Assembly (NCBI GenBank): GCA_038747915.1
Contig: JBCDJJ010000003.1
Coordinates: forward strand, 19,740 to 83,739
Reading direction: 5' to 3'
Origin: Planctomycetota bacterium
GTDB taxonomy: Bacteria > Planctomycetota > Phycisphaerae > Phycisphaerales > UBA1924
DNA: 64,000 bases
Part shown: in pieces, positions 1 through 64,000 of the stretch
How the letters are laid out: every line of letters begins with the position of its first letter
Position numbering within the stretch: the first letter of the stretch is position 1
The notes under the pieces: generated by a model
Told to the model about the DNA's origin: nothing
The model's input: only the letters and a program-made list of their open reading frames with translations
Databases searched by the model: none
Program-made: the position numbers and the translations under genes

Positions 1-1758
1 GCGGACCTCGACGGTCTTGTTGGTGCGGCCCTCGAGACGGGTGAGCGACTGCCGGCGGTGTGAGAGCAGCTCGCCCGCGAGCTTGGGGCTGATGACCATC
101 TCGACGGTGTTGATGCGGTCGACCGCGAGCAATCTGGCGAGCTCGCGGAGCGACTCGCGGGCGATCGAGTCGAGGCGGCGGACCATCGGGCCGCCCTCGG
201 TGAGCCGCTCGAAGTGCTGGCTGCGCATTGAGCCTTTTTGCCGCTGCCGCGTCATCTCGACGATGCCGAACTGGCTGATGGGCAGGACCTTGGTGGCCGA
301 GCGGTCGCTTTTGAGGCAGTCCTGGAAGAGCTTCTCGATGGTCTTGCGGTTGCTGCGCTTCATCATGTCGATGAGATCACAGATGACGAGGCCGCCGACA
401 TCGCGGAGCTTGAGCTGACGGCAGATCTCGGGGACTGCCTCGTTGTTGGTCTTGAAGGCGGTGGTCTCGGCGTCGTTGTTGGAGCGCATGCGACCGGAGT
501 TGACGTCGATCGCGATGACGGCCTCGGTCTCATCGATGATGAGCGAGCCGCCCGAGGGCAGCGGGACACGGCGGGAGAGGATCTGCGAGATCTGATCCTC
601 GACGCCGAAGCTCCAGAACATCGGTGCCTGTTCGTTGTAATGGAACAGGTTGGTGCTGGTGCGCGGGCTGACGATCTTCATGAAGCGCGCGGCGCGCTTC
701 ACAGCGATCTCGTTGTCGATGATGATCTCGTCGATCTCGCTCGTCCACAGGTCGCGGAGCGTGCGCATGAGCAGGTCGGACTCGGCGTAGAGCAGCCGCG
801 GGCGATCGCCGCCCTTATTGAGACGCCGATCGATGTCCTTGCGGAGCCGCTGCAGGTACGCGAGGTCGCGCTTGAGTTCGGTCTTGGTGCGGTCGAGGCC
901 GGCGGTGCGGAGGATAAAGCCGTAGCCTTCGGGCAGCTCGAGTTGATCGAGGATGTCCTTCATCCGCTTGCGGGTGTCCTCGTCTTCGACTTTTCGGGAG
1001 ACGCCGACCTTGTCCATATCGGGCAGCATCACGAGGTAGCGGCCGGGGATGGAGAGGTAGCTCGAGAGGGTGGGTCCCTTGGTGTTGATGCCTTCTTTGA
1101 TGACCTGCACGAGCACCCGCTGCCCCTTCTTGAGGCAGTCTTGGATGGCGGGTCGTTCTCGGCGCGGGGTCTTCTTGCCGATGCGCTCGGTCGTCTCGTC
1201 GGTACCGAAGTACTGGGGGTGCAGGTCGGAGATGTGGAGGAAGCCGTTGGTGTGGTGGCCGAAGTCGACAAACGCGGCTTGGATGGCCGACTCGACGTTG
1301 GTCACGCGGCCGACGTAGATGTTCTGACCGATCGATTCGGTCGCAGCGAACTCGGTGTGAAGCTCCTCGAGGACACCGTCTTGGACGATCGCGACGCGGC
1401 ACTCATCGCCGGGCACGTAGTTGACGAGCATCTTTCGCCCTTTGGGCGAGAGGCGTGTGCGGCGGAGCTTGATGCCGCTCGAGGTCTGCTCGGGCTCGGG
1501 GGATGTGCCCCCGGCGCGGTCACCGGTGGCGGCATCGCCCGTGGTCGCGTCGTTGCTTTGCTCGGCGGCGGCGTCGCTCTTCTTGGTGGAGCGTTTGCGT
1601 CGCGAGCGGGTGCGCTTGGGCTTCGGGTCGGTGGCCGGTGGCGTGGTGGTGTCGCTTGCTTGGGGCGGTGAAGCGGTCGCGTCGGTGGCCGCTGTGCCAT
1701 CGGCTGCGGGCTCGGCGGCTTGGGTGTCGATCTGTGCGGTGTCGGTCGTCGGATCCAT
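1..1758 (-). CDS. rne: Ribonuclease E/G family protein (partial; the 3' end runs off the window start)
   Basis: Minus-strand frame is open from 1758 (ATG) to the window edge. Manual translation gives an S1/RNase E core: VYVGRVTNVESAIQAAFVDFGHHTNGFLHISD and GGLVICDLIDM. There is a T/A/P/K-rich N-terminal extension. Absent from the ORF track because no stop codon lies in the window. Confidence 0.8.
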   Translation of the reverse strand, partial: MDPTTDTAQIDTQAAEPAADGTAATDATASPPQASDTTTPPATDPKPKRTRSRRKRSTKKSDAAAEQSNDATTGDAATGDRAGGTSPEPEQTSSGIKLRRTRLSPKGRKMLVNYVPGDECRVAIVQDGVLEELHTEFAATESIGQNIYVGRVTNVESAIQAAFVDFGHHTNGFLHISDLHPQYFGTDETTERIGKKTPRRERPAIQDCLKKGQRVLVQVIKEGINTKGPTLSSYLSIPGRYLVMLPDMDKVGVSRKVEDEDTRKRMKDILDQLELPEGYGFILRTAGLDRTKTELKRDLAYLQRLRKDIDRRLNKGGDRPRLLYAESDLLMRTLRDLWTSEIDEIIIDNEIAVKRAARFMKIVSPRTSTNLFHYNEQAPMFWSFGVEDQISQILSRRVPLPSGGSLIIDETEAVIAIDVNSGRMRSNNDAETTAFKTNNEAVPEICRQLKLRDVGGLVICDLIDMMKRSNRKTIEKLFQDCLKSDRSATKVLPISQFGIVEMTRQRQKGSMRSQHFERLTEGGPMVRRLDSIARESLRELARLLAVDRINTVEMVISPKLAGELLSHRRQSLTRLEGRTNKTVEVR

Positions 1759-2108
1759 GAGGCTCGCTCCGTGAGATGAGCGAGCGTGGGTGTCAGCCTT
1801 GGCCGTGCGCTCCTTCATCTCGGATCGGTGCGGAGCCACGAAGCTCGGCGCGTCGCCGATGACTCGAGCACCTCACGATCCCGATGATGCACCTTCGGCC
1901 CATGCCGTCCACGCTCGTGTGGGCGGGGCCGGGCGGTATCGATGCGCGCTCTCGGTGGAGCGGGCTGCCCGGCGTCCGGGGGTGATCGTCACCTCGCCCG
2001 GGCCGCCCTGACTTGTCCTGTCCCGAGTGCCGGAGGCGCCGGATCTGCTCACACTGCCGCGTTCACCCCGCGATCATCAGGCGGGTGCGGGTATGGGTCG
2101 CGATCCGA

Positions 2109-3875
2109 TCACCCCGACGCGTCGACGGAACGCCCGTCGAACAGCTCGGGGAATCTCTTCCTGGCCTGATCGCGCAGCAATGCGCTCACCTGCCGTTCGG
2201 AATCGAGCGAGCCCACCCGTCGGGCCAGCCGCTCGCAGCTCTTCACATCGACGCTTCGGATCACCCGCTTGACAAACGGCAGGCGGCTCGGCGTCGCTGA
2301 GAGCGTACGCAGGCCAAGACCGATCAGCAACATGGTGAACACGGGGTCACCGGCGACCTCGCCGCAGCAGCTCACGGGGACGCCGCTGCGGCGCCCGGCC
2401 CGAACAACCTCCTTGATCAGGCGGAGGACCGCGGGATCAGCCGCGGAATAGAGGTGGGCGACCCGCTCGTTCGTGCGGTCGACGGCGAGGGTGTACTGGA
2501 TGAGGTCGTTGGTGCCGATCGAGAAAAAGTCGGCCTCACCGGCGTAAACCGGGGCCATGACCGCGGCGGAGGGCACCTCGACCATCATGCCGAGCGGCAC
2601 CCTTCGATCGAACGCAAGTCCATCCTCCTCAAGGTCTTCCATTACCTCGTGGACGATGAGCTTGGCCTGGCGGAACTCGCTCAGGCTCGTCACGAGAGGG
2701 AACATGATCTTCATCTCACCGAGCGCCGACGCCCGCAGCACGGCTCGGAGGTGCTGCTTGAACATGGTGAGGTTGGTGAGGCAGTAGCGGAGCGAGCGGT
2801 TTCCAAGAAATGGATTCCGCTCGGGCATCATGGCACGTCGCTGGGTGTACTTGTCGGCACCGAGGTCGAAGGTGCGGATGGTGACCGGTCGCCCATCGGC
2901 GGCCTCGACCGCGGCCCGGAGAGCCTCGAACTGCTCGTCTTCGCTCGGTTCGTGGTCGGAGGTGAGCCAGAGGAACTCGGTGCGGAACAGGCCGACGCCC
3001 TCGGCACCGTGCTCGATGACGTGGTGCATCTCACCGGCGAGTTCGATGTTACCGAGCAGCTCGATCCGTTCGCCGTCGGTGGTGATGGCGGGTTCTTCGC
3101 GGAGTTCACCCAGACGTGCGCGGAGTTCTGCGGCTCGGGCCGCGATGCCGTGGTACCGCTCGACGATCTCGTCGGTGGGGCGGATGATGACGAGCCCCTC
3201 GTCGCCGTCGATGATGATGCGGTCGCCCTCGCGGGCGATATCCATGATGGACTCGGTGCCGACCACCGCGGGCAGGCTCAGCGATCGCGCAAAGATGGCG
3301 ACGTGGCTGGTCTCACCACCTGCCTCGGTGGCGAAGGCGACGACGCCATCGGTGCCGAACTGCGCGGTCTGGGTGGGCGTGAGCTCGGCCGCGACGACGA
3401 CGACATCGTGACCCGCCCCAGTGATCTCACGGCGGTGCTCGCCGATGAGGTGGCGGAGCACGCGGTGGTCGAGGTCCCAGACATCGTCGACCTTGGTGCG
3501 GAAGGCGGATTCGGGCATCGAGGCGAAGAGTTCGGCGACCTCGCGGAATCGCTCCTGGACCGCGAGTTCGGCGGAGATGCGCTCGGTGGCGATCCGCTCG
3601 CGGATGGGCTCGATCAGGGTGCGGTCGCGGAGCATGCCCTGGTGGAAGGCGAAGACATCCGCTGCCTCGGTGCCCATCTTCTGCTCGGCGTGCGCACGGA
3701 GTTCATCGAGTTCGGTGAGGGAAGCCGCGATCGCGGCCTCGAACCGTGCCTGCTCGGCCTCGATGGCCTGTGCTGCGATCGTGCGCGAGGCCACCGGACG
3801 CCTGACGTCGTCCAGCACATAGACCCGGCCGACCACAACGCCCGGTGAGACCGCGATGCCGCGAAGCTCATGCAT
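2109..3875 (-). CDS. ptsI: Phosphoenolpyruvate-protein phosphotransferase (PTS enzyme I)
   Basis: 588 aa. N-terminal phosphohistidine domain motif GGETSHVAIFARSLSLPAVVG and C-terminal PEP-utilising motif CGEVAGDP. Confidence 0.85.
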   Translation of the reverse strand: MHELRGIAVSPGVVVGRVYVLDDVRRPVASRTIAAQAIEAEQARFEAAIAASLTELDELRAHAEQKMGTEAADVFAFHQGMLRDRTLIEPIRERIATERISAELAVQERFREVAELFASMPESAFRTKVDDVWDLDHRVLRHLIGEHRREITGAGHDVVVVAAELTPTQTAQFGTDGVVAFATEAGGETSHVAIFARSLSLPAVVGTESIMDIAREGDRIIIDGDEGLVIIRPTDEIVERYHGIAARAAELRARLGELREEPAITTDGERIELLGNIELAGEMHHVIEHGAEGVGLFRTEFLWLTSDHEPSEDEQFEALRAAVEAADGRPVTIRTFDLGADKYTQRRAMMPERNPFLGNRSLRYCLTNLTMFKQHLRAVLRASALGEMKIMFPLVTSLSEFRQAKLIVHEVMEDLEEDGLAFDRRVPLGMMVEVPSAAVMAPVYAGEADFFSIGTNDLIQYTLAVDRTNERVAHLYSAADPAVLRLIKEVVRAGRRSGVPVSCCGEVAGDPVFTMLLIGLGLRTLSATPSRLPFVKRVIRSVDVKSCERLARRVGSLDSERQVSALLRDQARKRFPELFDGRSVDASG

Positions 3876-4075
3876 GCGAAGCGACGGCCTCGGAGGGGCC
3901 GTCCGAAGAAATGCGAGACGACAGATGCTACTGCGAGTCGGCGTGGGTGATTTTGTGGCCTGGCTTGACCGGCGCGCCGATGTATGCTTGACTACTCGCG
4001 GCCGGAGACGGGACGCCTGCGTGCAAACAGGCCGCCCCCCGGCGTTCGCCCAAGCGAACGGAGTGGACCTGCTCG

Positions 4076-5266
4076 ATGTCGGCGGTTGTCGTCGTCTCGG
4101 CGCACACGGTTATTGACATGACAACGCTCACTGGGATCCTGCATTGGCCCGCACGGGCCGAAGGACGCATCCGCCAGCTGAATGGCGATCAAATCCTCGA
4201 GAAGGAGGATGACCCGTTCGTCCCCCTGGCACTCGGGGAGGAGTACCCGCTGCGCAACGGGCAGGAGGTCACCGTCGAGGTGGTCCAGCGCAAGCCCCGC
4301 CGTCGCAAGCGGGCGGATGGCACACCGGCGCCGCGTCACCCGCGGCCGGTGGTCGACCGCGTGCTCGCGATCGAAGGGATCGAGCCTGACGATTACGCGA
4401 AGCGCACGCTCTTTGAAGACCTGGAGTCGGTCGACCCCCAGCCGCGGCTCCACCTCGAGTACCCGGGGTGCCCGCCGGCGTGCCGGCTGATCGACATGTT
4501 CTGCCCGATCGGTCGTGGTCAGCGTGGGCTGATCGTGGCGCCGCCCAAGTCGGGCAAGACGATCCTGCTCAAGCAGATCGCCGAGGCGCTCTCGACGAAC
4601 CACCCGCACCTCGATCTGTACGCGCTGCTCATCGACGAGCGGCCCGAGGAGGTGACCGACTTCAAGCGGTCGACACCCGCCAAGGTGTTCGCGAGTTCGT
4701 CCGATCAAGATGTCGATCGCCACTGCGCGATCGCGCAGATGCTCGTGGAGCGGTGCCGGTTCATGGTCGAGGCCGGGAAGCACGTGGTCGTGCTGATGGA
4801 CTCGCTCACGAGGCTCGGGCGCGCGTTCAACAACTCGAAGAAGTTCGGGAACTCGGGCAAGACGATGTCGGGCGGCATCGACTCGCGGGCGCTCGAGGTA
4901 CCCAAGCGCATCTTTGGTTCGGCCCGCAACACCGAGACCGCGGGCTCGCTCACGGTCATCGCCTCGTGCCTGGTCGACACGGGGAGCCAGGGCGATCAGG
5001 TGATCTTCGAGGAGTTCAAGGGCACGGGGAACATGGAGCTGGTGCTCGACCGCAAGATCGCCGAGCGCCGCGCGTACCCCGCGATCAATCTCGCCGCTTC
5101 GGGCACCCGCAAGGAGCACCTGCTGATGGAGCCCAAGGAGTACGAGACGGTCAACGCGCTCCGCCGGCGGCTGCTCAACATGCCGCCGCACCAGCAGATC
5201 GAGCAGTTGCTTGCAGCGCTGAAGAACTACGAGACCAACGCCCAGCTTGTCGGGCTGACGCGCTGA
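4076..5266 (+). CDS. rho: Transcription termination factor Rho
   Basis: RecA-like core IGRGQRGLIVAPPKSGKTILLKQIAEAL and LIDERPEEVTDFKRS, with an N-terminal CSD-like region. The true start may lie upstream at a non-ATG codon. Confidence 0.85.
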   Translation: MSAVVVVSAHTVIDMTTLTGILHWPARAEGRIRQLNGDQILEKEDDPFVPLALGEEYPLRNGQEVTVEVVQRKPRRRKRADGTPAPRHPRPVVDRVLAIEGIEPDDYAKRTLFEDLESVDPQPRLHLEYPGCPPACRLIDMFCPIGRGQRGLIVAPPKSGKTILLKQIAEALSTNHPHLDLYALLIDERPEEVTDFKRSTPAKVFASSSDQDVDRHCAIAQMLVERCRFMVEAGKHVVVLMDSLTRLGRAFNNSKKFGNSGKTMSGGIDSRALEVPKRIFGSARNTETAGSLTVIASCLVDTGSQGDQVIFEEFKGTGNMELVLDRKIAERRAYPAINLAASGTRKEHLLMEPKEYETVNALRRRLLNMPPHQQIEQLLAALKNYETNAQLVGLTR

Positions 5267-5272
5267 GCGCTG

Positions 5273-6037
5273 ATGGCTGGCGACGAACCCCCGGTGCACA
5301 CGCTGCGTCCGACGACGCGGTTCGCCGGCCGTGCGGAGGACTATGCGGCGCACCGGCCGTCGTACCCGAGTGAAGCGGTCGATGCGATCGTTGATGGACT
5401 AGATCTCCATCTCGCGGTTGATGTGGGCGCCGGGACAGGGATCTTCTCGCGATTGCTCGCGGCGCGGGGGGTGCCGGTGGTCGCGATCGAGCCGAATGCT
5501 GACATGAGCGCCGCCGCGGAAGTGGCATCGGGCATCGATTGGCGCGAGGGCACCGCGGAGCGAACCGGCCTCGCTGAGTGCTGCGCCGATCTTGTGAGCT
5601 GCGCACAGGCCTTTCACTGGTTCGAACCGACCACGGCGCTGGACGAGTTTCATCGGATCCTCCGTCCGGGAGGTCGGCTGGCCCTGATCTGGAACACCCG
5701 GCAGCGCGATGACCCGGTGGGTCAGGCGTACTTCGATGCGATCCTCGCGGTCGGCGGCGACTCGAATGTGGGGAAACGATCGTTCGATGCGGGGTGCATC
5801 GAACGTCCCGAGCTCTTCACGCCGTTCCGCCGCACGAGCGTTGCTCACGAGCACCGGCTTGATCGCGATGGATTGCTCGGCCGGGCGCTGAGCATCTCGT
5901 ATTGCCCGCGGTCGGACGACACAGTGGTCGCCCTCAGAGCGCACATAGACGAAGTGATCGATCGGTTCGGCGACACACACGGGGTGGTCTCGATGCGGTA
6001 CGAGACGGTCGTCTACCGGTGCGAGCGCCGGGTGTGA
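5273..6037 (+). CDS. Class I SAM-dependent methyltransferase
   Basis: Motif I VDVGAGTGIFSRLLAARG. 254 aa. Confidence 0.6.
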   Translation: MAGDEPPVHTLRPTTRFAGRAEDYAAHRPSYPSEAVDAIVDGLDLHLAVDVGAGTGIFSRLLAARGVPVVAIEPNADMSAAAEVASGIDWREGTAERTGLAECCADLVSCAQAFHWFEPTTALDEFHRILRPGGRLALIWNTRQRDDPVGQAYFDAILAVGGDSNVGKRSFDAGCIERPELFTPFRRTSVAHEHRLDRDGLLGRALSISYCPRSDDTVVALRAHIDEVIDRFGDTHGVVSMRYETVVYRCERRV

Positions 6038-7297
6038 TCAGCACCCGCCCAAGGCCATATCGTCGAGCATCGTGCTGAGATCGAAGGCATCGGTCGTGGT
6101 GTTGGTATCCATGTTGGTCGATGCCTCATCCGACTCGATGCCGTGGATGTAGGTCAGCACTTCGAAGGGGTCGTTGCCGAGGCAGGCGTCGTGGGGTACC
6201 GGCCAGAACCACCGGCGCGGCCCCGCGACCACGTTGAAGCCCTCGATGGGGAAGTCGGGGTTGGTGTCGATGATGGAGAGATTGAGGAACGGGGGGAGGT
6301 TGGAGGGTGCGGGGCCCTGGACGCGTCCGCTGTCGAAGCCCTGTGGTGTTGGGAGGACAGCGGGACCGAGAGGGAAGGGGGTCTGCGTGAGTTCGGCCAC
6401 GAAGCGCTGGGTCGCGCCATCCGTTGAGTTCTCACCGGGCCACTGCTGATAGATGCCCGAGCCCGCGACATCGTTGCCGACGGGGAACGGCGCGAGCACG
6501 CGGGTGTCGAACCAGGACCAGTCGATGGCAACCGCGGCCCACTCGCGCCGCGATGGCGTGTTCACGGTGGAGATTGCGGGATCGACGGGGAGCGGTGTGA
6601 GCAGGAAGCGTCCGTTGAGCGGGAAGAAGCTGACCGGGCCGAGAGGTGTGGGCTGGGTGGTGTAGGCCGCGGCATCGCCAAGGATGTACGGGATGAGTGC
6701 GCGCGCGGGCGTGAGCGAGCCGGCGAGCCGCAGTTCGCGGCGCACACACGGGAAGGTGACATCGGTTTGCTCAGCGAGTGTGAGGTCGAAGGAGCGCGGG
6801 CTGCCATCGGCGGGCACGACACCGCTATCAAAGGAGACGTGCTCGCCGGCGAAGCGTGTGTCCAGCGCCAAGCGTTCGCCGAGCACGGTGAGGAAATTGA
6901 CGGCGCTATGCACCTCGTAGACGCCGGTGCCGGTGATGCGATCGCCGGCGAAGTTGGCATCGAGCAAGAGGTTGACCTCGTCGACGCGGAAGCGGGCGAG
7001 GAGGCTCGGTGTCTCGACGAGGTCGGCTTCGGTGAGCGGCTCGCGACGGAGCGAGAGGGTGCCGCGGAGGGCTTCGCTGAAGACATCGGGGATGTCGCAG
7101 GCGACCGAGGTGCTGCGGTAGCTGGATTCGACATCGAGCCTGTAGATCCGGGGGAGTGTGAAGGGCGCGTCCACCGCGGCACCATCCGCCTGGGCGGTGA
7201 TGGTGGGCGTGGGAGCCAGCACACAGGTGCCGAGGGTGAGCGGGATCAATCGGCTGGCGATACGGACCAGGCGAGTGCCGCAGCGTGCGATGAACAT
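6038..7297 (-). CDS. Hypothetical secreted protein
   Basis: Long minus-strand ORF. Internal Met MFIARCGTRLVRIASRLIPLTLGTCVLA looks like a signal peptide. No recognisable domain. Confidence 0.4.
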   Translation of the reverse strand: MFIARCGTRLVRIASRLIPLTLGTCVLAPTPTITAQADGAAVDAPFTLPRIYRLDVESSYRSTSVACDIPDVFSEALRGTLSLRREPLTEADLVETPSLLARFRVDEVNLLLDANFAGDRITGTGVYEVHSAVNFLTVLGERLALDTRFAGEHVSFDSGVVPADGSPRSFDLTLAEQTDVTFPCVRRELRLAGSLTPARALIPYILGDAAAYTTQPTPLGPVSFFPLNGRFLLTPLPVDPAISTVNTPSRREWAAVAIDWSWFDTRVLAPFPVGNDVAGSGIYQQWPGENSTDGATQRFVAELTQTPFPLGPAVLPTPQGFDSGRVQGPAPSNLPPFLNLSIIDTNPDFPIEGFNVVAGPRRWFWPVPHDACLGNDPFEVLTYIHGIESDEASTNMDTNTTTDAFDLSTMLDDMALGGC

Positions 7298-7729
7298 CTC
7301 AGGCTCCTGTCTCTGCGGTCCGGGACCAGTTGGTGACAATACGGGAGCACCGCTATGGCCTGCGGGCGGCCTGATGCTCCGGGCGTGCAACGTGCCAAAG
7401 AGACCGATATTGCACACAGATTCACCGTACCTTCGGCCGGGGCATGTGCAAGAACGCGGGGGTGATCTGCTGGATTCGGGCGATGAGGCCTCGCCGGAGC
7501 AGGTGGCTTACCCGACGACAGCCGAAGAACACGGTGTCGATTCACTCACTCAAGTAGGTGAAGATCGTCCCGGGCTCGCGGTGCGTGAAAACCCATCGGC
7601 TGCCTGTGGGTGAGCATCGGGCGTGTGAGGTGCCCGGTGAGCGCTCCGGCAGTGGCGTGGGCTCATAGCCGATGCGTTCGATGTACGGAGGCTCTCGGCA
7701 TTGCTTCAGGCCAGTGTGAGGCCCCGTGT

Positions 7730-8851
7730 TCACCGCCCGATCAAACTCACGCGATCGTGGCCGAGACGGAGCGGCCGTTCGGGGACGGGGCCACTGGTGT
7801 CGTGGACAGAGAACACGGTGCTCCGGCGCTCGCGGAACTGGTCGGACGCCACGCCTTCGAGACGGCGCGACAGCCACAGCGCGGCTTCGAGTCCCATCTG
7901 CGTCGCATCCTGCCACACGGCGGTGTACTGCGGGAAGGTGTGGAAGCGTGTGTCGCGATCGTCGAAGCCGACCACGCTGAAGTCGCGAGGCACGACAAGG
8001 CCGAGTTCGAGGCAGCGTTGGAGAAGACCCACCGTCGGGATGGGGTTTGTGACGTAGACAGCGGTTGGGGGGTCGTCGAGCGAGAGCATCTTGTCGAGCG
8101 CGCGAGCACCGGTCTGCACCGCGCTCGATGAGGCCTGGATGACGACTCGCTCGTCGTACTCGAGACCGTTGCGCTCGAGACCCTGGCGATAGCCCGCGAG
8201 GCGGTCGGCGTGGTCGTGGTCCATCACATCGTGGATGATCAAGCCGATGCGCCGATGGCCGAGGTGGTGCAGGTGGTTGATCGCGCGGGCGCTATCCGCT
8301 CTGGAGTCGTTGTAGATGAAGTTCAGACGCGGGTCATCGCTGCGGTCGGCAAGGAGCACCGCCTCGATCGGCGACTCGGCGAGTTCTTCGAGCAGCGACG
8401 CGTCGGCCCCGAACGTGCGCACGAGGACGCCAGAGAGGCCTTTGCGTTGCAAAAACTCGGTGAGCGACTCGTCCGGGAATCGATCGTTCTCGGCGTCGAC
8501 GATGGTGAGGGAGTATCGCTGCTCGCGCAGGCCGCTCACGATGCCCGTGATCATCGCCGACTCGAAGTTGCCGAACTGCACATGGGCCGGGACGGAGGGG
8601 TACAGGACACCAACGGCTTTGGTGACCGAGCGTCGGGTGGATCGCTTGCGGTAGTTTGCCTCGGCGGCGTAGGCCAGCACGCGTTCGCGGGTTTCTGGCG
8701 AGACCTCGGGGTGGTTATTGAGCGCTCGAGAGACTGTTGCGACGGACACATCGAGGTCTTCGGCCAGCTGACGGATGCTTGGGCTCTTGGCCCGGATGGT
8801 GCGCAGCACGCTGTTGGTTGCGTTGTGTTTGGACTCGGCTGCGCGTTTCAT
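7730..8851 (-). CDS. LacI family transcriptional regulator
   Basis: N-terminal HTH IRQLAEDLDVSVATVSRALNN followed by a periplasmic-binding-like sugar-binding core. Confidence 0.8.
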   Translation of the reverse strand: MKRAAESKHNATNSVLRTIRAKSPSIRQLAEDLDVSVATVSRALNNHPEVSPETRERVLAYAAEANYRKRSTRRSVTKAVGVLYPSVPAHVQFGNFESAMITGIVSGLREQRYSLTIVDAENDRFPDESLTEFLQRKGLSGVLVRTFGADASLLEELAESPIEAVLLADRSDDPRLNFIYNDSRADSARAINHLHHLGHRRIGLIIHDVMDHDHADRLAGYRQGLERNGLEYDERVVIQASSSAVQTGARALDKMLSLDDPPTAVYVTNPIPTVGLLQRCLELGLVVPRDFSVVGFDDRDTRFHTFPQYTAVWQDATQMGLEAALWLSRRLEGVASDQFRERRSTVFSVHDTSGPVPERPLRLGHDRVSLIGR

Positions 8852-9101
8852 CGTGGCGTTTGAAGACTCCGGTCGCTCATCTTCCGAACGAGCAATCGTA
8901 GCATCGACGTGATGAAACGGAAAAAAATGATGGGAAGTGAAAGTGTTTCATAGCGCATCACAGCACCAGAATCGGCGGTGTCGTCCGAAAAATGCCCCAT
9001 CGAGGCCGAGTTGTGCGTCTCGGTCTGGTGCGCGGCGCGTGTCGGTGTCCATCTCGGGCCGTGCATGTGGTGTTGATGCTGCGGTCAGCTGACCGCGCCG
9101 G

Positions 9102-10415
9102 TCAGGGTGTCTGCGGTGTTTGGGTGGCGATCGTGAACTCGAGGCGGTCGAGGTTGAAGCCGGTGTCCTCTGCACCAACGTTCTTCAGGCGGAGGGTGTG
9201 CTGACCAGGGCGCAACGAGACAGGGAAACGCACCTCGTGCCAGTGCTGCCAGTCGCCGGTGTGGGGTACAGCGATGTCACCGGACACGTCAACGCCGTCG
9301 ATCTCAAGCACGAACGCGCCGCCCTTCGCTCGGGCGGATGAGGCGCGGGCGACAACATCAAATCGTGCAGCATCGTTGTTCGGGGTCACAATGTTGGTGG
9401 TGTAGGTGAGCCACTCGCCTGGCTGGATCCACCCGACGTTGAAGCCGCCTTGATCGTTGGCCTCGATGTCAACAGCCTCGTGCGGGCGGAGCTGACCACC
9501 GAGATTGTCTTGGGTGTTGTCGTGGTACGCGACTCCTTCGCCTCCGTAGTCGAACCGTTCGGCCTCGATCGTGCCTGGGATGGAGGCGGGGGCGCCATCG
9601 AATGCCTGTCGCTGCTCGGCCATGGCGTAGATGCGTACGTAATCAACACGCATCTCCTGCGGGAACACCGATGTCTCATCGGGTGGCCCTGGCCAGCCGC
9701 CAACGGCGACATTGAGCAAGAGGTGGAACGGCTGATCGAATGGAGCGGTCAGTGAGTCCGGCGCAGTCGCGGTGTGCCACTGGGCTGCAAAGACGCGGTG
9801 GTAGAGCGTGTTGTTCAGCCGCCACTCGATTCGGTCGGGGAACCAGTCGATGCTGTAGATGAAGTAGTTATCCGCGAGCGTGCCATCGTGATAATGCCAG
9901 CCCGGGGCGTAGGTGTTGTTGGGCCAGGGATCGCCGAAGTGGATGGCGCCGAGGAGGGCGGTCGCATCGTTCTTGGTCTCAAGGATGTCGATCTCGCCGC
10001 CGAGCGGCCAGTTGCCGTAGGTGTCCTCGGACGGGAGCATCCAGAACGCGGGCCAGATCCCCGTGGTGGCGGGTACTTTCACGCGGGCCTCGATCCGTCC
10101 GTACTGCACATCGACCGCGCCCAGGGTGCGGAGTCTCGCCGAGGTGAACTCTTTGCCACCTTGTGATTCCCGGTGCGCAACGATCACAAGCTCGCCGTTT
10201 CGCACATACGCGTTGCGTTCGTTGTCGGTGTAGTACTGGAGTTCGTTGTTGCCCCATCCTGGGATGCCGTACTCCGTGCCGTCTCCGATCATCGGCTGCC
10301 AGACGGAGGTGTCGAGTGTCTCGAAGTCATCCGCCCACACGAGTTCGGGCTCGTGTGCCTGGGCCAACGCGGACGATGTGGTGATGGCCACGCAAAGCAG
10401 GGTCGAGGGGGTCAC
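9102..10415 (-). CDS. Glycoside hydrolase family 16 (beta-glucanase/laminarinase-like) with C-terminal carbohydrate-binding module
   Basis: GH16 catalytic region GIWPAFWMLPSE...GGEIDILE with a C-terminal CBM-like domain. Likely GTG start at 10415, preceded by GGAG 8 nt upstream, giving signal peptide TPSTLLCVAITTSSALAQA. The ORF-track ATG start at 10751 adds about 110 low-complexity residues. Confidence 0.7.
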   Translation of the reverse strand: MTPSTLLCVAITTSSALAQAHEPELVWADDFETLDTSVWQPMIGDGTEYGIPGWGNNELQYYTDNERNAYVRNGELVIVAHRESQGGKEFTSARLRTLGAVDVQYGRIEARVKVPATTGIWPAFWMLPSEDTYGNWPLGGEIDILETKNDATALLGAIHFGDPWPNNTYAPGWHYHDGTLADNYFIYSIDWFPDRIEWRLNNTLYHRVFAAQWHTATAPDSLTAPFDQPFHLLLNVAVGGWPGPPDETSVFPQEMRVDYVRIYAMAEQRQAFDGAPASIPGTIEAERFDYGGEGVAYHDNTQDNLGGQLRPHEAVDIEANDQGGFNVGWIQPGEWLTYTTNIVTPNNDAARFDVVARASSARAKGGAFVLEIDGVDVSGDIAVPHTGDWQHWHEVRFPVSLRPGQHTLRLKNVGAEDTGFNLDRLEFTIATQTPQTP

Positions 10416-10806
10416 AGTCGGTGCTCCGTGGTGTGCGGTGTGATGATGGGAGGTGGGCGAAGTCAAACGGTGTCGCGGAGTGCTGATGTGTGTTGATCGG
10501 TGGGGCAACGCACGTGGTCGAGAGTGCTGTTCCGTTTGTTTCCGATTCTTTACGAGTTCTGTGCGGGGTGTCAGGCAAGAAGACGATCGAGGCGCGTCCT
10601 GGTGCAATAGATCGTTGGTGCGGGCGTCGAAGGGGGTGTCCTCAAGACGTTTTTTAGACGGACAGAGAGCTTTCACAGCGTTCGTGAATGACCGGAACAT
10701 TTTGGAACAAAAAGACATATATGTCAAAAAATGTTCAAACAATACGGCCACGGTTCAAATCAGGAGTAGACTTGAGCGTGAACGATGTGACATCCCAGGA
10801 TGTGCC

Positions 10807-11871
10807 ATGACAAATAAAACGTTTTATCCAGCATCTGTCCGACGTGGCTTCACGTTGATTGAGTTGCTGGTCGTCGTCGCGGTGATCGCGTTATTGATCG
10901 GTCTTCTGCTCCCGGCCCTTGGGCGAGCGCGTTCGACGGCTCAGCAGATCGGCTGCCTCGCGAACTCGCGGCAGATCGGTGTGGGTGTGCTCGCGTACTC
11001 GGTCGACTCCAACGACCAGACGATGCCGGTGAACTACGTTCCCAAGAACGAGGCGAACCCGGTGCCCATCGCGACGGTGAGTGAGGCGGACTTTCGGGTC
11101 TGGGACTGGGCGTACACGTACGACGCGAACGGTAACCGTGTGGGGACGGGCATCCTGGTCGAGTACCTGGGCGATGTGCGGGCGATCGTGGAGTGTCCGA
11201 CGAACCGGCGTCGTGATCCCGGCGGTGTGCGCGAACCGCTCGACCGTCAGGGCAACAACGACCTCGAGGACATCTATGGCTCGAGCGACCTGAACTTCGA
11301 CTACACGTTCCCGGATGCGACACAGGGCGCGCGCACAACCAATGCCTTCGATGTGTGGCAGCGGGCACACCCGGACGCGTTGACGTCCAGCGGAGGCGGC
11401 GAGGTGCTGAGTCGTGCCGAAGGGCGCGATGCCCGCGAGGCGGGCGAGTTGGTGGCATTCCCCGGACTGCCGATCATGGTTGAGGAGAGCACGCGGTTCA
11501 ACAACCGCAACGCCGCGGGCGGTGTGACCGACGGTCGGTGGGGAACGGACGATGAGATCACCGATCGCCACTTCGGCGGCGGGCACGTGCTGCTGCTGGA
11601 TGGGTCTGTCGTCTTGTACAAGGTGCCGGATCGGATGAGCCCGTCGCTAGATGATGGACGCGCGGTGCCGGCCGTGCGTGATGGGATCAGTGCTCGCGAC
11701 CTGTACGTGCGGGCGGGGCGCCGCGGGGCGTACCACCAGATGTTCGAGCTCAACCACCGTGTCGGCGGAACCTCGATCGACAATGAGGGTGTGTTGGTCT
11801 CCGGCAGCGAGCTGATCTTCAACTCGGGCTACGGCGCGATCAATACGCCCGAGGAACGTCGCGCCGAATAA
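10807..11871 (+). CDS. DUF1559/H-X9-DG protein with prepilin-type N-terminal cleavage/methylation domain
   Basis: [26 protein letters not shown]-terminus, and C-terminal [14 protein letters not shown] (H-X9-DG motif). Confidence 0.75.
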
Positions 11872-12075
11872 CTCGTACTCCTTGTGGCGTGATCGTCGTA
11901 CTGCGCCGCCCTCTGCCAACTCCTCCGATCTCGAAGGATTGTCGGCCGGTCCTGAACCTCTTCTGGCGAGGTCGGCGGCTCCTGCATCGACCGTGTGTCC
12001 CATACCGCTTTACCCATGTGCGTGCGTGGCCCCGAGGTCATGCACCGATCTCCCGATGAAGGAAGGCGAATCGCC

Positions 12076-15000
12076 ATGTCTCCCGCTGTTCGATGGTGCG
12101 TGCTCTGTGTTTCGCTCGGCGTTCTGTTGGTCTCGAGTGTGATGGCTTCGGATGGCGAGCATCCCGCGCAGGCGCGGACGCGCCAGGATCATCCCCCGGC
12201 TCGAGACGTGACGGATGCGTCGAACGCGGCTCTCTACGCGGTGGGGTACTCGCATCTGGATACGCAGTGGCGGTGGGACTTCGTGCAGAGCATCGATGCG
12301 TACCTCCTGGATACGCTCGATCACAACTTCGACTTGTTCGAGCGCTATCCCGAGTACACGTTCAGCTTCACGGGGTCGGTGCGGTACGAGATGATGAAGG
12401 AGTACTACCCGGCGCGGTACGAGCGGCTGAAGTCGTACATCGACGCGGGTCGATGGTTCGTGAGCGGATCATCGGTGGAAGAGGGGGATGTTCTGGTACC
12501 CTCGCCGGAGTCGATCATCCGCCAGGTGCTGTACGGGAACTTGTTCTTTGAGCGTGAGTTCGGGAAGACGAGCACAGATTTCATGCTGCCGGACTGCTTC
12601 GGGTTCCCGTGGTCACTGCCGTCGGCGTGGGCGCACTGCGGTCTGCTCGGGTTTTCGACGCAGAAGCTCACGTGGGGCTCGGCGATCGGGATTCCCTTTG
12701 GGATCGGGGTGTGGGAAGGGCCGGATGGTCACGGTGTGATCGCGGCGCTCAACCCGGGCAGCTACAACGACTCGATCACGGATTACCCGGCGGACCAGGA
12801 CCCCTCGTGGGCCGAACGGATCTCGGTGAACGGCGAGCGTTTCGATCTGCACGCTGATTTTCATTATTACGGTGTGGGGGACATGGGCGGTGCACCGCCG
12901 GAGGCCGCGGTCGTGAACTACACAGAGAGCGGCGGTCGGTCGTCGTCGCTGTACGACGTGATCCTCCCAAGCTCGGACGACCTCTTTGAGGACATTACGC
13001 CGGCGATCCGCGCTCGTCTGCCGCGGCACTCCGGGGACATGCTGCTGACGGAGCACTCGTCAGGCACCCTGACCTCGCAGAGCTACGTGAAGCGCTGGAA
13101 CCGTCATGCCGAGTTGCTGCTCGATGCGGCGGAGCGAGCGAGTGTGGCGGCGTGGTGGTTGGGTTTCGAGGACTCGTCTCGGGAGAAGCTGGAGCGGTCA
13201 TGGGTGCGTACGCTCGCGACACAGATGCACGACATCGTGCCTGGAACGAGTGTGCCGGTGGCCTACACGTACTCGTGGAACGATCAGATCCTGTCGCTGA
13301 ATCTGGCGGCGTCGACGCTCACCTCGTCGGTCGGTGCTGTGGCGTCTCGGCTTGACACGCGCGCGGTGGGCACGCCGGTGGTTGTATTCAATCCGAGTTC
13401 GTTTGCACGACGGGATATCGCACAGGCGCGTGTGGATCTGGGCGGGGCGAGCTATGCGCGCGTGTTCGATCCGGACGGTGTCGAGGTACCGAGTCAGGTG
13501 GTGGAACGAGCTGGATCGATGGCAACGGTGCTCTTCGTCACGGATGCCGAACCGGTGAGCTTCGGTGTGTACGACGTCCGTGGGTCCGACACCGCATTCG
13601 ACGACAACGGTGGGCCGTCGGTCACGCCGGACACGCTCGAGAACGCTCGGTACCGCGTCCGGATCAACGAGGCGGGTGACATCGCGAGTGTGTACGACAA
13701 GTTGAATGGTCGCGAGTTGCTTTCGGCGCCAGCGGGCCTTGTATTCACGTTCGAGCGCCCGCGGGAGTGGCCGGCGTGGAACATGGACTGGAAAGACCGG
13801 CGTCAGCCCCCGTTCGCGCGGGTGGAGGGGCCGGCGACGGTTCGGATTGTGGAGGATGGCCCGGTGCGGGTGGCGCTGGCGATCACGCGTCATGCCCAGA
13901 ACTCCGAGTTCACGCAGACTATCCGGCTGGCCCGTGCCGATGCGGGAGATGTGGTGGAGGTGAAAGCCGATGTCGACTGGCAGTCGACGGAGACGGCGCT
14001 CAAGGCGTCGTTCCCACTGTCGGTGTCGAACCCCGAGGCCACTTACAACCTTGGCCTCGGCACGATCCGGCGTGGCAACAACGACCCCGCGAAGTACGAG
14101 GTGCCATCGCACGAGTGGTTCAATCTGACCGATCGCACCGGTGACTACGGTGTCACGGTGGTGGAGGACAGCAAGTTTGGCTCGGACAAGCCGGCCGATA
14201 ACGAGGTGCGTCTGACACTCCTCTACACCCCTGGCGTGCGGAACGCATACCTCGACCAGCACAGTCAGGATTGGGGATTGCACGAAATCCGGTACGGCGT
14301 GTTCGGCCACACGGGCGACTGGCGTGATGCGGACAGCTACGTGCATGCACGTCATTTCAACCAGCCGGTGCGCACGTTCGTGGTTCCGAAGTCGGACGGA
14401 CCGCTCGGGCGGTCGTTCGGCTTCGTGACACCGAGTGAGCCTCGGGTGGCGGTGCGTGCGCTGAAGCTGGGCGAGCGGCGGGACGTGCTGGTGGTACGGG
14501 TGCGCGAGATGGAGGGGCGTGACGCCGATGGTGTGCGGCTCACGTTTCCATCGCGGGTAGTGTCAGTGCGTGAGGTCGATGGCCAGGAGCGCGCGATCGA
14601 TGGATCGGGCGTGTCGGCGGATGGGCAATCAATCACGTTTTCGCTCTCGCCGTACTTCACCCGAGCGTTCGAGGTCGAACTGGCGCCGCCGAGCGAGTCG
14701 ATGGCCGGCGTGGTGTCAAGACCAGTTTCCCTGCCGCGAGACACGGAGGTCGCGAGTTCGGATGGTGTGTGGTCGGTGCCGCGTGGCATGGATCATGAGG
14801 GCCGGAACTACCCCGTAGAGATGCTTCCTCGGGAGTTGGTCGACGACGGTGTGCGGTTCGAACTCGCGAGTGCCGACGAGGCGCCCGGGCGGGCGGTGGC
14901 GTGCCGTGGCCAGACGATCGAGCTTCCGGATGGAGGAGACCGCGTTCATCTGCTCGCTGCGGCGACCGCGGATGCGGAGGCGACGTTTGCTGTCGGCGGG

Positions 15001-16050
15001 CTCGAGCAGCGGCTCGGTGTTCAACAGTGGACCGGCTTCATCGGGCAATGGGACGACCGTGTGTTCGACACTGTGTTTCCGGTGGTGGACTACATCAACG
15101 AGGGGCGTGTCAAGGCGATCGTGCCGGGGTACATCAAGCGTGACCCGGTGGCGTGGTTCGCGACGCACCGGCACCATCCGGACAATGAGAACGAGGCCTA
15201 CCGGTTCTCGTATCTGTTCCACTACGCACTCGAGCGGCCCGATGGAGCCACGACCCTGACGCTGCCGCACGACGAGCGGATCCGAGTGTTCGCGGTGTCT
15301 GTCGCGGACACATCGGCGGTGACCGCGGACCCAGCGGCGCCGCTGTACGACTCATTTGACGATCGGCCTCGGATCGAGATGCGGCACGACTACGACACCT
15401 TTGGGTACTCGTCGGGCGTGTCGCCGCTGCCGCGCACGCCGTCGCATGATCGTCTGGGTGCGCCGAACGAGGTGACGATCGATCGGGCGGAGCGGTTCGC
15501 TGATCTGTCGATGGGGCCGCCGTCGAGCGATGATCTGGGTGACCGGTCCGTGAGCGGTGCGGTGTACCGGTACTTCGACGTCAAGGGTGAGCTGATGCCG
15601 CACCCGCTCGCCGGCGCGGAGGGCGATACGCTGCCGCGGCTGAACGACGGGGATGTGGCCCGGCACGACGACGACGTCGAGCGCTCCGTATGGTTCGATT
15701 ACCACGGACGCTTCGGCGTGGATCTGGGGCGGGCGGTCTCGATCGACGCCATCAGGGTGTACTCCTGGCATCGCGGTGATCGGGCGCCGCAGGACTTTAC
15801 GGTGTGGGGCTCGAATGCAGAGGAGATGCCAGACCCACTCTTTAGTGTTGCCGAGGGTTCCGGGTGGGAGTTTGTTGCAGCGGTGAACACGCTCGACCTC
15901 GGTCACGGAGGTACGCACGGCAGCGCGATTCGTGGTCGTGATCGGCCGATGGGCCCATACCGTTGGTTGCTGTGGGTCGCGCCCGCGAAGCAATCGGGCA
16001 CATTCTTCTCGGAGATCGACATCGAATCATCGTCCGACGGAGAACGCTGA
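12076..16050 (+). CDS. Glycoside hydrolase family 38 (alpha-mannosidase-like), secreted
   Basis: Signal peptide MSPAVRWCVLCVSLGVLLVSSVMA. GH38 N-domain YTFSFTGSVRYEMMKEYYP...MLPDCFGF. About 1324 aa. SD GGAAGG upstream of the ATG at 12076. Confidence 0.75.
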   Translation: MSPAVRWCVLCVSLGVLLVSSVMASDGEHPAQARTRQDHPPARDVTDASNAALYAVGYSHLDTQWRWDFVQSIDAYLLDTLDHNFDLFERYPEYTFSFTGSVRYEMMKEYYPARYERLKSYIDAGRWFVSGSSVEEGDVLVPSPESIIRQVLYGNLFFEREFGKTSTDFMLPDCFGFPWSLPSAWAHCGLLGFSTQKLTWGSAIGIPFGIGVWEGPDGHGVIAALNPGSYNDSITDYPADQDPSWAERISVNGERFDLHADFHYYGVGDMGGAPPEAAVVNYTESGGRSSSLYDVILPSSDDLFEDITPAIRARLPRHSGDMLLTEHSSGTLTSQSYVKRWNRHAELLLDAAERASVAAWWLGFEDSSREKLERSWVRTLATQMHDIVPGTSVPVAYTYSWNDQILSLNLAASTLTSSVGAVASRLDTRAVGTPVVVFNPSSFARRDIAQARVDLGGASYARVFDPDGVEVPSQVVERAGSMATVLFVTDAEPVSFGVYDVRGSDTAFDDNGGPSVTPDTLENARYRVRINEAGDIASVYDKLNGRELLSAPAGLVFTFERPREWPAWNMDWKDRRQPPFARVEGPATVRIVEDGPVRVALAITRHAQNSEFTQTIRLARADAGDVVEVKADVDWQSTETALKASFPLSVSNPEATYNLGLGTIRRGNNDPAKYEVPSHEWFNLTDRTGDYGVTVVEDSKFGSDKPADNEVRLTLLYTPGVRNAYLDQHSQDWGLHEIRYGVFGHTGDWRDADSYVHARHFNQPVRTFVVPKSDGPLGRSFGFVTPSEPRVAVRALKLGERRDVLVVRVREMEGRDADGVRLTFPSRVVSVREVDGQERAIDGSGVSADGQSITFSLSPYFTRAFEVELAPPSESMAGVVSRPVSLPRDTEVASSDGVWSVPRGMDHEGRNYPVEMLPRELVDDGVRFELASADEAPGRAVACRGQTIELPDGGDRVHLLAAATADAEATFAVGGLEQRLGVQQWTGFIGQWDDRVFDTVFPVVDYINEGRVKAIVPGYIKRDPVAWFATHRHHPDNENEAYRFSYLFHYALERPDGATTLTLPHDERIRVFAVSVADTSAVTADPAAPLYDSFDDRPRIEMRHDYDTFGYSSGVSPLPRTPSHDRLGAPNEVTIDRAERFADLSMGPPSSDDLGDRSVSGAVYRYFDVKGELMPHPLAGAEGDTLPRLNDGDVARHDDDVERSVWFDYHGRFGVDLGRAVSIDAIRVYSWHRGDRAPQDFTVWGSNAEEMPDPLFSVAEGSGWEFVAAVNTLDLGHGGTHGSAIRGRDRPMGPYRWLLWVAPAKQSGTFFSEIDIESSSDGER

Positions 16051-16530
16051 TCGCGCCGTGCGAGGTCTTCGAGCGTTCCTACTCAACTCGTTGTGCGCAG
16101 CCACGGTGTCAGAAGCAGTTGGTGGCATCGCTCGGTGTGGATCGGTGCGCTACCGACTATATCGCTCGCTATGGCGACGATCGCATCCGGCACACCAGGC
16201 ACCGTCGGCACTGCATAACCTGGATGAACACCAATTCGATCGGGCTCGGATCTGACGAGCCCAATATTGAGCGTGCCTTGGTCATCGTCCCAGTGGGTGT
16301 GTCGCTCTGCGAAGAGTTACGCGAGTAGCGCTCGGTCGGCGTTGTAGATGCCAGTGCTGATCTGGTTACGCAGCACGGTCTCGCCGGGCTCGCCGCACTG
16401 TTGCTTGCTCCACCCATGAACAGAAATGGAGCGACGTGACCATATGCAGCAGCATGCAACGATACATCGCCGAGCCGAGCGACGAGATCAATGGGGATGC
16501 CCTAGCGTGATCACACCGACGGTGTATGGG

Positions 16531-17979
16531 TTACGGGCGTGTGACCCCGAGACGTTCGTGGATACGCTCGAGTGGCACGCCCTTCGTCTCCGGCATCACG
16601 AGAACGACCCAGACAAGCTGAGCGATCATGCAGACGGTGTAGAACGCGAACACGTAGCCGCCCGAAAACTCGGCGATCATCGGGAACGTCTGTGAAATGA
16701 TCGCGGCGAATATCCAGTGCGTGAAGCTGCCGAGGGCTTGTCCGCGTGCACGGACTTTGTTGGGAAAAATCTCGCCGAGGAAGACCCAGATGACGGCGCC
16801 TTGGCCGACAGCGTGCGATGCAATGAAGACCATCAAGCTCGCGAATACCACGTATCCGGCGGAGGTATTGGTGAACGTGCGCATGCTCTCGCCAGCATCA
16901 CTGGTCACGAGCTCGCTGAAGGCGAGAAAAGCCGCGGTCGCAGTGCCAAGGCTGAGGATGTACCCGACGGAACCGATGAGCATGAGTTTTTTTCGACCGA
17001 AGCTGTCGATCAGTGCCATGCCGATCATCGTGAACACGAGGTTCATCAGGCCGAGCCCGACAGAGTTGAGTAGTCCGGCGCTTTCTTGGAAACCAGCACT
17101 TCGGAAGATCGTCGGTGCGTAGTAGAGGATCGCGTTGATGCCGCTTAGCTGGTTGAACGCGGCGATTGCCACAGCGAGCAGGATGGGTGTGCTGTATTTT
17201 CTCTGGAAGAGTTTTTCGTGCAGCGCATCTCGATCGAAGTCGATGGATGCCTGGATCTCGCCGATCTCATCCTCGGCCGAGCGGTTCTCGTCGGTCCCGA
17301 CCTGCTTCAGCACTCGGGTGGCCTCGTCGCGTCGGCCGCGTGCTACGAGCCAACGTGGACTCTCGGGGACGGAGAACAGTAAAGCGAAGTAAGCGGCTGC
17401 CGGCACGGCCTCGACGCCGAGCATCCACCGCCAGCCGTAGTCGAGGAACCACGCGCGATACTCGTCGGTGCCGACGGGATGGCCGGTGAGACGTTCGCCG
17501 ACCGTGGCGATGACGAAGTTCGATGCGAATGCGAGCAGGATCCCCAAGACGATGTTGAACTGCGCGAGCGCCACCAGGCGCCCGCGCCGGCGTGCAGGCG
17601 CGATTTCGGCGATGTACATCGGGGCGACGACAGACGCGCCGCCGACCCCGAGGCCGCCGATGAACCGGAAGAGGATGAACGACAGGTCGTTCCAGGCCAG
17701 CGCGCTGCCGAGCGCGGAGACGAAGTAGAGGATGGCCAGCAGGAACATCACCGATCGGCGGCCGACGAGGTCGGCGGGTTTGCCCACCGCGATGGCACCG
17801 ATCACCGTGCCGATCAATGCGCTCGCGACGGCGAAGCCCAATCCGGCGGCATCGAGTTCAAAGACGTCGGCAAGCGCATCGGTCGTGCCCGAGATGACAG
17901 CGGTGTCGAATCCGAACAACAACCCACCGAGCGCCGCGATCACAGCGCAACGCGTTGATGCCAGAGTCGTTGAATTCAT
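16531..17979 (-). CDS. MFS sugar porter family transporter
   Basis: 12-TM protein with sugar-porter signatures GRRSVMFLLAILYFVSALGSA and PESPRWL. Confidence 0.85.
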   Translation of the reverse strand: MNSTTLASTRCAVIAALGGLLFGFDTAVISGTTDALADVFELDAAGLGFAVASALIGTVIGAIAVGKPADLVGRRSVMFLLAILYFVSALGSALAWNDLSFILFRFIGGLGVGGASVVAPMYIAEIAPARRRGRLVALAQFNIVLGILLAFASNFVIATVGERLTGHPVGTDEYRAWFLDYGWRWMLGVEAVPAAAYFALLFSVPESPRWLVARGRRDEATRVLKQVGTDENRSAEDEIGEIQASIDFDRDALHEKLFQRKYSTPILLAVAIAAFNQLSGINAILYYAPTIFRSAGFQESAGLLNSVGLGLMNLVFTMIGMALIDSFGRKKLMLIGSVGYILSLGTATAAFLAFSELVTSDAGESMRTFTNTSAGYVVFASLMVFIASHAVGQGAVIWVFLGEIFPNKVRARGQALGSFTHWIFAAIISQTFPMIAEFSGGYVFAFYTVCMIAQLVWVVLVMPETKGVPLERIHERLGVTRP

Positions 17980-18454
17980 ATTCAGTCTTTCTTTGATTCA
18001 TGACCAGTGTGTGTGGCCCTGAGGCGAGCAGGGATGTCGCTCACCGATGCACGGTGATGTGGCGGGGCACGAAGAGGAGTAGGCCACTGAGCCCAGGAAT
18101 CGTCAATGTGTCCCGTAACAAAATGACGCAAAATGAAGTATAATTCAGAATATGATGTGTATTGCGCATTCAGGCCACATTATCTGGATCAAGAAAAGCG
18201 TTTCACTCTTTGATACGTTCTCAGTTATCGGGGGTGCAGGCATCAATATGGTGCATCCATCAGGCTTAATATCGGTTTTTGAATCATTTGAGTCGTGATG
18301 TATCGTTGTCGTCTTGCATTCCGGTGATTTTACGACATGATACGGTAAAACGTATCTTTTGCAGGGCAACACCGGCAATTCGGTGGAGAGCTGCCGGGTT
18401 CTGCCAGAGATGGGAAACACACCGCGTCAACCCGGAGCCTTGGGGGTTTTTGAT

Positions 18455-19093
18455 ATGAAATCTGTGTTCAGTTCCTGCCTTGCGCTTGGCATTGCCGCGA
18501 CCGCGGCTGCGCAGCCGAACCTCTTGAACAACGCCAGCTTCGAGGACGACCTGTTCTTCGACTTCTCCGATTTGTCGAACTGGAATGTCTTTGCTGACAG
18601 TTTCCTTGGCGCATTCCCGATCGACATCAGCAACGGCACCGGTACCACAGCGAACACCGGCGACAGAGCCCTCGACGTGGTCGTCGATGGCAGCGGTGGG
18701 GCCGGCGGCATCGTTGGTGCTATCCAGGAGGTCTTCGGGGTTGTCGCCGGTACCGAGTACGAGCTCAGTGCGTTCGTGCGGAGCGATGGTCCGTTCACCG
18801 GCGGCCAAGGCGAGATCAACATGGAGTGGTTCAATGCCGCCGGCGACAGTCTCGGCACCGACCAACTGGTGATCACCGGTAATGATCTCACCGATACGTA
18901 CGAGCGATTCGCGGTCCGAGGTTTCGCGCCGACCGATGCTGTCCGTGTGAACGCGTTCTTGGTTGGGATCGTGATCGATGGCGTTGTGAACTACGCGCTC
19001 GACGACGCTGCGTTGGTCGTGATCCCGGCCCCTGCCACCGGGCTCGCCATGCTCGGCATGGGCGGTGTGGTGATCGTTCGCCGCCGCCGCTAG
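18455..19093 (+). CDS. PEP-CTERM sorting-domain secreted protein
   Basis: Signal peptide MKSVFSSCLALGIAATAAAQP and C-terminal PAPATGLAMLGMGGVVIVRRRR (PEP-CTERM-like anchor). Confidence 0.6.
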   Translation: MKSVFSSCLALGIAATAAAQPNLLNNASFEDDLFFDFSDLSNWNVFADSFLGAFPIDISNGTGTTANTGDRALDVVVDGSGGAGGIVGAIQEVFGVVAGTEYELSAFVRSDGPFTGGQGEINMEWFNAAGDSLGTDQLVITGNDLTDTYERFAVRGFAPTDAVRVNAFLVGIVIDGVVNYALDDAALVVIPAPATGLAMLGMGGVVIVRRRR

Positions 19094-19268
19094 TCACTCG
19101 GCCGACCACCTCCCACTCGGTGCGGGCGCGTGATGCGTGTCCGCATCGCTTCTCGTGTCACCTCGTTGGCCAGCGGGTGTGACTCGCGTCTTGATGTCAT
19201 CGCTCAAGTCCGCTCGTCGTTGATTCGAAGCCAGTTCGATCCCCTGAGATCTCTCGGAGCCTGCCCTG

Positions 19269-20078
19269 ATGTCACATCCCAGAACTCTCGTCGCGTGTGT
19301 GCTCGCTGCTGGTGTGTTCGGACTGCCCGCGCAGTCCCAGAATCTGCTCTCAAACCCGAGCTTCGAGACCGTTCTGCCGCCACTCGCGGGCGGTGGGCCG
19401 GCGAACTGGTTCCGATTCAACGGCATGCAGCCGAGCACCGACGAGTTCTTCGGCCCGGCGTTCGACGGCATGGCCACGATCGTGTCCGAGGGCGAGTTCC
19501 TGGGTGATGAGAGCCAGAGTGACAACGGACTCATTCAGAACACGAGCGTGTCCGGTGCTTCGGGTCGGTGCTTCCGATGCTCGGTGTATGCGCGTTCAAC
19601 CTCGCTCAATCCGATTCAACCGAGCAATCTTGACGTGCCGGGATCGCGGGGTCACTTCCCGCTGGTCATCATGGATTTCACGAATTCGAGCGGTAACGTG
19701 ATCGATGGTTTCTCGGTTGGTACGCAGGTCTTCGAGGCTGCGGACGACCCCGTGGATCAGTGGCTGCGCACATCGGTTCAGGCTGTGGCGCCCGAGGGCA
19801 CGGAGGGCATCACCGCGTTCCTGCTATTCATCCAGTTCGACAACTCTGTCGGACAGATGCTGTGGGATCTCGTTGAACTCGTTGAGGTCGACACGCTCCT
19901 GTGCCCTCCGGATTGGGATGACGACGGCGATTTGGATGGTGACGACGTCAGCGGCTTCCTGGTTGACACCGACTTCGATGGAGATGCCCCGGCGGTCGAT
20001 TACAACTGCGATACGTTGTTCGATGCGTTTGACGTGGCGGTCTTCCTCGACGACGTGTTTGTTGGCTGCCCGCTGTGA
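19269..20078 (+). CDS. Secreted protein, paralogous N-domain to 18455..19093, with an acidic Asp-rich C-terminal region
   Basis: Signal peptide. NLLSNPSFETV here versus NLLNNASFEDD in the neighbour. C-terminal DWDDDGDLDGDDVSGFLVDTDFDGD (Ca-binding or dockerin-like; inference). Confidence 0.5.
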   Translation: MSHPRTLVACVLAAGVFGLPAQSQNLLSNPSFETVLPPLAGGGPANWFRFNGMQPSTDEFFGPAFDGMATIVSEGEFLGDESQSDNGLIQNTSVSGASGRCFRCSVYARSTSLNPIQPSNLDVPGSRGHFPLVIMDFTNSSGNVIDGFSVGTQVFEAADDPVDQWLRTSVQAVAPEGTEGITAFLLFIQFDNSVGQMLWDLVELVEVDTLLCPPDWDDDGDLDGDDVSGFLVDTDFDGDAPAVDYNCDTLFDAFDVAVFLDDVFVGCPL

Positions 20079-20742
20079 TATGCCGCTGAGGCGGGAGGCC
20101 CTCGAACGCACGCGTACGACCGGCTGTTGATGACTTCTTCCGCCTCAGAAGTGAGGCGTCTGGAGTTCGGTGTGTCTCCGAACCGTTGCTGGTATCGCAT
20201 GTGCTCACAGCGATTCGAAGAGCACTCATTGAGCGTGGGCTCATCAAGGCCACAATTCGCTCTGATGCTGTCACCGCGGCTATCAGGGTGTTTTCGGAGG
20301 AACTGACCGATCGCGCTCGACGGCTCGACGTTGAGTGAGGTGGATTCCTTTTTTCAATGGTGACGACTTTGTAGAGATCTGCTTGCACTGCGGGCGACTT
20401 CTGCGAGCCGGCTCACACTGGCGGGCGTGACGCTGCGGGCTGACCAATGGTTCATGCGGCACACCGACTCTCGGACGACGCTGAAGCACGACATGGTGCT
20501 CGGGGTGGCCGATACGGCGACAGCTGTCGGGATCGATTGTTGGCCTTGGGTGCCTGCAACGCGTTGCCACCGGGACGCACAGATGCTCGGATCGCACGCG
20601 GGGTCTGTTATCGATGATCGCAGCGAGCCTGCGAGATGACACGAATCATCGCGGATCGGCATCGACGGCGTCGGATCGAGCAGTGGCACGTAGATCTCAG
20701 TGCACGCGAGTGATGGCGACTCGGTGCGTGCTGATGCGCCAG

Positions 20743-20815
20743 TGGAGCGGAGGGGGCTCGAACCCCTAACCCCTGGCTTGCAAAGCCAGTGCTCTCCCAA
20801 TTGAGCTACCGCCCC
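20743..20815 (-). tRNA. tRNA-Ala (anticodon TGC)
   Basis: Reverse complement reads GGGGCGGTAGCTCAATTGGGAGAGCACTGGCTTTGCAAGCCAGGGGTTAGGGGTTCGAGCCCCCTCCGCTCCA. Cloverleaf with G3:U70, anticodon loop TT-TGC-AA, T-loop GGTTCGAGCCC. Confidence 0.8.
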
Positions 20816-20879
20816 GGGTGCGGACAGGCTAGCTCGGCTCGAGCGGCTGGGCGAGCGCGGGGAGTGATTCTGGCGGCGA

Positions 20880-23324
20880 TCAGGCGGCTTCGCGTTCGGC
20901 GCTGTCGTCCTCGGGGAGCTCGGCCACGGCATCGGTTTCGGCATCGGTGGGATCGCCCGGTGTGCCCGGTCCTGGTGGGTCATCCGGCGCCTCGCGCCGG
21001 GCGATGGCAGCGAGGCGGGCTCGGTCGAGCAGCGCGGTGGGATCAAGCACGAGCCAGACCTGGCCGTTGTCGCCGAGGCAGGCACTGGCGACGAGGTCGC
21101 AGTGAGCGAGCCCGTCCTCGATGTGCTCGAGCACGAGCTCTTGCTGACCGAGCACGGTGGTCACGAGCGCCGCAGCGAGCGCATCGTTCTCGCCCATGAG
21201 CAGCGCGACCGCTGGCGAGGAGTCGGGCTCGCCGGCGAGAATCGCGGGGAGGTCGATCACGGAGAAGATTTCTTCGCGGACGCGGAGTGCCGGTTCGCCG
21301 CCGCAGGTATGGAGGCCGTGGTCGTCGACGCGGACGATCTCGCGGATCGCCGAGAGCGGCACAGCGTATCGCGCGCCGCCGATATCGATGACCATGGCGT
21401 CAACCACCGCCCCGCGGACGGGGACCGCGAACGAGACGCACAGCCCACCATCGTCGGCCGCGCCGCATGAGATGCTCACGCCCATCGCTTCGAGCGAGTC
21501 GGCGGCGAGCTTGAGCGGGTGATCCTCGTTTCGCGGGTCGAGTTCGAGGATGGCCTCGGGGAGACCTTTGCCATCATCGGTGATTGTGAAGCGGATCCGG
21601 CTTCCTTCGCTGTGGACCGCGACCTGGATGGTGCCCTGCTCGGGTTTGTCCGCGGTGGCCCGCTCGTCGGTGGTTTCGATGGACGTGGTCGCGCTGTAGC
21701 GGAGAATCTGCAGCAATGCCTCGGCGAATAGCTGGGTGTCGAAGCGATCGATCGGGATCGAACCGCCGATGGTGTTCACGACCACCTCGCGGTCGTTGAT
21801 GCGTGACAGGTCGGTGACCAGCGTGCCGAAGCCCTCGATCGTGTTCCCGATCGGCGCGGTCCTCATAATCTGGACTGCTTGCTGAAGCGTTCGCGTGAGG
21901 CGGTCGACCTCGGCGGTACACCGGTTGAGTTTCTGGCGTGTCTCCTCTGGGGCGCTTTGACTCATCTCGAGCATGGTCTGCGTCGCGAGTCGGAGCATGT
22001 TCTTGGCAACGACGAGCTGGCGTGTCGCATCGATCACGCCGCTCAGTTCAGGATGTGTGATATCGATCGTGGCGTCATGAGACTCGTGGGTGGCGGCGCT
22101 GCCGTGGGGCCCATCATCCGTGGATCCCGATGCGGCGGCCTCGGCCGCGATTTCGTCGAGTCGATCGAGATCGGGCAGCTCTTCAAAGGTTTCGACGACA
22201 CCGTCCAGTTCGAGGACGCGGTCGGGATCGTTGCGATGCCACGCGGTGAGCACGGGGTGCATCGTCTCGCCATTCAGCAGGGTCTCGATCCGCTCGGCGA
22301 ATCGGTTGAGTGGCCATCGGGTTTCCATGCCCACGCGCAAGCCGCTCGCGAGCTGCTCGATGAGTGCTTCGGCGGCGCGGACCCGGACGGTCAGATCGGG
22401 TATCGCTCCGTCTTGCACCGCAAGGGCCCGAACGGCGACCGATGCCAGGGTCTCGAGCAACTGCTTCAGGCTCGGGAACCCGAAGTGATCGGCGGTACGC
22501 ATGAGCCCGTCGGTCATCTCTCGGAGCGACTCGCACGCGTCCTTGCGCGATGAGAGCGCCGCCATGCGCTCCGCGAGTTCGTCGAGCTTCGTCGCGCTCT
22601 CCGAGAGCTCGATCGCGAGGAACTGCACCAGCTCCATCTGTGCGGTGTCGAGTGTGAGGGGGACAGTCCCCCAGTCTTCGGCGTCGTTCGAGCCATCGTC
22701 GTCCCCGGCGTCGTCCGCCATCATGGCAGCGACTTGCTCGGGTGTGAGCATCATCGGCCCACCGCTGGAGAGCGTTGCAGCGGGGTCGGCGTCGACCGGC
22801 GCTGGTGCGGGCTCGGCATCCGCCGGTGGGTCGACCGTGGGAGGATCAACCGCGGATTCCTCAAGATCGGTGTCGGCCGGTGTGCCGTCCGGTTCCTCGG
22901 ATATGAGGTCGGACGCCGACTCGGTAACGGGGGCCTCCTCGGCGACCGACTCGGGTGTCGTATCGATTGTCTCCGGCGCCTCAGCGATCTCTGGCGCCTC
23001 GGTTGTCTCATCGGATGCGGGGAACTCGGATGCGCCAGCGTCCGGTTCGCGCTTGTCGGCGCTGACCTCGTCCGGTTCGTGAGGGTCCTCTGCCGGGGTT
23101 GCCGGATCTGGCGTGGACTCGTCGGTCGGCGCTTCTGGTGGTGTCAGATCGATGGGGTCAACGACCGATTCATCTGTCGCGGGTGCATCCGATGAATCGC
23201 TTGCATCGGGCGGTGCGCCGTCTGCCTGAGGGTCGACTGGCGTCATCTCGGCCGGCGCATCGATCGCCTTGTTGGGCGCGGGCACGTCGGGTGCGGCACC
23301 GTCGGGTGTCGGCGTTTCGCTCAT
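20880..23324 (-). CDS. CheA-like histidine kinase (HPt - HATPase_c - CheW-like) with a roughly 230-aa acidic Pro/Asp/Glu-rich N-terminal extension
   Basis: HPt-like helix region ELVQFLAIELSESATKLDEL, CheA-type kinase core GSRIRFTITDDGKGLP, and C-terminal CheW-like VVDAMVIDIGGARYAVPLSAIREI. No receiver domain, and no cheY/cheW/MCP genes nearby. Confidence 0.8.
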   Translation of the reverse strand: MSETPTPDGAAPDVPAPNKAIDAPAEMTPVDPQADGAPPDASDSSDAPATDESVVDPIDLTPPEAPTDESTPDPATPAEDPHEPDEVSADKREPDAGASEFPASDETTEAPEIAEAPETIDTTPESVAEEAPVTESASDLISEEPDGTPADTDLEESAVDPPTVDPPADAEPAPAPVDADPAATLSSGGPMMLTPEQVAAMMADDAGDDDGSNDAEDWGTVPLTLDTAQMELVQFLAIELSESATKLDELAERMAALSSRKDACESLREMTDGLMRTADHFGFPSLKQLLETLASVAVRALAVQDGAIPDLTVRVRAAEALIEQLASGLRVGMETRWPLNRFAERIETLLNGETMHPVLTAWHRNDPDRVLELDGVVETFEELPDLDRLDEIAAEAAASGSTDDGPHGSAATHESHDATIDITHPELSGVIDATRQLVVAKNMLRLATQTMLEMSQSAPEETRQKLNRCTAEVDRLTRTLQQAVQIMRTAPIGNTIEGFGTLVTDLSRINDREVVVNTIGGSIPIDRFDTQLFAEALLQILRYSATTSIETTDERATADKPEQGTIQVAVHSEGSRIRFTITDDGKGLPEAILELDPRNEDHPLKLAADSLEAMGVSISCGAADDGGLCVSFAVPVRGAVVDAMVIDIGGARYAVPLSAIREIVRVDDHGLHTCGGEPALRVREEIFSVIDLPAILAGEPDSSPAVALLMGENDALAAALVTTVLGQQELVLEHIEDGLAHCDLVASACLGDNGQVWLVLDPTALLDRARLAAIARREAPDDPPGPGTPGDPTDAETDAVAELPEDDSAEREAA

Positions 23325-23672
23325 GTGCGTGTTCCAGTGGACGCGTCGATCAACAGTTCGGACAGAGAGCAGCATCGGTCGGCGCCGGATCAACGAACCA
23401 GTGCGAATCCCATCGCGGCGCGCCTCAAGATTGATTGTGATGATCGCACACCGTTTCGAGTGCGCCCGTCCCTGCAACCGGTGGGCCGCGGGTTGGGTCG
23501 TAGCGAAATCTCGGTGCGGCCCTGGATCAAATCGAAATCAAGCGCGGGAAGTCAGTGAGAGAGGCGGTCGATATCGCTCGCGGCGTTGCCGGCGTGTTGC
23601 CGCGCGGCGCACTCCGCCGGCTCGCGTGAGTTGGGGAGCACAGCACTGGCAGCACTGCAAGGAGCCAGAACC
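23325..23672. promoter_or_regulatory. Divergent intergenic region between the cheA-like gene and gvpA (putative shared promoter/operator region)
   Basis: 348-nt non-coding gap between divergent starts. AGGAG SD sits 8 nt upstream of the gvpA ATG. Confidence 0.3.
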
Positions 23673-23888
23673 ATGGCCAAGGTTCAGAAGACGACGGACT
23701 CCTCGTCGCTGGCGGAAGTCGTGGATCGCATCCTCGACAAAGGCATCGTGATCGATGCCTTCGCCAAGGTTTCGCTGGTCGGCATCGAGCTCGTCTCGGT
23801 CGAGGCCCGCGTGGTGATCGCATCCGTCGAGACGTACCTCAAGTACGCCGAGGCGATCGGTCTGACCACATCGGCGACCGCTGTCTGA
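23673..23888 (+). CDS. gvpA: Gas vesicle structural protein GvpA
   Basis: 71 aa: [63 protein letters not shown]. This is a canonical GvpA sequence. Confidence 0.9.
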
Positions 23889-23944
23889 GGACGGCGACGA
23901 TCGCGCGCGGTTGTTCGGTTCTCCCCGCCGTGCCGCCGCGCTCC

Positions 23945-23977
23945 CCGACGGAGCCTGCGCTCCGCACACTCCGTCGG
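23945..23977 (+). terminator. Hairpin downstream of gvpA (candidate attenuator/partial terminator)
   Basis: 9-bp inverted repeat CCGACGGAG ... CTCCGTCGG with a 15-nt loop, followed by CGTTCGTCC. A gvpA-proximal attenuator would fit the usual excess of GvpA transcript (inference). Confidence 0.25.
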
Positions 23978-24009
23978 CGTTCGTCCCCGCACCCATCGGC
24001 GAGCCTCGC

Positions 24010-24786
24010 ATGAGCGAGTCATCACACCACACCGACTCGGTGGGCGATCTGCTCGCGCGGGTCCGCGCCGAGCGGCTCCGCGCCGCCCAGCAGGCTGCCG
24101 AGCAGCGGCGAGCCTTTCTTGCTGAGCTTCGCAGCAGCGTCGAATCGATCCGGCAGGATGTTCGCGCGGTGGTCGACCGAGCCGCCGAGGACCCGCCCGT
24201 CGTCGAGGAAGCAGCACCAGAGACGGCATCAATGGCATCCGACGCTCAGCCATCCGAGCCACCGATCCTGAACCAGCACATGACCCAGGAGGAGTACCCC
24301 ATGCCGAAGCACACGAAGTCGTCGGCCGCTGCTAAAGAGCAGTTCTTCTCATCCCCCGAGGTGTCCGACGCCTCGGGAGCCGCCGAGGCCCCGGTCGAGT
24401 CACCCAAGAAACGGTTCTACAGCTCTCCCGATGTCGCTGCGATTGATATCGAGGCGGCCGAGCCGATTGATGCTGCCAACTCGCCGAAGCAGCAGTTCTT
24501 CTCGGCCCCGGCGGTTGGTGGTGCCGGCACAGCGCCGACGGCCGCTCCGGACCCTGCGCCGAGCAGCCCGAAGTCGGCATTCTTCTCATCACCCCCGGTC
24601 GGTGGTCAGGCGACGAGCGGTGACGCGACAGCGAAGCAGCAGTTCTTTCGTTCGCCGAGCGTTGACGGTGGCTCGGCCCCATCGACCGACTCGCCGAAGT
24701 CATCGTTCTTCTCCTCTCCGCAGGTTGGTGACTCGGTCGAGCCACCCCGCGACGAGAAGGGACGATTCGTCTCCAAGGTGGCCTGA
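24010..24786 (+). CDS. Repeat protein with six copies of a K-x-x-F-F-S-S-P-x-V motif (GvpC-position protein, novel)
   Basis: N-terminal helical domain DLLARVRAERLRAAQQAAEQRRAFLAELRSSVESIRQD. Repeats KEQFFSSPEV, KKRFYSSPDV, KQQFFSAPAV, KSAFFSSPPV, KQQFFRSPSV and KSSFFSSPQV occur about every 25 aa. Confidence 0.6.
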   Translation: MSESSHHTDSVGDLLARVRAERLRAAQQAAEQRRAFLAELRSSVESIRQDVRAVVDRAAEDPPVVEEAAPETASMASDAQPSEPPILNQHMTQEEYPMPKHTKSSAAAKEQFFSSPEVSDASGAAEAPVESPKKRFYSSPDVAAIDIEAAEPIDAANSPKQQFFSAPAVGGAGTAPTAAPDPAPSSPKSAFFSSPPVGGQATSGDATAKQQFFRSPSVDGGSAPSTDSPKSSFFSSPQVGDSVEPPRDEKGRFVSKVA

Positions 24787-24810
24787 TCCTGTGGCAAAGG
24801 GACAGACACG

Positions 24811-25662
24811 ATGAGCACCGACACCGGATCATCGCGCAACCCGGACCTCTCACGCCGGGTTGCTGACCTGCTCGCCGAGGCACGCCAGGCCCGGCTGGCC
24901 GCGAGCCGTCTCGCCTCCAACGCGCGCCGCGAGGCGCTCGCTGCGATTCGCGAGGAGGTGAGCACAATCCGCTCAGCGAGCGCCGAGGCACTCGCTCGTC
25001 CGGCCACGGAGGCGGTGCCGACAACGGACACGATCGATGTGCCGGTTGACCAAGAGGCCCCGTCGTCTGCGTTGTCAGACGATGTGAGCTCGCCGATCGC
25101 TGGTGAGGATGCAGCCGTTGAGCACGAGGCATCGACGCCTGAAGCGCCCGCGATCCTCGACCCACCTGCGGCGATCGAGTCACCCGCGGTCCCCGAGACG
25201 CCCACTATCCCTGAGTCACCCGCGGTCTCCGAGGCGCCTGTGGTTGCCGAAGCGCCCGCGGCATCCGCGGTACCGACACCGGTCTCCGGGCCGGTTCCGC
25301 CGGCCGAGACACCCGTCGAGCGTGAGGTGTCATCGCCGGAGCCTCCCACACCGCCGGCGTTGCCGGCGCGTGCAGCGAGCGCGCCTTCCGGCGAATCACC
25401 GCCATCAGAAGATCTCAGGGATGAGACCATCTGGGCACTTCCCGAGGTCGCGCCTATCCCGATGAACGCGTCCGCACCATCGCGGCACGCGTCGCCACCT
25501 GTTGCCGCAAACGATTCCCCCGCGCCCAAGACGCCGGCCTCGTCCGAAGATGCGCCGACGGATCCGGGCGCGATCCCATCGCCGCAGACGCTGCCCCCGC
25601 CGTCGGGCCCGTCGGTAATGCCCGCCCCGCCGGCGACGCTTCCACCGATGAAGCGCGCATGA
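24811..25662 (+). CDS. Pro/Ala/Glu-rich low-complexity protein with an N-terminal helical domain paralogous to 24010..24786
   Basis: N-terminus VADLLAEARQARLAASRLASNARREALAAIREEVSTIRS is homologous to the neighbour. It is followed by PESPAVPETPTIPESPAVSEAPVVAEAPA-type repeats. Confidence 0.55.
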   Translation: MSTDTGSSRNPDLSRRVADLLAEARQARLAASRLASNARREALAAIREEVSTIRSASAEALARPATEAVPTTDTIDVPVDQEAPSSALSDDVSSPIAGEDAAVEHEASTPEAPAILDPPAAIESPAVPETPTIPESPAVSEAPVVAEAPAASAVPTPVSGPVPPAETPVEREVSSPEPPTPPALPARAASAPSGESPPSEDLRDETIWALPEVAPIPMNASAPSRHASPPVAANDSPAPKTPASSEDAPTDPGAIPSPQTLPPPSGPSVMPAPPATLPPMKRA

Positions 25663-25805
25663 TGCAGGCAGCGGAGCGCGGCGCCCCCCGCTTTGGGCGG
25701 GAGCCCCGCACAGCCGGATCATGATCGAGCCCGAAGTGAAGACGTTTGGATGAAGCGTCGCGGCGCCGCTCCACTTGTGCCGGTCCGCTGCCGATAACGG
25801 TCGCC

Positions 25806-26795
25806 ATGACCAACGTCGAATCCGAATCCGCGGTCCGGCGCACCCACGCCATCGAGTTCGAGGCCTCCGAGGACTTCGTGCTCACCGCCGAGGTGCAGGC
25901 GATCACCGAGCGAGCCCTGGCGTACCTTGCGGCGGGCTACGGCATTCATCTCGCGGGCCCGGCTGGAACGGGAAAGACAACGCTCGCGTTTCATATCGCG
26001 GCGCAGCTCGGCAACCCGATCACGCTCGTGCACGGCAATGATGAGTTCGGCAGCTCCGACCTCGTCGGCCGTGACACGGGCTACGCGCGCTCGAGCGTGG
26101 TCGACAACTTCATCCACTCGGTGCTCAAGACCGAGGAGCGGGTTGACATCGCCTGGTCGGACAATCGGCTGACCACCTGCTGCGAGCAGGGGCACACGCT
26201 GGTGTACGACGAGTTCAACCGGACGAGCCCCGAGGCCAACAACATCCTGCTGAGCGTGCTCGAGGAGGGCATTCTCGATCTCCCGCGGTCCGACGGCGGC
26301 GAGCAGTACCTCGAGGTGCACCCGAACTTTCGTTGCATCCTGACATCTAATCCTGAGGAGTACGCCGGTGTACATCGGACGCAGGATGCGCTGCTCGACC
26401 GTGTCGTGACGCTCGATGTCGGTCATTACGATGAGGAGACCGAGACGCGGATCACCGCGGCCAAATCAAATCTGGACCTTGTTGATGCGGCCACCATTGT
26501 GGAGTTGGTCCGCACCATGCGGCAGGTGGGCGAGAGCCCGACACGCCCGACGATCCGGGCCGCCATCGCGATCGCACGTGTGTGCGCTGCCAGGGGGGCC
26601 AGCATCGATGCACACGACCGGTTCTTCCGCGCGGTCTGTCATGATGTGCTGCTCGGCGCACTGCGCACGGGCGGGTCCGGCCGCGGGGTGACCGCGAAGA
26701 AACTCGATGAGCTGATCGATCTCGTGCGGCAGGCTCGGGCGGTGGCCCCGCCGAAGCGGCTCGAGCGCACGGAGGCACGCGATGCGGCGGCATGA
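25806..26795 (+). CDS. gvpN: Gas vesicle protein GvpN (AAA+ ATPase)
   Basis: Walker A GPAGTGKTTLAFHIAAQLGNPITLVHGNDEFGSSDLVGRDTGY. GvpN/CbbQ-type AAA. Confidence 0.85.
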   Translation: MTNVESESAVRRTHAIEFEASEDFVLTAEVQAITERALAYLAAGYGIHLAGPAGTGKTTLAFHIAAQLGNPITLVHGNDEFGSSDLVGRDTGYARSSVVDNFIHSVLKTEERVDIAWSDNRLTTCCEQGHTLVYDEFNRTSPEANNILLSVLEEGILDLPRSDGGEQYLEVHPNFRCILTSNPEEYAGVHRTQDALLDRVVTLDVGHYDEETETRITAAKSNLDLVDAATIVELVRTMRQVGESPTRPTIRAAIAIARVCAARGASIDAHDRFFRAVCHDVLLGALRTGGSGRGVTAKKLDELIDLVRQARAVAPPKRLERTEARDAAA

Positions 26796-26825
26796 GTCGA
26801 CGCGATCGCCCCAAGGACGCCTGGC

Positions 26826-27152
26826 ATGAGCGGACCACCACGCGGACTCAACTCGATCAAGACAGCGGCGGGCGCCCGCGGCCGCGGTGCGCGTCTCTCG
26901 TCGATCTACTCGCGCATCCTGACGCTCGAACTCGAGCACGAGCGGCGCGCCATGGAGCGAGAGAACGCCATGCGCCGCGTGAGTTCCGCGGAGATCCGTA
27001 TGAAGCGGATCGAGGCCGAACTCGCGGCCCTTCGCGACCTCGCCGACAGCGCGGCCCGTGACACGGACGCGGCAGACCTTCGTACAGCGGAGATCCGCGA
27101 TGTCAAGCCTGTTGTGATGACCAAGCCCGATCGCGTCCGCCACCGGTACTGA
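26826..27152 (+). CDS. Hypothetical coiled-coil protein (GvpO-position)
   Basis: 108 aa, charged and helical: ELEHERRAMERENAMRRVSSAEIRMKRIEAELAALRDLAD. AAGGA SD 7 nt upstream. Confidence 0.45.
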   Translation: MSGPPRGLNSIKTAAGARGRGARLSSIYSRILTLELEHERRAMERENAMRRVSSAEIRMKRIEAELAALRDLADSAARDTDAADLRTAEIRDVKPVVMTKPDRVRHRY

Positions 27153-27169
27153 ACACGAGAGCGAACCAC

Positions 27170-27487
27170 ATGAAGATCAACTGCATCCACTGCGGGCACA
27201 ACTTCTCGATCGATGCCGCGTACGACGACTACGAGGGTCTCGTCCGGTGTTCGACGTGTGGGGGCTTGCTCGAGATCAAGACATCCAGCGGTGCGTTGCG
27301 CGCCGTTCGCCCCGGCGCCATCCATGGCTCGGCACAACATGCGCCCGCCGAGACATCAACGACCGATCCCGAGGTTGAGCAGATGCGCCGTGAACTCGAG
27401 CGTCTGACGGCGGAGGTCCGCGAGGCGGCAGCGGAGGCGGTCCCGGCTCCCGAGTCGCCGTCGGGCCGTGCGGTCAAGCCGCTCTAA
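27170..27487 (+). CDS. Zinc-ribbon protein
   Basis: 105 aa, with CxxC...CxxC: MKINCIHCGHNF...VRCSTCGGLLEI. Confidence 0.5.
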   Translation: MKINCIHCGHNFSIDAAYDDYEGLVRCSTCGGLLEIKTSSGALRAVRPGAIHGSAQHAPAETSTTDPEVEQMRRELERLTAEVREAAAEAVPAPESPSGRAVKPL

Positions 27488-27536
27488 TGTGATTCATGAA
27501 CTGGCAGGTCACCCCAGCGAGTACGAGCGAGAACCG

Positions 27537-28364
27537 ATGAGCGACGAATTGCATGGCCTGTACTTCTACGGCATCGCACGCGGCGCCACCGTGGCTGAGC
27601 AACTCGCTGGGGCGCCGAGCGGCCTCGACGGGCGCCCGGTGTTCGCGGTTGTTGCGGGCGCACTCGCAGCGATCGTCAGCCTTGCGCCGGATGGCCGTCT
27701 CCGCCCGCAGCGTCGGGCGCTCGGCGCCCATCAGAGCGTGCTCAAGCACATCGGTGCACGCGGGCCAGCTCTGCCGGCATCGTTCGGCGTGATCGCGCCG
27801 AGCAGCGGGGGGCTCGCAGCGGTGCTGCGGGCCAATGCGGACACACTCGACGAGCAGCTCACAGAGACCGCGGGGTGTGTCGAGATGGGTGTGAAGCTCC
27901 GATGGGACGTCGACAACGTATTCGCCGACTTCGTCGATCGGTACGAGGTGCTCCGTGAGGCGCGCGTGGGTATCGCTGAGGGAGCGGCCAGCCGGGACGA
28001 ACTCATCGAGATCGGTCAGTTGTTCGAGCGGCTACAGGGCACCGAGCGCGACGAGGCACTCGCTGCGGTCCGTGGCACGATCGACACGGCCGCGCGCCGG
28101 GTCGTCGCCAACCCGCCGCGAAGCGAGAACGAGGTGCTGAACATCGCGTGCCTGGTTGAGCGCGACCGCGAAGACGGATTCGATGCAGCGGTGCAGCGGG
28201 CCGCGGAGTCGTTCGATGAACGGTTCGCCTTCGAGATTAGTGGGCCATGGCCGCCGTTCAACTTCGTCTCCCTCCGTCTCGAGTTCGATCACGATGCCTC
28301 GGGCGACGAGGCGGCGTTCGAGGTGATCGGTGAGCCGCACGTCGAAGTGAGCGAGGCCGCCTGA
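27537..28364 (+). CDS. gvpF: Gas vesicle protein GvpF/GvpL family
   Basis: LYFYGIARG...HQSVLKHI...PASFGVIAP, the GvpL_GvpF fold signature. Confidence 0.8.
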   Translation: MSDELHGLYFYGIARGATVAEQLAGAPSGLDGRPVFAVVAGALAAIVSLAPDGRLRPQRRALGAHQSVLKHIGARGPALPASFGVIAPSSGGLAAVLRANADTLDEQLTETAGCVEMGVKLRWDVDNVFADFVDRYEVLREARVGIAEGAASRDELIEIGQLFERLQGTERDEALAAVRGTIDTAARRVVANPPRSENEVLNIACLVERDREDGFDAAVQRAAESFDERFAFEISGPWPPFNFVSLRLEFDHDASGDEAAFEVIGEPHVEVSEAA

Positions 28365-28594
28365 TGTTCATCGTCGACGACATCCTGTTCTCTCCCGCGA
28401 AGGGCTTCATGTGGATCATGCGCGAGCTGCACAAGGCGGCGAGTCAGGAGCTCGAGTCCGAGGCGGACCGCATTACAGCGGAGCTCTCGAGTCTGTACAT
28501 GCGGCTCGAGACCGGTGAGATCACCGAGGACGAGTTCGACGAGCGCGAGACCGAGCTGCTCGACCGCCTAGACGAGCTGCAGGCAGAGGAGTAG
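28364..28594 (+). CDS. gvpG: Gas vesicle protein GvpG
   Basis: MFIVDDILFSPAKGFMWIMRELHKAA. Its start overlaps the stop of gvpF (TGATG). Confidence 0.75.
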   Translation: MFIVDDILFSPAKGFMWIMRELHKAASQELESEADRITAELSSLYMRLETGEITEDEFDERETELLDRLDELQAEE

Positions 28595-28599
28595 GCACG

Positions 28600-30582
28600 A
28601 TGTCGAGGGATGCCGGGCGACCCCCGCGATTCATCGAAGACGATCGGCTCGCGATGCTCCTGTTCGGTGGCAAGGGTGGTGTCGGCAAGACGACCTCCGC
28701 TTGCGCCGCAGCGGTGCGCCTCGCGATGGATCGTCCTCAGACGAGCGTCACGCTCATCTCCACCGATCCGGCGCACAGCACGAGCGATTGCCTCGGCGAT
28801 ACGGACGATCTTCCAGAGAACCTCGAGCTTGTCGAGCTTGATTCGGCTGCGGAGCAGGCTGCATTTATCTCCGAGCACGCGGATCAGCTGCGTGAGATCG
28901 CACTCCGCGGCACGTTCTTCGATGAGGAGGATGTCGACACATTCCTCGAACTCGCGGTGCCGGGTGCGGATGAGCTGATGGCGTTCCTGACACTGGCGCA
29001 CCACGCGGAGCGCATCGAGAACTCGCCGGGAGAGCCACGCGTGGTCGTGGTCGACACCGCCCCGACCGGCCACACGCTCCGGCTGCTCGCGATGCCCGAT
29101 CTGGTCGATCGATGGCTCGGCGCACTCGATGCCTTGCTCGCCAAGCACCGGTTCATGGCTTCGGCGTTCGGGTCAACGGGTGTGGATGAGGTCGAGCTGT
29201 TCCTTGCTCGGGTGACCGGGCAGGCCGAGTGCTTTGGCCGATTGTTGCGTGACGGTTCACGGTGTCAGTTCGTGCCGGTGTTCACACCCGAATCGCTCGC
29301 GGTGGCCGAGACGAATCGCTTAGTGACCGAACTCGAGCGGCTGGGCGTGGCATGCGACGAGGCGGTGCTGAACCGGCTTGTGCCGTCAGGTGAAGGCGAC
29401 CTTGGCGAAGCGATTCGCGCCGCGCAGCATCGCCAGCTCTCGGCGCTCGATGATTCGGTGCTCTGCCTCGACATCTGGGGACTGCCGGTGGCCCCGAGCG
29501 AGCCTGTGGGTCGGGCAGCACTTGCATCGTTGTGGGACCCGGGGCTTGCACCGGGCGGCATCACCGCGTGGCTTGCGAGCGATGTCGAACACGAGCCCGC
29601 GGAGGCACCGCGCGTCATGCAGGGCCGCGCATTGTCGCTTGATCCCAAGCGTCGGCTGCTGCTCGTGGCGGGTAAGGGCGGGGTGGGGAAGACGACGGTC
29701 GCATGCGCCGCGGCGATGGCCCTTGCTGCGGCGCGAAAGAAGGGCGATGTGCTCGTCGTCTCAACGGACCCTGCGCACTCGGTGGGTGATTGCTACGGCG
29801 TGTCGCTCACCGGGGAGCCGATCGAGATCGTGCCGCGCCTGCGAGCGATGGAGATCGACGCCGAGGCAGAGTTTGATCGGTTCCGTGAGCAGTACGAGCA
29901 GGAGATCGACGCGGCCCTCGGCTCCCTGATCGAGGGGGGCGACCTGACGTTCGATCGCGAGGCGATGTCTCGACTCGTGGATCTCGCGCCGCCGGGCATC
30001 GATGAGCTGATGGCCCTCGTACGCATCATCGACGAGCTCGACGGGGTCGTCGGCCGCACCATCGTGTTCGATACCGCGCCGACCGGGCACCTGCTCCGCC
30101 TGCTCGAGACGCCGGAGCTGGTCGAGTCGTGGCTAGCCGGCGTCTTCAAGCTCATGCTGAAGTACGAGTCGGTCGTTCGGGTCCCCCGGTTGCGTGATCG
30201 GTTGATCGAGCTGAGCAAGGGGATCAAGTCCGTGCGCACGATGCTGGGCACCGCAAAGTCGTCGTCACTCGTCGCGGTTTCCATCCCCACAAGACTGGCG
30301 GTCGAGGAGCTGAGCGATCTCGCACTCGCGATCCGTTCCATGGGTGTGGCCTTGGCGGGGGTGGTGATCAACCGGTGTACACCGGATGGTGGGGGTGTCA
30401 TCCTGAGCGGACAGGCCGAGGCGGAGCGCCACTGGATCGAGGTGGCCCGACGTGCGGTGCCGGATGCTGCACCGATATGCCTTACATGGGGGGGTGAGCC
30501 GGTGGGGATCGAGCGCCTTGGTGCGCTCGGGCGCGAACTCTTTGCTGTGCACCGTGGTGGTCTGCTTTCCTCAGCCGCATGA
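28600..30582 (+). CDS. Tandem two-domain ArsA/Get3-like P-loop ATPase embedded in the gvp cluster
   Basis: Two halves, each with a deviant Walker A GKGGVGKTT (LLFGGKGGVGKTTSACAAAV and LLVAGKGGVGKTTVACAAAM) and the ArsA/Get3 switch motif DTAPTGHT (twice). Confidence 0.85.
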   Translation: MSRDAGRPPRFIEDDRLAMLLFGGKGGVGKTTSACAAAVRLAMDRPQTSVTLISTDPAHSTSDCLGDTDDLPENLELVELDSAAEQAAFISEHADQLREIALRGTFFDEEDVDTFLELAVPGADELMAFLTLAHHAERIENSPGEPRVVVVDTAPTGHTLRLLAMPDLVDRWLGALDALLAKHRFMASAFGSTGVDEVELFLARVTGQAECFGRLLRDGSRCQFVPVFTPESLAVAETNRLVTELERLGVACDEAVLNRLVPSGEGDLGEAIRAAQHRQLSALDDSVLCLDIWGLPVAPSEPVGRAALASLWDPGLAPGGITAWLASDVEHEPAEAPRVMQGRALSLDPKRRLLLVAGKGGVGKTTVACAAAMALAAARKKGDVLVVSTDPAHSVGDCYGVSLTGEPIEIVPRLRAMEIDAEAEFDRFREQYEQEIDAALGSLIEGGDLTFDREAMSRLVDLAPPGIDELMALVRIIDELDGVVGRTIVFDTAPTGHLLRLLETPELVESWLAGVFKLMLKYESVVRVPRLRDRLIELSKGIKSVRTMLGTAKSSSLVAVSIPTRLAVEELSDLALAIRSMGVALAGVVINRCTPDGGGVILSGQAEAERHWIEVARRAVPDAAPICLTWGGEPVGIERLGALGRELFAVHRGGLLSSAA

Positions 30583-30640
30583 CGAGCCGATAACCGCTAT
30601 CGATCGGTCCCGTGTTGTCGTCCTTTGGGAGTTCGTCTCG

Positions 30641-30874
30641 ATGCCGCGCACGCGTCTTCACCAAGTAGCTCGTTCGTCCGGGAGGGCGCGGTGTATCGAG
30701 CCGCAGGAGACGATCCTGTGCGACGCGCTTGACCGTGTGCTCAGTGTCGGTGTGGCGGCGCGTGGCGACCTCGTGATCGCTGTGGCGGATGTGCCGCTGA
30801 TCAAGCTGAGCCTGGGTGTGTTGCTGGCCTCGGTCGAGACCGCCGAGGGCCGGATCGAGAGGGGGACACGATGA
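30641..30874 (+). CDS. Small GvpA-family protein (GvpS/GvpM-like), not called in the ORF track as a separate gene
   Basis: 77 aa: ILCDALDRVLSVGVAARGDLVIAVADVPLIKLSLGVLLASVETAEG matches the GvpA/J/M/S core (LxxxLDRxLxxGVxxxGDxxIxxxxVxLxxLxLxxxxASVE). ATGA overlap with the gvpK start. Confidence 0.6.
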   Translation: MPRTRLHQVARSSGRARCIEPQETILCDALDRVLSVGVAARGDLVIAVADVPLIKLSLGVLLASVETAEGRIERGTR

Positions 30875-31218
30875 CCCGATGCCCGACCGAACTCGAACCG
30901 CTGCTCTCGGCGCTGGAAGACGTGACCGCGGTGGACGACTCCGAGGCGGATGCCTCGCCGCGGCTCAACGTCGACCCCGCGGATGTGAAAAAGGGGCTCG
31001 GTCAGCTCGTGCTGACCGTGGTCCGGCTGCTGCACGAGCTGCTCGAGCGTCAGGCGATCCGTCGGATCGAGTCGGGCTCGCTGACCGATGACGAGGCCGA
31101 CCGACTCGGCACGACGATGAAGCTCCAAGCCGAGGAGATCGAGAAGCTCGCCGGCTACTTCGGGCTGCGCACCGAAGATCTGAACATGGACCTCGGCCCC
31201 CTCGGCAAGTTGATGTAA
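30871..31218 (+). CDS. gvpK: Gas vesicle protein GvpK
   Basis: GLGQLVLTVVRLLHELLERQAIRRIESGSLTDDEADRLG. Confidence 0.85.
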   Translation: MTRCPTELEPLLSALEDVTAVDDSEADASPRLNVDPADVKKGLGQLVLTVVRLLHELLERQAIRRIESGSLTDDEADRLGTTMKLQAEEIEKLAGYFGLRTEDLNMDLGPLGKLM

Positions 31219-31228
31219 GGCGCGTGCG

Positions 31229-31621
31229 ATGGCGATTCAGCAGGGTGGCCCGACCCACCTGAGCACAACCAACATCGCGGACCTACTCGAGCGTGTGCTC
31301 GACAAGGGTGTGGTCATCGCGGGTGATGTCAAGCTCAAGCTGCTCGACATTGAACTTCTCACGATTCAGCTCCGTTTGGTGGTGTGCTCGGTCGACAAGG
31401 CGCAGCAGATGGGCATCGACTGGTGGTCGCAGACCAAATCGCTGTGCGCACCGGAGGAGACACCACCGATCGAGGCGGGTACAGAGGCCGAGACCAAGCC
31501 CGCGCTGCCGTCGCCCGAAGAGCACGAGGCGCTGCAGCAACGAGTGGAGGAGCTTCAACAGCAACTCGAGCAGATCCAAACCGAGCAGCAGACCCCCTGG
31601 CGGAGACCCAAGACCCCATGA
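31229..31621 (+). CDS. gvpJ: Gas vesicle protein GvpJ (GvpA family)
   Basis: LADLLERVLDKGVVIAGDVKLKLLDIELLTIQLRLVVCSVDKAQQMGIDWW. Confidence 0.85.
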   Translation: MAIQQGGPTHLSTTNIADLLERVLDKGVVIAGDVKLKLLDIELLTIQLRLVVCSVDKAQQMGIDWWSQTKSLCAPEETPPIEAGTEAETKPALPSPEEHEALQQRVEELQQQLEQIQTEQQTPWRRPKTP

Positions 31622-32247
31622 TCGCCCGTGAGGCGCCCGGAGAGCGCCGACTCGTTGTCATCCCGATGCTGCACACCGAGACGGACCTCGGCGAGCTATC
31701 AGACCGTGTTCGGCGTGAGACCGTCGCCCATGCCGGTCGACGAGCGTGGGAGCGCAAGCAGCGTGCGATCGAGCGGCTATGGAGCGAGATCACCGAATGG
31801 TCGGAGCGTGTTGCGATCCCTGAGGCCGGCATGCGGCTCTACCAGGATGGTCTGCCGGTCTGCGGACCGGGCGAGCGCGATGTCACGCGCACCATCGTGG
31901 AGGATCTCGGTACACGCGGGAGCCTGAACCATCGCATCCTGCTGAGTCTCATCGAGCGCGGGGCGACGCTCGAGGGCACCGAGTCGCCAGAGTTGCTGCT
32001 CGCCGAGTATCGCTTGGCCCGGGGCGAGGCGGAGCAGGATGGTGATGGCACCCCCGCTGCGCACGATCTGCTCGAGCAACGTGACCGGTTCATCGCGCAG
32101 CGCATCGATGCCACGCTCGAGCCTCACCAGGTCGGCGTGCTGTTCATCGGGTATTTGCACAACATCCCGCCGCACCTGCCCGCAGGCATCACGGTCGAGC
32201 ACCCCTTCGACGTTGCCGAGGCCCTCAGCCAAGGAGCACACGCATGA
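31618..32247 (+). CDS. Hypothetical gvp-cluster protein
   Basis: 209 aa, coupled by ATGA overlaps to gvpJ upstream and hsp20 downstream. No recognised motif. Confidence 0.5.
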   Translation: MIAREAPGERRLVVIPMLHTETDLGELSDRVRRETVAHAGRRAWERKQRAIERLWSEITEWSERVAIPEAGMRLYQDGLPVCGPGERDVTRTIVEDLGTRGSLNHRILLSLIERGATLEGTESPELLLAEYRLARGEAEQDGDGTPAAHDLLEQRDRFIAQRIDATLEPHQVGVLFIGYLHNIPPHLPAGITVEHPFDVAEALSQGAHA

Positions 32248-32780
32248 GCACCGCCAACACCCCACCCGGATCGTCCGGCCACCCGTCGGGCGGCCAGCCC
32301 GCAGGGTTCCTTGATGGTCTAACTCGGCTGCTTCACACGATCGGCGAGCTCGCGGACAAGGGTGCCGAGCTGAAAGAGTCCGGACTGTTCGAGACAGAGT
32401 CGGGCAAGCAGGGCCGCGTGAACGTCGGCTTCTCGATCCGCACCGCGGGGACCGGTCAACCGGGCGAGGGCGGGCTCAAGGTCGAGCCGTTTGGCAACGT
32501 GCGGCGCAACCGCGAGACGGGCGAGGCGGAACTCGCTGCGGTGCGCGAACCGATCGTCGATGTGTTCGACGAGGAGGGCGAAGCGCTGCGTGTGGTGGCC
32601 GAACTGCCCGGTATCGATGAGAGCCAGGTGACTCTCCGCGCCGATGGGCGCACGCTCGTGCTCGAGGCCGAGGATGGCTCGAAGCGCTACCACGCCGAGG
32701 TCGAGCTCCCCCGCGAGGTGCGCGTGGAGGAGGCATCGATCTCGTGCAATAACGGGATCGCGGAGATCACCTTTTCTTGA
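32244..32780 (+). CDS. Hsp20/alpha-crystallin family protein (GvpH-like position)
   Basis: ACD: ALRVVAELPGIDESQVTLRADGRTLVLEAE...YHAEVELPREV...GIAEITF. AAGGAG SD. Confidence 0.85.
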   Translation: MSTANTPPGSSGHPSGGQPAGFLDGLTRLLHTIGELADKGAELKESGLFETESGKQGRVNVGFSIRTAGTGQPGEGGLKVEPFGNVRRNRETGEAELAAVREPIVDVFDEEGEALRVVAELPGIDESQVTLRADGRTLVLEAEDGSKRYHAEVELPREVRVEEASISCNNGIAEITFS

Positions 32781-32816
32781 GCGTGTGGACCACGCCTGTA
32801 TCACGATGAGTCGGAG

Positions 32817-34979
32817 ATGCGCCGGATGATCCGCAAGAGCCCTCCCGCAGCCGAGCTGACCCGCCGGGTCGCCGAGGCCCAGCCGAAGGATGTTGGCCGC
32901 GCCATCGCGCGCCTCGATCCCTCGGATCTGCGTGAGCTCGGTCTCGCGACGGGCGACACCGTCGAGGTGGTCGGTGCGCGGACGACCGTGTGCCGAGCGC
33001 TGCCGACACGGAAGTCCGACCGGTCCGCCGGCTCGGTTCACATCGATGGGATGACGCGCGAGAACGCGCGCGTCGGTGTCGATGCGGAGGTGGCGATTCG
33101 GCCGGTGCCGTGCCCACGGGCCGAGCGTGTGGTTCTTGAGCCAGAGGCCCGCCGCCCCGATGGGAAGGAGCTGGCGTACATCGCATCGCTGCTCGATGGG
33201 CTGCCGGTTTCGTCTGGTGACCGCGTGCGGGTGAACACCTTCGGTAATCGCCCGATGCACTTCCGTGTGAAGCGCACGATGCCGGATACGGCGTGCGTCG
33301 TCGCCTCGAGCACCGCGCTGGAACTCGTGGGCGGGTCATCGAGTAGCAGCCGAGCGAAGCGGGACGCACCCGCTGCAACGCCGGCGAGCGTCTCGTACGA
33401 GGATGTCGGTGGTCTGGGCAAGCAGGTGCATCGCATCCGGGAGACGATCGAGCTCCCGCTGCGCTTCCCCGAGGTGTTCGATCGCTTGGGGATCGATCCG
33501 CCTAAGGGCGTGCTGCTGCACGGCCCGCCCGGGTGCGGCAAGACACTCATCGCCCGCGCGATCGCGCACGAGACCAATGCCAACTTCTTCGTGATCTCCG
33601 GGCCCGAGATCGTACACAAGCACTACGGCGAGTCGGAGGCCAATCTCCGCAAGGTGTGGGCCGAGGCGACGCGTCAGGGTCCATCGATCGTGTTCATCGA
33701 CGAGATCGACTCGATCGCGCCCAAGCGGGAGCAGACACAGGGCGAGGTGGAGAAGCGGATCGTCGCGACGCTTCTTACCTTGATGGACGGGCTCGAAGCC
33801 CGGCGGGGTGTTGTCGTGCTCGCTGCGACTAACCTGCCGAACAACCTCGACCCCGCCCTGCGGCGACCCGGGCGATTTGACCGGGAGATCGAGATCCCGG
33901 TGCCCGACGCGATCGGTCGTGGTGAGATCCTCGATGTGCATACGCGCGGCATGCCGCTCGCGGCCGATGTTGATCTGGATCGAGTCGCCCAGATTACACA
34001 CGGGTGCGTCGGGGCCGATCTCGAGTCACTGTGCCGTGAGGCAGCGATGCACTGTCTCCGCCAGATCATGGGGGAGATCGACTTCGTCACCGGTGATGTG
34101 CCCTACGAGAAGCTCGCCTCGCTCACGGTCTCGATGAACGATTTCGTGGCCGCGTTCGCCGAGGTCACGCCGAGCGCTCTGCGTGAGGTATTCGTCGAGA
34201 CACCGCGTGTGTCGTGGGACGATGTCGGCGGTCTCGAGGATGTAAAAGCCAAACTGGTTGAATCGGTCGACTGGCCCGTGCGGCACGCAGCACTCTTTGA
34301 AGAGGCGAAGCTCCGTCCACCCCGCGGTGTGATGCTCGCCGGCCCTCCGGGTGTGGGGAAGACGCTGATCGCCAAGGCCACCGCGAGCCAGCTCGGCGCC
34401 AACTTCATCTCGGTGAAAGGCCCGGAGCTGCTGTCGCAGTTTGTGGGCGAGTCGGAGCGAGCGATGCGCGAGGTGTTCCGAAAGGCGCGGCTGGCCTCGC
34501 CATGTGTGATTTTCCTTGACGAGGCGGATGCGCTGCTGCCTAAACGCTCCGGTTCAGCGACCGATGGCGGCGTGCGCGAGCGTGTGGCGGCTCAATTCCT
34601 CACGGAGATGGACGGCATCGAGGAGCTGCGCGGCGTGCTTGTGCTCGCGGCGACGAATCGGCTGGACATCATCGATCCTGCGGCGCTCCGGCCGGGACGG
34701 TTCGATCACGTGATCGAGCTCGGCCTGCCGACACCGGTCGATCGCGAACGCATCTTCGCGGTCCATCTGCGCGATCGCCCGACGGGCACGGCAGTCACAG
34801 CTGAAGTGCTGGCGGAGCTCGCCGGCGATGTGAGCGGAGCAGAGATCGCGGGTGTGTGCGACCGGGCCGCGATGCTCGCGGTGCGAGACAGCGTGTCGGG
34901 CGGTGCCCCGATCCGAATGACGCTCGAACACTTCCGGGGCGCAATGCGCGACATCCTCGGCGTGGAGATCGAATCATGA
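32817..34979 (+). CDS. CDC48/VAT-type AAA+ ATPase (N-domain plus D1 and D2)
   Basis: CDC48 N-domain TRRVAEAQPKDVGRAIARLDPSDLRELGLATGDTVEVVG. Two Walker A motifs, GPPGCGKTLIARAIAHE and GPPGVGKTLIAKATAS, plus two second-region-of-homology segments. Confidence 0.85.
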   Translation: MRRMIRKSPPAAELTRRVAEAQPKDVGRAIARLDPSDLRELGLATGDTVEVVGARTTVCRALPTRKSDRSAGSVHIDGMTRENARVGVDAEVAIRPVPCPRAERVVLEPEARRPDGKELAYIASLLDGLPVSSGDRVRVNTFGNRPMHFRVKRTMPDTACVVASSTALELVGGSSSSSRAKRDAPAATPASVSYEDVGGLGKQVHRIRETIELPLRFPEVFDRLGIDPPKGVLLHGPPGCGKTLIARAIAHETNANFFVISGPEIVHKHYGESEANLRKVWAEATRQGPSIVFIDEIDSIAPKREQTQGEVEKRIVATLLTLMDGLEARRGVVVLAATNLPNNLDPALRRPGRFDREIEIPVPDAIGRGEILDVHTRGMPLAADVDLDRVAQITHGCVGADLESLCREAAMHCLRQIMGEIDFVTGDVPYEKLASLTVSMNDFVAAFAEVTPSALREVFVETPRVSWDDVGGLEDVKAKLVESVDWPVRHAALFEEAKLRPPRGVMLAGPPGVGKTLIAKATASQLGANFISVKGPELLSQFVGESERAMREVFRKARLASPCVIFLDEADALLPKRSGSATDGGVRERVAAQFLTEMDGIEELRGVLVLAATNRLDIIDPAALRPGRFDHVIELGLPTPVDRERIFAVHLRDRPTGTAVTAEVLAELAGDVSGAEIAGVCDRAAMLAVRDSVSGGAPIRMTLEHFRGAMRDILGVEIES

Positions 34980-35806
34980 ACCAATCTGGTGGTCCTGCCG
35001 TCAAGTCGCGGTTTGCGGTCGAGCCCAAGCCGGAGTCGTCGCCGTCGCCTATCTACGCAGCGGCGCTGCTACCGCCGGATGCGCCCGCGATCGAGGCACC
35101 GGGGATCGAGCAAGGCCTGACGCTCCGCACGGTGGAGATCGGCGGGTGGTGTGCGTTTGCAGGTGTGGTTGGCCTCTCGATGTTCATGGGCGACGACGCC
35201 GAGCAACGGCTCCAAGACCCTGCGTGGCTCACCCCGCGTGCGATCGCGCACGAGCGGGCACTGCTCGAGGCCCGGACACACGTCGACCTGCTCCCGCTCC
35301 CATTCGGCACGGTGTTCCACTCGCTCGACTCGCTCGCAGACCGGTGCGATCGTCACGCCGAGGTACTCGCCGACTTCTTCGCCAGAACCTGCGGCGCCTC
35401 CGAATGGTGCATCAAGGTGACAGCGAGCCGGCGTGACGCGATCGAGCACGAGGTCGAGTCGCGTTTAAACCTCGAAGTCGGGGCCGAGGCGAGCGGCGCC
35501 GCGTACCTCCGCGCTCAGGCACGTCGCCGCGCGATCGAGACCGAGGTGCTCCACGATCTCTCGGCCTTCGCCGATGAACAGGCCGACCGGCTCGATGCGA
35601 TCGCTCGCGATAGCTCGGATCGGCGTCAGACATCGGGAGAGCCCGACATCGAGACACTCGCGCACTGGGCATTCCTTGTCGATCGCCGCGAGAGCGAGCG
35701 GGTGTCCGAGCTCACGCGAGAGATCAACCACGGTGCGCCCTCCGGCGTGCGTTTCGATCTCGCGGGCCCGTTCCCGCCGTACAGCTTCACCCCACGGTTG
35801 AGCTGA
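34976..35806 (+). CDS. Gas vesicle protein GvpF/GvpL family (second copy)
   Basis: WLTPRAIAHERALLEARTHVDLLPLPFGTVFHSL. ATGA overlap with the cdc48-like stop. Confidence 0.75.
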   Translation: MNQSGGPAVKSRFAVEPKPESSPSPIYAAALLPPDAPAIEAPGIEQGLTLRTVEIGGWCAFAGVVGLSMFMGDDAEQRLQDPAWLTPRAIAHERALLEARTHVDLLPLPFGTVFHSLDSLADRCDRHAEVLADFFARTCGASEWCIKVTASRRDAIEHEVESRLNLEVGAEASGAAYLRAQARRRAIETEVLHDLSAFADEQADRLDAIARDSSDRRQTSGEPDIETLAHWAFLVDRRESERVSELTREINHGAPSGVRFDLAGPFPPYSFTPRLS

Positions 35807-35841
35807 GCGCCAGACCCGCCACATCAAGGTATCTGTTCGAT

Positions 35842-35904
35842 GTTGTGTATCGCACAACGTTCGGCGCATGAAAACACTGCACTCCCTTGTGCGGGCGTGC
35901 AGTG
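35842..35904. terminator. Two hairpins in the convergent gap between gvpF2 and pyp (candidate bidirectional terminators)
   Basis: GTTGTG-TATCG-CACAAC at 35842-35858, and CACTGCAC...GTGCAGTG (8-bp arms) at 35875-35904. No clear U-tract. Confidence 0.25.
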
Positions 35905-35944
35905 TGCGGGTGTGTGTCGGGGAGTCGTGGCCGAGGTTCCGGGC

Positions 35945-36349
35945 TCAGCCGGCGACTTTGACGAAGATCCAGTTCGTCTTACTGGCCGGATCGCGGTAGA
36001 GGTGGATGTTGACCGCGGTGGGCTTCATCTTGAAGGTGAAGGTGTAGGGGAAGGCGAGGTTGAGCTGATCGGCGGCGACGCCCTTCTTGAACGAGCCGAA
36101 GAAGAGGCCGTTGTTCGAGCAGGGGGCGACCTGGGTGAAGAAGTTGCGGCCCTCGGCCTGGCTGGCGGGGATGCCAGCGAGGTTCTGCTCGTACTGGTTG
36201 TAAAGCAGGATCTTGCCGGCTTCGTCGGTCTTGATGATCCCGAAGTCGTAGCCGTCCGCGTCGCCGCGGGAGAGGTTTCCGAGTCGAGAGAACAGTTCGT
36301 CGGGGACAAAGGTGCCGTTCTGGCTGGCGGTGTTCATCATGACGCTCAT
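35945..36349 (-). CDS. pyp: Photoactive yellow protein (PAS-domain blue-light photoreceptor)
   Basis: FGIIKTDEAGKILLYNQYEQNLAGIPASQAEGRNFFTQVAPCSNNGLFFGSFKKGVAADQLNLAFPYTFTFKMKPTAVNIHLYRDPASKTNWIFVKV. It has the NFF..VAPC chromophore-Cys motif and close colinearity with Halorhodospira PYP. Confidence 0.85.
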   Translation of the reverse strand: MSVMMNTASQNGTFVPDELFSRLGNLSRGDADGYDFGIIKTDEAGKILLYNQYEQNLAGIPASQAEGRNFFTQVAPCSNNGLFFGSFKKGVAADQLNLAFPYTFTFKMKPTAVNIHLYRDPASKTNWIFVKVAG

Positions 36350-36690
36350 TCGTGTGCTCCTTGATTCAGATGCTCTTTCCATTCGGCCCGCATGACGGGC
36401 TTGTCGTCCACGATCTCGAGCGAGATCGACTTCTCGGAGAACTGCGCATCCAGGTGCTCAGCGAGCTGATTCACCTGCACGAGCAGGGCGGCGGCGGTCG
36501 ATCCGTCGGCATCGGCGATGCCTCCGAATCGCTGGTAGAGGTCGCAGAGCTGCGCCTCCAGACTACGGACCATGTTGAGAATCCCGTCGGCATCGCACAC
36601 ACCGATCTGGCTCGCGAGCTGCTCACGCTCGGCGTAGATCGATTCGAGCTGGTGCAGCGTGCCGCCGGTCTCGTTGCTGATGTTCTGCAT
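36346..36690 (-). CDS. Hypothetical protein co-operonic with pyp
   Basis: 114 aa. Its stop overlaps the pyp start by 4 nt. No recognisable domain. Confidence 0.5.
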   Translation of the reverse strand: MQNISNETGGTLHQLESIYAEREQLASQIGVCDADGILNMVRSLEAQLCDLYQRFGGIADADGSTAAALLVQVNQLAEHLDAQFSEKSISLEIVDDKPVMRAEWKEHLNQGAHE

Positions 36691-36723
36691 TCGATGTTCC
36701 TCGTGTATCGTGGCCCGAGCGGA

Positions 36724-37134
36724 TCAGGCGGCCTTGGCCCGATCCACTCGGTCGGAGATGAACGTGACGATCGTGTCAACGTCTTCCGGATCCGCGTGCT
36801 GCTCGACCACGTCGATCAGCACACTGATCCCCGAACCACGGAGCATGGACGGCTGGTCGGGCTGACCAGTCCGGAACATCGCGTAGTTCATCTTGGTGTT
36901 CAGGCCCATCCACTGGGTCTTGAAATCGATGAAGTAGGAGGCCGCGATCGAGCGGTGCTCCTCCTCCTCGTCCGTCGACTGGAGATCATGCACGACCTTG
37001 TCACGAAGGCTGTTCACCCACTGACGGGTCTCGCTGATCGCGCCCGAGTCGAATCCTTCCACTTCGATGGCGCCGTTCACGCGCTCATCGAAGGTTGCAG
37101 CGTTGAGCTGCTCAATCAAGCTACTTGCGTTCAT
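36724..37134 (-). CDS. Hypothetical protein, first gene of the pyp operon
   Basis: 136 aa, acidic. No recognisable domain. Confidence 0.5.
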   Translation of the reverse strand: MNASSLIEQLNAATFDERVNGAIEVEGFDSGAISETRQWVNSLRDKVVHDLQSTDEEEEHRSIAASYFIDFKTQWMGLNTKMNYAMFRTGQPDQPSMLRGSGISVLIDVVEQHADPEDVDTIVTFISDRVDRAKAA

Positions 37135-37405
37135 GGGGCTTCTCCGATGGGTTGGCTCACCACAGGACTGAGGAGTTGGTCGGTCGAGGCGCCTCGCTCG
37201 TTCATCTCAACGACAACCCTTCATGCAAATCGATGTAAATCCCCAAGGACCGGGGAGCACCCGTATGCCGTCGCGCACCGATCGACCGGCAATCGAACCA
37301 CGGAGCACGAAGCACACCGTGAAGGGTCGCTTCCTCTCATCGAGCGCACCCGAGAGGCCGATAGCACAGACGCGCACGCCGGGCGACGAGACGCGAGTGA
37401 CCGAG

Positions 37406-38848
37406 ATGCCACCCAAAGCTATCTGCACCCACGAGGTCATCCGTGAGCGGCTCTACAACTCGCTTACGTCGAGCCCGGCGCCGGTCTTCTTCTTCGGTGA
37501 GAGCGCCATCCCCGGGCCGTCGATCTGGACCGCAGCGCGGAAGTGGGTGTCGATGTTCCGGCACCTCGGCGTGGCGCCGGGCGAGCGCGTCGTGCTCTCC
37601 CTTGATCCGGGGCCAGGGTTTCTCGCAGCACTCGTCGCTGGAATCTGGGAGGAGTTCACGCTCGTGCTCCCGGGCTTCGGTGATCGGCCGGAAGAAGTCG
37701 CCGACGAGACCAAGGCCCGCCTGATCCTCGACGAGGAGACCACCGCCGGGCGTCCGGGCACCGTCACGCAGATGCCCTTGTTCGTGACCGAACCCACTCC
37801 CGCTGCACGGTTTCTACTCCGATCGAGCGGCACGAGCGGTCGCTCGGACCGCTTCGTCGCGCTCTCGAACGAGAACATCCTGGCGGTGGCTGAGAGCCAC
37901 CAGTACGCCGTCCCGCCCGAGGGTAGCGTGGCGCTCTCGCTCCTCCCCTGGAACCACGCCTTCGGGCTGGTGCTCGAGCTGCTCCCGGCGCTCTGGTCGA
38001 CCACCATGTTCGTGCGCACACAGGATGCCGCGCGTGACCCAGCCATCGCGCTCGAATGGTCGAACAGGTTTGATGTCCGGTGGGCAAACATGGTGCCGCT
38101 GCAGGCGGCGCGGCTCGCCGCGTCATCGGGCGGGCTCGCATGGCTGCGTGGGCTCGACGGCGGCATCGTTGGTGGAGCGCCCGTCGATGGTGCGCTCGCC
38201 GATGTGCTCGCGACCACCAAGCTCCGTCCCGGGTACGGTCAGACCGAGGCATCACCGGGCATCACGCTCGGCGAGCCCGGCGAGTGGGGGGACCGGTGCA
38301 TCGGTCAGCCGGTCGGGTGCGAGACAGAGATCACACCAGATGGTGAACTCGTCGTGACGGGACCGAACGTCTGCCTTGGTGTGTGGGAACACGGGGCCCT
38401 GACCGAGTTCGATCCCAATCGCGCACTGCACACAGGCGATCTCGTCGAGCGTCTGCCCTCGGGCTCACTCGCCTTCGTGGGTCGGACCGATCATCGCTTC
38501 AAGCTGTCCAACGGCCGGTTGGTGGACGCACCGGCGCTCGAGCGCGACCTCGACGGCGTGGTGCTGCTGCCGGATGAGGGCGGCGCCGGCGTTGTCCTGG
38601 CCCTCGAGCCCGGGGCCGACGCCGGGCCCGATGTGCTGGAGTATCTCGGACGCATCCCAGCACGCACGATTCGGCTTGCCGAGGCGGCGCCCAGAACACG
38701 AAAGGGTGAGATCGATCGCCGAGCGCTCCAAGAGCGCATCCGATCCAACGACACACCACGGAGCACGCATGATCCCAGCGAGCACGCGTCCAACGACACG
38801 CCGGCCGATCTCGGTGACGCCACCATCGACTCACGCCGAGCCGCCTGA
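37406..38848 (+). CDS. pcl: AMP-dependent synthetase/ligase; candidate 4-coumarate-CoA ligase for PYP chromophore activation
   Basis: AMP-binding motif LLRSSGTSGRSDRFVALS. Position beside pyp and the ammonia-lyase mirrors pyp-pcl-tal clusters. Confidence 0.7.
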   Translation: MPPKAICTHEVIRERLYNSLTSSPAPVFFFGESAIPGPSIWTAARKWVSMFRHLGVAPGERVVLSLDPGPGFLAALVAGIWEEFTLVLPGFGDRPEEVADETKARLILDEETTAGRPGTVTQMPLFVTEPTPAARFLLRSSGTSGRSDRFVALSNENILAVAESHQYAVPPEGSVALSLLPWNHAFGLVLELLPALWSTTMFVRTQDAARDPAIALEWSNRFDVRWANMVPLQAARLAASSGGLAWLRGLDGGIVGGAPVDGALADVLATTKLRPGYGQTEASPGITLGEPGEWGDRCIGQPVGCETEITPDGELVVTGPNVCLGVWEHGALTEFDPNRALHTGDLVERLPSGSLAFVGRTDHRFKLSNGRLVDAPALERDLDGVVLLPDEGGAGVVLALEPGADAGPDVLEYLGRIPARTIRLAEAAPRTRKGEIDRRALQERIRSNDTPRSTHDPSEHASNDTPADLGDATIDSRRAA

Positions 38849-40358
38849 AGATGGCCTGCTCCAGCTCGGCCCGGATCACAGGCTGTACCCCGAGGATGTC
38901 GTCGCGGCGTCGTACCAAGCTCGACCGGCGCTCTGTCTAAGCGAGGCAGCAACCCAGGCGATCATCAGCGCGCACGCGGCGCTCGAACGGCTGGTCGAGC
39001 AGGGTCGCGAGATCTACGGCCTCACGACTGGCTTTGGACCCTTCGTCGCGTGCCGTGCCTCGACCGATCCAAGCCGCCAGGGGCTCGGGCTGATCAATCA
39101 CCTCGCCTCGGGGTGGGGTGACCCGGCACCAGCCGAGATCGTTCGAGCCGCGATGATTCTCCGTGCCCAGACCGTCGCGCAAGGCTTCTCTGGCATCGAG
39201 CCGAGGGTCGCTGAGGCGTTCGTCGAGCTGATCACAGCCGGTGTGGCGCCGGCGGTCCCGGAGATCGGGAGCGTTGGCGCGTCGGGCGACCTCATCCCCC
39301 TCGCCCACGTCGTGCAGTGCCTGGCGGGTCGTGGCGAGGCGCTCGATGCCGAGGATGCACTCGTCCCAGCGGCGAAGGCCCTTGCCAGTGCTGGGCTCGA
39401 ACCGACCGAACTCGGCGCCCGCGATGCGCTCTCGCTCGTCAACGGCACCGCGTTCATGACCGCCTACGCGGTCCACGCACTGATCGCTGCGGAACGGGTG
39501 CTCGATCGCGCCGAAGAACTCACCGCGTGGATCTACCGCCTCTTCGCCGCCCGAACCCAACCGCTCGACGACCGCTTGCACTCGGCCCGCGGGCACGCCG
39601 GGCAGCGCGCCGCTGCAGCACGGATCACCGGGCACATCGATGCGCACGGCGGCGTCGTCCCCGATGAGCACAGACCGCTCCAAGAGGTGTATTCCGTGCG
39701 GTGCGCACCCCAGTGGCTGGGCGCGGCCCGCGAGCAGTTGGCCCACGCACGCCGACTCATCGAGGTCGAGATCAACGGTATCTCAGACAACCCGGTGGTC
39801 ATCGCTGCGAACCACGCGCACGGCACGTCCGACGATGTGATCCATGGCGGCAACTTCCAGGGCACGCAGATCGCCTTCGCCACCGACGCGATCAACACCG
39901 CGCTGGTGCATACCGCGTTGCTCGCCGAGCGCCAGATCGACGTGCTGAGCAATCCCGAACTCAATATGGGCGCGCCGCTCCTGCTTGCCCGAGAGCCCGG
40001 GCCTGATGCGGGCATCGCGGGCGTACAGATCACCGCCACGGCGCTCGTCGCCGAGATGCGGCTCGGCGCGCAGCCCGCAGCGATCGCCTCGATCCCGACC
40101 AACGGGCGAAACCAGGATGTGGTCAGCATGGGCACCGTCGCGGCACGGAACGCGCACGCACAGGTCGATCGGGCAGCCGGCGTGCTCGCTGCGTGCGCAC
40201 TCGCCGCCGCGCAGCTCGACCATCGCCGACGCACAGGGCTCGCACCCGGCCCGTCGGCCGATGGGCCACGCTGGGCCGAGGTCTACACGCCGTTCGAGGC
40301 CGATCGTCCAACGCGTCGAGACCTCCAGAGGCTGTCCCAAGCGATCCTGACCGATTGA
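38769..40358 (+). CDS. tal: Aromatic amino-acid ammonia-lyase (HAL/TAL family); candidate tyrosine ammonia-lyase
   Basis: MIO-forming triad GSVGASGDLIPLAHV, plus IYGLTTGFG and NGTAFMTAYA. Start uncertain: an in-frame GTG at 38816 is an alternative, and the ORF overlaps the pcl 3' end. Confidence 0.8.
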   Translation: MIPASTRPTTRRPISVTPPSTHAEPPEDGLLQLGPDHRLYPEDVVAASYQARPALCLSEAATQAIISAHAALERLVEQGREIYGLTTGFGPFVACRASTDPSRQGLGLINHLASGWGDPAPAEIVRAAMILRAQTVAQGFSGIEPRVAEAFVELITAGVAPAVPEIGSVGASGDLIPLAHVVQCLAGRGEALDAEDALVPAAKALASAGLEPTELGARDALSLVNGTAFMTAYAVHALIAAERVLDRAEELTAWIYRLFAARTQPLDDRLHSARGHAGQRAAAARITGHIDAHGGVVPDEHRPLQEVYSVRCAPQWLGAAREQLAHARRLIEVEINGISDNPVVIAANHAHGTSDDVIHGGNFQGTQIAFATDAINTALVHTALLAERQIDVLSNPELNMGAPLLLAREPGPDAGIAGVQITATALVAEMRLGAQPAAIASIPTNGRNQDVVSMGTVAARNAHAQVDRAAGVLAACALAAAQLDHRRRTGLAPGPSADGPRWAEVYTPFEADRPTRRDLQRLSQAILTD

Positions 40359-40409
40359 CCAACCGGGAAGCTGTGAATCCACCGAGAAACCGTCACGAAG
40401 TATATCAAT

Positions 40410-41258
40410 ATGATATACTTGGATACGAAGAATGTCCGGCCACGGCCTGTAATCCTTGTTCTGTGGATGGCCTTCGCTATCCCCCTCGCAGTGGGGGGCT
40501 GCCTCGGCCCACGGCTGTCAGGAGGACCGGCGTTGGAGCCAAGCGATGATCCCGCCTCGTTCATGTCGCCGACTCGCGTGATCGATTCTGATGCTCCGGT
40601 GATTCGCGAGACGGCCGCGTCGATTGTTGAAGGCCTCGAGTCGGATATCGAGCGTGCTGTGGCGATCCATGACTTCGTGCGCGATGAGATCGACTTTGGT
40701 TGGCAAGTGTCTTTTTATGAGAGCAGAGCGAGTGAGGTACTTCAGGCCGGGATTGGGTACTGCAACACCAAGTCGACCCTGTTCATTGCGTTGCTGCGTT
40801 CTCAGGGGATTCCTGCGCGACACATGTTTGTTGACCTTGATTCGAAGCTCCTCGCGGGGGTAGTCAATCCGGGTACGCCGTACGTGGACCACTCCTACGC
40901 AGAGGTGTATCTGAATGGCGAGTGGATACGGACCGACAGCTATGTGGTTGATCGGCCGCTCTTTGACGCCGCCCAGAAGCGCCTTGAAGCAGAGGGTCGG
41001 CTCATTGGATACGGCGTCCATGCGAACGGAACCATCGACTGGTCTGGTACTGCGGACGCGTTTAGCCAGTTCGTCGATGATGGATCGAGTCCTCACTTCA
41101 CAACACGGTCGTACGGGATTCATAGCGATGTGATCTCTTTCTACAGAGACGAACCAGACACCTGGAACGAACTCAGCCTCGGCATGCGAGTGCTCATGCG
41201 GGTCGCAGCGCCGCAAGCAAATCGTGCTGCAGACCGGCTTCGAACCGAGGGAGGCTGA
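40410..41258 (+). CDS. Transglutaminase-like domain lipoprotein
   Basis: Lipobox LAVGGC. Transglutaminase core GYCNTKSTLFIALLRSQGIPARHMFV. Confidence 0.7.
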   Translation: MIYLDTKNVRPRPVILVLWMAFAIPLAVGGCLGPRLSGGPALEPSDDPASFMSPTRVIDSDAPVIRETAASIVEGLESDIERAVAIHDFVRDEIDFGWQVSFYESRASEVLQAGIGYCNTKSTLFIALLRSQGIPARHMFVDLDSKLLAGVVNPGTPYVDHSYAEVYLNGEWIRTDSYVVDRPLFDAAQKRLEAEGRLIGYGVHANGTIDWSGTADAFSQFVDDGSSPHFTTRSYGIHSDVISFYRDEPDTWNELSLGMRVLMRVAAPQANRAADRLRTEGG

Positions 41259-41262
41259 GTCG

Positions 41263-41727
41263 ATGTTGTCGAATTCATCGCGGGTCGCTGCCGCGGGACC
41301 GAACCGTGACTTCCGGCACTCGACGAGAACGTCCGCTTCTGCTGCTGCGATATGGCGTGTCTGGACCGAGGTAGGACGGTGGCCGTTCTGGGATCCGGAG
41401 ATCGTCGCGGCCGAGCTTGATGGAGCCTTTACTTGTGGAGTGACGGGGACGCTGAAACCTCGCGTCGGCCGGAAGAGCCGGTTTCGTATCACAGCTATTG
41501 AGTCTGGTCGATCCTACACGCTCGCGATGCGAATCCCCTTCGGGTCCTTGATCATGGAGCGTTCGATCGATTCTGAGTCACCGACGGTGTTCACGCACCG
41601 TGTCAGATTCGACGGACTGTCGTCGCCCCTCTTCGCGGCGCTGCTCGGCCCGAACTTCCGGCGTGTTCTGCCAGGGGTCATGGATAACGTCGCGATGCTC
41701 GCCGAGGGCCGTATCCTTCATCAGTGA
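41263..41727 (+). CDS. Hypothetical protein (possible SRPBCC fold)
   Basis: About 155 aa. Weak resemblance to polyketide-cyclase/AHSA1-like proteins. Start chosen at the second Met to avoid overlap. Confidence 0.35.
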   Translation: MLSNSSRVAAAGPNRDFRHSTRTSASAAAIWRVWTEVGRWPFWDPEIVAAELDGAFTCGVTGTLKPRVGRKSRFRITAIESGRSYTLAMRIPFGSLIMERSIDSESPTVFTHRVRFDGLSSPLFAALLGPNFRRVLPGVMDNVAMLAEGRILHQ

Positions 41728-41729
41728 TA

Positions 41730-42272
41730 TCAGCCCCCAAGCCTCGCGAGCATGTCGTCGCACCATTGGATCGTTGCGCGGCAGAGGCGATCACCAAGTT
41801 CCGCGGTCATCAGCCGTTGCGCAGCAGAAAAAGCTGAGGCATCTTCGGTCCTGAGCCGGTGCTGAATCGACTGTAGACGATCCAGGCCCTCAATATGATG
41901 CTCTCGATACGCTCGAATATGGCTGACGAGCGAGTCGCGATCTTGGTGGCCGCCAAAGAAGATCTTCATGGCGAATTCGTTGCGGGTCAGAGTCGGCGCG
42001 AAGTCCTGTGCAAGCCAGTCGCGGAGGTGCTCGAGACCGCGTGCTGTCGGCTTCATGACTCTTCGCGAGGGATGATCGCCATCCGACCCCGCCTGTTCCC
42101 GAATCAGTCCTTCTCCCTCGAGACGATGGAGCGTGGGGTAGATCGATCCAAAGCTCTCATTCCAGAACATTCCAACTGAACTCTGGATTCGCTCGCGTAG
42201 GTCGTAGCCGGACATCGGCTCGATAGAGAGCCAGCCGAGGATCGCATATCTGGTCGCAGATGGCCGCGGCAT
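41730..42272 (-). CDS. PadR family transcriptional regulator
   Basis: TRYAILGWLSIEPMSGYDLRERIQ...SIYPTLHRLEGEGLI winged helix. Confidence 0.8.
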   Translation of the reverse strand: MPRPSATRYAILGWLSIEPMSGYDLRERIQSSVGMFWNESFGSIYPTLHRLEGEGLIREQAGSDGDHPSRRVMKPTARGLEHLRDWLAQDFAPTLTRNEFAMKIFFGGHQDRDSLVSHIRAYREHHIEGLDRLQSIQHRLRTEDASAFSAAQRLMTAELGDRLCRATIQWCDDMLARLGG

Positions 42273-42408
42273 CTGCTGATGATATGAAGTGAGCTGTGCT
42301 TCATGGCCGTGTGTTCTTGTGCCCCCGCGTCAAGTACGCGCTCAATATGGGCCAAACAGAGGAACGACCCACAAGAAGGACCCGACTTGTCGGGCTCTTC
42401 CACGCCGC

Positions 42409-45099
42409 TTACGACTCAGCGCTTTGCACCGGTTCAGAATCAGTGAGAAGCGCCGGCGATGCCGCCGGCACGCCGGCTCGCCCATCACGTCGTTCGATGC
42501 CGAGTGTCCCGAGGTGATCGTGCCACGCCTGCTCGTGTACCTGCCAGAAGTGCTCGAAGCTATTGGCGATATCGAAGTGTTCCATCGAGTGCGATGCATC
42601 CGCGCCCATCTGCCGGCGGAGTTCATGGTCGCAGATCAGCGTCGTGAGCCGATCGACCCACGCCGACGAGTCGTCCGGCCGCAGCACATGGCCCGTCTCG
42701 CCGTCGCGGACGACCTCCTTCGGGCCACCGATGTCCGAAACGAGCACCGGCAGCCCAGAACTCTGGCTCTCCATCACCACCTGCCCGAGCGTGTCCGTCG
42801 TCGAGGGGAACACGAAGAGGTCGGCCGAGGCGTAGAGCGTGCTCAGCTCCTGCCCGAGCCGGAAGCCGAGGAAGTGCGCATCCTTGCCCTTGAGTTCCTG
42901 CTCCATCCGCTTGCGGTAGGGGCCATCGCCGACCACCACGAGATCCGCATCTACTCCGCGACGACGAAGCTCGGCGTGTACCTTCTTCCACACGTTCACA
43001 AGCAGCGGGATGTTCTTCTCCACGCTCACACGGCCGACGTACAGCACCTTCACCGACTCGCGCGCGATCCCACGGTGACCCTCCGCTGCGATCTTCTCCC
43101 ATACCGTCTCATCGCGGAAGCCCCGATTGAACTTGCTGGTCTCGAGACCGGGCATCAGCCGCACGATCCGCTCGCGTGGCATGCCGAGCTTCGCGAGCGC
43201 CTGCACGTAGTCGTGCGAGCGCGTGAAGATCGCCGAGAACGGGTCGTAGAAGAACTTCATGTACGCCTCGCACATCTTGGTGAAGGCGTGATCATCGAAC
43301 AGGCGGTCGACGTAGGCCGGGAAGTCGGTGTGGTACACACCCAGCACCGGCACCCGGAGCATCTTCGCCGCGACAAAGCCGCACAGCCCGACCGGGCCGG
43401 GTGTCGAGATATGGATCACATCCGGCTGATGCTTGTCGATGTGCCGGAGGATCTTCATGATCGGGGGCAGCACGATCTCCAGATGCTCGTACTTCGGCAT
43501 CTTGGTCGAGAACACCGGCTCGAGGTTGAAGATATTGCTCCACGGCGGCACCTCGAACCCGGTCGACGTGATCACCTGCAGGTCGCGACCCGTCGTGAGC
43601 GCACGGTGGGCCACGTTCTGGATGAACCGGCACACGCCGTTCACATCACCGAGGGTGTCAGTGAACAGGCTCACACGCATCGGGCGTTCGAGCACACTCA
43701 CGCCCGTGCCGGGCTCGGCAGTTTCGTGCTCGAGCTTCTCGAGCATGTTCCGCTCCTTGTTCTGATAGAAGAGGCTGAACAAGTACGGCAACTGCGCCGC
43801 GTGTACCACAAGGTAGCTCAGCAGGTGATCGACGATCTGCACCTTGTTCCGATTCCGGAGCGACCGCACCGCGCCCGAGGCCATCGCCTCGTTGATCGCC
43901 GAGCACAGGTCGTCCACGAAGGCCGCCATCTCATCGTGCTGACTGAGCGGTGCACCGGTATCCCACATCGCCGGATCGAGCCGGTCTTTCAGATTCGGGT
44001 ACTTCTCGAGCACCGGACCAAGATGTGCCTTGAGCGATGCGAGCACCGGGAGTGGCTTCTTGCGCCGGGGGTTGAGCCGCCGCTTGAGCTCGCCGGCGGC
44101 CAGCGCCACCTTGCTCGGCGGCGGGATCACCGCGCCCGCGAACCGCGCCATCTTCGCCGCGAGATAGTGCAGCCGCGGCTCCGGGAACCGAGGCTGCCGC
44201 TGGGCCACAAAGTGGGCCGTCACCGTCGCGAGCTGGTGCGCGAGCAGCGATGCGTGGCCCGCCCGCCCGCCAACCACCGCCCGCCCGCTCATCACCCGCC
44301 GAAGAAACTCGTCCGGCGAGATCACCTTGCTCTTGTGATCACCCACCACGCCGGTCCACGTCCGCCCGATGTTCAGCAGGCCGTGGTCGTCCGAGCCCGC
44401 GGTGGTCGCTTTGTGCCATGCCCGGTTCCAGAGTGGCTCGATCCTGTGCTGCTCACCCAGCTGCTGAAGCCGCGCGGGCGTGAGCGAGTCGATGTACCGC
44501 TCGACCACGCGGCGGTGCGTCGACGCGTGCGCACCGTTGAGCACCTCCCACCCCTTGAACAGCAGCGCGCACCGCTCCAGGTGCCACGCGCGGAGCTTGC
44601 CGTTCTGTACATACAGCGGGTGGGCGAACGCGTGCGCAATCTGGTGCTCCGCCAGCCACGCTGCAAAGTGATACACGTCCTCCCGGAGGCCGAGTGACTC
44701 GAGCTCATCGTGCAGATCCGGCGTGATACCCCACACCGTCACGTGCAGCTTGCACCGATCCTCGGGGAAGAAGACCGTCACTTCCTCTCCGAGGATGAAG
44801 TCCTGGAAGCCGCGCTCCACGAGTTCGATCCCGCCGGAGATCTGGTCGTGGTCGGTGATCGTCACCAGATCCATCCCCCGCGCCTTGGCCTGGTCGTAGA
44901 CCTTCTCAGGCGGGGAATAGCACTCATGCATATCGGAAAACAGGAGTCCGACCGCGCGATTCACCGGCTCGTTCGACGCGTAGGAGTGACAGTGCATGTC
45001 CATCCGCGTCAGACCGGTCGGGAAATCGCCCGGTTCGACTACGCCCAGCTCGTCAAGAGCCGCCCTCGGTCGGTTCAGATTCCAGTTTGCGTGCGGCAT
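42409..45099 (-). CDS. PHP-domain / glycosyltransferase family 4 fusion protein
   Basis: N-terminal PHP motif MDMHCHSYASNEP...ITDHD. C-terminal GT4: VLYVGRVSVEKNIPLL...FVFPSTTDTLGQVVMESQSSGLPVLVSDIGG. Confidence 0.7.
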   Translation of the reverse strand: MPHANWNLNRPRAALDELGVVEPGDFPTGLTRMDMHCHSYASNEPVNRAVGLLFSDMHECYSPPEKVYDQAKARGMDLVTITDHDQISGGIELVERGFQDFILGEEVTVFFPEDRCKLHVTVWGITPDLHDELESLGLREDVYHFAAWLAEHQIAHAFAHPLYVQNGKLRAWHLERCALLFKGWEVLNGAHASTHRRVVERYIDSLTPARLQQLGEQHRIEPLWNRAWHKATTAGSDDHGLLNIGRTWTGVVGDHKSKVISPDEFLRRVMSGRAVVGGRAGHASLLAHQLATVTAHFVAQRQPRFPEPRLHYLAAKMARFAGAVIPPPSKVALAAGELKRRLNPRRKKPLPVLASLKAHLGPVLEKYPNLKDRLDPAMWDTGAPLSQHDEMAAFVDDLCSAINEAMASGAVRSLRNRNKVQIVDHLLSYLVVHAAQLPYLFSLFYQNKERNMLEKLEHETAEPGTGVSVLERPMRVSLFTDTLGDVNGVCRFIQNVAHRALTTGRDLQVITSTGFEVPPWSNIFNLEPVFSTKMPKYEHLEIVLPPIMKILRHIDKHQPDVIHISTPGPVGLCGFVAAKMLRVPVLGVYHTDFPAYVDRLFDDHAFTKMCEAYMKFFYDPFSAIFTRSHDYVQALAKLGMPRERIVRLMPGLETSKFNRGFRDETVWEKIAAEGHRGIARESVKVLYVGRVSVEKNIPLLVNVWKKVHAELRRRGVDADLVVVGDGPYRKRMEQELKGKDAHFLGFRLGQELSTLYASADLFVFPSTTDTLGQVVMESQSSGLPVLVSDIGGPKEVVRDGETGHVLRPDDSSAWVDRLTTLICDHELRRQMGADASHSMEHFDIANSFEHFWQVHEQAWHDHLGTLGIERRDGRAGVPAASPALLTDSEPVQSAES

Positions 45100-45227
45100 A
45101 TCACTCTCGGGAATAGGCAGCGACGAGGAAGTGTTGGTAGACCGATCGGTTTAGTTGGGATCGGCCCGGTGTTCGGCGTCCGGTCCACTGTATTCTCAAA
45201 CCCCGGATCCTTGCCAAGGAGACTCCC

Positions 45228-45764
45228 ATGCCACGTCTGCCCGTTGTCGACCCCGCCACCGCCACCGGCCCCGTCAAAGAGATCTTCGACGGCCCGCTCA
45301 AGGGCATGCACATCAACTTGTTCAAGGGCATGGCCAACAGCCCGACCGGCCTCAAGGCCTATCTCGGTCTCGCCGAGGCGCTCGCGGCCGGTTCGCTGAG
45401 TGACAAGGAAAAAGAAACCATCGCCCTCGTCATTGGTGAGGCCAACAGCTGCGATTATTGCGTTGCGGCCCACACCATGCTGGGCAAGAAGGCCGGTCTC
45501 ACCGAAGACCAGACCGTCGCCGCCCGCAAGGGTGAACTGAGCGACGATGCGAAACTGGCAGAACTCGTGAACTTCACACGGGCCATCGTCGAGAAAAAAG
45601 GCTTCGTCGACGAGGCAGATGTCGACGCTTTCAAGTCGGTTGGGTACTCCGATGCGAACATCGTCGAGGTCGTCGTGACGTTCACGCTGAATACCTACAC
45701 CAATTACTTCAACCACCTCAACGCGACCGAGGTTGATTTCCCGGCCGTCCCCGCCCTCGCGTAA
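45228..45764 (+). CDS. Carboxymuconolactone decarboxylase/AhpD-like family protein
   Basis: CxxC-like core NSCDYCVAAHT. Confidence 0.75.
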   Translation: MPRLPVVDPATATGPVKEIFDGPLKGMHINLFKGMANSPTGLKAYLGLAEALAAGSLSDKEKETIALVIGEANSCDYCVAAHTMLGKKAGLTEDQTVAARKGELSDDAKLAELVNFTRAIVEKKGFVDEADVDAFKSVGYSDANIVEVVVTFTLNTYTNYFNHLNATEVDFPAVPALA

Positions 45765-45851
45765 ATCGTCAGATCTTCACGCACACCGTCTGAGCCCGGA
45801 GGCCCACGCCTCCGGGCGGTGCTGCGCGCACACCCGGGTACAGTGCATCGT

Positions 45852-46415
45852 ATGACGACGCGCACCGCGCACATCGCCTGCTACTCCGGGTCGTTCGATC
45901 CGCCCACGCTGGGCCACCTCGATGTGATCCGCCGCGGACGCCGCATTTTCGACGAGATCGTCGTCGCGATCGGGCAGAACCCCGCGAAGTCCACGCTGTT
46001 CTCAGCCGACGAGCGGCAGGCCCTGATGCAGACGCTCGTCTCCGAGATCGAGGCCGAGGAGCCCGGTGAGGGTCTCACACGTGTCGAGCGGTTCGACGGG
46101 CTGACCGTCGAGTTTGCGCGCGCCCAGGGTGCCTCGGTCCTGCTCCGCGGCGTCCGAAACCTCTCCGATCTCACCAACGAGCTGCAGATGGCGACCACCA
46201 ACGAGCGCGTCGGCGGGATGGAAACGGTGTTCGTGGGTGCGGGTGGTGACTTCGCCTATATCTCGTCCACGCTCATCCGCCAGATCACCGCCATGGCGGA
46301 CGATCTCGCCAAGCTCGAGGCGTTGTGCCCGCCACTCGTTATCGAGGCCCTGCGTGCCAAGAAAGCTGCGAATCACGAGCTCCTCCGCGATCTGCTGGAT
46401 GGTGCGAGCGGGTGA
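45852..46415 (+). CDS. coaD: Pantetheine-phosphate adenylyltransferase
   Basis: AHIACYSGSFDPPTLGHLDVIRRG (T/HxGH nucleotidyltransferase motif) and ISSTLIRQ. Confidence 0.85.
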   Translation: MTTRTAHIACYSGSFDPPTLGHLDVIRRGRRIFDEIVVAIGQNPAKSTLFSADERQALMQTLVSEIEAEEPGEGLTRVERFDGLTVEFARAQGASVLLRGVRNLSDLTNELQMATTNERVGGMETVFVGAGGDFAYISSTLIRQITAMADDLAKLEALCPPLVIEALRAKKAANHELLRDLLDGASG

Positions 46416-46442
46416 ATACACCGCCGGTATAGGCTCGCGTCC

Positions 46443-47126
46443 ATGCTCGACGTCCGCGTGATCAGCATCGGCGCTCTGGACGCCCACCCCGAGTGGGGCG
46501 AGGGCAATCCAGTGCGCACCGCGCACGCCACCACCACGCTCGTGCGCTCGGGTGATCGCATCATCCTGGTTGATCCGGCCCTCCCGCCGCAGATCCTGGC
46601 AGCGAGGCTCGGTGAACGGGCCGGCCTCGAAGCCGGCGCGGTCACCGACGTGTTCCTCACCTGTTTCCGCCCTGATGTCCGCCGCGGACTGGAAGCCTTC
46701 GACGGCGCCAACTGGCTGGTGAGCGAGGCCGAGCGGGAATCGGTCGGCGTGTCCATGGTCCAGGCCTATCAGCGGGCCGAGGAGGCAGCCGACACCGAGC
46801 TCGCCGATCAGCTCAAACGGGATATCGGGCTTCTCCACCGATGCACCGCCGCGCCCGATCGCCTCGCCGACCACATCGACCTCTTCCCGCTGCCCGGTGT
46901 CACGCCGGGTCTGTGCGGCCTGCTCATCGCTGAGCGCCGACGGACGGTGCTGGTGACCGGCGATGCGGTGGCCACTCTCGAACATCTCGAGGCGGGGCGC
47001 GTGGTCCGGTGGGCCGCAGATGTCGAGCGGGCCCGAGAATCGTTCGCGGAGGCGGTGGAGATCGCCGATGTGCTGGTGCCCGGTCGCGACAACGTGCTGA
47101 TCAACCCGACCCGTGGTGCGTTCTGA
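46443..47126 (+). CDS. Hypothetical protein (possible MBL-fold)
   Basis: 227 aa. Only weak MBL-like features. Uncertain. Confidence 0.35.
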   Translation: MLDVRVISIGALDAHPEWGEGNPVRTAHATTTLVRSGDRIILVDPALPPQILAARLGERAGLEAGAVTDVFLTCFRPDVRRGLEAFDGANWLVSEAERESVGVSMVQAYQRAEEAADTELADQLKRDIGLLHRCTAAPDRLADHIDLFPLPGVTPGLCGLLIAERRRTVLVTGDAVATLEHLEAGRVVRWAADVERARESFAEAVEIADVLVPGRDNVLINPTRGAF

Positions 47127-47147
47127 TACGAAAGGCGCGGAGGAGCC

Positions 47148-49106
47148 ATGTCCCAGGTTCGAACCGATCACCGTGGCACTTGGTGTTCTGCGGCCATGCT
47201 CGTGGCTCTTGCGGTCCTCGCACTGCCGGGCACACAGCTCGCCGGTGCGCACCAGCCACAAGGCCCGCCGATCTCGACCGACGGTGCGAAGGTCCAGGCC
47301 GAGTTCGAAGCCGGACTCCGGCTCGGCGCACGCGCCGCGAGCGTGCGCGCGCGGCTGGCCGTCGCGCCGATGGTCGTGATCGTGTCGGATCCGCGGACCT
47401 ACCTCGCGGTGCTCGAGCAGTGGTCGATCGAGCGACGGTTCCCCGTGCTGATCGACGATGGGACGATGGGCGCACGCGACGACATCGCCCGCTTCGTGCG
47501 CGCTTTCGAGCCCGAACGGGTTGTCCTGCATCCACCTGCTGGGATCGTCGATCGTCCGCTTCCCGATGCGGCCGAGCGGGTGATCCGCTCGGCCTGGAAC
47601 GGTGATGACGATACGACCACCCGCGAAGCGTGGAACACCGTCGGCCTCACACCCATGGGCATCGTGGTGGCGAGCGATGACGATCCCGCATGGACCGCAG
47701 CGATCGCCCTCGCCGCTGGACGCGGTCAGCCGATTGCCTGGGTTGGCGCCATCGGGACGTCACTCAACGGCTCGCTCCGCGAGGCGTCCATCGATCAACT
47801 CCGCACCGCCGCAACGCGCGCAGCGGACGCGCACGAACTCGCGTGGCAAGGCCTCGGCGACGATGTTGATGCCGTCACCCTGTGCCTCACGCTCCCCTCG
47901 GGCACGGGCGGCGGGCCGCTCGCCCTCACCGATGTGCTGCCACGGCACGAATCGGGCGATCGATGGGCGTTCGCGGGGCTCATCGCCGGTTCCGAGGCCG
48001 AGGCGGCTTATGACGCGATGTGCGCGCTCTTCCTGCGCGCCGAGCGCGCCTGGATGTTCGATGGGTACCCGGCTTCCTTTGCGGCGCCGTATCAGCTCGG
48101 CGGTGTCGAGTCGGTGTTCGATCAACTCAAGATCGACGCCCAGGTCTTCCCATCCTCTTCGGCCGACCGGTGGCGCGCGCTCACGCGGCGTGGTGTTGAT
48201 GCCGGGCTGATCCACGTGAACACCAGGGGGCAGTCCACCTGGTTCGACCTCGAGCCCGGCCGGCTGACATCCGATGAGCTACCGATGCTGCGTCGGCCCG
48301 CTGCGGTGCATTTCATCCACTCGTTCTCCGCGCGATCGATGGGCGATCGCCGCACGCTCGGTCGGCGATGGCTCGACGCGGGCGCGTTCTCGTACACGGG
48401 TTCGGTGCACGAGCCGCTGCTGTCGGCCTTCGTGCCGGCCGAGGTGCTGGTCCGGCGACTCGGCGGAGGCATGCCGATCGGCGCCGCCATGCGGATCGAC
48501 GGCGCGGGTGCCTGGAAGATCAACCTGTTTGGTGACCCGCTCTGGATGTTGGTCGGCCCGCACCCGGGGCGCGCGGAAGTCGATGCCAGGCTGGATGGGG
48601 TGCCGAGCGCCGATGCGGTGTTCGCCGATGCCCTTCGAGGCCAGGACTTCGCGCGTGCTGCACGCCTGCTCGTCATGCTTGGCCGCGACGATGATGTCAC
48701 GCAGCTCGTGACCGCGATCGATGTTGATGAGAACACCGTGGTTTCGCCCGAGCTGGCCGTAGAGGCATTCGGCGCCGCGGTGCGCACGGGCCGGGGAGAG
48801 CTCGCGGCATCGCTCTTCGAGCGCATGCCCCCAGACTCCCAGCGTGAACCGGGCGTCGCCGCGATGCTGTGGACCGCGCTCGCGGATGAGTTCCGACCCG
48901 GCGGCGATGCGACCATGCTCGCGCTCATGAGCGCCCACGTGCCCGATGCCGACCTCCCGATGAATGCCAAGCGACTCGAGCCGCACCTCCGGCGGGCGCT
49001 CGGCGGCGCGGCGGTCCGCGCGATGTACGAGCGACTGATCGAGCAGACGGAGTCGGAGGGCCTCCGGGCTCGTCTCCGCCGCGCCGCGGGGATCAACGAG
49101 CCGTGA
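47148..49106 (+). CDS. Hypothetical secreted protein
   Basis: Signal peptide WCSAAMLVALAVLALPGTQLAGA. 652 aa. No recognised domain. Confidence 0.45.
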   Translation: MSQVRTDHRGTWCSAAMLVALAVLALPGTQLAGAHQPQGPPISTDGAKVQAEFEAGLRLGARAASVRARLAVAPMVVIVSDPRTYLAVLEQWSIERRFPVLIDDGTMGARDDIARFVRAFEPERVVLHPPAGIVDRPLPDAAERVIRSAWNGDDDTTTREAWNTVGLTPMGIVVASDDDPAWTAAIALAAGRGQPIAWVGAIGTSLNGSLREASIDQLRTAATRAADAHELAWQGLGDDVDAVTLCLTLPSGTGGGPLALTDVLPRHESGDRWAFAGLIAGSEAEAAYDAMCALFLRAERAWMFDGYPASFAAPYQLGGVESVFDQLKIDAQVFPSSSADRWRALTRRGVDAGLIHVNTRGQSTWFDLEPGRLTSDELPMLRRPAAVHFIHSFSARSMGDRRTLGRRWLDAGAFSYTGSVHEPLLSAFVPAEVLVRRLGGGMPIGAAMRIDGAGAWKINLFGDPLWMLVGPHPGRAEVDARLDGVPSADAVFADALRGQDFARAARLLVMLGRDDDVTQLVTAIDVDENTVVSPELAVEAFGAAVRTGRGELAASLFERMPPDSQREPGVAAMLWTALADEFRPGGDATMLALMSAHVPDADLPMNAKRLEPHLRRALGGAAVRAMYERLIEQTESEGLRARLRRAAGINEP

Positions 49107-49350
49107 CCGAGGTGGTGTCCCACCGGCTCGATGCCTTGGTCGGTGCATGGCGGGTCGAGCGACGCACCCCCCAGGGCATCATCGCGTGCGGAGCCGCACA
49201 GGTTGTCGTGTCGCCGACCGATCCGAGCACACTCGACTACACGGAGTCAGGTCAGCGTACGGACAGCACTTCCACGCTCGGGTACACACGTCGATACCAC
49301 ATCACCCCGGCTGATTCGGTCAGCGCTGCGTGCCCCCCGAGGTGCCGTGG

Positions 49351-49441
49351 TCTGGAGGATGCCGAAGGCATCCGAAGGCCACGCGAGAGCGGGGGCACTC
49401 AAGACGTATCGCGGCCCTCGCTTCGCTTAGACCACAGCACC
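49351..49441. repeat. Conserved intergenic structured element, copy A (palindrome GGATGCC-GAA-GGCATCC plus a distal conserved box)
   Basis: 37-nt block TCTGGAGGATGCCGAAGGCATCCGAAGGCYACGCGA is identical to copy B at 56981. A variable ~40-nt middle separates it from a shared distal block TYAGACCACRGCACC. Confidence 0.5.
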
Positions 49442-49760
49442 TGTGCAAGGTCCGATTCCAGATTGTGGTGGCACGGAGTCCGCATCGATCTGGCCGATGC
49501 CCCGTACTCATTCACGGTGGTCTTACGGCAAAGATTGATGACACATGGCATCGTCTGGGCGGGCGACGCCTGCTGCAGCAACGATCGCTACCGCTGGATC
49601 GCAGCAATGAACTCAGATCGCCAGATCAGGGTGCGGTGCCGCGTCCGCGGGCCACAGAAAAATGATCGACTCATGATCGCACTGAGTCGACGCTGAATGC
49701 TCCGTCGAGCGTGCCCGCCCGACGGAGCGGTTGATGTGCCGGCCGATCAAGGAAAGTGCG

Positions 49761-50678
49761 TCAGGGAAGAATGACCGAGTCGATCACGTGCACCACGCCG
49801 TTGGCGGCCTCGATGTCGGTGCTCAGGATGGACGCACCGCCGATGGTTGCCCCGGCGTTCGAGACGGAGACCGGCGCAGAGAAGCCCGAGGCGGTGGTCA
49901 CGGTTCTGAGATGCACGACCTGGTCCGCGTATACGCGACCGGGCACCACGTGCGCCTTGAGAATGCTCTCGAGCGTCTGACGGTTCTGCGGCTTGAGCAG
50001 ATCCTCCACGGTACCAGCGGGCAGCTTCGCGAACGCAGCATCGGTCGGCGCGAACACGGTGTACGGCTCGTCGCCGGTGAGCACCGGGGCAAGGCCCGCT
50101 GCGCCGGCCGCTGCGAGCAGCGTCGAGAACTGCCCCGCGTCGGTCGCGACCTCGACGATGTTCCGCTGCTCGGGCAGCAGCACCGTATCGATCACGTGGA
50201 CCACGCCGTTCGAGGCCTCGATATCCACCGCGGTCACGCGCGCATTGTCGATCGCGACACCGGCCGAGCCGCCAGCGGCGATGTCGACCCGCTGGCCGTT
50301 CACCGTCGTCGCGTTCGAGAGCTCAACCACCTGCTTCGCCTTCACCGTCTGCGGCACCACGTGGTAGGTCAGGATCGCCTTGAGCTGATCGTGGTTCTCC
50401 GGCCTCAGCAGGTTCTCCACGGTGCCCGCGGGGAGCTTGGCGAACGCAGCATTGGTCGGCGCGAAGACGGTGAACGATCCCTCACCGTCGAGCACGGAGT
50501 CCAGACCCGCGGTCTGCAGCGCGGTCACGAGCGTGGAGAAGTTCGGATCGCCCGCTGCGATCGAGGTGATCGAGGGGATCGAATGCGCGGAAGACGATGA
50601 CGATGTGCCGCACCCGTGAGCGAGCGCGAAGGGGGCGCTCGCTGAGAGCGCAGCAACAACAACGAGGGACTTCAACAT
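49761..50678 (-). CDS. Fasciclin (FAS1) domain protein, two FAS1 repeats, secreted
   Basis: FTVFAPTNAAFAKLPAGTVENLL and YTVFAPTDAAFAKLPAGTVEDLL. Signal peptide. Confidence 0.8.
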   Translation of the reverse strand: MLKSLVVVAALSASAPFALAHGCGTSSSSSAHSIPSITSIAAGDPNFSTLVTALQTAGLDSVLDGEGSFTVFAPTNAAFAKLPAGTVENLLRPENHDQLKAILTYHVVPQTVKAKQVVELSNATTVNGQRVDIAAGGSAGVAIDNARVTAVDIEASNGVVHVIDTVLLPEQRNIVEVATDAGQFSTLLAAAGAAGLAPVLTGDEPYTVFAPTDAAFAKLPAGTVEDLLKPQNRQTLESILKAHVVPGRVYADQVVHLRTVTTASGFSAPVSVSNAGATIGGASILSTDIEAANGVVHVIDSVILP

Positions 50679-50858
50679 GACAACTCCTTAGCAGTGTGAA
50701 CAGCACCCGGCGGCTCGGGCGAAGAGTGCCGCCGGCCGCGCACACCGGAGTTCGGCGCGCACGACCGCGCGGATGCTCAGCCCCGCAAACTGCTTGTCGG
50801 TCCGGCACGTCGCGTGCGGAGGAACACGCGAGCGGTGCTTCTGATCTCCCTGTAACCG

Positions 50859-53800
50859 CTACTGCGTCAGCACCCAGTACGACGCATCGACCGCACCAAC
50901 ACGGGTGTTCTCGGTGCCCCGAGGGAGCAGACCCGAGGCCGAGTACGGGCGATCCCCACGGTTCACCACGACGACGACCCGATCGCCGTTGAGCGCACGT
51001 TCGAAGGCGAACACATCGTCACGGCCCGTATCAAGGTGCCGCACCGACCCGAACCGCAGGATCGGTCCGAGCGTCTCGTCGCGACGGAGCGTGAACCACT
51101 CGGCGTACCGCTCGTACCACCCAGGAATGTGGTTGTCGTCGGGGTTCTCCATCGCGCCGAGCTCGGGCCACGGTGTGGGCTTGCGGTCGGTCGGGTCATC
51201 GGCGCCCCACGCCCCGAGCTCGTCGGCGTAGTAGATCATCGGGGCGCCCAGGTAGGTCGCCTGGATCGCGATGCCGAGCACCGAGAGTTCGAAGTGGGCT
51301 TCGGTGGGTCGTGAGCCGTCGTAGTGCGGCCCGTTGTCCTGCGGGCGGTTGCCCTGGTCGTAATCGCGCCCGGGGTTGAAGAGCTGGCTCACCCACCGAT
51401 CGGTGTCGTGGCTTGCGAAGAGGTTTTGGTGGATGAGGTTGATCTCGGCAGCATCATCGAACGCTTCGGTCTCCAGGCGGCGCGCCAGGTCGTAGCTGGT
51501 GGTGCCCGGCCGGATACCGAGCCAGTCGCCGAAGGCCATCGCGAAGGGGTAGTGCATGTGAGTGTCGAAGTGGATGCCCGAGTTGATCACCGGGTCGGCC
51601 TCATGGTCGGACCAGATCTCCGCGATAATCACCGCGTCGTGGTTGATGCTCTTGACGAGTCTCCGCCAGTCCTCCCAGAACGGCAGGCCGATGTCGAGCG
51701 GCACATCGAGCCGCCACCCGTCGATGCCGTCGGACGGATCGCCATCGTTGTTCGGATCCATCCACCGCCGCGTGACCGCGAAGATGTGGTCCTTCACCTC
51801 GGGTACCAGGTCGCCCGTCGCGGTCTGCTTGAACTTGGGCAGCCACCCGTCCGGACCATCCCACGCGCGCCAGGACTCGAGCGCACCACTCTGCTCGTTG
51901 TATTCGGCGTAGAACCAGTCGGCGTAGGGCGACCGGTTGCCCTTCTCGATGATGTCCTGCCACGCCCAGAACTCGCGGCCGGTGTGGTTCCACACACCGT
52001 CGATCACCACACGGATGCCGTGCGCACGGGCAGCGGGCAAGAACTCGTCGATGAAGTACCGGTCAGCGGGTGTCCACCCCCACGTGCTCGGGTCCGCTGG
52101 GTTTTCGCCCTCGGGGTACTCAAAGACCGGCCCGACTCGGCCGGCAGTCGCGGGCGTGCCGAAATTGTCGTCGATGTGGTGGTAGGCCGTGGCGTCGTAC
52201 TTGTGCATCGAGTCGCCCTCGAACACCGGGTTGAAGTAGATCGCCGTCACGCCGAGGTCTTTGAGGTAGCCCAGCTTCTCCTGCACGCCCTGCAGGTCGC
52301 CGCCGTACCGGCGATCCCACACCACGTGGTAGAGATCACCGCCCTGGCGCTCCGGCATCGGGTGTCCGAGCGGCGTGCCCGTGCGCTCGTGCCAGGCGGT
52401 TCGCTCGTCGTTGTCGATCGAGTACCAGTCGGCGGCCCACTCCTCGAAGAAGATGGACGGCCGGCTCGGATCGTTGAGCGGGTTCCCGTTGCGGAACCGC
52501 TCCGCGAAGATCTGATACCACACCGCGCCCTTCGCCCAGTCTGGCAGATCGATCCCGGGCTCGAGCGGCGCCGTGAACCAGTCGGTCGTGAACGATGCGT
52601 CGCCGTCCTTCAGCTCGAAGCGGTAGGTCACACCGCCAGGGGCATCGCGCGGCATGTCGAGCATCGCGCGCGCACGCCACCGGTCGAAACCGTCCGCTGT
52701 GTGATCCTGGTGCAACGGCACACGGATCGTCTCGGGCTCCGACCGGGCGGTCCCGGGGAACGCGACGAGCGTGATCGACTCCACATCGCCCGAGAGCGTG
52801 GTGATGGCGGCATCAAAGAGACCGAGCCCATCGGAGACCGCCGTGAAGTCGCCGGGCAGGTCCGGCGTGTGGCGCACGCCCGCACCGTTGATGTGACCCG
52901 GCGCGGCCGGCCCAAGCTCTTCGGCGGTCGGCCCAGCGATCACGACGGATCGGTCGGATGCCGGGTCGGCGATCCGCCGGCTGCCGTCGATCAAGAAGCC
53001 GTACTCGAACGTCCCGGGCGGCAGGTCGACAATCGCGCGGTACGTGCCGTCGATGTCGGGCAGCATCGGGATCGCGCGATCCGAGGTGGGTGGCGCCCAC
53101 GCGTTGAAATCACCGATCAGGTGGACCGTCTCGGGGAGCGGCTGGCCGTGGTCGCGGGGTGTGTAGGTGAAGCGTCGCCAGTGGCCAGCATGAAGGATCC
53201 CGTCCTCGCTCGTCCGGACGAGCGCACCGTCGCGCACTTGAATGACGTGCTCACCGCGGGGCACGTCGACCGGCTCGCCTTCCATAACGGTTCGATCGTC
53301 CAGAGCGAACGTGACCCGGGCGGTCGCGGGCGTGAGCGCGGACACAAGTGCCCGAAACACGCCGTCACCCTGGTGCTCGAAATCAGAGAACGAGACGGTG
53401 CGCGGAGCGACCGCGGAGAGCTGGTGCGCTTCGTAGATGCGAAGCATGCCCGTGACCGACCCAATGGTCCCTTCACGAGGCATGGTGCCGCTTTGGCCTT
53501 CCCACAGCCCGAGTTCCCAGTCCAGCAGTGTGCCACCTCGGGTGGCTTCGATGTGAAGCTGCCCAGCCGATTGATCGAACGCAATCGCTGTCTCTTGGAA
53601 GTCGCAGGCCTGCTCGACCACAGTTGAGGCATCCGTGTCATCGGTTGGAACCACGATGTTGGAGGTGCATGACACACCGGGTCGATCCGGGAAGCGAGTC
53701 GTGAGCTGCGCGCGCACGCCAGCGTTCTCGACGCCGGAGTTGGTCAAGCTTTGCGTGTAATCGATGACGAATGGCTGTCCAGCAGATGGCGTGCCGAGGA

Positions 53801-54230
53801 CCCGCGCCACAACGAAGGGCTTGTCGATCGACGCCACCACACGCGACCACCGCGCGTCGTTGACATCCAGCTCGATGCGGAGCTTCGCGAGCGCCGGTAC
53901 ATCGAGCAGAATGTCACCGCCCGGCTGAACGAGCGAACCATCGCCCGCGTCACCGAGATGACCTGCGCCCCAGTCGCCGTTGCGCACAAATTTAAAGCGG
54001 TGCTCGCCGGGCGGCACGATCCGCTCCAGGCCGAACCGGCCCGTGTGCCCCTGCACCGGCGTCATCTCCCAGTCGACATCCACGGTATTCCACCCGTTGA
54101 AGGTGCCGGCGAGCCGCCAGATCGACTGGGCGACCGCGCCCGGCGCCGACGCGACCGTGAACAGCGCCGCGATGCACGCAAAGACAGCAGCGAGACGCCG
54201 CTCGGATAGAAAGCGACCACAGTGGGGCAT
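50859..54230 (-). CDS. Glycoside hydrolase family 13 (alpha-amylase/pullulanase-like) multi-domain secreted enzyme
   Basis: GH13 regions LKDLGVTAIYFNPVF, GIRVVIDGVWNHTG and IDGWRLDVPLDI. Signal peptide. 1123 aa. Confidence 0.8.
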   Translation of the reverse strand: MPHCGRFLSERRLAAVFACIAALFTVASAPGAVAQSIWRLAGTFNGWNTVDVDWEMTPVQGHTGRFGLERIVPPGEHRFKFVRNGDWGAGHLGDAGDGSLVQPGGDILLDVPALAKLRIELDVNDARWSRVVASIDKPFVVARVLGTPSAGQPFVIDYTQSLTNSGVENAGVRAQLTTRFPDRPGVSCTSNIVVPTDDTDASTVVEQACDFQETAIAFDQSAGQLHIEATRGGTLLDWELGLWEGQSGTMPREGTIGSVTGMLRIYEAHQLSAVAPRTVSFSDFEHQGDGVFRALVSALTPATARVTFALDDRTVMEGEPVDVPRGEHVIQVRDGALVRTSEDGILHAGHWRRFTYTPRDHGQPLPETVHLIGDFNAWAPPTSDRAIPMLPDIDGTYRAIVDLPPGTFEYGFLIDGSRRIADPASDRSVVIAGPTAEELGPAAPGHINGAGVRHTPDLPGDFTAVSDGLGLFDAAITTLSGDVESITLVAFPGTARSEPETIRVPLHQDHTADGFDRWRARAMLDMPRDAPGGVTYRFELKDGDASFTTDWFTAPLEPGIDLPDWAKGAVWYQIFAERFRNGNPLNDPSRPSIFFEEWAADWYSIDNDERTAWHERTGTPLGHPMPERQGGDLYHVVWDRRYGGDLQGVQEKLGYLKDLGVTAIYFNPVFEGDSMHKYDATAYHHIDDNFGTPATAGRVGPVFEYPEGENPADPSTWGWTPADRYFIDEFLPAARAHGIRVVIDGVWNHTGREFWAWQDIIEKGNRSPYADWFYAEYNEQSGALESWRAWDGPDGWLPKFKQTATGDLVPEVKDHIFAVTRRWMDPNNDGDPSDGIDGWRLDVPLDIGLPFWEDWRRLVKSINHDAVIIAEIWSDHEADPVINSGIHFDTHMHYPFAMAFGDWLGIRPGTTSYDLARRLETEAFDDAAEINLIHQNLFASHDTDRWVSQLFNPGRDYDQGNRPQDNGPHYDGSRPTEAHFELSVLGIAIQATYLGAPMIYYADELGAWGADDPTDRKPTPWPELGAMENPDDNHIPGWYERYAEWFTLRRDETLGPILRFGSVRHLDTGRDDVFAFERALNGDRVVVVVNRGDRPYSASGLLPRGTENTRVGAVDASYWVLTQ

Positions 54231-54314
54231 GGTGATGCTCCTTTGGGAAAGTCGTGACCTCTTGCTCTCTCGAACGCCGGAACGAGCCGGCGGCGAGTTG
54301 TGTTCGCCCTGACT

Positions 54315-55361
54315 CTAGCCTTCAACCGGCCTGCAGGACTCGCGCGGCACCAGCGAGACGTCGACCACCTCGCTGATCCGCTGACCCGAGGCGAACTCGA
54401 GCTTCTTCTCGACGATGTCGATCATCTGCCGGGCCGCGACCGCGCCGACGTCGAAGAAGTTCATCCGGATGGTCGTGAGTGGCGGATCCGCGAGTGGGGC
54501 GGTGGCGATGTCGTCGCACCCGAGCACGGAGACATCCACACCCGGTTTCAACCCACGTTCACGCAGGGATTGGTACACGCCGAGGGCCATCTTGTCGTTC
54601 GCCGCGAAGATCGCGGTGAGCTTGGGATCGCGCTCCAGCAGCTCATCGGCCGCAAGCTTGCCCGTCTCGGCTTGCAGCTGCCCGTCGACGATCATCGAAG
54701 AACTCGTCGCTACCCCGTGCTCCTTGAGCGTCTCCACGAACGCCGCGGTGAGCTCAGCAGAGGTGAGCACGACATCGCGCGGCCCGGACACGTGCCCGAT
54801 GCGGTGGTGCCCGAGTTCGATCAGGTAGCTCGCTGCGAGTTGACCCGCGCCGCTGTAGTCACAGACCACATGGTGCAGGTCGAGTTTCTCGAGCCGGTTG
54901 TTGACGAGGATGAGCGGCCGGTCAGACTCGGCAAAGTCCTCGAGCCACTCGTGCTCCGCGGTCGCACCCACGAAGAGGATCGCATCAACCGCGTTCTCCT
55001 CGACGATCGTGAGGTACTCCTTGCGGCGGATGTAGTCCCGCCGGGCGACCTCGAGGAGGATGCGGTAGCCCCGGTCCGCAGCGGACTCGTAGATCCCGGA
55101 GATGATCTCGCCGAAGTAGGCATCCGCGAACGCGTGCTGCAGAGCGGGCACCAGCACCGCGAGTGTGTTGGCACGCCGGTTGGGCAAGCCGCGCGCCAAT
55201 CGGGACGGTGTGTAGTGCAGCTTCTCGATGGCGGCCCGCACACGCTGACGTGTCGGCTCACTGATCCGCTGATCGTTGCCATTGATGACCAGCGAGACCG
55301 TGGTGAGGCTCACGCCAGACTCGCGGGCGACGTCTCGGATGTTGGCGCGTCGCTTGCCCAT
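54315..55361 (-). CDS. LacI family transcriptional regulator
   Basis: MGKRRANIRDVARESGVSLTTVSLVING HTH. Start chosen at the internal Met. Confidence 0.75.
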   Translation of the reverse strand: MGKRRANIRDVARESGVSLTTVSLVINGNDQRISEPTRQRVRAAIEKLHYTPSRLARGLPNRRANTLAVLVPALQHAFADAYFGEIISGIYESAADRGYRILLEVARRDYIRRKEYLTIVEENAVDAILFVGATAEHEWLEDFAESDRPLILVNNRLEKLDLHHVVCDYSGAGQLAASYLIELGHHRIGHVSGPRDVVLTSAELTAAFVETLKEHGVATSSSMIVDGQLQAETGKLAADELLERDPKLTAIFAANDKMALGVYQSLRERGLKPGVDVSVLGCDDIATAPLADPPLTTIRMNFFDVGAVAARQMIDIVEKKLEFASGQRISEVVDVSLVPRESCRPVEG

Positions 55362-55657
55362 AGGGGGGGATTTCCGGCGGCGGTCGGAGGGTGGGGGAGC
55401 TGGAGAAGCCATCAGAGTAGGTCCTCTGTCGTGATTGTGTGCGCGTGGGGTGTCTGTTTGGCAGAAGGGATGGAATTTTTCGTCGACGAAAGTCATTAAA
55501 ACGCTTGATCAGACCGATATGGAAGCTAGAATTGTAAAGCGTTTTACTCTGTAGTACGACGCGACGTGTTCTCCGGTTGCCCTCGAGCAAGACAAATCGT
55601 GAAGACGAGGCCAGCGAGCCGGTCCACGACCGGTCGCCTCTGAATTGGAGCTGCGCT

Positions 55658-56779
55658 ATGACCACGCCCATTCGCTCGAACGCACGCACCCGAGTCCAGA
55701 CATTCGGGTTCACCCTTATTGAACTGCTTGTCGTGGTCGCGGTGATCGCGCTGCTCATCGGTCTCCTGCTTCCCGCGCTCGGCCAGGCCCGGAGCGCTGC
55801 GTTCAAGGCCGTGACCCAGGGCAACCTGCGGCAGCTGGTGATCAACATGAACCTCTACGCCGGCGACAACGACGAGGCGTACCCGACGCTGCCACCGCCC
55901 TCGTCGGTCAACAGCGATCTGATCATCACGCACTGGAACACGCCGGCCCGCTCCCGTCCAGGCCCCACCGGCGATGGCACCGGGTGGGAGACGTTCGCCA
56001 CGGGCGATGGGTCCGCTGGTCAGCAGCCCGGCATGGCCGGCTACGGTGGATTCGCCGGGTTCTTCTCGCTCAAACAGCGCAGCGAGGTGAACACCGGTCT
56101 GGTCGACGACGCAGCCGAGGACGGTCAGATGGTCGTCTACACCGGCTTCGACGGCCCGGTTGCCGAGACCGAGGTTCGCGACAGCGACCCGCTCATGCGG
56201 CCGTACATGCCGGACCTGGCAGCACACGAGATCTTGCAGTCCCCCGCGGACGTGATCGACGGTGAAGTCTCGACCGCTGCGGATGCCAGTGATCGGAACC
56301 AGCAGGCGGTCCGCGTCCGCAGCATCGGCGACCTCTCCTACGCCAACACCCTGACCTTCGATGATCCGAACGACGGCCCGTCCTGGGAGAACAACGTCGT
56401 CTGGCACAACATCAGCTTCCTCTTCATCGCCGGACTCAACCGTAGCTCCGCGGGCTCCCTGGCATTCATCGGTGATGAGTCCAACTGGAACGACATCGGT
56501 GGCGGCAGCTACGCGACGGATCTTGGCACGCTCCGTCACAACGCCGGCAATGTGTCGGGCGCGGAAGACATCGAGCCCGGCTACTCCGAGGATGACAACT
56601 TCGGAGCTCAGGGCGGCCACTTCGCCTACACAGATGGCAGTGTCGTCTTCCTCCGCCAGGAATCAAAGCGCAACGCCCTCGGTGATGTGGTTGTCTACCC
56701 CCACGAAGAGGTCTTCATCGAAGAGATCAACCGCCGCAAGCGTCCTGGCGGGACGACCACGGTGCAGACGATCGACTGA
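55658..56779 (+). CDS. DUF1559/H-X9-DG protein with prepilin-type N-terminal domain
   Basis: [32 protein letters not shown], and C-terminal HFAYTDGSV. GGAG SD. Confidence 0.75.
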   Translation: MTTPIRSNARTRVQTFGFTLIELLVVVAVIALLIGLLLPALGQARSAAFKAVTQGNLRQLVINMNLYAGDNDEAYPTLPPPSSVNSDLIITHWNTPARSRPGPTGDGTGWETFATGDGSAGQQPGMAGYGGFAGFFSLKQRSEVNTGLVDDAAEDGQMVVYTGFDGPVAETEVRDSDPLMRPYMPDLAAHEILQSPADVIDGEVSTAADASDRNQQAVRVRSIGDLSYANTLTFDDPNDGPSWENNVVWHNISFLFIAGLNRSSAGSLAFIGDESNWNDIGGGSYATDLGTLRHNAGNVSGAEDIEPGYSEDDNFGAQGGHFAYTDGSVVFLRQESKRNALGDVVVYPHEEVFIEEINRRKRPGGTTTVQTID

Positions 56780-56980
56780 GCAATACACCTCGGTCGAGGT
56801 CGACTCACCGGTCTGAGTCGTCATAGACCAACCTGCTTGAACGAGCAGGAGAACACGCGGCGTTCGGCCTCACCGGGCGGAACGCCGTTTTTCATTGGAG
56901 TGTCTGTCTCCTACCGGATGATGGCATCAGGTCAGTGCGCGATCCAGATGGTCGAGCACCGTGCGTGTTTGATCTCGTCG

Positions 56981-57073
56981 TCTGGAGGATGCCGAAGGCA
57001 TCCGAAGGCTACGCGAATGCTGCTCGTCTTGCTGTGCGCTGTATGCCCTTCGCGTGGCTCAGACCACGGCACC
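56981..57073. repeat. Conserved intergenic structured element, copy B
   Basis: Same 37-nt block and distal box as copy A. Sits in the convergent gap between the 55658..56779 and 57265..58596 genes. Confidence 0.5.
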
Positions 57074-57264
57074 GAGCGCGAACATGATCCAGCAGACGTT
57101 CTAGCGCAGACCACGTCAACTTGTCTCGCCAATCAGTGGCGTGATCAGCCGACTCCTGGGCTTGGGTGCCACTGGCGGCTTGCCCGCCAGTGTTCAAGGA
57201 CTTCGATGTTCGCACTGGTGGGCAAGCCACCAGTGGCACCCGCAACGAATTGACTTGGAACGCG

Positions 57265-58596
57265 CTAGTTGTCTCCGCACACACTCCCGAAGGCGACTAA
57301 GACGCTGAAGAAGTCGCTCACGCCGACGAACCCATCGCCGTCGAGGTCGGCGCCGTCGTTGGGCGGCTCTGCTGGCGAGCCGAAGGCGACCAGCATCATG
57401 AGGAAGTCTTCCGCATCGACAAAGAGATCGCCGTTTGTGTCGCCGGGGCAACGCGGCCCGAGACTCGGCGTGCGGTTGAGCGCCGGATAGGCCTGGAGCG
57501 CGGTCGAGGTCGTTGCGATGAAGTCCGGCAGGCCATCCGCGTCGAGGTCCGGCAACGACACATCGAAGGTGCGCTCGGGTGTTGTGACCTCTTGAACAAC
57601 CAGCCCATCCTCGGCATTGCGAAGCAGTGTGTACCCTTCCTCACCCGCCAGACTCACCACCAGGTCGGGGCGGGTGTCTTGGTCGAGGTCGACAACGCGC
57701 ACTCGTGTCGGCTGCTGGCCGACGAATGGGCGGCCCTGTGAGATGAGTGCGCCATTCTCATCGGCATCGAAACGCTCGATCGAGCCGGCAGAGTTGAGTG
57801 TCACCACGAGATCGTCCCGCGCATCGCGCGAGAGGTCCGTCGCCATCAGGTGCCGCGGTCGTCGTCCCGTTGCGAGCGACTGTGACTCGCTCGTGAACAC
57901 GCCGGCGCCATCACCGAGCCAGATCGACACTCGATCCGTCAGCTCGCTCGAGATCGCGAGGTCATTCACCTCGTCGCGGTCGAAGTCGCCGATCGCGATG
58001 CCAGCGGGTGTGATCACGCCGGTGATGGTCGGCTCGAGAGCCAGCGTGCCGGTGCCGTCGTTGAAGGCGATCGCGAAGCCGGCGAGGTCGATCAGCGTGA
58101 CCGCCAGATCGATCGACCCGTCGCCGTCGAGGTCGCCCGCAGCGATCGCGGTAGGCACGCCGGGCAGCTGAATCTGCTGAATGAAAAGGAGGGTGTCCGC
58201 CTCGGTCCGCTCGAGAATCATGATCCGCTTGCCCGCGGCTGTGATGACGACCAATTCGGACTGCCCGTCACCATCCACGTCGGCGGCGATCGCAGCGGTC
58301 GGCATCGCGCCGAGGGCGAGCGATGGAAGTACCGACACGCCCCCGGAGCCCGTCGCCAGCATCGGCCCCACCGCAGAGAGCGATGGGTGCATCACGGCGA
58401 CCAGGTCCGGCCGGCCCGGGGCCACGAGCACGGGCGCATCGCCGCCCGGCGCGAGCGTGTTGATGTTCGGCTGATGGACGAGGGTGAACGGGTCCTGTGC
58501 GCACACGATCGCGCTGCCGAGACAAGCGGCGAGCACCAGGCACACCAGGATGCGAGCCTTGGGGCGTTCCACGCGCGGCTCTCCTCCGCGCGACAA
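57265..58596 (-). CDS. FG-GAP/VCBS repeat secreted protein with a C-terminal dockerin-like Asp-rich segment
   Basis: Signal peptide. Repeated DxDGDG motifs (DVDGDGQSELVV, DLDGDGSIDLAV). C-terminus DTNGDLFVDAEDF...DLDGDGFVGVSDF. Confidence 0.6.
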   Translation of the reverse strand: MSRGGEPRVERPKARILVCLVLAACLGSAIVCAQDPFTLVHQPNINTLAPGGDAPVLVAPGRPDLVAVMHPSLSAVGPMLATGSGGVSVLPSLALGAMPTAAIAADVDGDGQSELVVITAAGKRIMILERTEADTLLFIQQIQLPGVPTAIAAGDLDGDGSIDLAVTLIDLAGFAIAFNDGTGTLALEPTITGVITPAGIAIGDFDRDEVNDLAISSELTDRVSIWLGDGAGVFTSESQSLATGRRPRHLMATDLSRDARDDLVVTLNSAGSIERFDADENGALISQGRPFVGQQPTRVRVVDLDQDTRPDLVVSLAGEEGYTLLRNAEDGLVVQEVTTPERTFDVSLPDLDADGLPDFIATTSTALQAYPALNRTPSLGPRCPGDTNGDLFVDAEDFLMMLVAFGSPAEPPNDGADLDGDGFVGVSDFFSVLVAFGSVCGDN

Positions 58597-58756
58597 TCGC
58601 GCGGCCGTCTCCGACGGTACGGCGAATCATCGACCGAGTGGGCACGAGATCCCCAGTCACGGCGCCCCACCCCTCGAGATGCGCCGGATGTGCCCCAAGG
58701 CCGCGTCCGAGAATGCCCGCAGCGTCCGAAAACCACCGCTCGGTACACTCCACGCC

Positions 58757-59509
58757 ATGATCGGCAGAGAGAGACGGAGCCGGAGAAACGCAGCCTGCGG
58801 CTTGGCCCTGTGCGCCGGGGCGGCGATCGCCCAGCCCGACCCGACGCCACCACCAGTCGAGCCTCCGCCACCCGTGATCCCGGCGCCGCATCCAACACTC
58901 ACCGAGGTGATGTTCAACGTACCCCGCGGGGCCGAGGGTGATGCCACCGGCGATGGCTCCCGTGACGCAGCGGGCGACGAGTTCGTCGAGCTCTACAACC
59001 CGCACGACGAGCCGATCGACCTCCGCGGGTACACCCTCACCAACTGGCTCACGACCGACGATGAGAAGGAGAAACGAGGTGTGCGGTTCACCTTCCCGAG
59101 GTTTCGGCTCGGCCCGGGCGAGACCGTCGTCGTGTTCAACGGCGTCGAAAGCCGCATCGGCGGAGCCGTTGGCTCGCCGGCGCGCGCCCCGCGTCAACCC
59201 AACGCGAGTTTCGGCAGCGCCTGGGTGTTCCGCATGGGCAACACCTCGGCGAACAACTCGTTCAACAACAACTCCGATTTCGTGTTGCTCACCTCGGCCG
59301 ACGGCGAGCCGATCGAGGCCGTCGCATGGGGCAACACGACCTGGCCGCAGATCGAGGAGGCGCTGCGGATCGCTGACGTCGGCAAGAACCCGGGGGGCTC
59401 CGCCGTGCGCACGGACGTGAACAACACCGACATGTGGCCGCACGTCGATGTGGATGGACGGACCTTCTCGCCGGGCGAGCAGGTGAGTGAGGTGGTCAGC
59501 GGCCCGTGA
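58757..59509 (+). CDS. Lamin-tail-domain (LTD) secreted protein
   Basis: Signal peptide, then EFVELYNPHDEPIDLRGYTL (LTD signature). Confidence 0.65.
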   Translation: MIGRERRSRRNAACGLALCAGAAIAQPDPTPPPVEPPPPVIPAPHPTLTEVMFNVPRGAEGDATGDGSRDAAGDEFVELYNPHDEPIDLRGYTLTNWLTTDDEKEKRGVRFTFPRFRLGPGETVVVFNGVESRIGGAVGSPARAPRQPNASFGSAWVFRMGNTSANNSFNNNSDFVLLTSADGEPIEAVAWGNTTWPQIEEALRIADVGKNPGGSAVRTDVNNTDMWPHVDVDGRTFSPGEQVSEVVSGP

Positions 59510-59688
59510 CCACGAAGGAACTCAACACCGCTGCTGCTCCAGGACGAACGCGTCGTGATGTCCCCCGTATCGGCTCTCCAGCGTCGCGCTGATCTCTCTA
59601 TCCTTTGGTGACGACGACCTCCCCGCTGAAGCACGACTCGACGTCATCGGGTTCGGAGATCCGCGTTTTTCCGGCTCGGCCCGGGTTC

Positions 59689-59871
59689 TCACTTCCGCTT
59701 GATCTTGTGCAGCGTGTGCTTGCGCAGCCGCGGGCAGTACTTGCTGAAGCCGTCCTTGAGCTTCTCGTCGATCCCGCCCTTGACGTTGATCGAGGTGCGG
59801 TAGTTCAGATCGCCGGTCTCCGAGCACTGGAGCCAGACGTACTCGCGGGCGTCGCCCTTCTTCTTGGCCAT
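59689..59871 (-). CDS. rpmG: 50S ribosomal protein L33
   Basis: [32 protein letters not shown]... Confidence 0.85.
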
Positions 59872-59981
59872 GGCGGTAGTCCTGTGGTCGGGCGCCGAGC
59901 CCCTGATGTGGGCGGCGCAGCGTGCGGTGAAAAACGCTCGCGCCCGCGGTCGAGCGAGCGCGAGTGGTGGGTGGACTGGGT

Positions 59982-61184
59982 TTACTCGACGATCGCGGTC
60001 ACCACGCCCGAGCCGACCGTGCGGCCGCCCTCACGGATGGCGAAGCGGAGGCCCTCTTCCATGGCGATCGGCTTCTCGTTCAGGTCCACGGAGATCGTCA
60101 CGTTATCGCCGGGCATGCACATCTCGGCGCCGCCCTTGAGCTCGACCGAGCCGGTCACATCGGTGGTACGGAAGTAGAACTGCGGCTTGTACCCGGTGAA
60201 GAACGGGGTGTGGCGACCGCCCTCTTCCTTGGTCAGCACGTAGATCTCGCCCTCGAACTTGGTGTGCGGCGTGATCGAGCCGGGCTTGCAGAGCACCTGC
60301 CCACGCTGAACCATGTCCTTCTCGATGCCGCGGAGGAGCGTGCCGCAGTTGTCGCCGGCCTGGGCCTCGTCGAGCGTCTTGTTGAACATCTCGACACCGG
60401 TGATGGTCGTCTTCTGGGCTTCCTTGGTCAGACCGATGATCTCGGCCTCGTCGCCGACCTTGAGCGTGCCACGCTCGACACGGCCGGTGGTCACCGTGCC
60501 GCGACCCTTGATCGAGAACACATCCTCGATGGCCAGCAGGAAGGGCTTGTCGGTCTCACGCTCGGGCTCGGGGATGAAGTTGTCGAGCGCATCGAAGAGC
60601 TCGTCGACGCCCTTCGACGCGGCATCGTCGGTCGGGTTCTCCATCGTGGCCTTGGCCTGCACATGCACCACCGGGCAGTCGTCGCCGGGGAATTCGTACT
60701 TGTTGAGCAGCTCACGGACCTCCATCTCGACGAGCTCCAGGAGCTCCTCGTCGTCGACGAGGTCGACCTTGTTGAGCGCGACCACGATGTAGGGCACGCC
60801 CACCTGGCGGGCCAGCAGCACGTGCTCGCGGGTCTGCGGCATCGGGCCGTCCGCAGCGGACACCACGAGGATCGCACCGTCCATCTGGGCGGCACCGGTG
60901 ATCATGTTCTTCACGAAGTCGGCGTGGCCCGGGCAGTCCACGTGGGCGTAGTGCCGGGTGTCGGTCTCGTACTCCACGTGCGACGAGTGGATCGTCACCG
61001 TCTTCGAGGAGTCGCGGACGGTGCCGCCCTTGGTGATCTCGGCGTAGCTCTTGATCTCGCCGCCGTGCTTGGCCGCCGAGCGGGCCACCAGGGCCGCGGT
61101 GAGGGTGGACTTGCCGTGGTCGATGTGACCGATCGTGCCAACGTTGACGTGGGGCTTGGTGCGCTCGAAGGTGCCCTTGGCCAT
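59982..61184 (-). CDS. tuf: Elongation factor Tu
   Basis: [32 protein letters not shown]...[28 protein letters not shown]. Confidence 0.95.
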
Positions 61185-61346
61185 GAGAGTTGCCTCCGCC
61201 GGCCCAGCGCCGGCTCGATGCTCAATCGTGAACCGTCAGGCAGGCCCCGCTCGAACGTGTCGAGGGCGAACGCTTGCCAGAACGAAGTGTGCGACGCCGC
61301 CCGAACCGTTCGGGTCGGCTCCAAGAAACGGCGGACAGGCCGCCAC

Positions 61347-61418
61347 AGCCATCGATGGGACTTGAACCCATGACCTCACCCTTACCAAGGGTGTGCTCTA
61401 CCACTGAGCTACGATGGC
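61347..61418 (-). tRNA. tRNA-Thr (anticodon GGT)
   Basis: Reverse complement GCCATCGTAGCTCAGTGGTAGAGCACACCCTTGGTAAGGGTGAGGTCATGGGTTCAAGTCCCATCGATGGCT. Anticodon loop TT-GGT-AA. Upstream of tuf, as in thrT-tufB arrangements. Confidence 0.8.
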
Positions 61419-61586
61419 AGCGCCGGACCCACCGCCCGGGCGGACCGAAGAGCGTAGTGGAGGCGGCAAGAGGCGACAAGTCAAGTCACGCGCGGGTCCG
61501 ACCCCCATCAGTCCCCAACCATCAACGCGATGGCACCGGCCCACTCCCGAGGACCACACCGGGCCCGCTCCGCTACCGTCTGAATC

Positions 61587-62063
61587 ATGCAGATTCTCTT
61601 CATCGTGATCGCCATGGCGGTGGGGGGGCTGCTGCCCTTCCAGGCCGCAGCGAACCGGGCCTTCGGCCTCGCGGCGGGCAGCGGGTGGTACGCCGCCATC
61701 TGGAATTTCGTGCTCGGCGGCACCGCGCTCGTCGCCATCACGCTGGTGCAGCTCAGGTCCGGCACCATCGCCAGTGGGCCCGACATCTCCGGGCTCCGCA
61801 CCGTGCCGTGGTGGGGCTGGCTCGGCGGCCTGGTTGGGGCCACGCTGGTGTTCACCGCGCTCAGTCTCGTCCACCGCATCGGGGCGATCGCGCTGCTTGG
61901 CGCGCTCGCTGCCGGACAGATCATCAGCGCCGCCATCGTCGACCACTTCGCCCTGGTGAACGTGCCAGAGCGATCACTCACGCCCGGCCGGCTCCTGGGG
62001 CTGGCCCTGCTGCTCGGCGGTGTGATCGTGTTCGCGTTGTCGGATCGCGCCGGCGAGGGCTGA
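61587..62063 (+). CDS. DMT-superfamily small membrane protein (DUF606/YdcZ-like)
   Basis: 158 aa, about 5 TM helices: GLLPFQAAANRAFGLAAGSGWYAAIWNFVLGG. Confidence 0.55.
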   Translation: MQILFIVIAMAVGGLLPFQAAANRAFGLAAGSGWYAAIWNFVLGGTALVAITLVQLRSGTIASGPDISGLRTVPWWGWLGGLVGATLVFTALSLVHRIGAIALLGALAAGQIISAAIVDHFALVNVPERSLTPGRLLGLALLLGGVIVFALSDRAGEG

Positions 62064-62084
62064 TGCGCTCGCCGGATTGAGTGT

Positions 62085-63842
62085 TCACTCCGCGGTGGTG
62101 ACCCGAGCCCGCGGGTCATCGCTCACCAGGTGATTGAGCATGGTGCCGATGAGTGCAGCGGTCTGCGCCTCGTCGGCGCCGTTGCCGGGCGTGGCGCCAT
62201 CGCCCACGACCATCACGCTCGGCGTGATGTTCACACCGCGCTCGCCCACAACCTTGAGGAGTTCGATGACCGCCGCGTTGCCCGAGCCGATCTGCTCGGC
62301 GATCAGGCGGAACGCCTCGGCCTGGGCGGTGGCTGCGATCTCGATCGACTCCGCCTCCGCCTGGGCCGCGATGATCCGCTGCTGTTTGGATTGCTCGGCG
62401 ATCTGCACCTCGTACTGGGCGGTCGCGAGGCGGCGTTCTTCCTCGGCTTCCTGCTCGGTGCGCGTCAGCGCTTTGCGTTGTTCCGCGGCTCGCTGCTGTT
62501 CCTGGAAGGTCACCTGCTGCTGAAGGGCGATTTCGCGGTCCCGCTGCGTCTTAAGCAGCTCGCCCAGTGTTTCTTCGTTGCCGACATCGCCGATGCTGAC
62601 GCGGTTAATCGTCACGCCGACACGCGCCATCTCGTCGGCGATCATCACGAGCGACTGCCGCTCCTGCTGGGAACGTTGATTGACGTAGTCGAGGGCCTTG
62701 ACGCTCTCGGCGTTGTTCCGGAAGACGCTTCGCACGACCGAGTTGAGCTTGCTTAGCACCTTGGCCGACGAGCTGCCGTAGTTCGCCACCACGATCGGCG
62801 CATCCTGCGGCCGGATGCGGTACTCGATGCGCACATCGACCGGGAACGTGAAGCCATCACTCGTGCGGACCTCGATCGGTCGTGCTTCGGAGGTGAACGT
62901 GCGCGACCTCGGATCGGCTCGATCCGCGAACGCGTCGCGTGATGCTCCTGCCGCGGGTGCGCTGGTCGGCACCCGCCCTCTCTGATCAAGTTCCCTGACG
63001 CGCGGTGTGCCCCTCACACTGACCGCATCCTCGACGACGACCCCGCCGGCGTTTGCATTCGCCGTAAATCGCACGATGGTCTCGCCTGTGAAGACCATGG
63101 TGACCGCGAAGGCCAGCGGGTTGAGAGGGTGTTTGCCCTTGGAGAGAGGGATCGCACGAATACCCTTCTCGCCCTCGTCTGCAAGGATCACGCTCTCGCC
63201 ACCGTCGACAGGGACTCGCTCGATAGATGGAGCGCCACCAAAGTTTGCGCCCACAACAGCGACGAATGCTTCGGGCACATCCACGGCATCTGCAATGCTC
63301 ACCTTGAAGAGTTCGGTGTTGATGCGGTGCTTGCCAGGTGTTAAGACATTTGATTGCGGTCCTTTCCGACCCATTCCCTCGGTCAGGAAGTACACCGGGT
63401 CGTTGATGAACCGGCGGAACTCCTCCGGAGAAACCTCGGGCGCAAAGAGCTGCCCGGGCTCGAGCGGTAACCCATCGCGTGCTTCGACCAAGCCCACCAT
63501 GTCCTGCGGGATCTCGATCAGCGGCACGGTGTTCACATCGAACAGCACCGGCCACAGCCAGAAGTGCCACCCGGGTGACAGCACATTCGCCTGGATGCCC
63601 ATCTCTCCGGCCGTCGCGATGATCGCTCCGCCCTCGAGCCGCGGCCCGAGCGCGTTCTTGCGGACCAGGCCCACCTCATCGGCACCCACATACCGCACAG
63701 AGCTGAGCCCGACGCCGGCGAACAGGACGAGCAGCGCAAGAACGCCGCCCGCTGCCCGGACCGATTTCTGCGGCACCGAGGTGGTCAACGCCACCACGCC
63801 CGCGGCCAGAAACACACCGACAATCACGGAGATCCAACCCAT
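62085..63842 (-). CDS. SPFH/band-7 (flotillin-like) membrane protein
   Basis: N-terminal TM, then SPFH core and a long Ala/Glu/Gln coiled-coil: QQRAAEQRKALTRTEQEAEEERRLATAQYEVQIAEQSKQQRIIAAQAEAE. Confidence 0.75.
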   Translation of the reverse strand: MGWISVIVGVFLAAGVVALTTSVPQKSVRAAGGVLALLVLFAGVGLSSVRYVGADEVGLVRKNALGPRLEGGAIIATAGEMGIQANVLSPGWHFWLWPVLFDVNTVPLIEIPQDMVGLVEARDGLPLEPGQLFAPEVSPEEFRRFINDPVYFLTEGMGRKGPQSNVLTPGKHRINTELFKVSIADAVDVPEAFVAVVGANFGGAPSIERVPVDGGESVILADEGEKGIRAIPLSKGKHPLNPLAFAVTMVFTGETIVRFTANANAGGVVVEDAVSVRGTPRVRELDQRGRVPTSAPAAGASRDAFADRADPRSRTFTSEARPIEVRTSDGFTFPVDVRIEYRIRPQDAPIVVANYGSSSAKVLSKLNSVVRSVFRNNAESVKALDYVNQRSQQERQSLVMIADEMARVGVTINRVSIGDVGNEETLGELLKTQRDREIALQQQVTFQEQQRAAEQRKALTRTEQEAEEERRLATAQYEVQIAEQSKQQRIIAAQAEAESIEIAATAQAEAFRLIAEQIGSGNAAVIELLKVVGERGVNITPSVMVVGDGATPGNGADEAQTAALIGTMLNHLVSDDPRARVTTAE

Positions 63843-64000
63843 CGCCAGCTCCTCTCGCCGTTCTGAGGTTCTTGGGGGTACGGGTTGTACCCGCCTGGCT
63901 CTTCGGAGGTTGGGATGTCGGGTTTCACACCACGCGAACGGCGCACAAAAACGCCCCAGTTGAGGCTGGGGCGATCATCGAGGTCGGTGGCGGAGGCATC

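Follow-up and report, generated by a model that had tools for sequence, protein, structure and literature searches.

Two adjacent genes in the GvpC position of a Planctomycetota gas vesicle cluster encode short helices matching a 40-residue repeat, followed by long disordered tails

GvpC determines how strong gas vesicles are and what shape they take, and it is the main handle for engineering them as acoustic reporters. Canonical GvpC (Pfam PF01304) contains five repeats of 33 aa in Anabaena and seven repeats of 32-39 aa in Halobacterium. Its helices run along the GvpA ribs and touch alpha2 through Leu, Phe and Arg residues (PMC9994262; PMC10185304), and the conserved binding face of the Anabaena repeat is formed by L4, F11, L12, R19, Q26, L30 and F33 (PMC9994262). 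An Anabaena GvpC with two repeats still binds, although its ratio is lower and it strengthens the vesicles less, and haloarchaeal GvpC fragments bind the accessory proteins GvpF, H, I, K, L, N and O in split-GFP assays (PMC9501494). A different surface protein, GvpU of Bacillus megaterium, is a clustering factor of gas vesicles whose folded domain binds the region of GvpB from alpha2 to the C-terminus, while a disordered acidic/aromatic region tunes the clustering (bioRxiv 10.1101/2023.06.01.543273).

The window analysed here is a stretch of 64,000 nucleotides from a Planctomycetota bacterium, in which gvpA, ORF1, ORF2 and gvpN follow one another (Table 1), an order that places ORF1 and ORF2 in the GvpC slot, directly after gvpA and before gvpN. 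The coordinates and frames given for these two genes in a preliminary description are correct. The start of gvpN was set after a 100% identical NCBI protein of 329 aa (P0010, 'MAG: gas vesicle protein GvpN [Planctomycetota bacterium]'). Only 24 nt separate ORF1 from ORF2, and an independent assembly (Logan contig L003), which matches 23831-26129 with 100% identity, carries the same two gene calls. In ORF1 the GC content by codon position (0.67/0.56/0.75) follows the pattern expected of coding sequence. A scan of 23300-26000 for terminators and promoters found none above shuffled controls. The product of gvpA is the presumed binding partner of ORF1 and ORF2, and a 14-residue segment of its alpha2 recurs without change in the gvpA genes that were read from L001, L004, L005 and L006. 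Other products of the cluster are GvpH/Hsp20, a CDC48-type AAA protein and an ArsA/GET3 ATPase.

Table 1. Features of the GvpC position in the window and in related clusters
Feature	Position	Strand	Support
gvpA, major shell protein	23673..23888	+	PF00741 5e-16; NF006874 3e-37
ORF1, putative truncated GvpC-position paralogue with FF-motif tail, 258 aa	24010..24786	+	ORF and translation
ORF1 predicted amphipathic helix, aa 9-60, ~1.3 units of the 40-residue repeat	24034..24189	+	AlphaFold2 and repeat-unit HMM
Six K-x-x-F-F-S-S-P-x-V motifs of ORF1, aa 109-239	24334..24726	+	Linkers of 11-18 aa (Ala/Ser/Gly/Pro/Asp/Glu)
Degenerate seventh motif KGRFVSKVA, ORF1 C-terminus	24757..24783	+	Translation
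ORF2, putative truncated GvpC-position paralogue with acidic Pro/Ala tail, 283 aa	24811..25662	+	ORF and translation
ORF2 predicted amphipathic helix, aa 10-62, ~1.3 repeat units	24838..24996	+	AlphaFold2 and repeat-unit HMM
Tandem 18-nt units of the ORF2 tail (hexapeptide E-S/T/A-P-x-x-P/S/A)	25159..25248	+	Repeat analysis
gvpN, downstream boundary of the GvpC position	25806..26795	+	TIGR02640 1e-101
GvpC-position proteins of relatives	L007 3983-4843; L009 3622-4665; L012 2877-3782; L013 199-1284; L014 59-934		

Syntenic relatives of the cluster were found by a GvpN protein search followed by a look-up of the gene context, and the only relatives that pattern-based GvpN scans of contigs from genomes and metagenomes brought up were 54-57% identical. 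All seven relatives that share the gene order have exactly one gene, of 261-383 aa, between gvpA and gvpN, and in four of them (L007, L009/L010, L012 and one JGI contig) a divergent CheA-like gene lies upstream of gvpA. The repeat structure was read in five relatives (L007, L009, L012, L013 and L014), whose proteins consist of 3-5 tandem helical repeats of 40 residues and a Pro/Ala-rich tail. The starts of the units are 37-40 aa apart, mostly exactly 40, and the unit reads W-V-x-x-L-R-x-E-V-x-x-M/L-L-x-x-F/L-R...R-R-x-F-L-x-x-L/V/I. The hydrophobic period of these proteins, 3.61-3.64, corresponds to 40/11, so that the apolar face stays in register repeat after repeat; the period is 3.60 in ORF1 and 3.66 in ORF2. 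These clusters represent a natural lineage with a 40-residue rather than a 33-residue repeat in the GvpC-position protein.

An HMM of the repeat unit was built from 20 units of the five relatives, without ORF1 and ORF2, and was searched against the 888 six-frame ORFs of the window. The top two matches were ORF1 (E = 9e-8) and ORF2 (E = 4e-4), followed by a spurious ORF of 54 aa at 0.004 and then by a match at 0.41. Among the same 888 ORFs, an HMM of the terminal repeat, also built without the two proteins, gave 2.8e-7 and 3e-3 (next match 0.098), and a profile of the gvpA-downstream proteins of other lineages gave 1.5e-4 and 5e-3 (next match 0.078). Positions 8-40 of the repeat-unit HMM align to aa 10-42 of ORF1 and to aa 16-48 of ORF2, and a weak second unit is found in ORF1 at aa 44-55; each protein has one near-complete unit plus the first 12-20 residues of a second, without the array of 3-5 units. 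In pairwise comparisons, ORF1 is 49% identical to the L014 protein (L014c) over 43 aa (E = 2e-7) and aligns with three separate repeats of L009c, while ORF2 is 40% identical to L012c over 52 aa (E = 2e-4) and its similarity to L014c, the closest relative, is undetected by BLASTP. Shuffle tests of the pairwise comparisons gave z values of 7.6 and 9.4, with 0/1000 shuffles attaining the observed score. The idea that ORF1 and ORF2 are altogether new and do no more than sit in the GvpC slot is not upheld, since their helix corresponds to one unit, and the start of a second, of the relatives' 40-residue repeat.

In both proteins AlphaFold2 predicts one confident helix followed by disorder. The helix is straight, with ~50 residues and a length of ~75 A, and it lies at aa 11-60 in ORF1, with pLDDT >93, and at aa 10-62 in ORF2. 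That these N-terminal helices are paralogous, as proposed from the first reading of the locus, was confirmed by a Smith-Waterman score of 76 against 33 +/- 6 in composition-preserving shuffles and by a BLASTP E value of 0.001; none of 2000 shuffles reached 76, so that the kinship of the two helices exceeds composition. Furthermore, ORF1 retains all the conserved positions of the hydrophobic and Arg stripe (V11, L14, L15, V18, R19, R22, R33, R34, F36, L37 and L40). The cluster in the window and its relatives have in common the genomic slot, the matching repeat unit, the succession of a helix and a disordered Pro/Ala-rich tail and, for four relatives, the divergent CheA-like gene ahead of gvpA; they differ in that the relatives have one basic gene product with 3-5 repeats, whereas the window has two, with ~1.3 repeats each and acidic tails. 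The L014c protein is intermediate, as it has no more than three clear repeat units and its tail measures ~125 aa. The pI, computed for four relatives (L007c, L009c, L012c and L013c), is 9.5-11.7 versus 4.9 for ORF1 and 4.3 for ORF2, a shift which suggests that the function may have shifted as well.

With canonical GvpC, the 40-residue-repeat proteins share the position of the gene directly after gvpA and an amphipathic alpha-helical repeat in which Leu, Phe and Arg are conserved. Either repeat length is near a whole number of GvpA subunits, ~4 for 33 aa and ~5 for 40 aa (40 aa x 1.5 A = 60 A, ~5 x 12.1 A), a match that results from our own arithmetic on the figures of PMC9994262. The two kinds of protein have no detectable sequence similarity, and their units measure 33 and 40 residues. 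ORF1 and ORF2 depart further from the canonical form, being no repeat arrays but a single helix of ~50 aa each with the rest disordered, whereas canonical GvpC is made of tandem 32-39-aa units, and Anabaena GvpC has no counterpart of the long disordered tails. The hydrophobic and Arg stripe is present in the helices of the window, and the published Anabaena consensus repeat gives no alignment with the repeat HMM; KQQFFSAP and SQQFLSAT are alike locally, over a very short stretch. The HMM likewise fails to match the L001 and P0001-P0007 proteins, which hold the GvpC position in other lineages, so that these comparisons yield no link to canonical GvpC. Periodicity was rejected as a diagnostic shared with canonical GvpC, because the peak in the hydrophobicity spectrum for the Anabaena consensus lies at 3.30 and not near 3.64.

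The curated GvpC models of Pfam gave no match at E <= 10 for ORF1, ORF2 or the five relatives (HMMER filters may drop very weak matches), and those of NCBIfam gave none at E <= 0.1 for ORF1 and ORF2 and none at E <= 10 for the relatives. The GvpC models of both collections thus miss the GvpC-position proteins of these clusters, and the lack of likeness to known GvpC repeats claimed in the preliminary description holds for the models of these collections, but not for the GvpC-position proteins of related clusters. A PDB search with ORF1 and tblastn searches of ORF1 and L009c against plasmids returned nothing relevant. An exhaustive phmmer search with full-length ORF1 against 1.84 billion representative proteins found no credible homologue; two matches were rejected as spurious, being large eukaryote-like Glu/Lys-rich repeat proteins with 18% identity and without the FF motif. 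A word-index search with full-length ORF1 gave no homologue among up to 8000 candidates, a set that low-complexity words may have filled. A profile search with alignment A1 retrieved only seven short proteins, three of them identical or nearly identical to the gvpA-downstream proteins of L004-L006. A wide occurrence of homologues outside gvp loci, which the preliminary description had named as a refuting observation, did not emerge, nothing credible being found there by homology, profile, phmmer and plasmid searches.

The tail of ORF1 contains the six K-x-x-F-F-S-S-P-x-V repeats already described, to which the degenerate seventh is now added. The pattern K..[FY][FY].[SA]P.V occurs at aa 109, 133, 160, 188, 209 and 230, with a spacing of 21-28 aa. 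The coding DNA of the copies is only 60-76% identical, the conserved S, P and V are encoded by varied codons (including TCN versus AGC for Ser), and the codon pairs comprise 48 synonymous but different and 47 identical cases. This scrambling of codons at conserved residues indicates that the motif is old and has been kept by selection on the protein. The region is predicted to be disordered (block-mean pLDDT mostly 40-51), and the tail, also rich in Ala, Ser and Pro, has a net charge of -11 (26 Asp/Glu and 15 Lys/Arg) and 14 aromatic residues, most of them paired as FF. When the motif was relaxed and sought in six-frame translations of the window and of 15 loci, it occurred six times in ORF1, once in the GvpC-position protein of L001 (RRAFFGPSPED, at the helix/tail junction) and nowhere else; the six-fold FF motif is a feature of ORF1 alone and not of the relatives. 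ORF2 is, as reported earlier, rich in Pro and Ala (19% each over the whole protein) with ES/TPxxP hexapeptide repeats, encoded by four 18-nt copies (ESPAVP/ETPTIP/ESPAVS/EAPVVA). Its tail (aa 67-283) is predicted to be disordered and has 24% Pro and a net charge of -25. Small heat shock protein (sHSP)-binding motifs of the I-P-V type and p97-binding motifs were considered for the tails and dropped, as there was no evidence of them.

The explanation towards which the analysis leans, at slightly better than even, is that ORF1 and ORF2 are duplicated and truncated derivatives of a GvpC-position protein, with putative rib-bound helices and outward tails. The ancestor would have been a single GvpC-position gene of a Planctomycetota lineage, encoding 3-5 tandem amphipathic repeats of 40 residues and a Pro/Ala-rich disordered tail, a form that would persist in the relatives. 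In the genome studied here the gene may have been duplicated in tandem, each copy being reduced to ~1.3 repeat units, that is one helix of ~50 residues, and long acidic disordered tails would have replaced the basic whole-protein character of the relatives. By analogy with GvpC, the helix is most likely anchored on the GvpA ribs; it would lie along a rib with its hydrophobic and Arg stripe toward the alpha2 helices of ~6 subunits, and the tails would project from the vesicle surface. Binding of ORF1 and ORF2 to the GvpA shell, as first suggested from the sequence, is plausible, but its stability is uncertain because ~1.3 units fall short of the two repeats with which Anabaena GvpC was shown to bind. 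The tail of ORF2 could form a steric brush of negative charge. In ORF1, the FF motifs are similar to the R-R-x-F-L/F element that ends each helical repeat and is followed by a helix stop, and the six together might make multivalent hydrophobic contacts, either as pegs in further GvpA sites or among themselves.

The same helices could instead belong to soluble assembly or chaperone factors, binding GvpN, GvpF/L, GvpH/Hsp20 or unassembled GvpA, with tails that solubilise or recruit. The many accessory Gvp proteins bound by haloarchaeal GvpC fragments (PMC9501494) are in line with this proposal, as are the shortness of a helix of 1.3 units and the presence in the cluster of possible partners such as GvpH/Hsp20, the CDC48-type AAA protein and the ArsA/GET3 ATPase. 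However, the stripe recurs 3-5 times in the relatives, which suits a periodic surface better than a single globular partner, and no partner-specific motif was identified, so that soluble factors appear unlikely. Decay of a duplicated gvpC-type gene, with tails drifted to low complexity and the function gone, would account for the loss of most helical repeats, for the low-complexity tails, for the lack of any full-length homologue and for the fact that the pair is known from one genome only. Against it, both frames are intact, the helix stripe is retained in both copies, the two genes are compactly spaced and the six FF copies are conserved as protein while their synonymous sites are scrambled, which makes loss of function distinctly unlikely.

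Two more radical alternatives concern the relationship itself and the reality of the genes. If ORF1 and ORF2 were unrelated new proteins that had converged on the GvpC position, the likeness of their helices being due to composition or chance, the absence of matches in Pfam, NCBIfam and PDB and of anything credible in the exhaustive search with full-length ORF1 would be expected. This is largely refuted by the profiles built without the two proteins, which rank both at the top in the window, and by the shuffles, which exclude composition, while positions 8-40 are in register in both proteins; convergence is thus considered very improbable. Chance open frames in GC-rich DNA might be suspected from the long ORFs that overlap on the opposite strand (24332-25183 and 24606-25529) and from the GC profile of ORF2, which is flat across codon positions. 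Nevertheless, the called frame is the one that contains the homologous helices, the conservation of the motif is codon-aware, an independent gene call matches and the relatives, too, have a gene in this place, and the probability of chance frames is close to negligible.

A bolder version of the preferred explanation of shell-bound derivatives, put forward tentatively and judged rather unlikely, makes ORF1 an undescribed kind of surface protein that would combine a minimal GvpC-type anchor helix with a sticker-and-spacer tail. Its FF motifs would peg hydrophobic pockets between the alpha2 helices of GvpA, across ribs and over distances beyond the rigid GvpC helix, or else would adhere to one another and bundle vesicles in the manner of GvpU; a competing acidic brush would be provided by ORF2, and the ORF1:ORF2 ratio could tune the packing or the strength of the vesicles. 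The tail of ORF1 is GvpU-like in its balanced acidic and aromatic residues, a likeness of composition only. GvpU joins a shell-binding part to a disordered region, which ORF1 resembles in design only, and it has a cluster position different from that of ORF1 and ORF2.

In one genome the GvpC-position protein appears to be cut to a putative minimal anchor helix with long disordered tails. If this helix binds the shell, it would define a minimal natural binding unit, and the FF-motif tail would offer the vesicle surface a multivalent module that is ready for use.

ORF1 (258 aa) and ORF2 (283 aa), the two genes between gvpA and gvpN, are variant GvpC-position repeat proteins, and the motif-bearing tail of ORF1 is an orphan feature. 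Related Planctomycetota-type clusters were found by collecting GvpN homologues and then retrieving their contigs. In all seven relatives of this gene order the gvpA-gvpN interval holds exactly one gene, of 261-383 aa. The five such genes with readable DNA encode 3-5 tandem helical repeats, starting 37-40 aa (mostly exactly 40) apart, with the consensus W-V-x-x-L-R-x-E-V-x-x-M/L-L-x-x-F/L-R-x-x-R ... R-R-x-F-L-x-x-L/V/I, and then a Pro/Ala-rich tail. L014c, from the locus whose GvpN is closest among these five, looks like an intermediate form: only three clear units, then some 125 aa of Pro/Ala tail that closely resembles the ORF2 tail. The window GvpN is 100% identical to the NCBI entry 'MAG: gas vesicle protein GvpN [Planctomycetota bacterium]', and the second-best GvpN among 5.8 billion proteins reaches only 66% identity, so the window derives from a poorly sampled Planctomycetota lineage.

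A repeat HMM built from 20 units of the relatives, with ORF1 and ORF2 left out, was run against the two annotated proteins and all 888 ORFs from a six-frame translation of the window. ORF1 (E = 9e-8) and ORF2 (E = 4e-4) ranked first and second in the same register, HMM positions 8-40 falling on aa 10-42 and aa 16-48, respectively, and each showed a weak partial second unit; the sole further match below 0.01 was a spurious 54-aa ORF. A profile of terminal repeats only gave 2.8e-7 and 3e-3. In pairwise comparisons ORF1 is 49% identical to L014c over 43 aa and matches three different repeats of the L009 protein, ORF2 is 40% identical to a repeat of the L012 protein over 52 aa, and shuffle tests gave z = 7.6 and 9.4. 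A profile of the shorter helical proteins downstream of gvpA in other lineages (loci L001 and L004-L006) also placed them at ranks 1-2 in the window (1.5e-4 and 5e-3), more weakly than the 40-residue profile did. The simplest history would be that the lineage's GvpC-position gene was duplicated in tandem, after which each copy may have lost all but about 1.3 repeats while the tails lengthened and diverged.

The preliminary description had reported K-x-x-F-F-S-S-P-x-V repeats in ORF1, a repetitive Pro/Ala-rich ORF2 and homologous N-terminal helices, and all of this was borne out. The ORF1 motif, K-x-x-F/Y-F/Y-x-S/A-P-x-V (here the FF motif), occurs six times (aa 109, 133, 160, 188, 209 and 230), with a degenerate C-terminal copy, KGRFVSKVA. 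The copies are only 60-76% identical in DNA, the conserved Ser, Pro and Val are encoded in several ways (Ser, for example, by both TCN and AGC), and 48 codon pairs are synonymous but different against 47 that are identical; the repeats must therefore be old, with selection acting on the peptide motif. In ORF2, Pro and Ala each make up 19% of the residues, and an 18-nt unit is present four times within 25159-25248. Smith-Waterman alignment of the two N-terminal helices scores 76, which none of 2000 shuffles (33 +/- 6) reached. Only one genome carries the pair. For full-length ORF1, a word-index homology search gave no match, searches of the PDB and a plasmid collection gave nothing, and exhaustive phmmer against 1.84 billion representatives gave no credible homologue; two phmmer matches, both repeat proteins, were dismissed as spurious.

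With canonical GvpC this family shares a gene directly after gvpA and an amphipathic repeat helix. The Pfam and NCBIfam GvpC models matched neither ORF1, ORF2 nor the relatives' proteins, and the 40-residue HMM aligned neither with the published Anabaena consensus repeat nor with GvpC-position proteins of other lineages; these proteins are therefore not placed in the curated GvpC family. An unannotated 40-residue-repeat family is identified, which current GvpC models miss. The hydrophobic period in the relatives is 3.61-3.64, or 40/11, so that the apolar face, flanked by conserved Arg, returns to the same side in each repeat. Since the Anabaena consensus peaks at 3.30 in the same spectral analysis, periodicity was not used as evidence of kinship. 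Given the published spacing of GvpA subunits (12.1 A) and length per residue (1.5 A; PMC9994262), we calculate that 40 residues cover about 60 A, the length of about five subunits, whereas the Anabaena 33-residue repeat spans four. Locally, ORF1 'KQQFFSAP' (24487-24516, aa 160-169) resembles 'SQQFLSAT' of the Anabaena consensus, which includes the GvpA-contacting F11 and L12 (PMC9994262), in a stretch too short for statistics.

AlphaFold2 predicts a single confident helix in each protein (ORF1 aa 11-60, ORF2 aa 10-62) and disorder in the remainder: about 50 helical residues with the conserved repeat stripe of the lineage, followed by about 200 disordered ones. The ORF1 stripe comprises V11, L14, L15, V18, R19, R22, R33, R34, F36, L37 and L40; ORF2 keeps most of these residues, two aromatic or Leu positions being occupied by Ala. 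As the GvpC helix runs along the GvpA rib (PMC9994262, PMC10185304), that of ORF1 or ORF2 could lie likewise, covering about six subunits, and would probably bind the shell more weakly than a multi-repeat protein. Both tails, which should stick out from the shell, are acidic (net charge -11 with 14 aromatic residues in ORF1, -25 with 24% Pro in ORF2), whereas the whole proteins of the four relatives computed are basic, with pI 9.5-11.7. The FF motif is like the R-R-x-F-L/F element that ends each helical repeat before the helix stops, and similar strings stand exactly at the helix/tail junction in L001 (RRAFFGPSPED) and L005 (HRAFFGRD) proteins; a relaxed form of the motif, sought in all six frames of the window and of 15 loci, occurs only in ORF1 and at the L001 junction. 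This likeness and these junctions are the basis for proposing that the six motifs make multivalent hydrophobic contacts, either with further GvpA sites or with one another, bundling vesicles. Bundling is speculative, its only precedent being GvpU, where clustering is tuned by a disordered region with acidic and aromatic residues (bioRxiv 10.1101/2023.06.01.543273). The architecture suggests a minimal natural anchor helix, a putative shell anchor, with modular disordered tails.

Other readings are less probable. ORF1 and ORF2 might be soluble assembly factors binding accessory Gvp proteins, which we consider unlikely. Slightly more doubtful is that they are decaying remnants, given that both frames are intact, the helix stripe is kept in both and the FF motif shows codon-level selection. 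The preliminary description rightly placed both at the GvpC position, in the order gvpA-ORF1-ORF2-gvpN, but the profile and shuffle tests speak against its view of them as novel, unrelated proteins, which is very improbable. That they are not genes at all is scarcely credible; a Logan contig carries the region at 100% identity with the same two gene calls.

Coordinates of the gas-vesicle cluster, its neighbours and corresponding genes in related loci
Feature	Sequence	Coordinates	Strand	Remarks
CheA-like gene	window	20880-23477	-	large; divergent from gvpA; CheW domain
gas-vesicle gene cluster	window	23673-35806	+	gene calls, Pfam/NCBIfam
gvpA	window	23673-23888	+	first gene of cluster
ORF1	window	24010-24786	+	second in order
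ORF2	window	24811-25662	+	third in order
gvpN	window		+	after ORF2; TIGR02640, 1e-101
108-aa helical protein	window	26826-27152	+	directly after gvpN
zinc-ribbon protein	window	27170-27487	+	after 108-aa helical protein
gvpF/L, then gvpG	window		+	after zinc-ribbon gene
tandem ArsA/GET3-type ATPase	window	28600-30582	+	after gvpG
gvpK, gvpJ-like gene, unknown gene	window		+	in this order, after ArsA/GET3 ATPase
GvpH/Hsp20-like protein	window	32244-32780	+	after unknown gene
CDC48-type double AAA ATPase	window	32817-34979	+	after GvpH/Hsp20
second gvpF/L	window		+	after CDC48-type gene; last of cluster
photoactive yellow protein (PYP)	window	35945-36382	-	3' end of cluster; E = 1e-26 to PDB PYP chains
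AMP-binding ligase	window	37223-38848	+	beside PYP
aromatic amino-acid lyase	window	38574-40358	+	beside PYP; PF00221, 4e-136
40-residue-repeat gene	L007	3983-4843		GvpC position
40-residue-repeat gene	L009	3622-4665		GvpC position
40-residue-repeat gene	L012	2877-3782		GvpC position
40-residue-repeat gene	L013	199-1284		GvpC position
40-residue-repeat gene	L014	59-934		GvpC position
CheA-like gene	L007	1-3253	-	H-kinase_dim plus CheW
CheA-like gene	L009	1-2636	-	H-kinase_dim plus CheW
CheA-like gene	L012	1-2166	-	H-kinase_dim plus CheW
helical; zinc-finger gene	L001	6016-7557; 7601-7927
helical; zinc-finger gene	L005	6154-6525; 6522-6884

The 108-aa helical protein has sequence counterparts in L001 and L005, and in L007, L009, L012 and L014 the same slot after gvpN holds a gene of 114-119 aa. 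The PYP, ligase and lyase genes look like a full sensor plus chromophore-synthesis set. Linkage of PYP to gvp genes, here in a Planctomycetota MAG, is recorded for Rhodobacter capsulatus and Loktanella (PMC3646047, citing Kyndt 2004). A divergent CheA-like gene also lies upstream of gvpA in four of the seven relatives (L007, L009/L010, L012 and one JGI contig), and its product is a candidate for a conserved vesicle-formation regulator. In two other lineages, represented by L001 and L005, gvpA is followed by a helical protein, a DnaJ-type CxxCxGxG zinc-finger protein and then gvpN; the helical protein has 123 aa in L005 and 513 aa in L001, where 33- and 40-aa repeats alternate ahead of a KAAAEREAK-type tail.

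Follow-up and report, generated by a model that had tools for sequence, protein, structure and literature searches.

The 64-kb stretch of DNA analysed here (hereafter the window) contains a full gvp cluster at about 23.7-35.8 kb and, within it, a gene for a tandem ArsA/Get3-type ATPase (Table 1). The cluster begins with gvpA, gvpN, gvpF and gvpG, continues after the ArsA-like gene with a small gene of the GvpA family, gvpK and a second GvpA-family gene, and its 3' part encodes a GvpH/sHsp-like protein, a Cdc48-like AAA protein and GvpL. The position of the ATPase gene between gvpG and a GvpA-family gene, pointed out in an earlier note on this DNA, agrees with the PF05120 and PF00741 matches of the two neighbours. 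In contrast, the overlap of the ATPase gene with the downstream GvpA-family gene described in the same note is probably not real, and would be an artefact of the longest-ORF start at 30452. The GvpA-family gene likely starts at ATG 30641, 58 nt past the arsA stop, since GGGAG stands before this codon and the resulting N-terminus agrees with those of homologues. On the upstream side, 5 nt separate the end of gvpG from the ATG of the ATPase gene, which is preceded by a GAGGAG ribosome-binding site.

Table 1. Features of the gvp cluster, in window coordinates.
Feature	Coordinates	Strand	Evidence
gvpA, major shell protein, 71 aa	23673..23888	+	89% identical to GvpA of locus L007
gvpN (AAA+)	25746..26795	+	TIGR02640, 339.7 bits (cut-off 266.8)
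Small conserved ORF between gvpN and gvpF	26792..27061	+	Positional counterpart in L007
Zn-ribbon protein conserved in these clusters	27170..27487	+	PF13717, E 1.3e-5
gvpF/L paralogue 1	27468..28364	+	PF06386, E 2.4e-57
gvpG, 76 aa	28364..28594	+	PF05120, E 9.6e-19
Tandem ArsA/Get3-family ATPase, gvp-associated clade	28600..30582	+	PF02374 twice, TIGR00345
Small GvpA-family paralogue, 77 aa, GvpM/S-like (likely start)	30641..30874	+	PF00741, E 1.2e-8; NF046091 GvpM
gvpK	30871..31218	+	PF05121, E 1.4e-31
GvpA-family paralogue 2, GvpJ-like, 130 aa	31229..31621	+	PF00741, E 3.8e-16; NF046090 GvpJ
Conserved cluster ORF, 209 aa	31618..32247	+	45% identity over 191 aa to an ORF of L002
GvpH/small-heat-shock-like protein	32244..32780	+	PF05455 GvpH, E 5.1e-5
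Cdc48/VCP-like double-AAA ATPase	32817..34979	+	CDC48_N, CDC48_2, two AAA domains
gvpL/F paralogue 2	34976..35806	+	PF06386, E 8.1e-33

The true start of gvpN may lie at 25806. The ORF that follows it aligns with its 111-aa counterpart in L007 (37.5% identity over 64 aa), and the Zn-ribbon protein is 45% identical to a 65-aa ORF of L005. The gvpG product begins with a hydrophobic segment and ends in an acidic helical tail, and the 77-aa GvpA-family paralogue occupies the 'GvpA2' gene position. Further downstream, the ATG of the 209-aa ORF overlaps the stop of gvpJ, and that of the second gvpL/F paralogue overlaps the Cdc48 stop. The 209-aa ORF has no match in Pfam; its counterpart in L002 is a 198-aa ORF that also follows gvpJ. 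Related gvp clusters carry homologues of the Cdc48-like ATPase with 51-59% identity, and homologues of the GvpH-like protein adjoin Cdc48 in L007, L010, L012, L015, L024, L026, L029 and L092.

The ATPase is a protein of 660 aa whose two ArsA/Get3-type halves (approximately residues 9-330 and 340-655) both have intact catalytic motifs and nucleotide sites. It matches PF02374 (ArsA_ATPase) twice (E = 5.6e-95, 318.5 bits, cut-off 24.3) and TIGR00345 (GET3_arsA_TRC40) with 315.4 bits (cut-off 135), and is 100% identical to P0001, labelled 'ArsA family ATPase [Planctomycetota bacterium]'. The two fused halves, each with the deviant Walker A motif GKGGVGKTT, had been recognised in the earlier note, and both also carry the switch-I motif STDPAHS; the switch-II motif DTAPTGHT, which the note had given for each half, is present in the N half and reads DTAPTGHL in the C half. 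The GKGGVGKT, (S)TDPAHS and DTAPTGH columns are invariant in both halves of an alignment of 36 homologues. The AF2 model of the protein (pLDDT 84.7, pTM 0.83) matches ArsA with a Foldseek E-value of 2.7e-29, and each of its halves matches Get3 monomers with TM-scores of 0.75-0.79. Family thresholds, motifs and fold thus all place the protein in the ArsA/Get3/TRC40 superfamily.

The deviant Walker A motif is also common to ParA and MinD, and weak CbiA/ParA matches were obtained in Pfam (53 and 39 bits), as might be expected of an ATPase of the ParA/MinD type that positions gas vesicles in the cell by spacing or anchoring them. Such a role is nevertheless very improbable. The score for ArsA_ATPase is 318 bits, against about 50 for ParA-type models, which does not place the protein in that family, and MinD models reach 35 bits against cut-offs above 200. 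Moreover, the helical subdomain of Get3 and ArsA is present, the C-terminus has no membrane-targeting amphipathic helix, and a fused pseudo-dimer would, by our reasoning, be unable to run the ATP-driven cycle between monomer and dimer that ParA systems need.

A second possibility is that of a genuine arsenite-pump ATPase that came to lie in a gvp cluster by chance. Sources label the protein 'arsenite-transporting ATPase', and an ArsP_1 permease and an ArsR-type regulator are encoded just beyond the gvp cluster of one related locus (L005). As a single locus out of about 20 has this pair, encoded on the opposite strand, we judged it coincidental. The rest of the evidence effectively refutes an arsenite pump, in line with the earlier note, which had argued against an arsenic pump and seen no arsB, arsR or arsC nearby. 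The scores against the ArsA equivalog models lie far under their cut-offs (TIGR04291: 158.5 bits, cut-off 650; NF041417: 241.8 bits, cut-off 800). All three metalloid-binding cysteines of E. coli ArsA, whose comparison the note had called for, are missing: C113 aligns to a gap beside an invariant PGxDE motif, C172 corresponds to F185 (F or Y in the family), and C422 to the invariant G466. No other invariant cysteine column that could form a metal site was found in the family, where the commonest cysteine columns (75-83%) form no CXXC zinc motif. No member of the ArsB, ArsD, Acr3/SBF, ArsC or ArsR families was present among the major ORFs of the window, and tblastn searches with E. coli ArsR, ArsD and ArsB returned nothing in the loci of the gvp clade. 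Finally, the gvp synteny is kept across phyla, and true ArsAs, with arsD, arsR and acr3 as neighbours, branch as a clade of their own. Judging from sequence, the ATPase most likely helps to build the vesicle rather than to pump arsenic.

To describe the genomic context of the family, we used metagenome loci and exact-protein look-ups, and counted distinct loci binned by the per-domain score against a clade HMM. At 290 bits or more, 18 of the 19 loci carry gvp or linked chaperone genes, the exception being a 2.1-kb contig without flank. The proportion of gvp-linked loci is 5/15 in the band of 200-290 bits; below 200 bits, L040 alone is gvp-linked, with an ATPase truncated by the end of the contig, and E. 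coli-type arsD/arsR/arsB genes are found at 15 loci. The clade thus does not occur frequently outside gvp contexts without enrichment near gvp genes, which is what the earlier note had named as speaking against its proposal. Representatives at 50% identity that reach 495 bits or more against the clade profile number at least 150, and all sampled members in this range with readable flanks lie in gvp clusters of several bacterial phyla. The embedding of the clade in gvp clusters is therefore near-strict. More distant two-domain homologues lie in arsD/arsR/acr3 operons: among the neighbours of 26 two-domain homologues outside gvp clusters, a Pfam census counted ArsD (9), HTH_5, i.e. ArsR-type (8), SBF/Acr3 (6), LMWPc (6) and ArsB (1), and no Gvp family was among the 25 most frequent ones listed. 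A scan of genome contigs with the single protein gave one distant Clostridiales locus of the ars type.

Phylogeny is consistent with this separation. N halves, C halves and single-domain gvp forms together make up one superclade, apart from the halves of ars-operon ArsAs, including that of E. coli, and the placement of the ATPase in this superclade supplies the phylogenetic check proposed in the note. Gene order is also conserved. In every tandem locus with a visible upstream side, gvpG lies upstream of the ATPase gene, with gvpO interposed between the two in L096. The order gvpF-gvpG-ATPase-GvpA-family-gvpK was found in Spirochaetota (Rectinemataceae), Chromatiaceae, Desulfobacterales, Phycisphaerales and unlabelled MAGs. 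Start and stop codons of adjacent genes often overlap at these loci, which suggests translational coupling.

In three loci (L002-L004), the ATPase reads in frame into the GvpA-family protein encoded downstream, giving a natural fusion protein (P0043). The DNA is identical in the three metagenome assemblies, and an internal start is possibly retained. The fusion comes from one population only, which we counted against the chaperone model presented below. Further linkages involve chaperones. A single-domain form of the clade lies directly between hsp20 and cdc48 in L024, L026 and L029, and another comes directly after hsp20 in L040, where the contig ends within it; L097 shows an ATPase-hsp20 arrangement. 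In one cluster GvpL/F is fused to DnaJ, and a TPR-ATPase fusion (P0241) adjoins a DnaJ gene. Among the longer family members, this TPR fusion is the only further one, the other extensions being without Pfam match.

These arrangements, and the presence of both sHsp and Cdc48-like genes in the cluster of the window, would fit a factor of quality control or disassembly that captures shell proteins from collapsed or mis-assembled vesicles together with the sHsp and the Cdc48-like unfoldase, instead of bringing in newly made ones. We regard this as distinctly unlikely, however, because the tandem gene lies in the biosynthetic core gvpF-gvpG-X-gvpA-like-gvpK, to which it is apparently translationally coupled, and because the sequenced flanks of the ATPase clusters L091, L093 and L096 contain no Cdc48.

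GvpA-family proteins are extremely hydrophobic. The most hydrophobic segment encoded in the cluster belongs to the 77-aa GvpA-family protein (residues 44-62, KD(19) of 2.21), where it stops 15 aa before the C-terminus. This small paralogue, whose subfamily conserves the motif SLC(E/D)ALDR..ISVA.(I/V)DL.Y, is a candidate client or partner of the ATPase. In the downstream GvpA-family proteins of most loci, the tail after the hydrophobic segment measures 13-37 aa; L096 has one of 75 aa, and the small GvpA-family gene of L007 is fused N-terminally to GvpK in one gene with both Pfam domains. Given this fusion and the long tail, we discarded a strict rule of tail-anchored clients. That the tail-anchor-like topology of the downstream candidate client is not conserved was likewise counted against the chaperone model.

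We propose, with a probability of roughly 0.5, that the ATPase is a dedicated accessory factor of gas-vesicle biogenesis, a Get3/ArsA1-like holdase that would deliver a hydrophobic Gvp client. A chaperone or targeting mechanism of the Get3 type for hydrophobic Gvp proteins is plausible by analogy, with client binding, the identity of the client and delivery coupled to hydrolysis all modelled on Get3. With ATP bound and the protein closed, its two helical subdomains would form one hydrophobic, Met-rich groove, as in Get3 and algal ArsA1. This groove would take up an aggregation-prone hydrophobic Gvp protein soon after its synthesis, the best candidates being the downstream small GvpA-family paralogue, GvpA or GvpJ, or the hydrophobic N-terminus of GvpG. 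The ATPase would hold the client soluble, and ATP hydrolysis would free it at the nascent vesicle, the site of action of GvpF, GvpG, GvpK and GvpL. In clusters of this type, the ATPase, the co-encoded GvpH-like sHsp and the Cdc48-like unfoldase probably constitute a small proteostasis module.

Four lines of evidence favour the idea of a Get3-like chaperone. Its best relative of solved structure by sequence is CrArsA1, a chaperone of tail-anchored proteins. The second is the helical subdomain, which exceeds that of true ArsA in length, in hydrophobicity and, 2-3 times, in Met content: alpha7-alpha9 of the gvp clade has 59 aa, 48% hydrophobic residues and 4.1% Met, against 44 aa, 37% and 1.8% in ars-operon ArsA, and the values of the gvp clade resemble those of other single-domain Get3-like proteins. 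The third is the fusion of ATPase and GvpA-family protein in one lineage, and the fourth the linkage of relatives to sHsp, Cdc48, DnaJ and TPR proteins.

The gvp context is equally good evidence for a nucleotide-gated switch or assembly motor dedicated to gvp, which would act on GvpF/G/K/L alongside GvpN and would not be a holdase. Such a protein could, for instance, determine when shell subunits are inserted or permit their insertion, in line with the general proposal of a homologue that 'energizes a biogenic step' (Castillo and Saier, 2010, PMC2963123). The invariant neighbour of the ATPase is gvpG and not a shell protein, and the alpha7 helices bear conserved charged residues (K182, R184, K521), which suggests that recognition is specific and not generically hydrophobic. 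On the other hand, the hydrophobic, Met-rich and Get3-like helical subdomain and the links to sHsp, Cdc48, DnaJ and TPR proteins speak for chaperoning, and we know of no ArsA or Get3 protein that works as a mechanical motor. We hold the switch or motor to be rather unlikely.

The chaperone reading can be extended, more tentatively, to the clade as a whole, which might be a prokaryotic Get3-type chaperone that docks on GvpG and brings shell proteins to a lipid-free organelle, with sHsp and Cdc48 as a proteostasis module. If true, the Get3 mechanism would reach beyond membrane insertion, to the gas-water interface of the gas vesicle, and omission of the ATPase could explain the failure of some gvp clusters in heterologous hosts. 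Gas vesicles are being engineered as acoustic reporter genes. The ATPase is a candidate for the chaperoning step of their assembly, i.e. the solubility of GvpA-family proteins and their insertion at the growth zone, and represents a second conserved ATPase in a large class of gvp clusters from several bacterial phyla.

To our knowledge, Halobacterium makes gas vesicles without such an ATPase. None is named in the Serratia gvp gene list or mentioned in a study of B. megaterium (PMC11445434), in which GvpF and GvpG themselves are proposed as GvpA chaperones. Because these model clusters are not reported to carry a copy, the ATPase has been ignored so far, and for the same reason we consider it an accessory and not a core factor.

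The implied novelty of a gvp-embedded ATPase of this kind did not hold. Two-domain ArsA homologues without the three cysteines C113/C172/C422 were already described inside the gvp operons of four phyla, with a proposed role in gas-vesicle biogenesis (Castillo and Saier, 2010, PMC2963123). Their 'Clusters 4 and 6' include proteins from Geobacter uraniireducens (Gur2), Nostoc PCC 7120, Microcystis, Pelodictyon, Polaribacter and an acidobacterium. A later study of cyanobacteria found ArsA co-evolving with Gvp proteins (PMC5464585, 2017). Among the papers examined in our literature search, these two alone draw the link between gas vesicles and ArsA, and no paper was found that joins gas vesicles with Get3. 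The ATPase is accordingly a further member of the gvp-linked ArsA homologues already described and not a new kind of system. What the present analysis adds is to sharpen the bioinformatic observation of 2010 into a testable hypothesis, and to define two gene architectures, natural fusion proteins and, as candidate partners, GvpG and the GvpA-family paralogue encoded downstream.

Compared with the homologues of 2010, the 660-aa ATPase has the same two ArsA domains (about 640 aa, in the range of about 600-690) and the same surroundings, gvpN/F/L/G/J/K/M and hsp20 in an operon without arsR or other ars genes. From the shared architecture, context and missing cysteines we infer that it belongs to the same clade. 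It comes from Planctomycetota, a phylum outside that set, and the fixed gvpG-X-GvpA-family position, the fusions and the single-domain variants by hsp20 and cdc48 are absent from the 2010 paper.

ArsA of the E. coli R773 type, or of L. ferriphilum (9nbw), has the tandem architecture, the fold and the nucleotide-binding motifs in common with the ATPase. ArsAs also provide its best Foldseek matches, closed structures (TM 0.73-0.78) ranking above ArsA1 (0.61), so that the fold of the model alone does not favour Get3 over ArsA. As the orientation of the two halves to each other determines this ranking, we set aside fold comparison as a way of separating ArsA-like from Get3-like proteins. Unlike ArsA, the ATPase has no cysteine triad, a longer and more hydrophobic alpha7-alpha9 subdomain, a position in a separate clade, and gvp genes as neighbours in place of arsD, arsB or acr3. 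With yeast, human and archaeal Get3/TRC40 it shares the superfamily model TIGR00345 and a hydrophobic, Met-rich helical subdomain. However, Get3/TRC40 is a zinc-bridged homodimer with CXXC, whereas the ATPase is a fused tandem, and the clients of Get3/TRC40 are tail-anchored membrane proteins, bound by their C-terminal hydrophobic anchors and passed to a receptor (Get1/2), whereas the candidate clients here are not classical tail-anchored proteins. The hydrophobic segment close to the C-terminus of the downstream protein, and the fusion, are indirect hints of a comparable binding.

The closest solved relative by sequence is CrArsA1 of Chlamydomonas reinhardtii (PDB 5zme/5zmf), with 236 bits and an E-value of 5.7e-69, against 112-130 bits for true ArsAs in the same comparison. 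ArsA1, which also lacks CXXC, is pseudodimeric and carries tail-anchored proteins of the chloroplast in a Get3-like manner (PMC11170914). Like the ATPase, CrArsA1 is a tandem pseudo-dimer without CXXC and with long helices after switch II, and both have a PPG(L/I/V)DE motif where ArsA has cysteines. The two align structurally with about 24% identity at a TM-score of about 0.6, and differ in that the halves of CrArsA1 are oriented relative to each other unlike those in the ATPase model. Whereas ArsA1 serves tail-anchored proteins of lipid membranes in a eukaryotic organelle, the presumed target of the gvp-linked ATPase is a lipid-free, protein-shelled organelle.

The ORF at the centre of this analysis, in a GC-rich window (about 65%), encodes a protein of 660 aa (hereafter the ATPase) that is 100% identical to P0001, its database copy from a Planctomycetota metagenome-assembled genome, annotated 'ArsA family ATPase'. 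Two ArsA_ATPase domains (Pfam, E = 5.6e-95), a match to GET3_arsA_TRC40 (NCBIfam TIGR00345, 315 bits; cut-off 135) and the Gvp-encoding neighbours bear out the earlier note's reading of a tandem ArsA/Get3-family ATPase inside a gas-vesicle (gvp) cluster, an observation that we confirm with minor corrections. GKGGVGKTT is present in each half, as claimed, and so is STDPAHS; the switch II motif DTAPTGHT, also attributed to both, occurs in the first half, and the second carries DTAPTGHL.

The surrounding gvp cluster is complete and lies entirely on the forward strand (see table). The start codon of the ATPase, 5 nt beyond the gvpG stop, is preceded by a GAGGAG ribosome-binding site. The overlap previously described with the downstream GvpA-family gene came from the longest-ORF start at 30452; the tabulated ATG, with GGGAG ahead, agrees better with the homologues and puts 58 nt between the two genes. 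Three cluster ORFs have no Pfam family above the curated threshold and keep their positions in relatives. In the 1.8-kb gvpA-gvpN interval long ORFs overlap on both strands; the ORF occupying this place in the related locus L005 matches only weakly (37% over 52 aa), and the interval may encode a GvpC- or GvpO-like protein. A CheA-like kinase with HATPase_c and CheW domains is encoded immediately upstream of gvpA on the other strand; L092, the Phycisphaerales twin locus, has one as well, a hint that buoyancy may be under chemotaxis-type control. Genes for an AMP-binding enzyme and an aromatic amino-acid lyase lie beside both clusters, their orientation reversed in L092, and in the window they are followed by a gene for a transglutaminase-like protein.

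Features of the gas-vesicle cluster in the window and of related loci
Locus	Feature	Position	Strand	Remark
Window	CheA-like kinase	20880-23477	-	
Window	gvpA	23673-23888	+	
Window	gvpA-gvpN interval	23911-25662		
Window	gvpN	25746-26795	+	
Window	small conserved ORF	26792-27061	+	basic; no Pfam family above threshold
Window	Zn-ribbon ORF	27170-27487	+	no Pfam family above threshold
Window	gvpF	27468-28364	+	
Window	gvpG	28364-28594	+	
Window	the ATPase	28600-30582	+	
Window	small GvpA-family paralogue	30641-30874	+	
Window	gvpK	30871-31218	+	
Window	GvpJ-like paralogue	31229-31621	+	
Window	conserved ORF of unknown function	31618-32247	+	209 aa; no Pfam family above threshold; 45% identity to L002 counterpart
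Window	GvpH/sHsp-like protein	32244-32780	+	
Window	Cdc48-like double-AAA ATPase	32817-34979	+	CDC48_N, CDC48_2, 2x AAA
Window	gvpL	34976-35806	+	
Window	AMP-binding enzyme and lyase	37223-41258	+	
L092	CheA-like kinase	2260-5070	-	
L092	AMP-binding enzyme and lyase	15949-18941	-	
L002	ATPase-GvpA-family fusion	4076-6358		760 aa
L005	ArsP_1-family permease and ArsR-type regulator	12928-14497	-	
L007	GvpA-family-GvpK fusion	11940-12569		209 aa
L094	TPR-tandem ATPase fusion (P0241)	426-3380		984 aa
L096	GvpL/F-DnaJ fusion	4584-5579		331 aa

All the homologues traced by exact-protein look-up (42-48% identity) lay in gvp clusters, those with labels belonging to Rectinemataceae, Chromatiaceae, Phycisphaerales and Desulfobacterales. 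The common order in these loci is gvpA-x-gvpN-x-(Zn ribbon)-gvpF-gvpG-ATPase-GvpA-family-gvpK-GvpA-family, with frequent start/stop codon overlaps, and in all tandem loci with a visible upstream flank gvpG is the gene that precedes the ATPase (gvpO intervening once). A P-loop-seeded metagenome scan then gave 80 loci spanning the whole superfamily; each domain was scored against an HMM of the halves of the gvp-associated homologues (the clade), and the flanks were searched with the Gvp proteins of the window and E. coli Ars proteins. Of the 19 distinct loci with a best per-domain score of at least 290 bits, 18 were gvp-linked, the exception being a 2.1-kb contig without flank. Between 200 and 290 bits the fraction was 5 of 15, the others being short contigs or housekeeping-like contexts, and below 200 bits it was 1 of 57 (L040, its ATPase cut by the contig end); E. 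coli-type arsD/arsR/arsB genes accompanied none of the loci in the two upper classes and 15 in the lowest. In a Pfam census around 26 two-domain homologues outside gvp clusters, the neighbours included ArsD (9), ArsR-type HTH_5 (8), SBF/Acr3 (6), LMWPc (6) and ArsB (1), with no Gvp family among the 25 most frequent neighbour families listed. One lower-scoring clade member (543 bits, whole protein) lies in a gvp cluster, and another (499 bits) adjoins hsp20 and Gvr-like regulators. The phylogenetic placement proposed in the earlier note, a neighbour-joining tree of single domains, united the clade's N halves, its C halves and a single-domain gvp-linked form in one superclade, set apart from the ArsA halves of ars operons, E. 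coli included. In an exhaustive profile search 1713 representatives passed E 1e-30, and no fewer than 150 of the representatives at 50% identity scored 495 bits or higher; the family is therefore large.

The rival reading, an arsenite pump, can be rejected. Scores against the two arsenite-pump ArsA equivalog models are far under the cut-offs (158 bits vs 650, and 242 vs 800; NCBIfam). When E. coli ArsA, taken from a plasmid arsRDABC operon, was added to the 36-sequence clade alignment, its metalloid-binding cysteines fell in a gap next to an invariant PGxDE motif (C113), in an F/Y column (C172) and on the invariant G466 (C422), so that none is kept, and no invariant cysteine column exists among the 36 aligned clade sequences. 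The statement that no ars genes are nearby also held, no ars families being detected among the major ORFs of the 64-kb window. Dedication of the ATPase to gas vesicles rather than to arsenic is well supported (probability about 0.9). Just past the gvp cluster of L005, with the strand reversed, stand an ArsP_1-family permease and an ArsR-type HTH regulator; only this one of about 20 loci has them, and their presence is probably coincidental.

As to mechanism, the closest solved protein by sequence is Chlamydomonas ArsA1 (236 bits, compared with 112-130 bits for true ArsAs and about 100-139 bits for single Get3/TRC40 chains), a pseudodimer without the CXXC motif that carries chloroplast tail-anchored proteins in the manner of Get3 (PMC11170914). 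The AF2 model is confident (pLDDT 84.7, pTM 0.83), with dips in the helical subdomains. Closed ArsA structures rank first against it in Foldseek (TM 0.73-0.78) and ArsA1 lower (0.61), while Get3 monomers reach 0.75-0.79 per half, and the fold therefore does not tell ArsA from Get3. The helices after switch II are longer in the gvp tandem halves than in ars-operon ArsA halves (59 vs 44 aa), more hydrophobic (48% vs 37%) and richer in Met (4.1% vs 1.8%); in these respects the gvp halves are close to other single-domain Get3-like proteins. The downstream GvpA-family protein represents a distinct subfamily (motif SLC(E/D)ALDR..ISVA.(I/V)DL.Y) and contains the most hydrophobic 19-residue segment of the cluster (KD 2.21), ending 15 residues before the C-terminus; this tail-anchor-like topology is common, not universal, among relatives. 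GvpG, with its hydrophobic N-terminus and acidic, helical tail, could speculatively be a client or docking partner. Get3-like holdase or delivery activity is the best available explanation for the ATPase, and we would give it roughly an even chance.

Variant architectures also occur. Single-domain members (about 310 aa, 314-325 bits) lie directly between hsp20 and cdc48 in the gvp clusters of L024, L026 and L029; in L040 the gene comes after hsp20 and is cut by the end of the contig. L002-L004 carry the tandem ATPase joined in frame to the downstream GvpA-family protein; the DNA is identical across three JGI samples and thus represents one population, and an internal Met with GAAGGG ahead could allow separate translation. 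P0241 is followed by a DnaJ gene, with no gvp genes visible on its 4-kb contig. Each of these fusions and linkages is anecdotal; they point towards protein-folding and hand-over functions, and the four natural fusions (L002-L004, L007, L096, L094) are possible ready-made constructs for interaction studies. In related loci the regulatory/accessory half has the order sigma54 regulator - GvpH - Cdc48-like - GvpF - PAS kinase - response regulator. The GvpH/sHsp-like gene followed by the Cdc48/VCP-like one (window 32244-34979, +) is a conserved part of these bacterial gvp clusters (window, L007, L010, L012, L015, L024, L026, L029, L092), the pair being separated in some by the single-domain ArsA/Get3 homologue; the literature searched yielded no account of a Cdc48-like unfoldase in the gvp clusters of bacteria.

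Two-domain ArsA homologues encoded within gvp operons were reported by Castillo and Saier (2010; PMC2963123; their Clusters 4 and 6) from Bacteroidetes/Chlorobi, a delta-proteobacterium (Geobacter uraniireducens), cyanobacteria and an acidobacterium, with hsp20 present, arsR absent and the three cysteines not conserved, and a study of cyanobacteria from 2017 assigned an ArsA and eight Gvp proteins to one co-evolving cluster (PMC5464585). A 2024 study of protein interactions in the B. megaterium cluster (PMC11445434) puts forward GvpF and GvpG as chaperones of GvpA and, in the text consulted, does not mention such an ATPase; no paper combining 'gas vesicle' and 'Get3' was found in the literature searched. 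Since the gvp-ArsA association is published, the ATPase adds a new member, from Planctomycetota, to a kind that is known but experimentally uncharacterised. New here are the near-perfect specificity of clade for context across a far larger sample, the constant gvpG-X-GvpA-family position, the variants with a single domain or a fusion, and the affinity to ArsA1 in sequence. In the Serratia left operon, the place occupied here by the ATPase is presumably that of gvpW, and in the Serratia gvrA operon gvpH-gvpZ stands at the position held here by the GvpH/sHsp-like and Cdc48-like genes.

Follow-up and report, generated by a model that had tools for sequence, protein, structure and literature searches.

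The gas-vesicle (gvp) locus described here raises the question of whether the short open reading frame (ORF) that ends at the start of gvpK is a real gene and, if so, to which branch of the GvpA family its product belongs and where its translation begins. The locus lies within a 64-kb stretch of DNA of ~65% GC, hereafter the window, to which all coordinates refer, and the source is a metagenome-assembled genome (MAG) of the Planctomycetota. A preliminary description of this DNA had proposed an unannotated small gene of GvpS/GvpM type, hidden in the 3′ overlap of an ArsA-like ORF. The gene is called gvpS throughout, in keeping with the outcome of our analysis.

Methods

The labelled reference proteins were GvpA2, GvpS, GvpJ and GvpK of B. 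megaterium (Dataset EV2 of PMC11445434), GvpA, GvpJ, GvpM and GvpK of Halobacterium pNRC100, and the products of a Streptomyces fungicidicus cluster arranged in the classical order O-A-F-G-J-L-S-K. The Streptomyces and Halobacterium clusters were obtained via plasmid tblastn, which returned weak matches only. The references used with phmmer for gvpA were Anabaena, Halobacterium and Bacillus megaterium GvpA.

A total of 80 gvp loci were retrieved from GTDB species genomes using a GvpK alignment without the archaeal (Halobacterium) sequence as the seed, a five-sequence alignment that included Halobacterium being too divergent for a genome scan. GvpA-family genes in these loci were labelled by position only, as lying just upstream of gvpK (S), just downstream of it (J) or more than 2 kb upstream (A), and one profile was built per position class with the window excluded. 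The far-upstream (A) class is mostly GvpA, with slight contamination, since gvpJ too lies upstream of gvpK in actinomycete clusters.

Table 1. Features of the gvp locus and its surroundings, in window coordinates
Feature	Coordinates	Strand	Evidence or annotation
tRNA gene	20743-20815	-	Rfam, gathering threshold
gvpA, major shell protein, 71 aa	23673-23885	+	phmmer 73-99 bits; MEM1164812.1 'GvpA'
First ORF between gvpA and gvpN	24010-24786	+	
Second ORF between gvpA and gvpN	24811-25662	+	
gvpN (mechanical ORF; likely start ATG 25806)	25746-26795	+	TIGR02640 gas_vesic_GvpN 339.7 bits, cut-off 266.8
First small ORF between gvpN and gvpF	26826-27152	+	
Second small ORF between gvpN and gvpF	27170-27487	+	N-terminal zinc-ribbon
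gvpF (mechanical ORF; Pfam domain from residue 30)	27468-28364	+	PF06386 195 bits
gvpG	28364-28594	+	PF05120 67.8 bits
Two-domain ArsA/Get3-family ATPase, upstream neighbour of gvpS	28600-30582	+	PF02374 318 bits, TIGR00345 315 bits
Shine-Dalgarno-like GGGAG of gvpS	30627-30631	+	9-nt spacer to ATG, sequence inspection
gvpS, GvpS/GvpM-type GvpA-family gene, 77 aa	30641-30874	+	PF00741; S-position profile; identical MEM1164821.1
gvpK	30871-31218	+	PF05121 GvpK 108.9 bits; MEM1164822.1
gvpJ, true GvpJ orthologue, G(I/M)DWW after core	31229-31621	+	PF00741 59.4 bits; J profile 131 bits
209-aa protein	31618-32247	+	
GvpH/Hsp20-like gene	32244-32780	+	
CDC48-type double-AAA ATPase	32817-34979	+	
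gvpL/F-family gene (expected GvpL partner)	34976-35806	+	PF06386 114.9 bits; conserved CDC48-L module
Photoactive-yellow-protein-like ORF	35945-36382	-	By eye; weak Pfam PAS match
Possible coumarate-CoA-ligase-like gene	37223-38848	+	By eye
tRNA gene	61347-61418	-	Rfam, gathering threshold

Results

The 77-aa product of gvpS (MPRTRLHQVARSSGRARCIEPQETILCDALDRVLSVGVAARGDLVIAVADVPLIKLSLGVLLASVETAEGRIERGTR) matched the Pfam family Gas_vesicle (PF00741) at 36.9 bits (gathering score 25; E 4e-9), residues 26-63 aligning with profile positions 2-39 of 39 (38 of the 39 positions); the profile search by which the preliminary description had proposed to check the gene was thus significant. A six-frame scan of the window with GvpA-family queries found exactly three segments of the family, at gvpA (approximately the coordinates in Table 1), gvpJ and gvpS, the same count as had been given for the locus before. 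When 1.84 billion cluster representatives were searched exhaustively with HMMER, the gvpS protein matched 1100 of them at E<=1e-3, nearly all 60-130 aa long. The protein is nevertheless divergent, with one relative above 50 bits besides itself and two proteins at E<=1e-10, and a word-indexed homologue search with the 77-aa sequence recovered a single relative besides the protein itself. The genes gvpA, N, F, G, K and J, the H-like gene and gvpL are all carried on one strand, within 12 kb of DNA. Judged from its sequence, gvpS is a real small gene of the GvpA family.

Pairwise comparison with the labelled references gave the best matches to Streptomyces (S. fungicidicus) GvpS (53 bits, 65% identity) and B. 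megaterium GvpS (48 bits, 49% identity), followed by GvpJ proteins (33-41 bits), Halobacterium GvpM (33 bits, 33% identity) and GvpA proteins (22-29 bits). These margins are modest, as the core comprises only ~40 residues, and the position-based test was made because they were small. Against the S, J and A position profiles the window gvpS protein scored 67.2, 29.0 and 23.3 bits, which is the pattern of the three reference GvpS/GvpM proteins, namely B. megaterium GvpS (85, 35 and 55 bits), Streptomyces GvpS (66, 33 and 23 bits) and Halobacterium GvpM (47, 22 and 26 bits); the first and last of these have been studied experimentally. The corresponding scores were 62, 131 and 86 bits for the window GvpJ and 50, 53 and 128 bits for the window GvpA, which is 77% identical to the published B. 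megaterium GvpA2.

Among the NCBIfam models, which for GvpM and GvpJ are narrow and haloarchaeal, the best match was to GvpM (NF046091, halo_gas_GvpM) at 32.3 bits, far below its cut-off of 109, and the GvpJ model (NF046090, cut-off 125) gave 18.7 bits; the NCBIfam GvpA model did not match. The protein is not a member of the haloarchaeal GvpM model NF046091. Alignment with the references revealed neither the G(I/M)DWW motif and long C-terminal extension of GvpJ, nor the alpha2 'YLKYAE' region and the Glu of the '(G/D)IELL' turn of GvpA, and the alignment ends at SVETAEG plus seven residues. The gene at 30641-30874 is very probably gvpS, the bacterial counterpart of haloarchaeal GvpM and Serratia GvpA2, and the type proposed in the preliminary description agrees with the Pfam match, the position profiles and the best labelled matches alike. 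As a separate candidate, a second major shell protein was rejected since the product lacks alpha2 and its A-profile score is low (23 bits, compared with 128 for the window GvpA).

The GenBank record points to another reading, namely that the gene is a second gvpJ that duplicates the function of the gene at 31229-31621. MEM1164821.1 is identical over all 77 aa, start included, and has the product name 'MAG: gas vesicle protein GvpJ [Planctomycetota bacterium]'; GvpJ, GvpS and GvpM have one common Pfam domain, and the pairwise scores to GvpJ are not far under those to GvpS. However, the J-position profile gave only 29 bits, where the true window GvpJ reaches 131, and the S-position profile gave 67; the G(I/M)DWW motif and long C-terminal extension that are common to the window, Streptomyces and Bacillus GvpJ are missing. 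The gene also lies directly upstream of gvpK, in the gvpS position, with the bona fide gvpJ after gvpK, and the NCBIfam GvpM model outscores the GvpJ model. We therefore consider a second GvpJ very unlikely.

In GenBank the neighbours of MEM1164821.1 are an ArsA family ATPase (MEM1164820.1), gas vesicle protein K (MEM1164822.1) and a 'gas vesicle protein' (MEM1164823.1), all four on a contig of 83.7 kb. The names do not follow orthology, as the GvpS/M-type protein is called 'GvpJ' and the GvpJ orthologue, MEM1164823.1, only 'gas vesicle protein'; 'GvpJ' is arguably a loose label and the two names are arguably swapped in spirit. The gene is in any case not unannotated, as had been stated, given that the exact protein was already in the database.

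The profile of the gvpS protein and 77 relatives matched only GvpA structures in the PDB, 8GBS (E 2e-12) and 7R1C (E 3e-11), and to our knowledge no structure of GvpS, GvpM or GvpJ has been solved. An AlphaFold2 model based on the same alignment (mean pLDDT 71, ~90 in the hairpin) comprised alpha1 (residues 26-36), beta1 (38-48), beta2 (51-62) and a short helix (65-76), preceded by an arginine-rich, basic N-terminal tail (residues 1-25) that is predicted to be disordered. The best two PDB matches of this model by Foldseek were again 8GBS and 7R1C, with probabilities of 1.00 and 0.99 but weak E values (0.03-0.06) and a TM score of ~0.4.

All positions that are at least 89% conserved among 212 S-type relatives are kept in the protein (L26, L30, D31, R32, L34, G37, G42, A49, L53, L58 and S64). 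Four other residues are rare in that set, S35 (1%), V36 (2%), P52 (7%) and K55 (2%), the usual residues being N-K in place of S35-V36, D (83%) at P52 and Y (78%) at K55. Such changes at conserved positions (K36V, D52P, Y55K and S35), together with the very small number of close relatives (two proteins at E<=1e-10), could indicate a decaying, non-functional relic in a lineage that no longer needs the protein. This is highly improbable, as the ORF is intact with its Shine-Dalgarno site and ATGA junction, all nearly invariant positions are retained and the rest of the gvp operon is complete. Pro52 is also found in Streptomyces GvpS and in the experimentally characterized Halobacterium GvpM. Furthermore, the closest homologue, with 55% identity and from a different sequencing run (P0002, in locus L002, with gvpK after it), keeps the unusual features xVG and ADVPLIK. 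As the same oddities persist in a homologue this distant and from a different sample, purifying selection on the variant is suggested, and the substitutions in gvpS look like a maintained variant rather than decay.

The start (ATG, 30641-30643) and stop (TGA, 30872-30874) codons of gvpS were read from the sequence, and both the internal ATG and the 77-aa translation given in the preliminary description agree with it. The TGA overlaps the ATG of gvpK (30871-30873) as ATGA, at 30871-30874 as had been reported, and on account of this stop-start overlap the two genes are probably translationally coupled. Upstream, the ArsA-like ORF ends with a TGA at 30580-30582, from which a 58-nt spacer leads to the gvpS ATG; the 77-aa gene is therefore free of overlap with ArsA. 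The mechanical 140-aa ORF (30452-30874) does begin inside the ArsA-like gene, as had been noted, since it extends the gvpS frame back to a GTG at 30452, before the ArsA stop. However, only this spurious extension overlaps ArsA, and the description of gvpS as hidden in the 3′ overlap does not hold.

The homologue P0002 has (M/V)PRTR at its N-terminus and a GTG start with AGGAG 10 nt before it, and its similarity to the window gene starts exactly at MPRTR, with none upstream of that codon. The gene was called independently in GenBank and on a Logan contig, both times as a 77-aa gvpS. The C-terminus of ArsA could be aligned with ~25 homologues up to ~residue 650 of 660, and the stretch under the N-terminal extension of the 140-aa ORF for this reason codes for ArsA and is non-coding in the gvpS frame. 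That translation instead starts at GTG 30452 (140 aa), or at some other upstream codon, so that the gene truly overlaps the 3′ end of ArsA, is the least credible of the alternatives: the frame is indeed open as far back as 30407 and contains several GTG, ATG and TTG codons there, and its third-position GC is already high from ~30460, but the latter is common for a second frame in 65% GC DNA, conservation across 30452-30550 lies in the ArsA frame (including a G.P.G...L..LG..L motif), the upstream start candidates have no Shine-Dalgarno site while one precedes the MPRTR codon in both gvpS and P0002, the extension lowers the Pfam score from 36.9 to 35.4 bits, and both gene calls settled on 77 aa. 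In DNA of 65% GC, mechanical ORF tracks carry small genes too far upstream, into the preceding gene, which leads to false 'hidden' overlapping genes.

The other ORFs that overlap gvpS, three antisense (30658-31128, 30482-30664 and 30801-30968, all on the minus strand) and one on the plus strand (30816-31091), had no Pfam match even at E<=1, and an Rfam search of the gvpS region found no family. A promoter and terminator scan of 23000-36500 produced sites not above those of shuffled sequence, with none near gvpS, which fits a gene in the interior of an operon. At the gathering threshold, Rfam matched nothing in the window except the two tRNA genes in Table 1.

Discussion

Our survey of 80 loci found an S-type gene directly upstream of gvpK in 62, with a further two borderline cases, and the remaining loci were mostly truncated contigs or had other gene orders. 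The order A-N-(two small ORFs)-F-G-[ArsA]-S-K-J was seen repeatedly, in members of Acidobacteriota, Desulfobacterota, Planctomycetota, Methylococcaceae, Chromatiaceae and further groups, whereas actinomycetes and bacilli have the order ...L-S-K instead. Overlaps of 1-4 nt occur in the window operon between F and G, S and K, J and the next ORF, that ORF and the Hsp20-like gene, and the CDC48-like gene and L. The S/K overlap has parallels, as gvpS and gvpK of S. fungicidicus share the same 4-nt overlap and the two ORFs overlap in B. megaterium too (PMC11445434). Gvp clusters normally hold two extra gvpA-related genes, which for haloarchaea are J and M, for Bacillus J and S and for Serratia A3 and A2 (PMC9501494), so that three family members are the expected complement. 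Being already in GenBank and the normal gene before gvpK, gvpS is an ordinary, expected part of the cluster, already annotated and already known. The trio of A, J and S/M is the standard set thought to be needed for gas-vesicle formation, and its presence supports a Planctomycetota MAG that would encode a complete, probably functional gas-vesicle system.

The function of gvpS can be approached through its homologues. In B. megaterium, GvpS is essential and homologous to the gas-facing alpha1-beta1-beta2 segment of GvpA2; GvpS, GvpK and GvpJ are each required for the interaction of GvpA2 with GvpL, and it has been proposed that the three seed new vesicles and sit at their tips (PMC11445434). 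Purified bicones washed with 6 M urea retain GvpJ and GvpS (PMC10327013), and GvpM and GvpJ of Halobacterium are low-abundance, essential, early-acting proteins that bind GvpL (PMC9501494). The partners of GvpS are all encoded in the window (K, J, F, G, the L/F-family gene and N). On the basis of these homologue data and the complete set of partners, the gvpS product is likely to be a minor, shell-integrated nucleation component that acts with GvpJ, GvpK and GvpL, although a seeding or cone-tip role for GvpS/M is itself a hypothesis in the literature.

From the sequence, translation of gvpS begins at ATG 30641, which has a Shine-Dalgarno site of its own, and the gene lies within a tightly packed F-G-ArsA-S-K-J operon. 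By analogy with the homologues, the protein would be made in small amounts and would be essential for vesicle formation; essentiality and physical incorporation into vesicles or bicones are known only for B. megaterium GvpS and Halobacterium GvpM. It may be built into the shell via the same gas-facing hairpin as GvpA and act, alongside GvpJ and GvpK and on a scaffold of GvpL/GvpF, in the earliest ('seeding' or cone-tip) phase, a step that would precede the polymerization of GvpA into ribs.

Among the named systems, GvpS of B. megaterium and Streptomyces resembles the window protein in being small and limited to the alpha1-beta1-beta2 core, in a gene that overlaps gvpK downstream and in a cluster that contains gvpJ; Streptomyces GvpS also has the 'GDLVIA(V/I)ADVPL' stretch in common with it. 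Unlike these proteins, the window GvpS has an arginine-rich 25-aa N-terminal tail and SVG in place of the usual (N/D)KG turn, and the gene before gvpS, which is gvpL in Bacillus and actinomycetes, is the ArsA/Get3-like ATPase in the window, with gvpL 4 kb downstream. GvpM of Halobacterium salinarum is regarded as a GvpS homologue (PMC11445434, PMC9501494) and shares the short architecture, a 'VADIPL'/'VADVPL' beta-turn with Pro and the excess of the S over the J and A profile scores. However, it differs in sequence (33% identity) and in position, gvpM being the last gene of gvpFGHIJKLM, after gvpL, and not the one before gvpK. GvpA2 of Serratia sp. ATCC 39006 has been equated with M/S (PMC9501494) and belongs to the same Gram-negative gene class as the window gvpS, an equivalence based on the statement in that review and on gene order. 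GvpA itself (8GBS, 7R1C), the only relative in the PDB, has the same Pfam domain and the same helix-hairpin core as predicted for the window GvpS, but the long amphipathic alpha2 is missing in the latter. Clusters of gvpNLFGJKM and hsp20 that contain two-domain ArsA homologues were reported by Castillo and Saier (2010; PMC2963123); their content agrees with that of the window, and the gvpM annotated in them falls in the same gene class as the window gvpS.

ArsA-like matches were present in 32 of the 80 gvpK loci, ~28 of which, from several phyla, had the order G-ArsA-S-K-J (ArsA-linked loci: L005, L006, L008, L012-L016, L018-L022, L026, L027, L030-L032, L038, L040, L047, L072, L076 and L081). 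Most gvp-linked homologues retain a C-terminal Cys pair (C.LC), which is missing from the window copy. Get3 handles tail-anchored proteins, and this provides a model for a hand-over between ArsA and GvpS, in which the ArsA/Get3-type ATPase would be a dedicated ATP-driven chaperone that captures the GvpS hairpin, and perhaps GvpJ and GvpA, and delivers it to the nascent vesicle. The basis for this proposal is the adjacency of the genes in the ~28 loci, and we regard it as unlikely, though less so than the alternatives considered for gvpS above. If it were true, the arginine-rich tail and the turn substitutions of GvpS would be adaptations to the hand-over.

Several other genes of the cluster were noted. 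The two ORFs between gvpA and gvpN occupy the usual position of gvpC. A regular expression applied to the product of the first found six copies of K..F(F/Y).(S/A)P.V, spaced 21-28 residues apart, which Tandem Repeats Finder did not pick up as repeats; the product of the second is rich in Pro, Ala and Ser, and the N-terminal segments of the two (DLLARVRAERLRAA... and DLLAEARQARLAAS...) are alike by eye. Neither ORF matched a Pfam family or had a homologue in the 80 related loci, and they may encode lineage-specific, GvpC-like outer-surface proteins. Both of the small ORFs between gvpN and gvpF (x268, x271) are conserved in many related Gram-negative gvp loci.

Downstream of gvpJ, the 209-aa protein, for which Pfam gave no match, the GvpH/Hsp20-like protein, the CDC48-type ATPase and GvpL form, in this order, a four-gene module that is also present in L005, L021, L031, L029 and L034. 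The CDC48-like protein is the third ATPase of the cluster, besides GvpN and ArsA. The gvp cluster is directly followed on the opposite strand by the ORF that resembles photoactive yellow protein (PYP), and further downstream there may be a coumarate-CoA-ligase-like gene (Table 1). Linkage of PYP and gvp genes in Rhodobacter capsulatus and Loktanella is cited in PMC3646047, and such linkage suggests blue-light control of buoyancy.

Follow-up and report, generated by a model that had tools for sequence, protein, structure and literature searches.

Why does a bacterial gas-vesicle operon encode an ATPase of the CDC48/VAT type, and what might such an enzyme do there? The question arises from a 64,000-nucleotide stretch of Planctomycetota DNA (hereafter the window), in which a first-pass annotation had described a full-length, double-ring AAA+ unfoldase gene within a gvp cluster. 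Gas-vesicle research has yet to explain how cells keep the hydrophobic GvpA family soluble, bring it to vesicles that are growing and deal with products that go wrong. The handling of these proteins also sets a practical limit to the use of acoustic reporter genes; the bacterial reporter bARGSer was built on a Serratia cluster that contains gvpZ (PMC10344784).

Architecture of the CDC48/VAT-type protein

The gene lies on the forward strand (32817..34979) and encodes 720 amino acids from an ATG start. A second in-frame ATG at 32826 is better spaced from the GGAG at 32812-32815, and the true start could be there, three codons further in. The public database has an identical protein under the title 'MAG: AAA family ATPase [Planctomycetota bacterium]'; NCBI thus names it 'AAA family ATPase', and many of its close relatives 'CDC48 family AAA ATPase'. 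Pfam recovered CDC48_N (residues 17-97, E 5e-24), CDC48_2 (residues 115-170, E 1e-9), two AAA domains (E 5e-90) and two AAA_lid_3 domains, and the E-values of these HMMs exclude chance for the domain assignments. The NCBIfam model TIGR01243 ('CDC48 family AAA ATPase') scored 796.3 bits, slightly below its cut-off of 802.65. The best PDB match is Thermoplasma VAT (5g4g, E 2.7e-248), with an alignment that covers the N domain (from residue 16), D1, and D2 up to residue 633, the remainder of D2 being assigned through the D1/D2 repeat. At the level of sequence, the gene is thereby confirmed as a real, intact CDC48/VAT-type protein-unfolding ATPase with the full N-D1-D2 architecture that the first-pass annotation had ascribed to it. 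The AlphaFold2 monomer model (pLDDT 84.9) retrieves CDC48A/p97 as top Foldseek matches across about 700 columns (E 1.8e-72).

The N domain (32865..33326) comprises a double-psi barrel (residues 17-97) and a beta-clam (115-170), and is joined to D1 by a Ser/Ala-rich linker (residues 174-189) that is modelled as disordered (pLDDT <50). Both AAA modules were delimited with the VAT alignment and a motif table of 41 sequences, 33 of them copies linked to gvp genes. D1 (33387..34211) contains a Walker A motif GPPGCGKT (33522-33545), a pore loop VHKHYGESE (33612-33638), a Walker B motif IVFIDEIDS (33687-33713) and arginine fingers in PALRRPGRFDRE (33852-33887). The equivalents in D2 (34212..34916) are GPPGVGKT (34341-34364), LSQFVGESE (34431-34457), VIFLDEADA (34506-34532) and AALRPGRFDHV (34680-34712). 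The Walker B glutamates are E296 and E569. Sensor-1 is AATN in both modules, the second region of homology reads RRPGRFDRE in D1 and LRPGRFD in D2, and the peptides cited earlier were both found (GPPGCGKTLIARAIAHE at residues 236-252, GPPGVGKTLIAKATAS at 509-524). The residues predicted to bind and hydrolyse ATP are all present in both rings, and the integrity of these motifs and of the pore loops gives no sign of a pseudo-ATPase. Walker A, Walker B, sensor-1 and the arginine fingers are kept in all 33 gvp-linked copies; nearly all of them have K[F/H/L]YG as their D1 pore loop, and in D2 the loop has an aromatic residue (W, F or Y), mostly with V after it. By homology, the protein would assemble into a double-ring hexamer and unfold polypeptides by threading; a ring oligomer is also expected because trans-acting arginine fingers make sense only there.

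The comparison with known systems places the protein closest to the archaeal unfoldases. VAT of Thermoplasma acidophilum and archaeal Cdc48 have the same N-D1-D2 architecture, and VAT, which works autonomously, has aromatic pore loops in both rings like the window protein (in D1, KYYG in VAT, KHYG in the window and KFYG in the family; in D2, KWVG in VAT and QFVG in the window). Unlike them, the window protein is bacterial, encoded in a gvp operon and diverged in its N domain. Judging from sequence identity, the N domain of the gvp-linked copies is specialised and clade-specific (51-58% identity among them, only 21-32% to copies without gvp linkage). The C-termini also differ. Archaeal Cdc48 docks onto the 20S proteasome through a hydrophobic-Tyr-X tail, and the sampled Promethearchaeota relatives end accordingly (..EDIYR), whereas this tail was not found in gvp-linked copies, which end in ..EEVRRGMG or similar, nor in the window protein (..GVEIES). 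For lack of this tail we reject a proteasome coupling of the gvp-linked CDC48. Eukaryotic p97/VCP/Cdc48 has the same full-length fold (Foldseek E ~1e-72, 43-46% identity), but its D1 pore loop is non-aromatic and its long C-terminal tail serves PUB/PUL partners, whereas the window protein stops about 20 residues past D2. Neither a ubiquitin system nor UBX/Npl4-Ufd1 adaptors are to be expected in this bacterium. A mycobacterial Cdc48-like protein (PDB 5e7p) is a bacterial double-AAA ATPase too and falls in the same clade. Its match spans D1-D2 (E 9.7e-135) but begins at residue 185, so that the N domain is not common to both. GvpN is also an ATPase of the cluster, encoded by a separate gene (25746-26795, forward strand) as had been noted at first; it has a single AAA_5 (MoxR-like) module and lacks an N domain. 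[quoted passage not shown]

Gene neighbourhood and its conservation

The part of the gvp cluster that precedes the CDC48 module lies at 23673..31621 of the forward strand. It starts with GvpA (23673-23888), followed by a repeat protein (to 24786), a Pro/Ala/Ser-rich ORF (24811-25662), GvpN, a Zn-ribbon protein (27170-27487), GvpF1 (27468-28364), GvpG (28364-28594), a tandem ArsA/Get3 ATPase (28600-30582), and the genes for GvpJ-like (30452-30874), GvpK (30871-31218) and GvpA/J-like proteins (31229-31621). The next gene on this strand (31618..32247) shares ATGA overlaps at both ends and encodes a conserved 209-residue protein at the position of GvpY. It has no Pfam family, and the profile of its family had no match among PDB sequences; its predicted fold would make it a member of the TIKI/TraB/ChaN/Ere superfamily, whose hallmarks are paired GxxH-type motifs and a conserved Glu. 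This fold is also found in some peptidases. A GvpH-type small heat-shock protein (Hsp20) comes next (32244..32780, forward strand; NCBIfam archaeal Hsp20 E 3e-31, Pfam GvpH E 5e-5) and ends 36 nt before the CDC48 gene, the gap given in the first-pass annotation. That annotation had also reported the junction with the GvpF/L gene correctly: the stop codon TGA (34977-34979) and the start codon ATG at 34976 form an ATGA overlap (34976..34979). The downstream gene (34976..35806, forward strand) is the last of the operon and encodes a 276-residue GvpF/L family protein of the GvpF2 subtype (Pfam GvpL_GvpF, E 5e-33), whose closest matches in other loci sit directly downstream of CDC48.

Two further ORFs of the forward strand (35840-36364 and 36352-37446) were rejected as operon genes: they have no family match and overlap minus-strand genes, including a homologue of photoactive yellow protein. 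The gene for this photoactive yellow protein adjoins the gvp module in the window. A scan of 22.5-37.5 kb for promoters and terminators found sites no more numerous than in shuffled sequence.

We then asked how the gene is distributed. CDC48-like segregases had been described as rare in bacteria, which is overstated, because NCBI routinely uses the name 'CDC48 family AAA ATPase'; a protein search retrieved at least 8000 proteins at E<=1e-50, and the entries with a named source among the best 120 are all bacterial. Two of the top matches (P0002 and P0003, 1000-1024 residues) are triple-AAA variants on short contigs rather than GvpF fusions. Every one of the 40 bacterial loci examined that encode a relative with 48% identity or more carries gvp genes: 33 of 33 genome loci, two plasmids of cultured methanotrophs and five of five sampled contigs (Methylococcus, Phycisphaerales, Sumerlaeota, Verrucomicrobiota and Acidobacteriia). 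None of these relatives lies by proteasome genes or in unrelated operons, and the placement of CDC48 in gvp clusters is not accidental. The usual order, GvpH-CDC48-GvpF, was found in at least 10 bacterial phyla. In most loci the gene immediately before CDC48 is Hsp20 (the gap generally being -4 to +24 nt), 17 loci besides the window have a 4-nt CDC48/GvpF overlap (ATGA or GTGA), and GvpF3 comes after GvpF2 in many. The loci delineate a conserved module, predicted to be translationally coupled, of GvpY-like, (GvrA), GvpH, CDC48 and GvpF2, although the GvpY-like gene is missing from several CDC48-bearing clusters (Ktedonobacter, Acetobacteraceae). Sensory regulators are often co-encoded with it (sigma-54 response regulator, PAS histidine kinase, CheY-like protein). 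Copies lacking gvp linkage are distant ones, such as those of Archaea and of Rhizobiales plasmids. In a neighbour-joining (NJ) analysis, the monophyly of all bacterial copies has strong bootstrap support (199/200). The gvp-linked copies group in 4/200 replicates under a strict definition and in 88/200 once the long branch of a stand-alone copy on a Lentisphaerae contig (L044) is included; we do not claim a single gvp-linked clade because these values are weak.

Probable correspondence to Serratia GvpZ

In Serratia sp. ATCC 39006, whose gas-vesicle cluster lies at CP025084 259501-276334 (PMC10344784), the operon is ordered gvrA-gvpH-gvpZ-gvpF2 (PMC4982088). Because the structure of the window operon matches this order, with the CDC48 gene in the place of gvpZ between gvpH and gvpF2, the window gene very probably belongs to the GvpZ family, a known gene, an identification based on synteny and primer-encoded peptides. 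The regulator gene gvrA, which precedes gvpH in Serratia, has no counterpart at that place in the window. The Serratia pattern recurs around relatives in Methylococcus, Verrucomicrobiota, Sumerlaeota and Acidobacteriia. The published primers encode the peptides MSEE.., VRWEDVG and ..AEMFGDDA*, which are compatible with an N-D1-D2 protein of this family, as is the length of the 3' deletion arm. VRWEDVG, encoded by primer gvpZ_3F, occurs in 40 of 221 proteins, each time close to residue 450, which makes it the commonest D2-entry motif of the family, and the primers imply an ATGA overlap between gvpZ and gvpF2 in Serratia too. The Serratia gvpZ primer sequence was absent from every retrieved locus, and no Serratia entry occurred among the best 120 matches of a search seeded with the Methylococcus homologue. 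A locus labelled 'uncultured Enterobacteriaceae' (L018) is not Serratia-like: it lacks the primer sequence, and its protein is the nearest neighbour of the window protein in the NJ tree.

In the literature, GvpZ figures as non-essential and of 'unknown function' (PMC4982088, PMC9501494). No domain annotation for it is given in the supplements of PMC4982088 and PMC10344784, and our literature search found no paper connecting gas vesicles with a CDC48-type unfoldase. As a very probable gvpZ, the window gene represents a known though little-studied gene. The 'non-essential' verdict may need re-testing, because D2 probably survived in the published in-frame deletion. Recognition as an intact VAT-like unfoldase gives GvpZ, so far 'unknown' and 'non-essential', a functional hypothesis that is specific and can be tested, and its association with an Hsp20 and a GvpF paralogue would offer a defined physiological context for bacterial Cdc48-type ATPases.

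Possible roles of the unfoldase

On balance, and with modest confidence, we favour an accessory role in quality control, in which the ATPase would act as unfoldase or disaggregase for hydrophobic GvpA-family proteins within the gas-vesicle system. The threading hexamer would act on GvpA and on the GvpJ/GvpM types, all very hydrophobic and prone to aggregate, or on complexes that these form with GvpF/L. As a putative holdase, GvpH may keep such clients in a state from which they can be extracted, and GvpF2, presumably made in fixed ratio to CDC48 through the ATGA coupling, may bind the clade-specific N domain as an adaptor or as a chaperone that receives the product; the GvpY-like protein would be a further co-conserved partner of the three. 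Off-pathway material would thus be cleared or re-solubilised and shell assembly kept productive, which makes CDC48 a putative accessory to, rather than a core step of, assembly. [quoted passage not shown] A functional analogue, though not a relative, is the pair of small heat-shock protein and ClpB/Hsp104, which likewise combines a holdase with a double-ring AAA+ threading motor; the window ATPase differs in belonging to the classical AAA+ clade rather than to Clp/Hsp100, in lacking an M-domain, and in being paired with its holdase in one operon.

The genetic data fit a chaperone-type helper: native Serratia can do without gvpZ and gvpH (PMC4982088), whereas their deletion cut or abolished the signal in heterologous E. 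coli (PMC10344784). A later preprint reports higher gas-vesicle yield in E. coli BL21-AI upon single deletion of gvpZ or gvpH (10.1101/2024.10.30.621148), in conflict with PMC10344784. The gas-vesicle gene lists of Anabaena, Bacillus megaterium, Halobacterium and Streptomyces have no such gene (PMC9501494), and because many clusters lack one, a GvpZ-type gene is no general requirement of assembly. A bolder and tentative extension is that GvpY-like, GvpH, GvpZ and GvpF2 constitute a dedicated, operon-encoded machine for extracting proteins of the gas-vesicle shell, a bacterial Cdc48 system with the small heat-shock protein as holdase, a GvpF/L paralogue that binds the clade-specific N domain as adaptor, and possibly a hydrolase. 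If true, it would decide between re-feeding and removal of amyloid-like GvpA-family subunits, be the first defined client system of a bacterial Cdc48, and offer a way into the question of how cells handle, and might even take apart, a protein shell that is otherwise irreversible.

The intact VAT-like motor anatomy fits dismantling equally. As a segregase working on a very stable assembly, the hexamer might extract GvpA from collapsed or unwanted vesicles for loss of buoyancy or reuse of shell protein, with GvpH capturing the extracted hydrophobic subunits, and the sensory regulators and the adjoining photoactive yellow protein gene suggest regulated buoyancy. We nevertheless regard such recycling as unlikely: vesicles of the native Serratia mutant are visibly unchanged (PMC4982088), albeit with a deletion that probably kept D2, and the impaired heterologous formation in one study (PMC10344784) is left unexplained.

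An obligatory motor that remodels GvpF/L-GvpA (or GvpJ/M) complexes, and so loads the growing shell or builds its nucleus, would have a parallel in NSF, which recycles SNAREs. The fixed-ratio coupling to GvpF2, with GvpF3 next in many loci, points in this direction, as neither gvpF2 nor gvpF3 is dispensable in Serratia (PMC4982088). Such a motor is quite improbable given that gvpZ was scored non-essential in the same study, that the ATPase linked to vesicle growth is GvpN (PMC4982088, PMC9501494) and that many functional clusters lack the gene.

Haloarchaea show a GvpD-dependent loss of GvpE. By analogy, the ATPase might unfold a regulator or surplus Gvp protein and pass it to a hydrolase, for which the GvpY-like protein is a possible candidate. 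We consider this very improbable, since the fold family of the latter includes the non-proteolytic ChaN and esterases, it has no sequence-level match and is missing from the Ktedonobacter and Acetobacteraceae clusters, and the ATPase has no docking motif. A housekeeping Cdc48 that lies in the gvp cluster by chance, as the stand-alone copies on plasmids of Methylobacterium, Microvirga and Sinorhizobium and on the Lentisphaerae contig might suggest, is scarcely credible and already contradicted by the locus survey, in which every close relative is gvp-linked and gene order and stop/start overlaps are kept across phyla.

Domain structure and motor motifs

The plus-strand ORF at 32817-34979 is a real ORF that starts with ATG and codes for 720 aa; a public entry, 'MAG: AAA family ATPase [Planctomycetota bacterium]', is identical to its product. 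Pfam identifies CDC48_N (residues 17-97, E 5e-24), CDC48_2 (residues 115-170, E 1e-9), two AAA modules (D1 and D2, E 5e-90) and two AAA_lid_3 domains, and the score against NCBIfam TIGR01243 ('CDC48 family AAA ATPase') is 796.3 bits (the cut-off is slightly higher, 802.65). The best match in the PDB is VAT, the VCP-like ATPase of Thermoplasma acidophilum (5g4g, E 2.7e-248), with p97 and Cdc48 ranking next. An AlphaFold model built from 33 homologues (pLDDT 84.9) is disordered only at residues 1-8 and 174-189, the latter being the N-D1 linker, and its best fold matches include Arabidopsis CDC48A and human p97 (E about 1e-72, about 700 columns). The families, the VAT match and the fold match bear out the first-pass annotation of a full-length CDC48/VAT-type protein of the double-ring type.

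We aligned the protein with VAT and with 40 relatives. D1 contains Walker A GPPGCGKT, Walker B IVFIDEIDS, sensor-1 AATN and arginine fingers RRPGRFDRE; D2 contains GPPGVGKT, VIFLDEADA, AATN and LRPGRFD, respectively. In its pore loops the protein has KHYG in D1, where most gvp-linked relatives have KFYG and VAT has KYYG, and QFVG in D2, where VAT and most relatives have KWVG. Aromatic residues are thus present in the pore loops of both rings, as is usual for the autonomous unfoldase VAT and not for p97, whose D1 pore loop is non-aromatic. The C-terminus reads ..GVEIES, and ..EEVRRGMG or similar in gvp-linked relatives, instead of the ..EDIYR of Promethearchaeota relatives, a hydrophobic-Tyr-X type of tail that docks archaeal Cdc48 onto the 20S proteasome. 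Because pore loops, Walker B and arginine fingers are intact in D1 and D2 and this tail is missing, we rule out both a pseudo-ATPase, a possibility raised in the first-pass annotation, and coupling to the proteasome.

The Walker A cysteine (GPPGCGKT) is found in D1 in 26/33 and in D2 in 21/33 of the aligned gvp-linked copies, most of which have both; the window protein has it in D1 only (33522-33545). The equivalent cysteine of p97 D2 is redox-sensitive, and by this analogy the gvp-linked ATPases might be sensitive to oxidation. Two proteins matched in the protein search (P0002, from L068 1-3984, and P0003; 1000-1024 aa) combine a CDC48 N domain with three AAA modules, not two; both come from short metagenomic contigs, and this form could be a real triplication or an assembly artefact.

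Gas-vesicle cluster of the window

The CDC48 gene is close to the end of a gvp cluster encoded entirely on the plus strand: GvpA (23673-23888), a repeat protein (23911-24786), a Pro/Ala/Ser-rich ORF (24811-25662), GvpN (25746-26795), a Zn-ribbon protein (27170-27487), GvpF1 (27468-28364), GvpG (28364-28594), a tandem ArsA/Get3-type ATPase (28600-30582, 660 aa), GvpJ-like (30452-30874), GvpK (30871-31218), GvpA/J-like (31229-31621), a conserved GvpY-like protein (31618-32247, 209 aa), the Hsp20-type GvpH (32244-32780), CDC48 and a GvpL/GvpF protein, GvpF2 (34976-35806, 276 aa). The CDC48 stop (TGA, 34977-34979) overlaps the GvpF2 start (ATG, 34976), and GvpH ends at 32780, 36 nt upstream of the CDC48 start. 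The ATGA coupling and the Hsp20 gap reported at first reading are both present, as is every other element of that observation. ATGA overlaps occur at three junctions (31618, 32244 and 34976).

The operon ends with GvpF2, since the two plus-strand ORFs that follow (35840-36364 and 36352-37446) match no family and overlap minus-strand ORFs (35945-36382, 36346-36690 and 36724-37134); we rejected them as genes, and they are probably high-GC shadow ORFs. Convergent with this end is a homologue of photoactive yellow protein (35945-36382, minus strand; PDB PYP, E 1.3e-26), beside an AMP-binding enzyme (37223-38848, +) and an aromatic amino-acid lyase (38574-40358, +), which probably serve the PYP chromophore as p-coumarate ligase and tyrosine ammonia-lyase. 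This arrangement suggests buoyancy under blue-light control; a PYP-gvp neighbourhood has also been reported in Rhodobacter capsulatus.

In the repeat protein directly following GvpA, a K(Q/S)xFFSSPxV-like motif occurs at least five times, and the protein could be analogous to GvpC, which strengthens the shell; neither it nor the Pro/Ala/Ser-rich ORF matched a family. The small Zn-ribbon protein between GvpN and GvpF1 has counterparts in the same place at many related loci, with 40-64% identity across the ribbon. Its position is that of Serratia GvpV; when GvpV is lost, only bicone vesicles form. The ArsA-type ATPase, between GvpG and GvpJ-like, has 36-49% identity in many related loci, and its association with gvp clusters was noted in 2010 (PMC2963123). 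With GvpN and the CDC48-type protein, one cluster thus encodes three different ATPases.

Distribution and phylogeny of the gvp-linked copies

We scanned one genome per species and searched the resulting 60 loci with the Gvp proteins of the window. Of these, 33 are bacterial loci with a CDC48 relative of 48% identity or more, and every one carries gas-vesicle genes; they belong to Syntrophales and other Desulfobacterota, Geobacteraceae, Lentisphaerae/Victivallales, spirochaetes, Planctomycetes (Schlesneria), Omnitrophota, Ktedonobacteria and Acetobacteraceae. On two plasmids, from the cultured methanotrophs Methylosinus sp. C49 and Methylocella tundrae, gvpA ... gvpH are followed by a hypothetical gene and a 'CDC48 family AAA ATPase'. 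We sampled five more contigs through the protein database (Methylococcus sp. ANG, Phycisphaerales, Sumerlaeota, Verrucomicrobiota and Acidobacteriia), and all five are gvp-linked. The GvpY-like/GvpH/CDC48/GvpF2 module is thus broadly distributed and its order usually kept, which is a new point; the rarity of CDC48-like segregases in bacteria had been overstated. Copies lacking the gvp link are more distant (archaeal, 45-48%; Rhizobiales plasmids, 46-47%; one in Lentisphaerae, 40%).

With start codons picked heuristically, 17 loci show a 4-nt overlap (ATGA or GTGA) between the end of CDC48 and the beginning of GvpF, and most gaps from Hsp20 to CDC48 fall between -4 and +24 nt. The downstream GvpF is best matched by GvpF2 of the window, not GvpF1, and is a distinct subtype. 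An accidental placement of CDC48 in the cluster is effectively excluded by the survey and these conserved overlaps.

A neighbour-joining tree (200 bootstraps) sets the bacterial copies, as one group, apart from the archaea sampled (199/200). Support for a single gvp-linked clade is weak (88/200, counting in one long-branch stand-alone copy), and the Rhizobiales stand-alone clade has no stable placement. In a sample weighted toward Desulfobacterota, D1 identity is 76% among gvp-linked copies and 57% to the others, and N domain identity is 51-58% and 21-32%; this drop in the N domain suggests a partner or client specific to the clade. In the tree, the copy closest to the window protein lies on a contig labelled 'uncultured Enterobacteriaceae' (L018, 1-14388), a bin label that is probably wrong.

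Relation to Serratia GvpZ and possible function

GvpZ of Serratia sp. ATCC 39006 is described as a candidate gas-vesicle protein of undescribed function that recurs in four other proteobacterial clusters and is not needed to form vesicles (PMC4982088; also PMC9501494). The Serratia operon pattern is repeated gene for gene around relatives of the window protein (sigma-54 response regulator, GvpH, CDC48, GvpF, GvpF or PAS histidine kinase, response regulator). The published primers gvpZ_5R and gvpZ_3F (PMC4982088, Table S3) encode MSEE and VRWEDVG; the latter is the commonest D1/D2-boundary motif (40 of the 221 collected family proteins), always near residue 450 and never before D1. Joined, gvpZ_3R and gvpF2F give ..AEMFGDDA-TGA, with the gvpF2 ATG overlapping the gvpZ stop. 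Given the shared operon pattern and the fitting peptides, the window gene very probably belongs to the GvpZ family, which is already named and uncharacterised, and GvpZ can be equated with a putative VAT-like unfoldase. This too is new: a full-text literature search returned no paper in which gvp clusters are recognised as encoding a CDC48-type unfoldase.

The primers of the Serratia 'in-frame gvpZ deletion' appear to join MSEE to VRWEDVG.., the entry of D2, with a 3' arm that reaches as far as the stop of gvpZ; a complete D2 ATPase module is probably still encoded in the mutant. Because D2 was probably retained, the 'non-essential' verdict may not reflect a null allele, which is a new caveat on that result. 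During heterologous expression in E. coli, deletion of gvpH or gvpZ cut or abolished the signal (PMC10344784), which conflicts with a later preprint in which single deletions raised gas-vesicle yield (10.1101/2024.10.30.621148).

Judged by its sequence, the protein is an intact VAT-like double-ring-type motor without a proteasome tail, hard-wired to a small heat-shock protein and a GvpF paralogue. Haloarchaeal GvpH stops aggregation of the GvpA-like GvpM, and GvpF/L bind GvpA/J/M (PMC6107691, PMC9501494). We infer that GvpH would hold GvpA-family clients for a CDC48 hexamer, which would thread these aggregation-prone proteins or their complexes, with GvpF2 as adaptor or acceptor, keeping shell assembly productive; the role would be accessory and weigh most under high expression. 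The system-level interpretation of the first-pass annotation is sound, the client role itself being what we infer. Alternatively, CDC48 might dismantle or recycle gas-vesicle shells, or perform an obligatory loading step.

A further alternative is regulatory or proteolytic turnover together with the GvpY-like protein. Its 612 homologues are all 'hypothetical', and neither it nor any of them has a Pfam family; H19, E122 (inside GTESPE), R155-D156 and G178-x-x-H181 are invariant. The gene co-occurs with CDC48 at 27 loci (tblastn) and lies directly between GvpH and CDC48 in the methanotroph plasmids. A Serratia primer encodes LIHFPI, resembling the family motif LxxIPIxH; from this peptide and its position, the protein is probably the counterpart of Serratia GvpY. 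Sequence-level searches gave no support for the predicted TIKI/TraB/ChaN/Ere-like fold, with which the protein could be a hydrolase.
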